Shown here: in pieces, positions 1-16,012 of the stretch
How the letters are laid out: each line of letters begins with the position of its first letter
Numbering within the stretch: position 1 is the stretch's first letter
IMG/VR virus record: IMGVR_UViG_2654587792_000008
Location: 1-16,012 of that record
Length of the DNA stretch: 16,012 nucleotides
Strand: one strand, 5' to 3'
From: a virus
Taxonomy: Duplodnaviria; Heunggongvirae; Uroviricota; Caudoviricetes
Notes under the pieces: generated by a model
Seen by the model: only the letters and a program-made list of their open reading frames with translations
Told to the model about the DNA's origin: nothing
Database searches by the model: none
Position numbers and translations under genes: made by a program

Positions 1-510
1 GTGGCTACGCAGACTGAAGTTGCCAGGCATTTAAGTCTGACCGATCGCCAGCTTCGCAGATTGCAGAAATTGCCGGGTGCCCCGATATCGAATAAGCGAG
101 GGCAACTGGATCTGGATGCCTGGCGCGATTTTTACATATCGTATCTGAGGAGAAGTAAAAACGATGTGCCTGATGGCGATAGCGAAGACGACTATGAGGA
201 GAAATTGCTTATTGCCAGATGGGAACTGACAGCAGAACAGGCTGTTACACAGCAGTTAAAAAATGAGGTGTCAAAAGGAAAACTGATTGACACCGGGTTC
301 TGTATTTTTGCCCTCAGTAAGCTGGCAATGGCGTTATCCAGTACGCTTGATTCCATCCCTTTATCCATGCAGCGACAGTTTCCTGATTTAACACCGCGCC
401 ATCTTGACCATCTGAAAACCCTTATTGCGAAGGGGGCAAATCAGTGTGCGCGGGCAGGGGATAAATTACCGGATTTACTCGATGAATATATCAGAGCAAC
501 AACTGAATAA
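1..510 (+). CDS. nu1: Terminase small subunit (lambda Nu1-like); start at window edge, possibly 5'-partial or GTG-initiated
   Basis: ORF 1..510 (169 aa). N-terminal segment TEVARHLSLTDRQLRRLQKLPGAPI resembles the HTH region of lambda gpNu1 as recalled. It sits directly upstream of, and overlaps by 29 nt, the terminase large subunit, as in lambda. Confidence 0.8.
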   Translation: MATQTEVARHLSLTDRQLRRLQKLPGAPISNKRGQLDLDAWRDFYISYLRRSKNDVPDGDSEDDYEEKLLIARWELTAEQAVTQQLKNEVSKGKLIDTGFCIFALSKLAMALSSTLDSIPLSMQRQFPDLTPRHLDHLKTLIAKGANQCARAGDKLPDLLDEYIRATTE

Positions 511-2410
511 TATGATGGCTGCCGTTTCGGTTGCGCTGCAGCCTCTGGTCAGGGTTGTACCAATGACGGCAGTTGAATGGGCTGATCAAAATTATTATCT
601 GCCTAAAGAATCTTCATATGGTGAGGGAGAATGGAAAACGCTGCCATTCCAGATCGCCATTATGAACTGTATGGGTAACGACCAGGTTCGCACGGTTAAC
701 CTGATTAAATCTGCCCGTGTTGGCTATACAAAGATGTTGCTGGGGGTGGTCGGGTATTTTATTGAGCATAAATCCCGAAACAGTCTGCTTTTTCAGCCCA
801 CGGATTCTGCCGCTGAAGATTTTATGAAGTCTCACGTGGAGGCGACGATTCGGAACGTGCCATGCCTGAAAGACCTTTCCCCATGGCTGGGTCGTAAACA
901 TCGTGACAATACTCTCACGCTGAAACGCTTTTCATCGGGCGTCGGTTTCTGGTGCCTGGGCGGCGCAGCCGCCAAAAACTACCGTGAAAAATCCGTGGAC
1001 GTGGTCTGCTATGACGAACTTTCCTCGTTCGAGCCGGATGTCGAAAAAGAGGGCTCGCCAACCCTGCTGGGGGATAAGCGTATTGAGGGCTCGGTATGGC
1101 CAAAATCCATTCGCGGCTCGACGCCTAAAATCAAAGGCACCTGCCAGATCGAAAAAGCCGCCAACGAGTCGGCGCATTTCATGCGTTTCTATGTGCCCTG
1201 CCCGCACTGTGGGGAGGAGCAGTATCTGAAATTTGGCGATGAGTCCACGCCTTTTGGGCTTAAATGGGAGAAGGACAGCCCTGAAAGTGTTTTCTACCTC
1301 TGTGAACATCATGGCTGCGTGATCCATCAGTCTGAGCTTGACCAGAGCAACGGGCGGTGGATCTGTGAAAACACGGGCATGTGGACCCGTGACGGTCTGA
1401 CGTTTTTCAGCGCCCGGGGTGATGAAATTCCGCCGCCGCGCTCCATCACGTTCCATATCTGGACGGCGTACAGTCCGTTCACCACCTGGGTACAGATTGT
1501 CTATGACTGGCTGGATGCACTGAAAGATCCCAACGGCCTGAAAACCTTTGTGAACACCACGCTGGGCGAGACCTGGGAAGAGGCCGTGGGCGAAAAACTC
1601 GATCACCAGGTACTGATGGATAAGGTGGTGCGTTACACGGCGGCGGTGCCTGCCCGGGTGGTTTATCTGACGGCGGGCATTGACTCGCAGCGAAACCGTT
1701 TTGAGATGTATGTCTGGGGATGGGCACCGGGAGAGGAAGCCTTTCTGGTGGATAAAATCATCATTATGGGCCGTCCCGATGAGGAAGAGACGCTGTTACG
1801 TGTGGATGCGGCGATCAACAAAAAATACCGCCATGCAGACGGAACCGAAATGACCATTTCCCGTGTCTGCTGGGACACCGGGGGGATCGATGGTGAAATT
1901 GTCTATCAGAGATCAAAAAAACACGGTGTTTTCCGGGTGCTGCCGGTAAAAGGCGCATCTGTCTATGGCAAGCCGGTGATCACCATGCCAAAAACCCGCA
2001 ATCAGCGGGGCGTGTATCTGTGTGAAGTGGGAACGGACACCGCAAAAGAAATTCTCTATGCCCGTATGAAAGCCGATCCCACGCCTGCGGATGAAGCCAC
2101 GTCGTATGCCATCCGTTTTCCTGATGATCCGGAGATTTTTTCGCAGACAGAGGCGCAGCAACTGGTGGCGGAAGAGCTGGTGGAGAAGTGGGAAAAAGGA
2201 AAGATGCGTCTGCTGTGGGATAACAAAAAGCGGCGTAACGAAGCGCTGGACTGCCTGGTGTATGCCTACGCGGCATTACGTGTGTCCGTGCAACGCTGGC
2301 AGCTTGATCTGGCTGTACTGGCAAAATCCCGGGAAGAAGAGACGACCCGGCCAACCCTGAAAGAACTGGCAGCGAAGCTGTCCGGAGGAGTGAATGGTTA
2401 CAGTCGCTGA
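482..2410 (+). CDS. A: Terminase large subunit (lambda gpA-like)
   Basis: ORF-track frame 425..2410. Start moved to the in-frame ATG at 482 (MNISEQQ...), matching the recalled lambda gpA N-terminus MNISNSQ. Long conserved blocks shared with recalled gpA include TAVEWAD.NYYLPKES, KSARVGY.KMLLGV, FMRF.V.CPHCGEEQYLKFGD, HIWTAYSPFTTWVQIV, FVNTTLGETWE, SKKHG.FRV.P.KGASVYGKPV and KKRRNEALDC. Confidence 0.93.
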   Translation: MNISEQQLNNMMAAVSVALQPLVRVVPMTAVEWADQNYYLPKESSYGEGEWKTLPFQIAIMNCMGNDQVRTVNLIKSARVGYTKMLLGVVGYFIEHKSRNSLLFQPTDSAAEDFMKSHVEATIRNVPCLKDLSPWLGRKHRDNTLTLKRFSSGVGFWCLGGAAAKNYREKSVDVVCYDELSSFEPDVEKEGSPTLLGDKRIEGSVWPKSIRGSTPKIKGTCQIEKAANESAHFMRFYVPCPHCGEEQYLKFGDESTPFGLKWEKDSPESVFYLCEHHGCVIHQSELDQSNGRWICENTGMWTRDGLTFFSARGDEIPPPRSITFHIWTAYSPFTTWVQIVYDWLDALKDPNGLKTFVNTTLGETWEEAVGEKLDHQVLMDKVVRYTAAVPARVVYLTAGIDSQRNRFEMYVWGWAPGEEAFLVDKIIIMGRPDEEETLLRVDAAINKKYRHADGTEMTISRVCWDTGGIDGEIVYQRSKKHGVFRVLPVKGASVYGKPVITMPKTRNQRGVYLCEVGTDTAKEILYARMKADPTPADEATSYAIRFPDDPEIFSQTEAQQLVAEELVEKWEKGKMRLLWDNKKRRNEALDCLVYAYAALRVSVQRWQLDLAVLAKSREEETTRPTLKELAAKLSGGVNGYSR

Positions 2411-2600
2411 ACTGCAGGCGCTGCGTCAGGCGCGCCTTGATTTATTAACCGGTAAACGGGTGGTGTCTGTCCAGAAAGATGGTCGCAGAATTGAATATAC
2501 GGCGGCTTCTCTGGATGAGCTTAACCGGGCGATCAATGATGCGGAGTCGGTACTGGGGACAACCCGACGTCGCCGTCGTCCGCTGGGAGTGAGGTTATGA
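2394..2600 (+). CDS. W: Head-tail joining / head completion protein (lambda gpW-like)
   Basis: 68-aa ORF with LTGKRVVSVQKDGRRIEYTAASL, matching recalled lambda gpW ([22 protein letters not shown]), which is also 68 aa. Overlaps the terminase stop and the portal start (ATGA overlap at 2597-2600). Confidence 0.9.
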   Translation: MVTVAELQALRQARLDLLTGKRVVSVQKDGRRIEYTAASLDELNRAINDAESVLGTTRRRRRPLGVRL

Positions 2601-4189
2601 AACGAACGCCTGTCCTGATTGATGTGAACGGCGTTCCGCTTCGTGAGAGTCTCAGCTACAACGGGGGCGGCGCAGGATTTGGCGGGCAAATGGCGGAGTG
2701 GTTGCCACCGGCGCAGAGTGCCGATGCGGCCCTGCTGCCCGCGTTGCGTCTGGGGAATGCCCGGGCAGATGATCTGGTGCGCAATAACGGAATAGCGGCC
2801 AATGCGGTGGCCCTGCATAAGGATCACATTGTCGGGCATATGTTTCTGATCAGCTACCGTCCGAACTGGCGCTGGCTGGGGATGCGGGAGACCGCAGCAA
2901 AAAGCTTTGTCGATGAGGTGGAGGCGGCCTGGTCGGAATACGCAGAAGGGATGTCTGGCGAGATCGACGTGGAAGGAAAACGCACATTCACGGAATTTAT
3001 CCGTGAAGGTGTGGGCGTTCATGCGTTTAACGGCGAAATCTTTGTGCAGCCGGTCTGGGATACGGAAACCACGCAGTTATTCCGTACGCGTTTTAAAGCC
3101 GTGAGTCCGAAACGGGTGGACACGCCAGGACACGGTATGGGGAACCGTTTTCTGCGGGCCGGGGTGGAGGTCGATCGATATGGCCGTGCCGTTGCGTACC
3201 ATATCTGTGAGGATGATTTTCCGTTCTCCGGGAGTGGACGATGGGAACGGATCCCGCGTGAACTTCCCACCGGGCGTCCGGCCATGCTGCATATTTTCGA
3301 GCCGGTGGAGGACGGGCAGACCCGTGGGGCCAACCAGTTTTACAGCGTCATGGAACGGCTGAAGATGCTCGATTCCCTGCAGGCAACACAGCTTCAGTCG
3401 GCCATTGTGAAAGCCATGTATGCAGCGACGATTGAAAGTGAACTTGATACCGAAAAGGCCTTTGAATATATCGCCGGCGCGCCACAGGAGCAGAAGGATA
3501 ATCCGCTTATTAATATTCTGGAGAAGTTCTCCAGCTGGTATGACACGAATAACGTGACACTGGGCGGTGTCAAAATTCCGCACCTTTTCCCCGGGGATGA
3601 TCTGAAACTACAGACTGCGCAGGATTCAGACAATGGATTTTCGGCGCTTGAACAGGCGCTGCTGCGGTATATCGCCGCCGGTCTTGGCGTTTCCTACGAA
3701 CAGTTGTCCCGTGATTACTCGAAGGTCAGTTATTCAAGTGCCAGGGCCTCTGCCAATGAGTCGTGGCGCTATTTTATGGGGCGGCGAAAATTTATTGCGG
3801 CCCGGCTGGCCACGCAGATGTTTTCCTGCTGGCTGGAAGAGGCACTTCTTCGGGGGATTATCCGTCCGCCACGGGCGCGTTTTGATTTTTATCAGGCGCG
3901 ATCAGCCTGGTCACGGGCAGAGTGGATTGGTGCCGGAAGAATGGCCATTGACGGGCTCAAGGAGGTTCAGGAATCAGTGATGCGCATTGAGGCCGGACTG
4001 AGCACGTATGAGAAAGAGCTGGCGCTGATGGGCGAGGATTATCAGGACATTTTCCGCCAGCAGGTCAGGGAATCTGCAGAGCGACAAAAAGCCGGACTCT
4101 CACGTCCGGTGTGGATAGCGCAGGCGTATCAGCAGCAGATAGCGGAGAGTCGCAGGCCGGAAGAGGAGACAACACCACGTGAGACGTAA
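2597..4189 (+). CDS. B: Portal protein (lambda gpB-like)
   Basis: 530-aa ORF (lambda gpB is about 533 aa). Conserved blocks include GNARADDLVRNNG.AANA, FEPVEDGQTRGAN.FYSVME, LQSAIVKAMYAATIESELDT, LLRYIAAGLGVSYEQLSR, ARASANESW.YFMGRRKF and GRMAIDGLKEVQE.VM.IEAGLSTYEKE. Confidence 0.93.
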   Translation: MKRTPVLIDVNGVPLRESLSYNGGGAGFGGQMAEWLPPAQSADAALLPALRLGNARADDLVRNNGIAANAVALHKDHIVGHMFLISYRPNWRWLGMRETAAKSFVDEVEAAWSEYAEGMSGEIDVEGKRTFTEFIREGVGVHAFNGEIFVQPVWDTETTQLFRTRFKAVSPKRVDTPGHGMGNRFLRAGVEVDRYGRAVAYHICEDDFPFSGSGRWERIPRELPTGRPAMLHIFEPVEDGQTRGANQFYSVMERLKMLDSLQATQLQSAIVKAMYAATIESELDTEKAFEYIAGAPQEQKDNPLINILEKFSSWYDTNNVTLGGVKIPHLFPGDDLKLQTAQDSDNGFSALEQALLRYIAAGLGVSYEQLSRDYSKVSYSSARASANESWRYFMGRRKFIAARLATQMFSCWLEEALLRGIIRPPRARFDFYQARSAWSRAEWIGAGRMAIDGLKEVQESVMRIEAGLSTYEKELALMGEDYQDIFRQQVRESAERQKAGLSRPVWIAQAYQQQIAESRRPEEETTPRET

Positions 4190-5684
4190 TCTTTCACACA
4201 TTATTGCCGCAGCATTCAATGAACCGCTGCTTCTGGAGCCCGCCTATGCGCGGGTTTTCTTTTGCGCGCTCGGGCGCGAGATGGGGGCATCAAGTCTTTC
4301 GGTACCACAACAGCAGGTACAGTTTGATGCTCCCGGAATGCTGGCTGAAACGGACGAGTACATGGCCGTAGGTAAACGACCGGCCCGTGTTTACCGGGTG
4401 GTGAACGGTATTGCTGTACTGCCGGTGACCGGCACGCTGGTGCACCGGCTGGGGGGTATGCGGCCATTTTCCGGAATGACAGGCTATGACGGCATTGTCG
4501 CCTGTCTTCAGCAGGCAATGGCGGATAGCCAGGTGCGGGGCGTACTGCTGGACATTGACAGTCCGGGCGGGCAGGCCGCCGGCGCGTTTGACTGCGCTGA
4601 CATGATTTACCGCCTCCGTCAGCAGAAGCCGGTCTGGGCACTGTGCAATGACACGGCCTGCTCTGCAGCCATGCTGCTGGCGTCGGCCTGCTCCCGACGG
4701 CTGGTTACCCAGACATCCCGTATCGGCTCCATTGGCGTGATGATGAGCCATGTCAGCTATGCCGGTCATCTGGCGCAGGCCGGTGTGGATATCACGCTGA
4801 TTTACTCAGGGACGCACAAGGTGGATGGCAATCAGTTTGAAGCCTTACCGGCAGAGGTTCGCCAGGACATGCAACAGCGCATTGATGCGGCGCGCCGGAT
4901 GTTTGCCGAAAAAGTGGCGATGTATACCGGTCTGTCTGTTGATGCCGTCACGGGAACAGAGGCCGCCGTTTTTGAAGGTCAGTCCGGCATTGAGGCCGGG
5001 CTGGCGGATGAATTAGTCAATGCGTCGGATGCCATCAGTGTGATGGCCACGGCGCTGAACAGTAATGTCAGAGGAGGCACTATGCCGCAATTAACTGCAA
5101 CGGAAGCCGCCGCGCAGGAGAACCAGCGAGTGATGGGGATCCTGACATGCCAGGAAGCGAAAGGACGTGAACAGCTTGCCACGATGCTGGCAGGACAACA
5201 GGGCATGAGCGTTGAACAGGCCCGGGCGATTCTGGCCGCGGCGGCACCGCAGCAGCCGGTGGCATCCACGCAGAGTGAAGCCGATCGCATTATGGCGTGT
5301 GAAGAAGCGAACGGTCGTGAACAACTGGCGGCAACGCTGGCGGCGATGCCGGAGATGACGGTGGAAAAAGCCCGCCCGATCCTGGCTGCTTCACCGCAGG
5401 CGGATGCCGGACCCTCACTCCGTGATCAGATCATGGCACTGGATGAGGCAAAAGGGGATGAGGCGCAGGCTGAACAGCTGGCTGCCTGCCCGGGAATGAC
5501 TGTGGAGAGCGCCCGGGCTGTGCTGGCTGCGAGATCAGGTAAGGCAGAACCGGTCTCTGCATCCACAACCGCCCTGTTTGAACGCATCATGGCGAACCAT
5601 TCACCGGCAGCGGTACAGGGTGGCGTGCCACAGACGTCAGCAGACGGTGATGCGGACGTGAAAATGCTCATGGCCATGCCATGA
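4179..5684 (+). CDS. C: Head maturation protease / scaffold (lambda gpC-like, S49/ClpP-type peptidase fold) with an expanded C-terminal repeat region; apparent GTG start
   Basis: 501-aa ORF. N-terminus AAFNEPLLLEPAYARVFFCAL matches recalled lambda gpC (MAFNEPLMLEPAYARVFFCAL). Conserved protease-region blocks include NGIAVLPV.GTL, SGMTGY.GI, AGAFDCAD.I, KPVWAL.ND, CSA..LLASA.SRRLVTQT.R.GSIGVMM.H and ITLIYSG.HKVDGN. Codon 4179-4181 is GTG and overlaps the portal stop. Confidence 0.9.
   Translation: MRRNLSHIIAAAFNEPLLLEPAYARVFFCALGREMGASSLSVPQQQVQFDAPGMLAETDEYMAVGKRPARVYRVVNGIAVLPVTGTLVHRLGGMRPFSGMTGYDGIVACLQQAMADSQVRGVLLDIDSPGGQAAGAFDCADMIYRLRQQKPVWALCNDTACSAAMLLASACSRRLVTQTSRIGSIGVMMSHVSYAGHLAQAGVDITLIYSGTHKVDGNQFEALPAEVRQDMQQRIDAARRMFAEKVAMYTGLSVDAVTGTEAAVFEGQSGIEAGLADELVNASDAISVMATALNSNVRGGTMPQLTATEAAAQENQRVMGILTCQEAKGREQLATMLAGQQGMSVEQARAILAAAAPQQPVASTQSEADRIMACEEANGREQLAATLAAMPEMTVEKARPILAASPQADAGPSLRDQIMALDEAKGDEAQAEQLAACPGMTVESARAVLAARSGKAEPVSASTTALFERIMANHSPAAVQGGVPQTSADGDADVKMLMAMP
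5082..5684 (+). CDS. Possible nested in-frame scaffolding protein (lambda Nu3-like) from an internal start within C
   Basis: In-frame ATG at 5082 preceded by GAGGAGG (5071-5077). Lambda expresses Nu3 from an internal in-frame start in the 3' part of C. The product would contain the repeat region. The short 4-nt SD spacer and lack of expression data keep confidence low. Confidence 0.4.
   Translation: MPQLTATEAAAQENQRVMGILTCQEAKGREQLATMLAGQQGMSVEQARAILAAAAPQQPVASTQSEADRIMACEEANGREQLAATLAAMPEMTVEKARPILAASPQADAGPSLRDQIMALDEAKGDEAQAEQLAACPGMTVESARAVLAARSGKAEPVSASTTALFERIMANHSPAAVQGGVPQTSADGDADVKMLMAMP
5125..5684 (+). repeat. Intragenic imperfect tandem repeats (about 140-160 bp period, roughly 3.3 copies) in the C/Nu3 scaffold domain
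   Basis: Protein-level repeats are visible directly: RVMGILTCQEAKGREQLATMLAGQQGMSVEQARAILAAA / RIMACEEANGREQLAATLAAMPEMTVEKARPILAAS / QIMALDEAKGDEAQAEQLAACPGMTVESARAVLAAR / RIMANH... Recalled lambda gpC has a single copy (IMGILNCEEAHGREEQARVLAETPGMTVKTARRILAAA). Confidence 0.75.
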
Positions 5685-5720
5685 AGTCAGTGCTGACCAT
5701 CAACAGGAGGTTTTTACAAT

Positions 5721-6068
5721 ATGGTAACGAAAAACATCACTGAACAGCGTGCGGAAGTACGTATTTTTGCCGGTAATGATCCGGCTCATACCGCCACAGG
5801 CAGCAGCGGGATTTCCTCGGCAACACCGGCACTGACGCCCCTGATGCTGGATGAAGCCAGCGGGAAACTGGTGGTCTGGGACGGACAGAAAGCCGGTAGT
5901 GCAGTTGGCATACTGGTACTGCCGCTTGAAGGCACAGAGACGGTACTGACCTATTACAAGTCGGGGACCTTTGCGACGGAGGCAATCCGCTGGCCTGAAA
6001 GTGTGGATGAACACAAAAAGGCAAATGCCTTTGCCGGCAGTGCCCTGAGTCACGCGGCGCTGCCGTAA
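5721..6068 (+). CDS. D: Head decoration protein (lambda gpD-like)
   Basis: 115-aa ORF with DPAHTAT, TPLMLD, KLV.WDG, AVGIL, YKSGTF and AFAG, matching recalled lambda gpD (about 110 aa). RBS-like AGGAGG upstream at about 5705-5710. Confidence 0.9.
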   Translation: MVTKNITEQRAEVRIFAGNDPAHTATGSSGISSATPALTPLMLDEASGKLVVWDGQKAGSAVGILVLPLEGTETVLTYYKSGTFATEAIRWPESVDEHKKANAFAGSALSHAALP

Positions 6069-6076
6069 CACGTTAT

Positions 6077-6096
6077 CAGGCCACCGCGGTGGCCTG
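6077..6096. other. Perfect 20-nt palindrome (CAGGCCACCGCGGTGGCCTG) in the D-E intergenic region; candidate RNA hairpin
   Basis: Read directly: caggccac-cgcg-gtggcctg, an 8-bp GC-rich stem with a 4-nt loop, between the D stop (6068) and E start (6126). No following U-tract, so not a canonical intrinsic terminator. Confidence 0.35.
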
Positions 6097-6125
6097 ACTG
6101 ATTTCTGAATGAAAGGAACTGATTT

Positions 6126-7154
6126 ATGGGATTGTTTACGACCCGCCAGTTACTCGGTTATACCGAACAAAAAGTGAAATTTCGTGCGCTGTTTCTGGAG
6201 CTGTTTTTCCGCCGTACGGTGAATTTCCATACCGAAGAGGTGATGCTGGACAAAATTACCGGAAAAACGCCGGTGGCGGCCTATGTCTCCCCGGTTGTTG
6301 AAGGAAAAGTGCTGCGTCATCGTGGTGGTGAAACCCGCGTGTTACGTCCGGGCTACGTCAAGCCGAAACACGAATTTAATTACCAGCAGGCGGTTGAGCG
6401 TCTTCCCGGTGAAGATCCGGCTCAGCTGAACGACCCGGCTTACCGTCGTCTGCGTATCATCACTGATAACCTCAAACAGGAAGAGCATGCCATTGTCCAG
6501 GTGGAAGAAATGCAGGCGGTGAATGCCGTGCTGTATGGCAAATACACGATGGAAGGAGACCAGTTCGAGAAAATTGAGGTCGATTTTGGCAGGTCGACGA
6601 AGAATAACATCACTCAGGGTAGTGGTAAGGAGTGGTCAAAACAGGATCGTGACACGTTCGATCCTACACATGATCTTGACCTCTACTGCGACCAGGCCAG
6701 CGGTCTTGTGAATATTGCCATTATGGACGGTACCGTCTGGCGTCTGCTGAATGGCTTTAAATTGTTCCGCGAAAAACTGGATACCCGTCGCGGCTCTAAT
6801 TCGCAACTCGAAACAGCGGTGAAAGACCTGGGCGCGGTGGTGTCCTTCAAAGGGTATTACGGCGATCTGGCCATTGTGGTGGCAAAAACGTCTTATGTGG
6901 CAGAGGACGGTACCGAAAAACGTTATCTGCCTGAGGGCTCGCTGGTCCTGGGGAATACGGCAGCAGAGGGCATTCGTTGCTATGGTGCCATTCAGGATGC
7001 GCAGGCGTTGTCCGAAGGTGTGGTGGCCTCTTCCCGTTATCCGAAACACTGGCTGACGGTAGGGGATCCCGCCCGTGAATTTACCATGACGCAGTCCGCG
7101 CCGCTGATGGTGTTGCCGGACCCGGATGAGTTTGTGGTGGTACAGGTGAAATAA
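6126..7154 (+). CDS. E: Major capsid protein (lambda gpE-like)
   Basis: 342-aa ORF (lambda gpE is about 341 aa). Conserved blocks include PGYVKPKHE, DPAYRR.RII, AI.QVEEMQAV.AVL.GKYTM.G, KLDTRRGSNS.LETAVKDLG, GDPAREFTM.QSAPLM.L.DPDEFV.VQ. Confidence 0.95.
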   Translation: MGLFTTRQLLGYTEQKVKFRALFLELFFRRTVNFHTEEVMLDKITGKTPVAAYVSPVVEGKVLRHRGGETRVLRPGYVKPKHEFNYQQAVERLPGEDPAQLNDPAYRRLRIITDNLKQEEHAIVQVEEMQAVNAVLYGKYTMEGDQFEKIEVDFGRSTKNNITQGSGKEWSKQDRDTFDPTHDLDLYCDQASGLVNIAIMDGTVWRLLNGFKLFREKLDTRRGSNSQLETAVKDLGAVVSFKGYYGDLAIVVAKTSYVAEDGTEKRYLPEGSLVLGNTAAEGIRCYGAIQDAQALSEGVVASSRYPKHWLTVGDPAREFTMTQSAPLMVLPDPDEFVVVQVK

Positions 7155-7162
7155 TCCGTGAG

Positions 7163-7192
7163 CGGGGGCGAAATGCCCCCGTGTCTTTTTTC
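7163..7192 (+). terminator. Candidate rho-independent (probably attenuating) terminator immediately after the major capsid gene
   Basis: Stem CGGGGGC (7163-7169), loop GAAAT, stem GCCCCCG (7175-7181), then T-rich tail TGTCTTTTTTC (7182-7192). A 7-bp all-GC stem plus U-tract, read directly. Confidence 0.65.
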
Positions 7193-7205
7193 ACAGGGGG
7201 ATGAT

Positions 7206-7580
7206 ATGGCAACGAAAGAGCAAAATCTGAAACGGCTTGATGAACTGGCCCTGATTCTGGGGCGTGAGCCGGATATATCCGGGAGTGCCGCAGAGATAGC
7301 GCAGCGGGTGGCAGAATGGGAAGAGGAAATGCAGTCATCCGGCGATGATGTACAGGTTATGAATATGGATATCCGGGAGAGGGAAAACGCGGCTCATGAT
7401 GTTCGTGAGGATACATCCGGTGCGTTAACGCGCATCAGAGTTCTGACCTGCCTCCATCTCTGTGGCATTGATGGTGAAACAGGGGAATCCGTTGAGATTG
7501 CGGATGTTGGTCGGGTGATTCTGATTATGTCCTCAGATGCAAAAACACACGTTGATGGTGGAATGGCTGTTTATGCGTGA
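7206..7580 (+). CDS. FI: Head assembly / DNA packaging accessory protein (lambda gpFI-like)
   Basis: Position between E and FII as in lambda. Start placed at ATG 7206 (MATKEQNLKRLDELA...) with AGGGGG SD at 7195-7200, rather than the ORF-track GTG at 7158 inside the terminator hairpin. Sequence similarity to recalled lambda FI is weak, so the call is mainly by synteny and size (124 aa vs about 132). Confidence 0.7.
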   Translation: MATKEQNLKRLDELALILGREPDISGSAAEIAQRVAEWEEEMQSSGDDVQVMNMDIRERENAAHDVREDTSGALTRIRVLTCLHLCGIDGETGESVEIADVGRVILIMSSDAKTHVDGGMAVYA

Positions 7581-7926
7581 TTTTCAGAATGCCTTTGATG
7601 CCGCCCTTGCCGGGGTGGACAGTACGATTGTTGAAGTGATGGGCATCAGTGCGCAGTTCACCTCCGGTGCACAGCGTGGCGGCGAAGTTCAGGGGGTTTT
7701 TGACGATCCGGAGTCGCTGGGGTTTGCCAGTAGTGGGATCCGTATTGAAGGAAGCAGCCCGTCATTATTTGTGCGGACGGATACGGTTCGTGCCGTGCGG
7801 CGTGGTGACACGTTGACCATTAATGGTGAGACGTTCTGGGTGGATCGTGTTTCTCCGGATGACGGGGGCAGTTGTTATCTCTGGCTGAACCGTGGGCAAC
7901 CACCCGCAGTTAACCGGCGACGATAA
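7573..7926 (+). CDS. FII: Head-tail connector protein (lambda gpFII-like)
   Basis: Start at ATG 7573 (MRDFQNAFDAALAGVD...) gives 117 aa, the same as lambda gpFII. Conserved RGVFDDPE, EGSSPSLFVRTD.VR, RRGDTLTI and FWVDRVSPDDGGSC.LWL.RG.PPAVNRRR. The start overlaps the FI stop (ATGCGTGA). Confidence 0.88.
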   Translation: MRDFQNAFDAALAGVDSTIVEVMGISAQFTSGAQRGGEVQGVFDDPESLGFASSGIRIEGSSPSLFVRTDTVRAVRRGDTLTINGETFWVDRVSPDDGGSCYLWLNRGQPPAVNRRR

Positions 7927-7940
7927 ACGCAGGGTGAATT

Positions 7941-8516
7941 ATGGCGATAAAAGGGCTTGATCAGGCGATTGAAAATCTGAGCCGGGTTCGTAAAAACGCC
8001 ATTCCGTCGGCTTCAGCAATGGCTATTAACCGCGTGGCTACAACGGCGATTAATCAGTCTTCGTCACAGGTTGCCCGGGAGACCAGGGTGAGCCGGAAAC
8101 TGGTAAAGGAACGGTCCAGACTGAAACGGGCGACGGTCAGAAATCCGAATGCCAAAATTATCGTTAACCGCGGTGATCTCCCTGCTATTAAGCTGGGGAT
8201 CAGGATGCTTGGTCATCGTCCGAACAGCATACTTAAAGCCGGTCAGCATCGTTATCAGCGGGCATTCATCCAGCGATTAAATAATGGGCGCTGGCATGTT
8301 ATGCAACGTTTGCCAGAAGCCCGGTATGCGAAGGGCAATGACGATAAAGGAAGGAAAAAGCGTAATCGTCTTCCCATTCAGGTGGTTAAAATTCCGATGG
8401 CGGCCCCACTGAAGCAGGCTTTTGATGAGAACGTTAACCGTATCCGGCGAGAACGTCTGCCAAAAGAACTGGGCTATGCGTTGAAACAACAACTAAGGAT
8501 TGTGATAAAGCGATGA
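7941..8516 (+). CDS. Z: Tail completion protein (lambda gpZ-like)
   Basis: 191-aa ORF beginning MAIKGL.QA.ENLSR with AMAINRVA, SQVARET, RKLVKER.RLKRATV, VNRGDLP.IKLG, NGRWHVMQR and RIRRERLPKELGYAL..QLR.VIKR, matching recalled lambda gpZ (192 aa). Confidence 0.92.
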   Translation: MAIKGLDQAIENLSRVRKNAIPSASAMAINRVATTAINQSSSQVARETRVSRKLVKERSRLKRATVRNPNAKIIVNRGDLPAIKLGIRMLGHRPNSILKAGQHRYQRAFIQRLNNGRWHVMQRLPEARYAKGNDDKGRKKRNRLPIQVVKIPMAAPLKQAFDENVNRIRRERLPKELGYALKQQLRIVIKR

Positions 8517-8908
8517 AACATACTGATATCCGTGCTGCAGTGCTGGATGCACTCGAGCAGCATGAACACGGGGCGACGCTGTTTGATGGTCGCCCCGCTG
8601 TTTTTGATGAGGCGGATTTTCCGGCAATTGCTGTTTATCTCACCGGCGCTGAATACACGGGCGAAGCGCTGGACAGCGATACCTGGCAGGCGGAGCTGCA
8701 TATTGAAGTTTTCCTGCCTGCTCAGGTGCCGGATTCAGAGCTGGATTCGTGGATGGAAAGCCGGATTTATCCGGCGATGAGTGCGATCCCGGCACTGTCA
8801 GGCCTGATTACCACGATGGTTACGCAGGGCTATGAGTATCGTCGTGATGACGATATGGCGTTATGGAGTTCTGCTGATTTGACTTATTCCATTACATACG
8901 AGATGTGA
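8513..8908 (+). CDS. U: Tail terminator protein (lambda gpU-like)
   Basis: 131-aa ORF (lambda gpU is 131 aa) in the canonical position between Z and V; start overlaps the Z stop. Called by synteny, size and general similarity to recalled gpU. Confidence 0.88.
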
Positions 8909-8915
8909 GGACGAT

Positions 8916-9668
8916 ATGCCAACACCAAATCCTCTGGCACCGGTAAAAGGTGCCGGTACCACCCTGTGGGTTTATAACGGTCAGGGTGATGCCTATGCAA
9001 ACCCGTTGTCAGACGATAACTGGCAGCGACTGGCACAGGTAAAGGATCTGACGCCGGGCGAGATGACGGCAGAACCCTACGATGATAACTACCTGGATGA
9101 TGAAGACGCGGACTGGACCGCGACCGGGCAGGGGCAGAAGTCTGCAGGAGATACCAGTTTTACGCTGGCCTGGAAACCGGGAGAAGAAGGTCAGAAAGGG
9201 CTTATAGGCTGGTTTGAAAGCGGGGATGTGCGGGCCTATAAAATCCGTTTCCCGAACGGCACGGTGGATGTGTTCCGTGGCTGGGTCAGCAGTATCGGTA
9301 AGGCCGTAACGGCGAAGGAAGTGATCACCCGTACGGTGAAAGTGACCAACGTGGGTAAACCTTCTGTGGCGGAAGAACGCAGCGAAATTACGCCGGTCAC
9401 TGCGATTAAGGTGACGCCGACATCTGGTACGGTGGCAAAAGGGAAAACAACAACCCTGACGGTTTCTTTTGAGCCGGAAAGTGCAACCGACAAAACGTTC
9501 AGAGCGGTTTCCGCCGATCCGTCAACGGGAACCATTGCTGTGAAAGATATGGCGATCACTGTGACGGGGGTTAAGGCTGGAAAAGTGAGTATCCCCGTGA
9601 TTTCCGGTAATGGTCAGTTTGCCACGGTAGCTGAAGTCACCGTTACTGAAGCGGGCGCTGCAGGGTAA
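8916..9668 (+). CDS. V: Major tail tube protein (lambda gpV-like) with C-terminal Ig-like domain
   Basis: 250-aa ORF. Conserved [86 protein letters not shown] and a C-terminal Thr/Val-rich beta segment (FRAVSAD...SGNG.FA.VAE.TVT) typical of the gpV Ig-like domain. Confidence 0.93.
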
Positions 9669-9681
9669 ACGGAGGTAATAC

Positions 9682-10113
9682 ATGTTTCTGAAAACCGAAC
9701 AATTTGAATATAACGGTGTGTCCGTCACGCTTTCCGAGCTGTCTGCGCTGCAGCGTATCGAGCATCTTGCCCTGCTGAAACGACGGGCAGAACAGGCTGA
9801 AGCCAGCGGTAACCTGCAGGTGAGCGTGGAAGACCTTGTCAGAACCGGCGCGTTTCTGGTGGCGATGTCCCTGTGGCATAACCATCCACAGAAAACGGAG
9901 TCACCATCAATGAATGAGGCTGTGATGCAGATCGAACAGGAGGTGCTCACCACCTGGCCTGCTGATGCCATTGCCCGGGCGGAAGACGTGGTGTTGCGTC
10001 TGTCCGGGATGAGCGGGGCTGTTCATGTGGATACGGATATCACCGAAGTGGCGAAAAATAACGCGCTTACTGATGATGATTTTTCTGCGGGAAAGTCTTC
10101 GACGGCGAGCTGA
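9682..10113 (+). CDS. G: Tail assembly chaperone (lambda gpG-like)
   Basis: 143-aa ORF (lambda gpG is about 140 aa) immediately after V with RBS GGAGGT. Contains the conserved GGGAAAG slippery heptamer near its 3' end. Confidence 0.9.
   Translation: MFLKTEQFEYNGVSVTLSELSALQRIEHLALLKRRAEQAEASGNLQVSVEDLVRTGAFLVAMSLWHNHPQKTESPSMNEAVMQIEQEVLTTWPADAIARAEDVVLRLSGMSGAVHVDTDITEVAKNNALTDDDFSAGKSSTAS
10089..10095 (+). promoter_or_regulatory. Programmed -1 ribosomal frameshift slippery site (G GGA AAG) for G-T fusion
   Basis: GGGAAAG at 10089-10095 lies in the G zero frame as G|GGA|AAG, the same heptamer and register as the lambda G-T site. The downstream -1 frame is open to 10553. Confidence 0.8.
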
Positions 10114-10553
10114 ATTTTGCCCTCAGACTGGCGCGTGAGATGGGGAGGCCTGACTGGCGCGCCATGCTTGCCGGGATGACATCCACCGAATATGCCGACT
10201 GGCGACATTTTTACCGCACGCATTATTTTCAGGATACCCAGCTGGATATGCATTTTTCCGGGCTGATGTACGCTGTACTCAGCCTGTTTTTTTGCGATCC
10301 GGATATGCATCCCTCTGATTTCAGTCTGCTTGTCCCCCGGCATGAGGAAGAGCAGGTGGAGAGGCTGGATGAGGACAAAATGCTGATGCAGAAAGCGGCA
10401 GGACTTGCCGGAGGCGTCCGGTTCGGTGGGGACGGAGGGCGCGATATTTTATCGTCTGCGGATGTGGCGGATGTCATGGTGGATGATGCCGCATTAATGA
10501 TGGCTTCAGCGGGGATTCCAGGAGGTGTGAGATATGTCCCAGCCGGTTGGTGA
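10095..10553 (+). CDS. T: Tail assembly protein T-frame segment (lambda gpT-like), expressed as a G-T fusion by -1 frameshift; no independent start assumed
   Basis: The -1 frame relative to G is open from the slippery site to the stop at 10553, and its 3' end overlaps the H start (10534), as in lambda G/T/H. The ORF-track ATG at 10140 is in this frame. Confidence 0.78.
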   Translation, partial: VFDGELNFALRLAREMGRPDWRAMLAGMTSTEYADWRHFYRTHYFQDTQLDMHFSGLMYAVLSLFFCDPDMHPSDFSLLVPRHEEEQVERLDEDKMLMQKAAGLAGGVRFGGDGGRDILSSADVADVMVDDAALMMASAGIPGGVRYVPAGW

Positions 10554-11160
10554 TCTTATTATTGACCTGAGTCTGGATGCGGTCCGTTTCGATGAGCAGA
10601 TGAGCCGGGTAAGGCGTCATTTTTCAGGACTGGATACTGACGCCAGAAAAACCGCCAGTGCTGTTGAACAGGGCCTGAGCCGCCAGGCGCTGGCTGCACA
10701 AAAAGCCGGGATTTCCGTCGGGCAGTATAAAGCGGCCATGCGAACCCTGCCCGCACAGTTTACGGATATCGCCACGCAGCTTGCCGGTGGTCAGAATCCC
10801 TGGCTGATCCTGCTGCAACAGGGCGGTCAGGTGAAGGACTCCTTCGGCGGGATGATCCCCATGCTCAGGGGGCTTGCCGGTGCGATCACCCTGCCGATGG
10901 TCGGGGTCACCTCGCTGGCGGTGGCGACAGGTGCGCTGGCGTACGCCTGGTACCAGGGGGATTCCACGCTTTCAGCGTTTAATAAAACCCTGGTTCTTTC
11001 CGGTAATCAGTCCGGACTGACTGCCGATCGTATGCTGACTCTCTCAAGAGCCGGGCAGGCAGCAGGGCTGACGTTTAACCAGGCGAGAGAGTCACTGGCT
11101 GTATTGATTCACTTGAAGTACGAAAAAAACCGGGAGGACATTGGATTATTCGGGATCTGA
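10534..11160 (+). pseudogene. H: Tape measure protein gene H, 5' fragment only (about 188 native codons), disrupted by Mu insertion; frame runs 20 codons into Mu before a stop
   Basis: N-terminus VGDL..DLSLDA.RFDEQM.RVRRHFSG ... ALAAQKAGISVGQYKAAMR.LPAQFTD.ATQLAGGQ.PWLILLQQGGQVKDSFGGMIPM.RGLAGAITLPMVG.TSLAVATGALAYAWYQG.STLS.FNKTLVLSGNQ.GLTADRML.LSRAGQAAGLTFNQ matches recalled lambda gpH (853 aa). Similarity ends at about 11099, where the Mu terminus begins. Confidence 0.9.
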
Positions 11161-11271
11161 TGGGATTAGATTTGGTGGGGCTTGCAAGCCTGTAGCGCAA
11201 ATTTTAGTCGTTAATCAATGAAACGCGAAAGATAGTAAAAAATTGCTTTTGTTTCATTGAAAATACGAAAA
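11100..11271 (+). repeat. Mu attL with transposase-binding sites L1 (about 11105-11126), L2 (about 11210-11231) and L3 (about 11250-11271)
   Basis: L1 TGATTCACTTGAAGTACGAAAA and L3 TGTTTCATTGAAAATACGAAAA fit the MuA site consensus TGNTTCAYTNNAAGYRCGAAAR. L2 (TTAATCAATGAAACGCGAAAG) is a weaker match. Spacing corresponds to Mu coordinates 6-27, 111-132 and 151-172. Confidence 0.85.
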
Positions 11272-11437
11272 ACAAAAACACTGCAAATCATTTCAATAAC
11301 AGCTTCAAAAAACGTTCAAAACCGATAACAACCAAGCTGTCACCAAATGACTCATATCACAAATCAGCTTATGCCGTTTAGGTATGTTACATGTGTGATT
11401 ATGTGAGGTGAAGTATGTTTTAGCTGGTTCATGGTTG

Positions 11438-12028
11438 TTATACGGCTTTTTTTACCTCCTGTGGTTCCTGTGAAGGTACTACAACACTTTCCTGTTCATG
11501 AATCCCATACTTTGACAAAATCTCTTTGCGTTTTTCTTCAGGTAATGCATCTAGCATCATCAACGTCTGAATACTTTGCTGTGAAAATCCTATAAAGCTG
11601 TAAAGTTTCTGTTCATTAAATACAAGAGGCATTAACGCCAACAACCCCCCTTTACTTAAAAGTTTCAGTGCCTTGCGTGCTTCATCTGGTTCCAGCTCTT
11701 CAATCATATTGATTAAGGTTGTGGTTAATTTGTTTATCAGTTCCGAAGAATCCTGTTTCTCATTGGCTTGAGCACCAGTATCCGGTGTGGATAACCCCAA
11801 GTGCGCAATAACTTGCTCTCGTTCTTTGGTGGGCATCGACATCACATCGTATTCAACAGCTTTCCCCCCCTTGACACCTTCCTTTTTTCGCTTCGTCCAG
11901 CCTTGAACATTTGCTCGATAGTGAACACCAGCAACAGATCCAGGCATACCATCAGCAGCCATAATTTCTTGCGGCGAACACCAAATTGACTTTTCAGTAT
12001 TATCCTTTTCTATAAAGTTACTTTTCAA
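11438..12028 (-). CDS. c: Mu repressor c
   Basis: 196-aa ORF on the - strand: MKSNFIEK.NTEKSIWCSPQEIMAADGMPGSVAGVHYRANVQGWTKRKKEGVKGGKAVEY..., matching recalled Mu Rep (196 aa). Divergent from ner across the operator region. Confidence 0.95.
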   Translation of the reverse strand: MKSNFIEKDNTEKSIWCSPQEIMAADGMPGSVAGVHYRANVQGWTKRKKEGVKGGKAVEYDVMSMPTKEREQVIAHLGLSTPDTGAQANEKQDSSELINKLTTTLINMIEELEPDEARKALKLLSKGGLLALMPLVFNEQKLYSFIGFSQQSIQTLMMLDALPEEKRKEILSKYGIHEQESVVVPSQEPQEVKKAV

Positions 12029-12197
12029 AATTTAAACCCCTTATTTATCAACGCGTTAATCAGTAATCAAAGGAATTTACCAAAAAGCAGCTTTACAAAA
12101 AGCTTTTCAGTAATTATCTTTTTAGCAAGCTAGCTAAGTTTTTACACTTAGTTAAATTGCTAACTTTATAGATTACAAAACTTAGGAGGGTTTTTAA
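12029..12197. promoter_or_regulatory. Mu early regulatory region: operators O1-O3, IHF site, divergent promoters Pe and Pc, overlapping the transposition enhancer
   Basis: AT-rich 169-bp region between divergent c and ner, about 930-1098 bp from the Mu left end, where these elements lie in Mu. Individual operator boundaries are not resolved here. SD TAGGAGGG precedes the ner ATG. Confidence 0.7.
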
Positions 12198-12425
12198 ATG
12201 TGTTCCAACGAAAAGGCCCGTGATTGGCATCGTGCGGATGTGATTGCGGGACTTAAGAAAAGAAAGCTCTCTTTATCAGCTCTTTCCCGGCAGTTTGGTT
12301 ATGCGCCAACTACATTAGCTAATGCGCTAGAACGACACTGGCCAAAGGGTGAGCAGATTATTGCTAACGCCTTAGAAACTAAACCGGAAGTAATCTGGCC
12401 TAGCCGATATCAAGCAGGTGAGTAA
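12198..12425 (+). CDS. ner: Mu Ner (negative regulator of early transcription; small DNA-binding protein)
   Basis: 75-aa [78 protein letters not shown], matching recalled Mu Ner (75 aa) and its position. Confidence 0.93.
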
Positions 12426-12426
12426 C

Positions 12427-14418
12427 ATGGAACTTTGGGTATCACCGAAAGAGTGTGCGAATCTTCCTGGTTTGCCGAAAACATCGGCTGGTGTGATTTA
12501 TGTTGCTAAAAAGCAAGGATGGCAAAACCGCACTAGAGCAGGTGTCAAAGGTGGTAAAGCAATTGAATACAATGCGAACTCTTTACCTGTTGAAGCGAAA
12601 GCGGCGTTATTGCTGAGACAAGGAGAGATTGAAACAAGCCTGGGGTATTTTGAAATCGCCCGCCCCACGCTGGAAGCCCATGATTATGATCGTGAGGCAC
12701 TGTGGAGCAAATGGGATAACGCCAGCGATTCCCAGCGCAGACTTGCTGAAAAATGGTTGCCTGCGGTTCAGGCTGCAGACGAAATGCTGAACCAGGGGAT
12801 TTCAACGAAAACGGCTTTTGCGACCGTTGCAGGGCATTACCAGGTCAGCGCATCCACTTTGCGGGACAAGTATTACCAGGTACAGAAGTTTGCGAAGCCT
12901 GACTGGGCGGCTGCACTTGTTGATGGACGTGGAGCATCCCGTCGCAATGTTCACAAAAGTGAATTTGACGAGGATGCCTGGCAGTTTCTGATTGCAGATT
13001 ATCTGCGACCGGAAAAACCCGCTTTCCGCAAATGTTATGAGCGTCTGGAACTGGCAGCCCGCGAGCATGGCTGGAGTATTCCCTCCCGTGCCACGGCCTT
13101 TCGCCGGATTCAGCAACTGGACGAGGCAATGGTTGTTGCCTGTCGTGAAGGTGAACATGCACTGATGCATCTGATACCGGCACAGCAGCGAACTGTGGAA
13201 CACCTGGACGCCATGCAGTGGATCAACGGCGACGGTTATCTGCATAACGTCTTTGTACGCTGGTTTAACGGTGATGTGATCCGTCCGAAAACATGGTTCT
13301 GGCAGGATGTGAAAACCCGAAAAATTCTGGGCTGGCGCTGCGATGTGAGCGAGAACATTGATTCAATTCGCCTCTCGTTCATGGATGTTGTGACTCGCTA
13401 CGGTATCCCGGAGGATTTTCACATCACCATTGATAACACCCGTGGTGCTGCGAATAAATGGCTGACGGGAGGCGCGCCCAATCGCTACCGCTTTAAGGTA
13501 AAAGAGGACGATCCAAAAGGGCTGTTTTTACTGATGGGTGCGAAAATGCACTGGACAAGCGTTGTTGCTGGTAAAGGCTGGGGCCAGGCAAAACCTGTTG
13601 AACGTGCTTTCGGTGTTGGTGGGCTTGAGGAATACGTTGATAAGCATCCGGCACTGGCTGGCGCATATACGGGGCCTAATCCGCAGGCAAAACCTGATAA
13701 CTATGGCGACCGCGCTGTTGATGCAGAGCTGTTTCTGAAAACCCTTGCCGAAGGTGTGGCGATGTTCAATGCCAGAACAGGCCGTGAAACAGAAATGTGC
13801 GGAGGCAAACTTTCGTTTGATGACGTTTTTGAGCGTGAATACGCCAGAACGATTGTGCGTAAGCCTACCGAAGAGCAAAAACGGATGCTGTTACTGCCTG
13901 CCGAGGCGGTGAACGTTTCACGCAAAGGCGAGTTTACGCTTAAAGTTGGCGGCTCCCTTAAAGGCGCGAAAAACGTTTATTACAACATGGCGTTAATGAA
14001 TGCCGGAGTGAAAAAAGTTGTGGTCAGATTTGATCCACAGCAGTTACACAGCACGGTTTATTGCTACACCCTGGACGGTCGGTTTATCTGTGAAGCGGAA
14101 TGTCTGGCACCTGTTGCGTTTAATGATGCTGCGGCAGGTCGTGAATATCGCCGCCGCCAGAAACAACTGAAATCTGCGACGAAAGCAGCGATTAAGGCAC
14201 AGAAACAAATGGATGCACTGGAAGTGGCAGAGCTGCTGCCGCAGATAGCCGAACCTGAAGCACCAGAATCACGAATTGTCGGCATTTTCCGGCCTTCCGG
14301 TAATACGGAACGAGTGAAGAATCAGGAGCGTGATGATGAATACGAAACTGAGCGTGATGAATATCTGAATCATTCGCTGGATATTCTGGAACAGAACAGA
14401 CGTAAAAAAGCCATTTAA
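12427..14418 (+). CDS. A: Mu transposase MuA (DDE transposase)
   Basis: Start placed at ATG 12427 ([32 protein letters not shown]...), giving 663 aa, the known MuA length. The ORF-track GTG at 12418 would add 3 residues. Full-length similarity to recalled MuA, including the enhancer-binding N-terminal domain and basic C-terminal region. Confidence 0.95.
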
Positions 14419-14456
14419 TTAACGTTTAAACAAAATTTAATTACGAGGTTATTCAG

Positions 14457-15395
14457 ATGAATATTTCCGATATTCGCGCAGGACTGCGCACGCTTGTAGA
14501 AAATGAAGAAACCACCTTTAAACAAATTGCTCTTGAGAGCGGACTTTCTACCGGAACTATCAGTAGTTTTATCAATGATAAGTACAACGGGGATAACGAG
14601 CGTGTTTCACAAATGCTGCAACGCTGGCTGGAAAAATATCATGCAGTTGCAGAACTACCTGAACCGCCCCGCTTTGTGGAAACGCAGACGGTAAAACAAA
14701 TCTGGACAAGTATGCGTTTTGCCAGCCTGACTGAAAGTATTGCTGTTGTATGTGGCAATCCTGGTGTGGGCAAAACCGAAGCGGCCCGTGAATATCGCCG
14801 CACCAATAACAATGTCTGGATGATCACCATTACGCCATCCTGTGCCAGCGTTCTGGAATGTCTTACTGAACTGGCGTTTGAGCTGGGAATGAATGACGCA
14901 CCACGCCGTAAAGGGCCGCTCTCCCGCGCCCTGCGACGTCGCCTTGAAGGTACACAGGGGCTGGTTATCATCGACGAAGCTGATCATCTTGGTGCCGAAG
15001 TTCTGGAAGAACTCCGCCTGTTACAGGAATCAACCCGTATTGGCCTTGTGCTGATGGGAAATCACCGGGTTTATTCAAATATGACGGGGGGTAACAGAAC
15101 GGTTGAATTTGCCCGTCTGTTTTCCCGTATTGCAAAGCGCACTGCAATTAATAAAACCAAAAAAGCCGATGTAAAAGCTATTGCGGATGCCTGGCAGATT
15201 AACGGCGAAAAAGAACTGGAGTTATTACAGCAGATTGCGCAGAAACCAGGTGCGCTTCGCATTCTGAATCATTCACTTCGCCTTGCAGCCATGACGGCTC
15301 ACGGTAAAGGTGAGCGTGTTAACGAAGATTATCTGCGTCAGGCTTTCCGTGAATTAGACCTGGACGTTGATATTTCAACGCTGCTGCGTAATTAA
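14457..15395 (+). CDS. B: Mu transposition target-DNA activator MuB (AAA+ ATPase)
   Basis: 312-aa ORF (MuB is 312 aa). Walker A GNPGVGKT at about 14751-14777 and Walker B LVIIDEADHL, with an N-terminal HTH-like segment. Immediately downstream of A. Confidence 0.95.
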   Translation: MNISDIRAGLRTLVENEETTFKQIALESGLSTGTISSFINDKYNGDNERVSQMLQRWLEKYHAVAELPEPPRFVETQTVKQIWTSMRFASLTESIAVVCGNPGVGKTEAAREYRRTNNNVWMITITPSCASVLECLTELAFELGMNDAPRRKGPLSRALRRRLEGTQGLVIIDEADHLGAEVLEELRLLQESTRIGLVLMGNHRVYSNMTGGNRTVEFARLFSRIAKRTAINKTKKADVKAIADAWQINGEKELELLQQIAQKPGALRILNHSLRLAAMTAHGKGERVNEDYLRQAFRELDLDVDISTLLRN

Positions 15396-15410
15396 GAAGG
15401 AGAAGAAATT

Positions 15411-15638
15411 ATGATGGCCCGAAATATAAAAATGGCAACGGATGCGCAGAACTGGTTACAGGCGCGCGGGAGTCATGTAAATGAATCATATCTCGGCGTG
15501 GCGCGTCCGATTCTTGAAATCACTTACCCACCGGTGGAACTGGTAAAAAACGCGGTCAGAATTATGGAGCATAAATCCGGAGTTGCCCGTTCTGTATGGA
15601 CGGCCCGTCTTAATGGTTGCCAGATTATCTGGAGATAA
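15411..15638 (+). CDS. kil: Mu Kil-like small protein (first gene of the semi-essential region downstream of B)
   Basis: 75-aa ORF directly after B with RBS AAGGAGAAG. Position and size agree with Mu kil (about 74 aa). Called by synteny and size; I cannot verify residue-level identity from memory. Confidence 0.6.
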
Positions 15639-15640
15639 CG

Positions 15641-15871
15641 ATGTGTATTAAAGCTGAAAAATATATTGAATGGGTTAAACACTGTCAGTGCCACGGGGTG
15701 CCGCTGACGACATATAAATGCCCCGGATGTGGTGAACAGATTATGACGCAATGCTCACCCGAAAAGGAAATTCGGGATTCCATGACATGTTGTCCGTGGT
15801 GCAGCGCAGTTTTCTTTAAACAGGTAAAAGGCGCGAAGGTAAAAGCCAGCGCGGTTATTCAGAATCAATAA
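15641..15871 (+). CDS. Small Cys-rich protein (putative zinc-ribbon), Mu early/semi-essential region, function unknown
   Basis: ATG at 15641 with GGAGA RBS (the ORF-track TTG at 15617 overlaps kil). 76 aa with CQCH...CPGCGEQ...CSPEKE...CCPWC, giving paired CxxC-type spacing suggestive of a Zn-binding ribbon. Position corresponds to the ORF after kil in Mu. Confidence 0.5.
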   Translation: MCIKAEKYIEWVKHCQCHGVPLTTYKCPGCGEQIMTQCSPEKEIRDSMTCCPWCSAVFFKQVKGAKVKASAVIQNQ

Positions 15872-16012
15872 GGTGAAACAAAATGGCAAAAGTAATTATT
15901 GAAATTAAAAATACAGGTGATGCTGCCAACTTACTGATTTAGTGTATGATGGTGTTTTTGAGGTGCTCCAGTGGCTTCTGTTTCTATCAGCTGTCCCTCC
16001 TGTTCAGCTACT

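Follow-up and report, generated by a model that had tools for sequence, protein, structure and literature searches.

Tandem triplication of a C-terminal unit in the head protease and nested scaffolding protein of a phage 21-like prophage

Introduction

In lambda, interactions of the scaffolding protein Nu3 with itself and with the proteins C, E and B have been reported, and Nu3 is degraded by the C protease (PMC3224144). The protein discussed in this study, a counterpart of lambda gpC encoded by an E. coli prophage, shows a conspicuous deviation in its C-terminal part, where several diverged copies of a unit follow each other in tandem. This feature raises the question of whether the repeat is genuine and new, whether its copy number is prone to change and how additional units might affect a scaffold that is encoded within the same reading frame. 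Here, we have addressed this question by an analysis of the DNA stretch of 16,012 nucleotides that contains the gene (hereafter the window), in combination with searches for homologues, a census of copy number and structure prediction.

Results

A head protease gene with a nested scaffolding gene

The window represents the module for head and tail formation in a lambdoid, phage-21-like E. coli prophage (Table 1). According to the list of open reading frames and their translation, the gene of gpC initiates with a GTG that overlaps with the 3' end of the portal gene. Its naming as head protease C in the first-pass annotation was borne out by two matches, one to the Pfam family Peptidase_S49 (PF01343, E = 1.1e-35, 123.4 bits versus a cut-off of 24.9) and the other to PHROG 53, 'head maturation protease', which extends over the full length of the protein (aa 1-501, E = 1.5e-227). 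In the PDB, relatives by sequence were limited to SppA signal-peptide peptidases (3rst, 4kwb and 3bez; aa 77-290, E = 1e-15), whose matches are confined to the N-terminal part. In an alignment of the proteins from the window, phage 21 and lambda, S162 (in the motif CSAA) and K214 (in HKVDGN) are invariant, and both residues may represent the catalytic Ser/Lys dyad. As judged from its sequence, gpC is an S49 peptidase and a head protease of the lambda gpC type. Its similarity over the full length and its location between the portal and the decoration and capsid genes place it together with the C/Nu3-type pair of lambda.

Table 1. Features of the head gene region, with positions in the window
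Feature	Position	Strand	Remarks
Large terminase	425-2410		
Portal	2597-4189		
Prohead protease/scaffold fusion gene (gpC; lambda C, phage 21 gene 5 homologue)	4179-5684	+	GTG start, 501 aa, 1506 nt
S49 serine peptidase domain	4614-5057	+	aa 146-293, Pfam PF01343
Shine-Dalgarno sequence AGGAGG	5072-5077	+	4 nt before ATG 5082; putative RBS in both phage 21 records
Nested scaffolding-protein gene (phage 21 gene 6, lambda Nu3 equivalent)	5082-5684	+	200 aa, in the frame of gpC
Unit 1 (U1)	5127-5285	+	aa 317-369; core 5127-5252 plus linker
Phage 21 'Tri1 box'	5149-5252		M81255 repeat_region, within U1 core
Unit 2 (U2)	5286-5426	+	aa 370-416; core 5286-5399 plus linker
Phage 21 'Tri box'	5289-5399		M81255 repeat_region, within U2 core
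Unit 3 (U3)	5427-5582	+	aa 417-468; core 5427-5540 plus linker
Phage 21 'Tri3 box'	5430-5543		M81255 repeat_region, at U3 core
C-terminal tail (RIMANHSPAAV ... DVKMLMAMP)	5583-5681	+	aa 469 onward; same type in single-copy proteins
HDPD decoration protein, lambda-D-type	5721-6068		
Phage_cap_E, E-type major capsid protein	6126-7154		Followed by tail genes

The single frame is predicted to give rise to two products, the 501-residue protease and a scaffold of 200 residues that is identical to the C-terminus of the former. The nested product starts at Met302 of gpC, and a coding sequence at the identical place is annotated in both phage 21 records, as gp6 in M81255 and as 'scaffolding protein' in OL657228. 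Where the protease domain ends, nearly all homologues contain an in-frame methionine preceded by a GGAG-type motif, and PHROG 8940 and 8399 (capsid assembly and head scaffolding protein) match the nested protein in three stretches. The common C-terminus starts with a short N-terminal linker, which is followed by three cores of about 40 residues, separated by linkers of about 9-11 residues, and by a conserved tail, with the linkers between the cores being variable and rich in P, Q, S and A. All units are located inside gene 6, in agreement with their earlier assignment to a Nu3-like scaffold part.

The tape-measure gene of the prophage carrying gpC is interrupted by a Mu insertion. On the minus strand, open reading frames at 4979-5290 and 5426-5677 overlap with the gpC gene, and we treat both as by-products of an alanine-rich frame with a G+C content of 62%.

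Three diverged units coincide with the Tri boxes of phage 21

The C-terminal 185 residues of gpC house three tandem units of 47-53 residues each, which share the core consensus xIMxxxEAKGRExLAxxLAxxPGMTVExARxILAA, and whose extent and consensus had been given correctly in the first-pass annotation. Pairwise local alignments of U1-U3 obtain BLOSUM62 scores of 85-101, compared to a mean of about 26 ± 5 for shuffled sequences (z = 11.6-14.9, with none of 2000 shuffles attaining the scores of the real units), and they contain 21-25 identities in 47-50 aligned residues. Since the shuffled units score far lower, the repeat is not explained by the alanine-rich composition of the region. Whereas these values uphold the proposed tandem arrangement, the count of about three and a third copies has to be reduced to three, as the stretch following U3, which starts with RIMANHS, is not significantly related to the units (z = -0.4 to 0.8). 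Lambda carries a matching tail motif (DRLMQGAP) after its one unit and, together with the insignificant scores, this counterpart identifies the stretch as the ancestral C-terminal tail instead of a partial fourth copy. Irrespective of copy number, all homologues possess a tail of 38-63 residues behind their last unit, with FxxFM and LLxxxP-type motifs being found across orthologues. Among 139 aligned units, the arginine of the G-R-E motif in the core is nearly invariant, but the motif is replaced in U3, by GDE in the window and by GAE in phage 21.

The repeat is not a new observation. In a megablast search, the gpC gene shows 98.6% nucleotide identity over all 1506 nt to gene 5 of phage 21, both in the head gene operon (M81255) and in the complete genome (OL657228). 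The former record annotates gene 5, the nested gene 6 with its own ribosome binding site and three repeat_region features, the Tri1, Tri and Tri3 boxes, which are labelled 'function unknown; putative' and whose positions coincide with the cores of U1-U3 that we have found independently. We thus conclude with high confidence, based on this correspondence in sequence and position, that the repeat in gpC is the already known Tri box triplication of the gene pair 5/6. The proteins of the window and of phage 21 share 98% of their residues, their length, the nested start and the three boxes, and they differ in a few substitutions, among them those in the U3 motif and in the tail, which reads FERIM in the window and FEHFM in phage 21.

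A single unit is the rule among homologues

The shared C-terminus of protease and scaffold is common to the window and lambda C/Nu3, and both systems agree in architecture, gene order, unit signature and type of tail, with an amino acid identity of 58%. Their difference concerns the region preceding the tail, where lambda gpC contains one unit after a linker of about 54 residues, compared to three units after a linker of 18 residues in gpC of the window. The nested product, which encompasses 200 residues in the window, would have about 131 in lambda if the lambda protein started at the conserved methionine. The length of lambda gpC (439 residues, lambda 4418-5737) and its single unit had been stated correctly in the first-pass annotation, whereas its explanation of the length difference holds only in part. 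The two additional units contribute about 99 residues, but a 36-residue stretch of the lambda linker is absent from the window protein, so that the extra units account only partly for the difference of 62 residues.

Copy number varies from one to four among homologues, as had been suspected, and the three units of the window are far from being the norm. Our census drew on genome loci, with one genome scanned per species, and on a representative library, with units counted by an HMM built from four units; a search with the 200-residue tail protein, which returned mostly truncated database proteins, was used for the identification of variants and not for the census. Three units were found in E. 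coli, Shigella, E. albertii, Trabulsiella guamensis (71% identity) and Providencia alcalifaciens (63%), and the protein search added Salmonella proteins such as P0027. Buttiauxella ferragutiae carries two units, and all other relatives with a detectable unit, comprising 47 distinct tails from Enterobacteriaceae, Aeromonadaceae, Vibrio, Photobacterium, Pseudomonas, Marinobacter and others, contain one. When a profile built from U1-U3 was searched against 1.84 billion cluster representatives, 368 proteins were detected, each with at most three matched stretches. One unit is present in 56 of the 57 full-length-like proteins (at least 380 residues), nearly all of which originate from this profile search, and three units in the remaining one. 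A single unit is thus the usual and, in our comparison of sequences, the ancestral state.

Another, distinct lineage of E. coli prophages (P0028, locus L085), present in 104 complete genomes, is characterized by four units. It belongs to the same family and shows a tandem expansion of the same unit at the same place, but its units 2-4 are much more alike than those of the window, and its repeat is visible at the DNA level, where Tandem Repeats Finder reports a period of 138 nt with 77% matches. The three-unit gene of the window is itself widespread. The collection of 5,426 complete E. coli genomes contains 3,254 matching places, and in 1,866 of the genomes (about 34%) a match spans 80% or more of the query.

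The triplication is diverged and constant in length

At the nucleotide level, the units of the window share 51-63% identity in a codon-level alignment, the longest exact run common to any two of them is 8-9 nt and, among the 21-25 identical residues, no more than 8-12 are encoded by the same codon. Tandem Repeats Finder identified no repeat in the window, since the units are too diverged at the DNA level, and a search for DNA repeats in the same sequence found only imperfect matches of 12-25 nt with a spacing of about 150 nt. When sampling 20 E. coli matches evenly down the ranking, 17 were found to be gap-free with a length of 1506 nt, which is also the length of the gene in the sequenced phages 21, ev017, 4A7, 1W and 3W. 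This constant length, the low identity between copies and the restriction of variation to rare deletion variants set the repeat apart from VNTR-like loci. One of these variants, an annotated protein of the E. coli strain TUM1223 that is an exception among the sampled matches, carries an in-frame deletion of 57 nt (19 residues) inside U2, which is bounded by CTGGC direct repeats (5325-5329 and 5382-5386) and which looks like an event of illegitimate recombination. A loss of units or an in-register fusion of U1 and U2 is found in a few database proteins (P0020, P0021 and P0016).

The distribution of substitutions points to constraints that act on each of the units. The three positional units are conserved in other genera down to 63% protein identity. 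Relative to the window, the cores of orthologues retain 44-78% identity, compared to 0-55% in the inter-unit linkers, with values for U2 of 55-73% and for its flanking linkers of 9-55%. As cores were conserved while linkers have drifted, all three cores are under purifying selection. In a neighbour-joining tree of the units, every U1 falls among the single copies of lambda-type proteins. A second cluster contains the U2s from the window, Salmonella, Trabulsiella and Providencia, a further one most U3s, and in the four-unit lineage, units 2-4 cluster among themselves. This tree was built on about 40 residues and is thus no more than suggestive. It is compatible with one old event of triplication, in which U1 would be the ancestral copy and which would have preceded the divergence of the versions found in E. 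coli, Salmonella, Trabulsiella and Providencia. In the four-unit lineage, the tree points to an independent and younger expansion or a homogenisation of the units.

The unit is predicted to fold into a three-helix bundle

A model of U1 alone, obtained by AF2 from an alignment of 139 sequences, shows a three-helix bundle with a pLDDT of 91.4 and a pTM of 0.73, whose helices span residues 3-18, 26-33 and 40-49. Each core is thus predicted to fold as a compact three-helix bundle. In a corresponding model of the 200-residue nested protein (pTM 0.28), the units show pLDDT values of about 70-83 and the linkers fall below 60, suggesting that the scaffold might resemble beads on a string, with folded helical units connected by flexible linkers. 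The comparison of this whole model to the PDB by Foldseek returned noise only (best E = 1.1), as is expected for a protein of this organisation and pTM. A structure search with the model of the single unit retrieved generic three-helix bundles only, among them staphylococcal protein A domains, GA albumin-binding modules and BibA, whose general resemblance in fold, at low Z and with 4-18% identity, provides no evidence of homology or a common ligand. Matches of gpC to the Pfam families HHH, T2SSK and HTH_15 were all sub-threshold and were rejected.

Discussion

The described features define gpC of the window as member of a gene pair whose products share a C-terminus with three diverged copies of a unit. 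Building on lambda biology, this common C-terminus would allow a few protease molecules to co-assemble with many scaffolds, the portal and the major capsid protein in the procapsid, where the protease would then destroy the scaffold and itself. Within this process, the units may serve as folded interaction modules that mediate self-association of the scaffold, contacts to the capsid protein or portal, or both, and their arrangement on flexible linkers could result in a longer, multivalent scaffold in place of one containing a long disordered linker. Taken as a whole, we consider it probable that the locus contains the Tri box triplication of the gene 5/6 pair, located in the nested scaffold, with U1 as ancestral copy and with units that may act as multivalent interaction modules. 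Three units may alter the valency or stoichiometry of the scaffold, as suggested in the first-pass annotation. The valency mechanism itself is held with moderate to low confidence, reflecting two observations on related systems. The scaffolds of P22 and phi29 bind the capsid through a terminal helix-turn-helix, located at the extreme C-terminus in the case of P22 (PMC11922011). Since a separate conserved tail follows the units, and terminal elements mediate binding elsewhere, the units might not be the part that engages the capsid. Additionally, lambda gpNu3 is described as intrinsically disordered in the title of a study (Medina et al. 2011, cited in PMC11922011), a description that sits uneasily with a confidently predicted folded unit. 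Finally, not every unit may be needed, as U3 has lost the arginine of the G-R-E motif and a deletion of 19 residues in U2 is found in nature. A more specific formulation of this mechanism, to which we adhere only tentatively, would view the unit as an autonomous three-helix binding module whose copy number of 1, 2, 3 or 4 in different lambdoid lineages sets how often each scaffold or protease molecule touches the portal, further scaffold molecules or the lattice of the capsid, in a trade-off with the length of the disordered N-terminal linker.

The main rival to multivalency regards the extra units as spacer or bulk, which would replace a long disordered linker and keep the length or volume of the scaffold workable without adding valency. 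It draws on the relation between copy number and the linker connecting the internal methionine to the first unit, which is of low complexity in single-copy relatives and which measures 33-68 residues in these proteins (median 54) and 18-23 residues in multi-unit proteins, although this relation is based on very few independent events. A role as spacer would also accommodate the absence of the conserved arginine in U3, the shortened U2 of the annotated E. coli protein and the variants lacking units. However, length is not conserved, as the nested product still exceeds its single-unit relatives by about 60 residues, with 191-202 residues in three-unit proteins and 150 in the two-unit protein compared to 120-154 (median 137, one mis-parsed outlier aside) in those with one unit. 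Moreover, the U2 and U3 cores are clearly more conserved across genera than the linkers and still show the ancestral signature (EAxGRE, PGMT and A..L), which is unexpected for a pure spacer. We thus regard this explanation as rather unlikely.

Two further explanations can be given much less weight. The helix-loop-helix segment 'PGMTVExARxIL' of each unit could be read as a helix-hairpin-helix motif, by which the tail of scaffold and protease would bind DNA. Whereas Pfam HHH matches are found, their scores of 12-14.5 bits (E = 0.034-0.2) are well below the cut-off of 24, and we consider this reading highly improbable and DNA binding through such a motif as effectively excluded. Hardly any credence can be attached to the view that the repeat is a recent tandem expansion, still unstable and shifting its copy number by slippage, or an artefact of assembly, although the deletion between 5-nt repeats in TUM1223, the fusions and losses of units in a few database proteins and the alike units of the four-unit E. 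coli lineage all illustrate that the region can change. The first-pass annotation had viewed the repeats as prone to slippage and had raised the concern of a collapse or expansion during assembly. Neither concern is sustained by the data, since the low identity between units, the shortness of their exact runs and the blank result of Tandem Repeats Finder rule out an assembly error and make slippage or homologous unequal crossing-over unlikely, and the same gene length recurs in independent complete genomes and five sequenced phages, with the same triplication being found in other genera.

Returning to the proposed role of the units as multivalent modules, parallels are found in the scaffolds gp8 of P22 and gp7 of phi29, where small helical elements touch the capsid protein (PMC11922011). 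This parallel is a functional analogy only, as we found no sequence or significant fold match between these proteins and the window protein, and as both scaffolds are devoid of a protease fusion and of tandem copies, two properties that are combined in gpC.

As a discovery, the triplication matters little, since its annotation in the phage 21 record M81255 and its presence in roughly one in three complete E. coli genomes make it an ordinary feature. Our analysis adds the context of a single ancestral unit, an old three-unit form of probably single origin, a four-unit lineage and a unit that is predicted to fold instead of being disordered. The natural series of proteins with one, two, three and four units and their deletion variants would provide convenient material for the study of contacts between lambda-type scaffolds and their partners and, if the units were indeed binding modules, lambdoid scaffolds would constitute a natural series relating valency to assembly fidelity and protease loading. 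A change of capsid size, at least, is not obvious, with phage 21 packaging 42.9 kb and lambda 48.5 kb into heads built from homologous E-type capsid proteins.

Variation in the number and sequence of units

A gpC with four units is found in a separate lineage of E. coli prophages (protein P0028 of the homologue search; positions 410-918 of locus L085 on a contig of GCA_032727965), which is represented in 104 of the 5,426 complete E. coli genomes. The array of L085 is a tandem repeat also at the DNA level, with a period of 138 nt, 3.7 copies and 77% matches, and two consecutive units in the protein fragment P0100 are identical. The four-unit array is either younger or homogenised, and its length could truly be polymorphic. 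A natural in-frame deletion of 57 nt, equivalent to window positions 5325-5381, has removed 19 residues of unit 2 in E. coli TUM1223 (locus L084). It is flanked by two CTGGC pentamers, and the product of this allele is annotated as a 482-residue S49 peptidase (WP_001253887.1).

The G-R-E motif has an almost invariant arginine across 139 aligned units. At this position, unit 3 has an aspartate in the window (K-G-D-E, 5454-5462) and an alanine in phage 21. The orthologues from Salmonella, Trabulsiella and Providencia, by contrast, have retained the arginine in their unit 3.

Homologues in lambda and in unrelated assemblies

Nearly all homologues of gpC contain an internal methionine with a GGAG motif 5' of the start, which is located near residue 309 of lambda gpC and constitutes the counterpart of the start of phage 21 gene 6. 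Initiation at this methionine would yield a lambda Nu3 of about 131 residues (GGR-MTKETQ...), compared to the 201 residues of the RefSeq entry (NC_001416), where nu3 starts at 5132 (833-1438 of the lambda locus L003). The RefSeq start may be placed too far upstream.

Our scan of genome contigs has also identified proteins that are 100% identical to lambda gpC in assemblies labelled as Chromatium, Kitasatospora, Shewanella, Pseudomonas, Oceanobacillus, Leeuwenhoekiella, Enterococcus and others (loci L016-L019, L021-L023, L041 and L050). In several of them, the coverage stated in the contig name is about 1x or less. These sequences almost certainly reflect contamination of the assemblies by lambda DNA rather than prophages of the named organisms.

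Mu insertion and antisense reading frames

The left end of phage Mu resides within the tail tape-measure gene of the prophage. The Mu-derived part of the window (11101-16012, with the junction at 11100/11101) is 99.1% identical to positions 2-4817 of AF083977, and the junction was found in none of the 5,426 complete E. coli genomes. The final codons of the tape-measure frame are derived from Mu, whose sequence TGTATTGATTCACTTGAAGTACG... begins at 11101.

Features of the Mu insertion and of the strand opposite the repeats
Feature	Position	Strand	Remark
Tape-measure ORF	10534-11160		Shortened to 208 aa by Mu insertion
c repressor (Mu)	11438-12028	minus	
ner (Mu)	12198-12425		
MuA	12418-14418		
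MuB	14457-15395		
Antisense ORF	4979-5290	minus	103 aa
Antisense ORF	5426-5677	minus	83 aa

The two long antisense frames, which lie opposite the repeats, probably owe their existence to the alanine-rich coding frame, with its G+C content of 62%.

What the first reader, a model, noticed from the sequence alone, without database searches (positions are those of the whole stretch)
7155..7205. Strong intrinsic-terminator-like hairpin directly after the major capsid gene, inside the late operon
CGGGGGC-GAAAT-GCCCCCG followed by TGTCTTTTTTC lies 9 nt after the E stop and just before the FI RBS and ATG. Tail genes downstream must still be transcribed from the same late promoter, so this would have to act as a partial terminator or stability element that raises capsid-gene mRNA relative to downstream genes, or be overridden by Q-type antitermination. 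It also argues against the GTG 7158 start that the ORF track gives for FI.
Basis: seen in the sequence. Interest (0 to 1): 0.45.

Follow-up and report, generated by a model that had tools for sequence, protein, structure and literature searches.

The report
Terminator-like hairpin after capsid gene
A short, very stable RNA hairpin followed by a run of U sits in the gap after the major capsid gene of this phage-21-like prophage. Equivalent hairpins occupy the same gap in lambda, phi80 and many relatives, so it is a real but ordinary kind of element whose exact job has never been measured.

Summary
A 7-bp all-G:C stem (7163-7169/7175-7181, 8 pairs with G7162·U7182), a GAAAU loop and the tail UGUCUUUUUUC lie in the 51-nt gap between the E-type capsid gene (stop 7152-7154) and FI (ATG 7206). 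It is the only site of this quality in the window on either strand. About 1% of shuffles contain one.

The window is a phage-21-like late operon, and the junction is almost identical in phage 21 itself.

Lambda, phi80/HK225 and prophages from Providencia, Kluyvera, Citrobacter, Klebsiella and Aeromonas all carry a G+C hairpin at this position. The stem sequences differ but stay complementary (96.6% canonical pairs across 21 variants). GenBank records for phi80 and HK225 already call theirs rho-independent terminators. A second conserved hairpin sits in the D|E gap.

The GTG-7158 start for FI is refuted by an in-frame stop, a frameshifting indel and a lost GTG in relatives.

Most likely it terminates RNA polymerase that lacks Q. 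Q-loaded polymerase reads through, and the folded hairpin then stabilises the capsid-gene message. That function is inferred, not shown.

It is a new member of a known kind, of low interest.

The parts
6126..7154 (+). Major capsid protein gene (lambda E / phage 21 gene 7 homologue), with stop TAA at 7152-7154
   Evidence: ORF list. 96% DNA identity to phage 21 gene 7. 61% amino-acid identity to lambda E.
7162..7182 (+). RNA hairpin. 5' arm CGGGGGC 7163-7169, loop GAAAU 7170-7174, 3' arm GCCCCCG 7175-7181, plus an optional G7162·U7182 pair
   Evidence: -17.3 kcal/mol, z = -4.24. The identical hairpin was found 119 times in IMG/VR, always in the same E|FI context.
7183..7192 (+). U-rich tail GUCUUUUUUC, with the U6 run at 7186-7191. 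This is the expected release site for RNA polymerase lacking Q, and a possible single-stranded RNase E entry site
   Evidence: The tail is conserved, or lengthened to U7, in 21-type relatives. A different but still U-rich tail (UUUUUCAUUC) occurs in the diverged L169 variant.
7158..7194 (+). Optional outer helix GUGA (7158-7161) / UCAC (7191-7194) enclosing the hairpin. It is present in the predicted minimum-energy fold only
   Evidence: Its conservation was not tested.
7195..7200 (+). Shine-Dalgarno sequence of FI (GGGGGA), 5 nt before the ATG
   Evidence: A ribosome-binding site is annotated at the equivalent place in phage 21 records.
7206..7580 (+). FI (DNA-packaging chaperone) gene, with the true start at ATG 7206
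   Evidence: Pfam Packaging_FI, E = 4e-17, model position 1 at residue 3. The GTG-7158 frame is broken in relatives. RefSeq gpFI starts at the equivalent ATG.
6076..6097 (+). Partner hairpin in the D|E gap: UCAGGCCAC-CGCG-GUGGCCUGA, with a weak U-rich tail CUGAUUUCUG
   Evidence: Second-ranked site in the scan. -18.4 kcal/mol, z = -4.08. A hairpin at this position is conserved in the lambda family and is annotated as a terminator in HK225.
5721..6068 (+). Head decoration protein gene (lambda D / phage 21 shp homologue)
   Evidence: Pfam HDPD, E = 4e-24. Phage 21 annotation.

Best explanation
The element is a terminator-type RNA hairpin at the 3' end of the major-capsid cistron, and it works in two modes.

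Mode 1: RNA polymerase without the phage Q antiterminator. This covers stray transcription in the lysogen, or polymerases that failed to load Q. For these the hairpin plus U run acts as an intrinsic terminator, with release around 7186-7192.

Mode 2: Q-loaded polymerase, which transcribes the whole late operon from one promoter. Q prevents the hairpin from forming in the RNA exit channel, so most polymerases continue into FI and the tail genes. The hairpin then folds in the finished RNA. After endonucleolytic cleavage downstream, for which the U-rich single-stranded tail is a plausible entry point, it blocks 3'-to-5' exonucleases. The D-E part of the message therefore outlives the downstream part, and the two most abundant virion proteins get more template.

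The D|E hairpin does the same for the D cistron.

Shown: the hairpin's existence, rarity, orientation, non-coding status, fixed position, and maintenance of pairing across many diverged relatives.
Inferred: termination, read-through and stabilisation.
For: - **The site is unique and well folded.**
- **It is strand-specific.** The T run lies only 3' of the stem on the gene strand.
- **It lies in one of only two sizeable intergenic gaps of the head-tail region.** These are D|E at 57 nt and E|FI at 51 nt, and both flank E.
- **The position is strongly enriched for hairpins.** 19 of 22 distinct lambda-like loci have a perfect hairpin (at least 6 bp, at least 5 G:C) within 45 nt after the E stop. 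The background expectation is about 6%.
- **Pairing is maintained while sequence changes.** 21 different hairpins keep 96.6% canonical pairs, yet arms from different classes pair at only 1-6 of 7 positions. Within the 21 type there is a G-C, then G·U, then A-U series at one pair.
- **Distant relatives have it too, often without a U tract.** Five of six distant E-family phages (about 30% identity) have a G+C hairpin after the capsid gene. Several relatives lack a U tract: phi80 type, Cedecea, Enc34, Salvo, ZRG1 and K242. The hairpin itself, not termination competence, is therefore the common denominator.
- **The D|E site argues against heavy termination.** In the lambda type it is a canonical terminator (GCCGC-N4-GCGGC-U7), yet E, which lies downstream of it, is needed at least as abundantly as D. 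Heavy termination there would be counter-productive, so read-through is expected.
- **The read-through mechanism is known.** Q21 forms a nozzle on the RNA exit channel that prevents terminator hairpins from forming, over tens of thousands of nucleotides (bioRxiv 10.1101/651190; the same for lambda Q, PMC9388147).
- **The nearest intact relative has a Q gene upstream on the same strand**.
- **Terminators can raise upstream mRNA stability.** This is the subject of PMC11696848 (abstract only).
Against: - I could find or retrieve no RNA 3'-end, half-life or coverage data for this junction in any lambda-family phage.
- The U-rich tail is conserved within the 21 type, and is even improved in some loci. 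A pure exonuclease barrier would not need that. This points to real termination events.
- The title of Sampson et al. 1988 (PNAS 85:5439, seen only as a reference) attributes lambda late-gene ratios to translation initiation. From memory, that paper found roughly even mRNA along the operon. Any mRNA-level effect may therefore be small.
- The hairpins without U tracts in distant phages could be unrelated features, or terminators of a looser type.
Confidence: 0.5

Rival explanations
1. True attenuator. A fixed fraction of late-operon polymerases, including Q-loaded ones, terminates here. FI, FII and the tail genes are therefore transcribed less than the capsid genes. The mechanism would be the one measured for T7 Tphi and the PhiX174 TJ/TF/TG terminators.
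For: - The site has canonical terminator anatomy and orientation.
- The U-rich tail is conserved or strengthened within the 21 type and is present in most enterobacterial relatives.
- T7 has its only phage-polymerase terminator right after capsid gene 10, with a drop in reads downstream (PMC6938266).
- The PhiX174 terminators, including TF after the capsid gene, stop only 20-40% of transcription (bioRxiv 10.1101/2020.03.05.979765).
- The phage L paper lists partial termination as one possible role for the terminator after the procapsid module (PMC8022706).
Against: - Q-loaded polymerase is described as termination-deficient, because hairpins cannot form in the nozzle.
- The lambda-type D|E site is an even better terminator. 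It would cut transcription of E itself, which is needed in more than 400 copies per head.
- Many relatives have the hairpin without a usable U tract.
- The U run here is offset from the stem by UGUC, and the rough score is borderline.
Confidence: 0.25
2. Fail-safe insulator only. The hairpin matters solely for polymerases that lack Q, such as read-in or spurious transcription in the lysogen or before Q acts. It keeps head-completion and tail genes silent and has no effect on expression ratios during lytic growth.
For: - The terminator anatomy.
- Q makes late transcription blind to such signals.
- The phage L paper names stopping spurious transcription that lacks antitermination as a possible role for intra-operon terminators (PMC8022706).
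Against: - An insulator could sit at any gene junction. Here the hairpins sit specifically on both sides of the capsid gene across very diverged phages.
- Relatives whose hairpin has no U tract would be poor insulators.
Confidence: 0.15
3. Translation device for FI. The structure either hides the FI Shine-Dalgarno sequence, or brings the E stop next to the FI start so that FI translation is coupled to, or damped relative to, E.
For: In some junctions (HK225/phi80 type, Kluyvera, Citrobacter, L199) the minimum-energy fold pairs CUUCC just after the E stop with the FI GGAG. In this window UCC pairs weakly with GGG.
Against: Across 19 junctions the Shine-Dalgarno sequence is no more paired than in shuffled controls. 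Mean unpaired probability is 0.34 observed against 0.24 shuffled, and no junction falls in the lower tail. In the window the value is 0.51. The pairing partner differs from phage to phage.
Confidence: 0.05
4. The hairpin is coding sequence: the N-terminal 16 codons of an FI protein that starts at GTG 7158.
For: The GTG-7158 frame is open into FI in this window and in phage 21.
Against: - There is an in-frame TAA in the loop of the L169/L170 variant.
- Seven loci carry a +1 indel.
- Seven loci have GTG replaced by GGG.
- Single-base indels occur inside the hairpin in several loci.
- The Pfam FI model starts at the ATG-7206 protein.
- All curated records start FI at the ATG, which has its own ribosome-binding site.
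Confidence: 0.01
5. Chance palindrome or neutral leftover with no function.
For: The 76-nt frame has an unremarkable folding z-score of -0.92. No Rfam family matches.
Against: About 1% of shuffles contain such a site anywhere in 16 kb, and here it falls in a 51-nt gap. Hairpins at this position are conserved and keep their pairing across diverged hosts and phages.
Confidence: 0.03

Closest known systems
E|FI junction hairpins of phi80 and HK225, annotated in GenBank as rho-independent terminators, and the unannotated equivalent in lambda (7165-7182 of NC_001416)
   Same: They occupy the same position: directly after the E-type capsid gene stop and before the FI ribosome-binding site. The architecture is the same: a 7-bp G+C-rich stem, a 4-5 nt loop and a pyrimidine-rich tail. 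The operon context is the same.
   Different: The stem and loop sequences are unrelated. Here they are CGGGGGC/GAAAU, against AUGGCCC/UUCG in lambda and GUGGCCC/UGUC in phi80, and the arms are not cross-complementary. The 21-type tail has a cleaner U6 run than lambda (UGUUUCUCUG) or phi80 (CUUUCUGG). The correspondence is by position and shape, not by alignable sequence.
T7 Tphi, the terminator immediately after major capsid gene 10
   Same: It is a single hairpin terminator placed right after the most highly expressed structural gene. Essential downstream structural genes depend on read-through, and transcript abundance drops downstream (PMC6938266).
   Different: Tphi acts on the phage's own single-subunit RNA polymerase, and no antiterminator is involved. 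In this window the host polymerase is expected to carry Q, which suppresses hairpin-dependent termination.
PhiX174 leaky terminators TJ, TF, TG and TH
   Same: These are weak rho-independent terminators placed after capsid and structural genes inside one transcription stream. They create nested mRNAs and graded dosage, and 20-40% termination has been measured for TJ, TF and TG.
   Different: PhiX174 has no antitermination factor and multiple promoters. The efficiencies there have been measured, whereas nothing has been measured here.
Intra-late-operon terminator after the procapsid module of P22-like phage L
   Same: It is a predicted rho-independent terminator inside a single-promoter, Q-type antiterminated late operon, at the end of the capsid gene block. 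[quoted passage not shown]
   Different: The capsid gene family is different (P22 gp5, not lambda E) and so is the neighbouring gene.

Membership tests
Intrinsic (Rho-independent) terminator | G+C-rich stem of about 5-14 bp with a 3-8 nt loop | tested here: met
   7 G:C pairs plus one G·U pair, with a 5-nt loop. -17.3 kcal/mol.
Intrinsic (Rho-independent) terminator | U-rich tract of about 7-9 nt immediately 3' of the stem | tested here: inconclusive
   8 of the 11 nt after the stem are U, but the first four are UGUC and the U6 run starts 5 nt from the stem. The d'Aubenton-Carafa-type score, using a formula recalled from memory, is borderline at -5 to +6. The combined pattern is nevertheless rare, at 1% of shuffles.
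Intrinsic (Rho-independent) terminator | Orientation matches the direction of transcription, and the site lies in non-coding sequence after a stop codon | tested here: met
   The T run is present on the + strand only. The stem begins 8 nt after the E stop. The GTG-7158 frame is not conserved as coding.
Intrinsic (Rho-independent) terminator | Produces RNA 3' ends and releases polymerase at the U tract | not testable with these tools
   No transcript data are available, and literature searches found none for this junction.
Post-capsid-gene leaky terminator (T7 Tphi, PhiX174 TF, P22/L type) | Directly downstream of the major capsid gene, with essential genes further downstream in the same transcription unit and no intervening promoter | tested here: met
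   Gene order and strand. No promoter-like site between 7155 and 7205.
Post-capsid-gene leaky terminator (T7 Tphi, PhiX174 TF, P22/L type) | Measured partial read-through that sets the ratio of capsid mRNA to downstream mRNA | not testable with these tools
   This needs RNA-seq, Term-seq or in vitro transcription.
Lambda-family E|FI junction hairpin | Hairpin in the gap between the E homologue and the FI homologue | tested here: met
   (19 of 22 distinct loci).
Lambda-family E|FI junction hairpin | Sequence homology of the hairpin to the lambda or phi80 element | tested here: not met
   MAFFT places the 21-type stem out of register with the lambda type. Arms of the two classes pair at about 3 of 7 positions. 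The element is therefore a positional and structural analogue, possibly replaced rather than diverged.
Q-antiterminated lambdoid late operon (context) | Q gene, pR' and a Q-binding element upstream on the same strand | not tested
   These lie outside the window. The closest intact relative (E. coli C3, 98.9% identity over 1-11099) has an annotated antitermination protein Q about 7.4 kb upstream of the terminase genes on the same strand.
3' mRNA-stabilising hairpin | Stable stem-loop at the 3' end of the protected cistron | tested here: met
3' mRNA-stabilising hairpin | Hairpin-dependent increase in the half-life of the upstream segment | not testable with these tools
   This needs a decay time course in wild type and stem mutants.
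Curated RNA family (Rfam 15) | Match to a covariance model | tested here: not met
   No hit at or near 7155-7205 at E <= 1.

The most novel reading that the evidence does not exclude
The two hairpins that bracket the capsid gene (D|E and E|FI) are not primarily terminators. Together they define a processed, unusually long-lived capsid-gene mRNA segment inside a Q-antiterminated operon. This would be a post-transcriptional dosage device conserved across the whole lambda-E capsid family, including phages whose hairpins have no U tract.
Probability: 0.25. Interest if true: 0.5.

Novelty: new member of a known kind. Interest (0 to 1): 0.25.

Why it matters
Lambdoid late operons are textbook single-promoter units about 25 kb long, read by terminator-resistant polymerase. 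Even so, they keep terminator-shaped hairpins on both sides of the capsid gene. Published genome papers say the roles of such intra-operon terminators are unknown (PMC8022706).

Showing what they do would fill a small gap in how phages set the roughly 400:1 ratios between virion proteins. The options are attenuation, mRNA stabilisation or fail-safe silencing.

It would also help people who engineer lambda-type phages or use these junctions as parts.

For annotation, the practical result is that FI starts at ATG 7206, not GTG 7158.

Tried and rejected

- The Rfam scan of the whole window at E <= 1 found nothing at the site.
- The folding z-score on a 76-nt frame was unremarkable. Only tight frames are significant.
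- Two related-loci runs with single proteins returned only near-identical relatives. Diversity came from a protein alignment searched against one genome per species and from tblastn against phage records.
- Many 'hits' in unrelated genera (Chromatium, Kitasatospora, Neobacillus and others) are probably plain lambda DNA. Loci whose junction was identical were counted once.

**Analyses that had to be redone or carry a caveat**
- MAFFT could not put the different hairpin classes in register. I therefore did not use the count of structure pairs, and counted pairs on arms extracted by exact pattern.
- The terminator d-score uses a formula recalled from memory and current energy parameters. I use it for ranking only.

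**Ideas tested and rejected**
- The hairpin or its flanks occlude the FI Shine-Dalgarno sequence: rejected by shuffled controls.
- The hairpin is a mobile or repeated cassette: rejected, because all 119 exact copies in IMG/VR are in the same E|FI context.
- RNase III site: unlikely on general knowledge, because the stem is only 8-9 bp.

**Literature that could not be retrieved**
- Sampson et al. 1988, Liu et al. 2013 and Casjens & Hendrix 2015 are not held.
- No paper with 3'-end or coverage data for this junction was found in ten searches.

Full report
**What is in the sequence.** The E-type major capsid gene ends with TAA at 7152-7154. Eight nucleotides later a perfect seven-pair G:C stem begins: CGGGGGC 7163-7169 pairing with GCCCCCG 7175-7181, around the loop GAAAU. 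G7162·U7182 can add a wobble pair. The stem is followed by UGUCUUUUUUC (7182-7192). Next come the FI Shine-Dalgarno sequence GGGGGA (7195-7200) and the FI ATG at 7206. The mechanical ORF list does start the FI frame at GTG 7158.

**Is it more than chance?**
- The consensus scan ranks this site first of 22 terminator-like sites in the window. The second-ranked site is a hairpin in the D|E gap at 6076-6097.
- A stricter scan of my own asked for at least 7 contiguous pairs, at least 6 G:C and at least 7 T in 10. It finds only this locus on either strand, and 1% of 300 dinucleotide shuffles contain such a site.
- The hairpin alone folds at -17.3 kcal/mol, z = -4.24. A loose 76-nt frame gives only z = -0.92.
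- The T run is on the + strand only.
The one caveat is that the U run is offset from the stem by UGUC, so a rough terminator score is borderline (formula from memory).

**What the window is.**
- Positions 1-11099 are the late region of a phage-21-like prophage. They are 96% identical to phage 21 across the junction and 98.9% identical to a prophage of E. coli C3.
- In that intact relative the order is Q antiterminator, tRNAs, lysis genes, terminase, portal, protease, D, E, FI, FII and tail genes, all on one strand.
- The junction in phage 21 differs from this window's at a single base just before the FI start (GGGGGC for GGGGGA), and neither phage 21 record annotates the hairpin.
- From 11100 onwards the window is the left end of a Mu-like phage inserted in the tape-measure gene. 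This is unrelated to the finding.

**Where FI starts.** The GTG-7158 extension is not coding.
- In the nearest diverged variant (E. coli ECMA0423 and Shigella flexneri SFBU1023) the hairpin loop supplies an in-frame TAA.
- Seven IMG/VR loci have a +1 indel between GTG and ATG.
- Seven others have GGG instead of GTG.
- Single-base indels occur inside the hairpin.
- The Pfam FI model begins at residue 3 of the ATG-7206 protein.
- Curated records start at the ATG.
- FI is therefore 7206-7580. FII starts at 7573 and overlaps the FI stop (ATGCGTGA).

**Relatives.**
- Lambda has AUGGCCC-UUCG-GGGCCAU followed by UGUUUCUCUG in the same gap. phi80 and HK225 have GUGGCCC-UGUC-GGGCCAC. Aeromonas phage PhAER-1 has a 12-16 bp hairpin followed by a U-rich tail.
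- The phi80 and HK225 GenBank records annotate theirs as rho-independent terminators. HK225 also annotates the D|E site.
- A search of one genome per species gave prophages from Providencia, Phytobacter, Kluyvera, Trabulsiella, Citrobacter, Enterobacter, Klebsiella, Buttiauxella, Pluralibacter, Cedecea and Aeromonas. Nearly all have a G+C hairpin within a few nucleotides of the E stop.
- 19 of 22 distinct loci have a perfect hairpin (at least 6 bp, at least 5 G:C) within 45 nt of the stop, against about 6% expected from the density elsewhere in the same loci.
- Across 21 different hairpins 96.6% of stem positions are canonical pairs. Arms of different classes pair with each other at only 1-6 of 7 positions.
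- Within the 21 type, one pair runs G-C, then G·U, then A-U across loci.
- Five of six distant E-family phages (about 30% identity: Enc34, Vibrio K242, Xylella Salvo, BcepNazgul, Pseudomonas ZRG1) also have a strong hairpin after the capsid gene, mostly without a U tract.
- The exact 21-type hairpin occurs 119 times in IMG/VR, always in this context, so it is not a mobile repeat.

**The partner site.** The D|E gap also carries a conserved hairpin. The lambda type is a textbook terminator, GCCGC-N4-GCGGC followed by seven U, with freely varying loops. The 21 type is UCAGGCCAC-CGCG-GUGGCCUGA. D|E and E|FI are the only sizeable intergenic gaps in the head-tail region. The capsid gene is thus bracketed by hairpins.

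**How it most likely works.**
- Q21 and lambda Q form a nozzle on the RNA exit channel that prevents terminator hairpins from forming, and they stay on the polymerase for tens of thousands of nucleotides. Late transcription should therefore pass this site.
- That is required in any case, because the tail genes have no promoter of their own. It is required even more strongly at the lambda D|E terminator, which precedes E itself.
- Once the polymerase has passed, the hairpin can fold. A stable hairpin at the 3' end of a cistron is the classic barrier to 3'-5' exonucleases (established knowledge of E. coli mRNA decay).
- The hairpin persists in relatives that lack a U tract. This fits an RNA-level role better than a purely transcriptional one.
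- For polymerase without Q, the element should act as an ordinary terminator.
- I therefore favour a two-mode element, with confidence 0.5.
- The main rival is a true attenuator that stops a fraction even of Q-loaded polymerases (0.25). The conserved U run and measured precedents in T7 and PhiX174 support it.
- A fail-safe-only role is possible (0.15) but does not explain the fixed position around the capsid gene.
- A role in FI translation was tested and not supported.
- Coding and chance readings are excluded for practical purposes.
- The title of Sampson et al. 1988, and my recollection of that paper, warn that mRNA-level effects in lambda may be modest.

**Comparison with what is known, and novelty.** This is a known kind of element: a terminator-shaped hairpin directly after the major capsid gene inside a late transcription unit.
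- It has been measured in T7 and PhiX174.
- It is annotated in phi80 and HK225.
- For P22-like phage L it is discussed as common, with roles 'not known'.
- The 21-type hairpin is a positional and structural counterpart of the lambda one without alignable sequence. In that sense it is a new member of a known kind.
- The comparative result goes a little beyond the annotations. That result is two pairing-maintaining hairpins bracketing E across the family, with the hairpin conserved more widely than the U tract.
- It does not change the picture. Interest is low (0.25).

Noticed in passing
window 11100-16012: The 21-like prophage sequence ends at 11099. From 11100 (TGTATTGATTCACTTGAAGTACGAAAAAAA...) the window is the left end of a Mu-like phage: a repressor c-like gene (11438-12028, minus strand), a Ner-like gene (12198-12425), MuA transposase (12418-14418) and MuB (14457-15395). 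The insertion truncates the tape-measure gene, leaving an ORF at 10534-11160 with only the N-terminal TMP_2 domain.
   Followed up: partly
window 6076-6097: A second strong hairpin, UCAGGCCAC-CGCG-GUGGCCUGA (-18.4 kcal/mol, z = -4.08), lies in the D|E gap, 7 nt after the D stop. A hairpin at this position is conserved in the lambda family. The lambda type is a canonical terminator with a U7 tail.
   Followed up: partly
window 7573-7580: The FII start ATG (7573) overlaps the FI stop TGA (7578-7580) as ATGCGTGA. This suggests translational coupling of FII to FI. The ORF list instead offers an upstream ATG at 7537.
   Followed up: no
window 10089-10095: GGGAAAG lies near the end of the G-like gene (9682-10113), just before the T-like ORF (10140-10553). 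This is the expected lambda-type G/GT -1 frameshift site.
   Followed up: no
L207 (Cedecea sp. S5-13), E|FI gap: This relative has the hairpin UUCAGGGC-UUCG-GCCCUGAA with the T run upstream (AATTTTTT) rather than downstream. It would look like a terminator only on the opposite strand.
   Followed up: no
L173-L188 and other genome-contig loci: Contigs assigned to unrelated organisms carry a capsid gene and junction that match lambda's. Examples are Chromatium, Kitasatospora, Neobacillus, Paenibacillus, Leeuwenhoekiella and Pseudomonas, often at about 48.4 kb or with coverage near 1. This is most likely lambda DNA contamination of those assemblies.
   Followed up: no
window 6900-7327 versus the PhiR5/PhiR12 phages: Several phages match at about 90% identity only up to window position 7327, inside FI, and then diverge. 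This is a mosaic boundary within FI rather than at the hairpin.
   Followed up: no
L164 (phi80 FN582354) 1140-1174: The phi80 record annotates a -35/-10 promoter and a transcription start in the D|E gap, just upstream of the capsid gene. No comparable promoter-like site was found in this window's D|E gap.
   Followed up: no

What the first reader, a model, noticed from the sequence alone, without database searches (positions are those of the whole stretch)
10534..11271. Mu left end inserted into the tape-measure gene H of a lambda-like prophage
The H reading frame matches lambda gpH up to ...LTFNQARESLA. At 11100 the DNA switches to TGTATTGATTCACTTGAAGTACGAAAAAAA, the canonical Mu left terminus, followed by L1/L2/L3 sites at canonical spacing and by c, ner, A and B. 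The 5 bp immediately left of the Mu terminus (CTGGC, 11095-11099) fit Mu's preferred target pentamer N-Y-(G/C)-R-N, supporting a genuine transposition junction rather than an assembly chimera. The insertion would leave the lambdoid prophage unable to build tails and makes the region a nested mobile element.
Basis: partly seen in the sequence, partly recalled or inferred. Interest (0 to 1): 0.7.

Follow-up and report, generated by a model that had tools for sequence, protein, structure and literature searches.

The report
Mu prophage end interrupting lambdoid tail gene
A natural copy of the transposable phage Mu has inserted into the tail tape-measure gene of a lambda-like prophage and was then itself hit by an IS1 element; this is a real but ordinary case of mobile elements nested inside one another.

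Summary
Window 11100 aligns with base 1 of the phage Mu reference, with 41 substitutions and no indels over 4,817 bp. Genes c, ner, A, B, kil and gp6 are intact, and the MuA sites L1-L3 are in place. Up to 11099 the DNA is a lambdoid tape-measure gene H, cut within codon 189 of 853-859.

Ten independent natural insertions carrying the same MuA variant all begin at the same TGTATTG with unrelated flanks. This makes 11100 a true element boundary and an assembly chimera very unlikely.

The window is a whole draft contig (JHTM01000134.1, GCA_001506145.1). It ends only 4.8 kb into Mu, inside an IS1 inserted in Mu gene 7. As a result, the Mu right end and the CTGGC duplication cannot be checked here, and every indirect search for them failed. 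Loss of the rest of Mu through IS1-mediated deletion is not excluded.

The CTGGC pentamer is weak evidence, because 16% of local pentamers fit N-Y-S-R-N.

Verdict: a genuine Mu left junction in H, and known biology. Interest is low.

The parts
9682..10113 (+). Lambdoid tail assembly chaperone gene G, with a GGGAAAG slippery site at 10089-10095
   Evidence: PF06894 Phage_TAC_2. Annotated gpG in near-identical prophages. Slippery heptamer found.
10140..10553 (+). Lambdoid tail assembly gene T
   Evidence: PF06223 Phage_tail_T. Annotated as tail assembly protein T in relatives.
10534..11099 (+). H': the 5' 566 nt (188 codons plus 2 nt) of the lambdoid tape-measure gene, truncated by the insertion
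   Evidence: 86% identical to lambda gpH. 98% identical over 193 aligned residues to an intact 859-aa homologue. 0 nt differences from the H alleles of E2348/69, FDAARGOS_1059 and 12A. PF06791 TMP_2.
10534..11160 (+). Read-through ORF: H residues 1-189 plus 19 residues encoded by the Mu left end (VLIHLKYEKNREDIGLFGI*)
   Evidence: Translation. This exact protein occurs on only one contig in the public collection.
11095..11099 (.). CTGGC, the target pentamer immediately left of Mu and the presumed left copy of the 5-bp duplication
   Evidence: Sequence. Fits N-Y-S-R-N, as do 16% of local pentamers. Matches 4 of 5 positions of CYSRG (PMC7350765).
11100..15916 (+). Left arm of phage Mu (Mu bases 1-4817; base 4817 is shared with the first G of IS1)
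   Evidence: 99.1% identical to NC_000929/AF083977 from base 1. 41 substitutions, no indels. Identical at all 4,816 compared positions to the Mu in GCA_001265465.1.
11105..11126 (+). MuA binding site L1
   Evidence: 0 mismatches to the recalled 22-bp MuA-site consensus, 0.04 matches expected by chance. Identical to the reference.
11210..11231 (+). MuA binding site L2 (weak site; only the right half AAACGCGAAA matches the consensus)
   Evidence: Read. Identical to Mu reference bases 111-132.
11250..11271 (+). MuA binding site L3
   Evidence: 0 mismatches to the consensus. Identical to the reference.
11438..12028 (-). Mu repressor gene c (196 aa)
   Evidence: PF02316 HTH_Tnp_Mu_1. Intact, with 2 amino-acid differences from the reference: D9 for N9 and R47 for Q47.
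12198..12425 (+). Mu ner
   Evidence: PF13693. Protein identical to the reference.
12427..14418 (+). Mu transposase gene A (663 aa)
   Evidence: PF02316, PF09039, PF02914 DDE_2 and PF09299. One substitution, E611 for A611. This exact protein is listed in 121 blocks of the collection.
14457..15395 (+). Mu B (AAA+ target-capture ATPase, 312 aa)
   Evidence: PF13401 and PF09077 Phage-MuB_C. Identical to the reference.
15411..15638 (+). Mu kil
   Evidence: PF26843. Identical to the reference over 74 aa.
15641..15871 (+). Mu gp6
   Evidence: PF26833. One substitution.
15883..15915 (+). First 11 codons of Mu gene 7 (Mup07), cut by IS1
   Evidence: Mup07 starts at Mu 4784. Identity to Mu ends at Mu 4817.
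15916..16012 (+). Left terminal 97 bp of IS1 (IRL GGTGATGCTGCC...), running off the contig end
   Evidence: 100% identical to an annotated IS1A copy. Matches more than 72,000 places in E. coli genomes annotated as IS1 transposase.

Best explanation
A wild-type-like phage Mu inserted by MuA-catalysed transposition into the tape-measure gene H of a resident lambda-like prophage. The host is an E. coli-type genome: contig JHTM01000134.1 of assembly GCA_001506145.1.

The insertion splits codon 189 of an 853-859-codon gene. This leaves a 208-aa read-through product and separates the remaining ~665-670 codons of H, presumably about 37-38 kb downstream beyond Mu's right end.

Mu lies with its early operon (ner, A, B, kil...) in the same direction as the lambdoid late operon. 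Later, an IS1 inserted into Mu's non-essential early gene 7. Because IS1 is multi-copy, the short-read assembly breaks there.

Shown here: the exact left junction, the integrity of the Mu left arm, the IS1 end, and the fact that identical Mu copies elsewhere lack the IS1.

Inferred:
- A Mu right end with a CTGGC duplication exists on another contig.
- The lambdoid prophage can no longer make tails. Its cos-to-cos length would also exceed the lambda packaging limit.
- IS1 may be polar on the downstream Mu early genes, up to mor.
For: - Mu reference base 1 aligns with window 11100, at 99.1% over 4,817 bp with no indels.
- H homology ends at 11099, and the intact allele continues AGCCCTGG there. 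There is no microhomology at the join.
- Ten independent loci with the same MuA protein all start at the same TGTATTG. Their flanks are 20-36% identical to the window's (random level), and 7 of 10 flanks fit N-Y-S-R-N against a 16% background.
- The Mu genes carry the diagnostic Pfam domains and are intact. L1 and L3 match the consensus.
- The Mu copy is natural, not the laboratory phage. It differs from the reference at 41 sites and matches the Mu of GCA_001265465.1 at all 4,816 compared positions; that copy sits at a different chromosomal site with no IS1 end in the 22 kb held.
- The lambdoid part is only about 78% identical to lambda DNA but 99-100% identical to EPEC/STEC prophages.
- The IS1 end is 100% identical to IS1A, and identity to Mu stops at base 4817.
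- The contig runs through the junction without a break, so the assembler saw no competing intact-H path (inference).
Against: - Only one junction is visible. The Mu right end, the second copy of CTGGC and the 3' part of H were not found in viral contigs, genome contigs or metagenome contigs.
- Exact look-up of 18 guessed right-junction gene products also found nothing from this assembly.
- None of those collections is known to hold the other contigs of this assembly, so these negatives are uninformative rather than contrary.
- No second assembly carries the junction: 0 of 5,426 complete E. coli genomes and one contig only.
- Only 13% of Mu is seen, and it ends in an IS1, an element known to cause adjacent deletions.
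Confidence: 0.82

Rival explanations
1. Mu remnant. The left junction is a genuine transposition product, but the rest of Mu (and perhaps the 3' part of H and neighbouring prophage DNA) has been lost or moved by IS1-mediated adjacent deletion or IS1-IS1 recombination. In that case no right end and no 5-bp duplication exist.
For: - The visible Mu stops at an IS1 end after 4.8 kb.
- Nothing beyond it could be recovered.
- IS1 is known to promote adjacent deletions (established knowledge, recalled).
Against: - A contig break at a multi-copy IS1 is exactly what a simple insertion would also produce in a short-read assembly.
- The Mu left arm shows no decay: all six genes are intact and match a copy in another strain at all 4,816 compared positions. 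This suggests recent acquisition.
Confidence: 0.12
2. Assembly chimera. Unrelated H and Mu sequences were joined by the assembler.
For: - The source is a draft assembly.
- H 5' regions are repeated among lambdoid prophages, with up to 8 places per genome in relatives.
- No independent assembly shows the junction.
Against: - The join is exactly at Mu base 1, roughly a 1-in-18,000 coincidence for a random break in a 36.7-kb element with two ends.
- There is no shared sequence at the join that could mislead an overlap or k-mer graph.
- The flanking pentamer fits the Mu target preference.
Confidence: 0.03
3. Subclonal or lytic-phase insertion. The junction comes from Mu replicative transposition in part of the sequenced culture, or from packaged Mu DNA, and not from the stable prophage site.
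For: Mu transposes to many sites on induction (PMC7350765).
Against: - Any single lytic target is rare and would not dominate an assembly.
- The contig carries 11.1 kb of flank. Mu virions carry only about 50-150 bp of host DNA on the left (recalled knowledge).
- There is no break at the junction, as a mixed population would produce.
Confidence: 0.02
4. Laboratory lambda-Mu hybrid or Mud-type construct.
For: Lambda-Mu hybrids such as lambda placMu exist (recalled).
Against: - The lambdoid part is about 78% identical to lambda DNA and matches wild EPEC/STEC prophages.
- Mu differs from the laboratory reference at 41 sites and matches wild lineages found at many chromosomal sites.
- The repressor has R47 where the reference has Q47. 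I recall Q47 as the cts62 laboratory allele; this is unverified (one search found no paper).
- A plaque-forming hybrid could not carry an insertion in H.
Confidence: 0.01

Closest known systems
Escherichia phage Mu (Muvirus mu; NC_000929 / AF083977) as an integrated prophage
   Same: - Identical left terminus and L1-L3 sites, and the same gene order c, ner, A, B, kil, gp6, gp7.
- 99.1% nucleotide identity; proteins differ by 0-2 residues.
- Insertion next to an N-Y-S-R-N pentamer.
   Different: - 41 substitutions, including R47 instead of Q47 in the repressor.
- An IS1 in gene 7.
- Only the first 4.8 kb is visible.
Natural Mu prophages in wild E. coli, e.g. GCA_001265465.1 (L026), E. coli W, and the loci L025-L034
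   Same: - Same MuA protein and the same terminus.
- L026 matches at all 4,816 compared positions.
   Different: - Those copies sit in ordinary chromosomal genes or spacers and show no IS1 end in the 22 kb held for each.
- This one sits inside another prophage's tail gene.
Classical Mu insertions into lambda prophage genes and IS1 insertions in the Mu early region ('X' mutants), from 1970s Mu genetics (recalled from memory, not checked in the paper library)
   Same: - Mu inactivating a lambda late gene by insertion.
- IS1 landing in Mu's early region.
   Different: - Those were laboratory isolates in lambda itself with Mu cts62.
- This is a naturally occurring strain, a non-lambda lambdoid prophage and a wild Mu lineage.
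Lambda gpH tape measure protein (NP_040595; PF06791 + PF09718)
   Same: The N-terminal 189 residues are 86% identical, and the gene follows G and T with the GGGAAAG slippery site.
   Different: The gene is cut at codon 189, and the C-terminal domain (PF09718) is absent from the contig.

Membership tests
Phage Mu (transposable Muvirus) prophage | Left end begins 5'-TG at the canonical terminus | tested here: met
   Window 11100 aligns with reference base 1. The same first base is seen in 10 independent insertions.
Phage Mu (transposable Muvirus) prophage | Three MuA binding sites L1, L2 and L3 in attL at canonical spacing | tested here: met
   L1 at 11105-11126 and L3 at 11250-11271 match the consensus with 0 mismatches. 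L2 at 11210-11231 matches in its right half only. The whole attL is 340/341 identical to the reference.
Phage Mu (transposable Muvirus) prophage | Repressor c, ner, DDE transposase A with Mu-specific DNA-binding domains, and AAA+ protein B, in that order | tested here: met
   Pfam domains PF02316, PF13693, PF09039, PF02914, PF09299 and PF09077. All are intact and differ from the reference by 0-2 amino acids.
Phage Mu (transposable Muvirus) prophage | Right end with R1-R3 sites terminating in ...CA | not testable with these tools
   The contig ends 4.8 kb into Mu. The predicted junction was not found in viral, genome or metagenome collections.
Phage Mu (transposable Muvirus) prophage | 5-bp target-site duplication flanking the element | not testable with these tools
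   Only the left copy (CTGGC, 11095-11099) is visible. Exact look-ups of 18 guessed right-junction products found none from this assembly.
Phage Mu (transposable Muvirus) prophage | Target pentamer matches the MuA preference (N-Y-S-R-N; CYSRG in PMC7350765) | tested here: met
   CTGGC fits N-Y-S-R-N and 4 of 5 positions of CYSRG. This is weak evidence: 16% of local pentamers fit N-Y-S-R-N and about 1% fit CYSRG.
Phage Mu (transposable Muvirus) prophage | About 37-kb genome with middle and late genes, the G segment and mom | not testable with these tools
   These lie beyond the contig end. Sister copies with the same MuA carry them at least as far as the terminase genes.
Lambda-type tape measure gene H | N-terminal TMP_2 domain homologous to lambda gpH, located after V, G and T | tested here: met
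   Synteny with annotated prophages.
Lambda-type tape measure gene H | Complete ORF of about 853-859 codons with the C-terminal Tape_meas_lam_C domain | tested here: not met
   The ORF leaves H within codon 189 and stops 19 codons into Mu. It is a disrupted gene.
IS1 | Terminal inverted repeat GGTGATGCTGCCAACTTACTGAT and adjacent sequence | tested here: met
   97 of 97 bases are identical to an annotated IS1A. Thousands of IS1-annotated matches.
IS1 | Full 768-bp element with insA/insB, a second inverted repeat and an 8-9-bp target duplication | not testable with these tools
   The contig ends 97 bp into the element.

The most novel reading that the evidence does not exclude
Mu lies in H with its early operon co-directional with the lambdoid late operon, and no terminator-like site lies in between. 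SOS induction of the lambdoid prophage could therefore send Q-antiterminated late transcription through the Mu left end. That transcription would be antisense to c and sense to ner-A-B. It would couple induction of Mu, which is not normally SOS-inducible, to induction of its host prophage. The lambdoid itself would be dead, being tail-less and too long to package.
Probability: 0.08. Interest if true: 0.4.

Novelty: already known. Interest (0 to 1): 0.13.

Why it matters
It matters little beyond annotation.

It documents a three-level nesting of mobile elements (IS1 in Mu in a lambdoid prophage) in a natural strain. It shows that the lambdoid prophage is almost certainly defective. It also identifies a wild Mu lineage whose left arm matches copies elsewhere exactly.

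In practice it tells an annotator three things:
- The 208-aa 'tape measure' ORF is a truncated read-through pseudogene.
- The contig break is caused by IS1.
- Mu-type prophages are uncommon: the left arm is present in 24 of 5,426 complete E. coli genomes.

No open question becomes testable because of it.

Tried and rejected
1. Predicted right junction GCGCCGCTTCA-N5-AGCCCTGGTGAA: no hit in viral contigs, genome contigs or metagenome contigs. The left junction is also absent from those collections and from 5,426 complete E. coli genomes. These collections evidently do not hold the source assembly, so the negatives carry no weight.
2. Modelling the right-junction ORF. The Mu right end has a stop 17 codons before the junction and no start codon, so no distinctive fusion protein is expected.
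3. Homology search with the H C-terminal 670 aa. The list was swamped by contig-edge fragments.
4. Exact look-ups of 18 guessed truncated H products across 5 alleles.
   - The 668-aa form exists (P0121) but belongs to an H frameshift pseudogene in GCA_047262395.1, with no Mu.
   - The 619- and 591-aa forms were found on other contigs and were not followed up.
   - The 671- and 672-aa partial proteins are contig-edge fragments from other assemblies.
5. Literature search for JHTM01 / GCA_001506145 and for cts62/R47Q: nothing held. Harshey's Mu review (PMC4486318) is not held.
6. A second 13-CPU-hour homology search using an N-terminal 'MNAGV' query. I estimated about a 10% chance of success and did not run it.
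7. The engineered lambda-Mu construct, virion DNA and assembly chimera readings were considered and rejected on sequence grounds (see rivals).

Full report
**What the window is.** An exact-sequence look-up of the junction-spanning ORF shows that the window is a whole record: contig JHTM01000134.1 (16,012 bp) of draft assembly GCA_001506145.1. No held paper mentions the accession. The organism name was not available; the DNA is 99-100% identical to E. coli prophage sequences.

**The observation.** The quoted 30-mer begins at 11100.
- Megablast aligns window 11100-15916 with bases 1-4817 of Mu (AF083977 / NC_000929) at 99.1% identity.
- The first 341 bp differ at a single position, T97C.
- A global alignment gives 41 substitutions and no indels.
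- Left of 11100 the DNA is the morphogenetic operon of a lambdoid prophage: Nu1, A, W, portal, protease, D, E, FI, FII, Z, U, V, G, T, H by Pfam. It is about 78% identical to lambda itself but 94-100% identical to prophages of EPEC/STEC strains.
- The H ORF starting at 10534 is 86% identical to lambda gpH over residues 1-192. It is 98% identical over 193 aligned residues to an intact 859-aa homologue, and homology ends after ...ARESLA.
- Its 566 nt are identical to the 853-aa H alleles of E2348/69, FDAARGOS_1059 and O111:H2 strain 12A.
- In uninterrupted alleles the sequence continues ...CACTGGC|AGCCCTGGTG. In the window it continues ...CACTGGC|TGTATTGATT. The breakpoint is unambiguous, with no shared bases.

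**Is 11100 a true element boundary?** This is the strongest new evidence. The window's exact MuA protein is listed in 121 blocks of the public collection. In the ten loci returned, it sits in Mu prophages at ten different chromosomal places.
- In all ten, similarity to the window starts at the same TGTATTG.
- The 100 bp upstream are 20-36% identical to the window's, which is the random level. The 4,816 bp downstream are 94.8-100% identical.
- A misassembly would have to break Mu by accident at its terminal nucleotide, roughly 1 chance in 18,000 for a 36.7-kb element with two ends. It would also have to do so without any sequence overlap to mislead the assembler.
- I therefore regard the junction as a real MuA strand-transfer product.

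**The pentamer.** CTGGC fits N-Y-(G/C)-R-N, but 16% of pentamers in the lambdoid part do as well. It matches only four of the five positions of the CYSRG consensus, which is preferred about 7-fold in vivo (PMC7350765). Seven of the ten control insertions fit N-Y-S-R-N. That is roughly 2x10^-4 by binomial expectation at 16%, by my own arithmetic. The preference is real as a population trend but says little about any single site.

**Anatomy of the Mu part.**
- L1 (11105-11126) and L3 (11250-11271) match the 22-bp MuA-site consensus, which I recalled from memory, with no mismatches and 0.04 matches expected by chance.
- L2 (11210-11231) matches only in its right half, as expected for a weak site. 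The spacing is that of the reference because there are no indels.
- Six genes are intact: c (11438-12028, minus strand, 196 aa), ner (12198-12425), A (12427-14418), B (14457-15395), kil (15411-15638) and gp6 (15641-15871). Each differs from the reference by 0-2 amino acids, and they carry the diagnostic Pfam domains.
- The repressor has R47 where the reference has Q47. From memory, Q47 is the cts62 laboratory mutation; I could not verify this.
- Independently of that, the copy is clearly a wild lineage. It matches the Mu of GCA_001265465.1 at all 4,816 compared positions, and that copy sits elsewhere in the chromosome.
- Among complete E. coli genomes the best match is 99.2%, and only 24 of 5,426 carry this arm at 80% coverage or more.

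Identity to Mu stops at Mu base 4817 (window 15916), eleven codons into gene 7.
- The remaining 97 bases are 100% identical to the left end of an annotated IS1A. They hit over 72,000 IS1-annotated places in E. coli genomes.
- So an IS1 has inserted into Mu's early region, and the short-read assembly breaks in this multi-copy repeat.
- None of the ten sister Mu copies shows an IS1 end in the 22 kb held for each, so the IS1 is a secondary event. The structure is IS1 within Mu within a lambdoid prophage.

**The decisive test could not be done.** I modelled the right junction as Mu ...CGTGCGCCGCTTCA + CTGGC + AGCCCTGG.
- DNA pattern scans of the viral, species-representative genome and metagenome collections found neither junction.
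- The complete E. coli genomes hold no copy of the left junction.
- Because the Mu right end offers no start codon in the H frame, the expected gene call is simply an N-terminally truncated H.
- I tested 18 such sequences across five alleles by exact look-up. The one promising hit (P0121, 668 aa) proved to be a frameshifted H in an unrelated genome. Two shorter forms found on other contigs were not followed up.
- Near-junction 'partial' proteins from a homology search are contig-edge fragments of other assemblies.
- These negatives reflect where I could look, not the biology.

**Mechanism and consequences.**
- *Shown:* a precise Mu left-end junction within codon 189 of H, giving a 208-aa read-through product.
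- *Inferred from established Mu biology:* the junction arose by MuA-mediated strand transfer with a 5-bp stagger, so a right end followed by CTGGC and the remaining ~665-670 codons of H should exist.
- *Inferred from lambda biology:* without an intact tape measure protein the lambdoid prophage cannot assemble tails. With about 37.5 kb added between its cos sites, its genome would also exceed the packaging limit.
- *Inferred:* IS1, which is classically polar, may reduce expression of Mu early genes downstream of gene 7, including mor. That would impair Mu late development while leaving A and B, which lie upstream, expressible.

**Rivals.**
- *Mu remnant (0.12).* The rest of Mu may have been removed by IS1-mediated deletion. 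This cannot be excluded, because the visible Mu ends in IS1.
- *Assembly chimera (0.03).* Disfavoured by the exact-terminus argument.
- *Subclonal lytic insertion or virion DNA (0.02).* Disfavoured by the 11.1-kb flank and the unbranched contig.
- *Laboratory construct (0.01).* Disfavoured by the non-lambda lambdoid backbone and the wild Mu lineage.

**Comparison with the known, and verdict.** Mu inserts almost at random, and its insertions into lambda prophage genes and IS1 insertions into its own early region belong to classical Mu genetics (recalled, not checked). The element is 99% identical to the type phage. The instance is new but the kind is not.

The only mildly novel reading left open is transcriptional coupling. 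Lambdoid late transcription would run co-directionally into the Mu early operon, with no terminator-like site between them. I give that a low probability.

Noticed in passing
window 15916-16012: The contig ends in the left inverted repeat of IS1, 97 of 97 bases identical to IS1A. The IS1 is inserted 11 codons into Mu gene 7 (Mu base ~4817). None of the ten sister Mu copies shows an IS1 end in the 22 kb held for each, so this is a secondary insertion, and it explains the contig break.
   Followed up: yes
window 11438-12028 (minus strand), codon 47 (also codon 9): The Mu repressor has R47 and D9 where the reference genome has Q47 and N9. I recall Q47 as the temperature-sensitive cts62 laboratory allele carried by the sequenced Mu, which would make the window copy wild type. 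No held paper confirmed this.
   Followed up: partly
L026 (GCA_001265465.1, JHRM01000003.1) 8674-13489: A Mu prophage whose first 4,816 bp match the window's at every compared position sits at a different chromosomal site (next to an AFOR_C/ydhV-like gene). The assembly's accession prefix (JHRM) is close to the window's (JHTM), so it may come from the same sequencing project or strain collection.
   Followed up: partly
window 10089-10095: GGGAAAG lies just upstream of the G stop codon, the same heptamer as lambda's G-T programmed -1 frameshift site. The tail chaperone frameshift is presumably conserved in this prophage.
   Followed up: partly
window 1-510: The contig begins exactly at the start codon of the terminase small subunit (Nu1-like, 169 aa). 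It aligns from base 1 with the annotated gene in strains C3 and AMSHJX01. The assembly probably broke in the repeated cos/lysis-proximal region shared by several lambdoid prophages.
   Followed up: partly
L006 (GCA_047262395.1, JBHJLT010000001.1) 9430-12007, and L023 (NZ_CP010119.1) 13134-14899: Other genomes carry the same H gene as a frameshifted pseudogene, split 161 + 668 aa in L006 and annotated 'frameshifted' in strain C3. L006 and L001 also have an IS66-family element in the head/tail region. Decay of this prophage family's tail module seems common.
   Followed up: no
window 12092-12120: A sigma-70-like match (TTTACA, 17-nt spacer, TATCTT) sits where I recall the Mu early promoter Pe (transcription start near Mu 1028). 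One of the 41 substitutions (Mu 1027, T to C) lies at about the start site.
   Followed up: no
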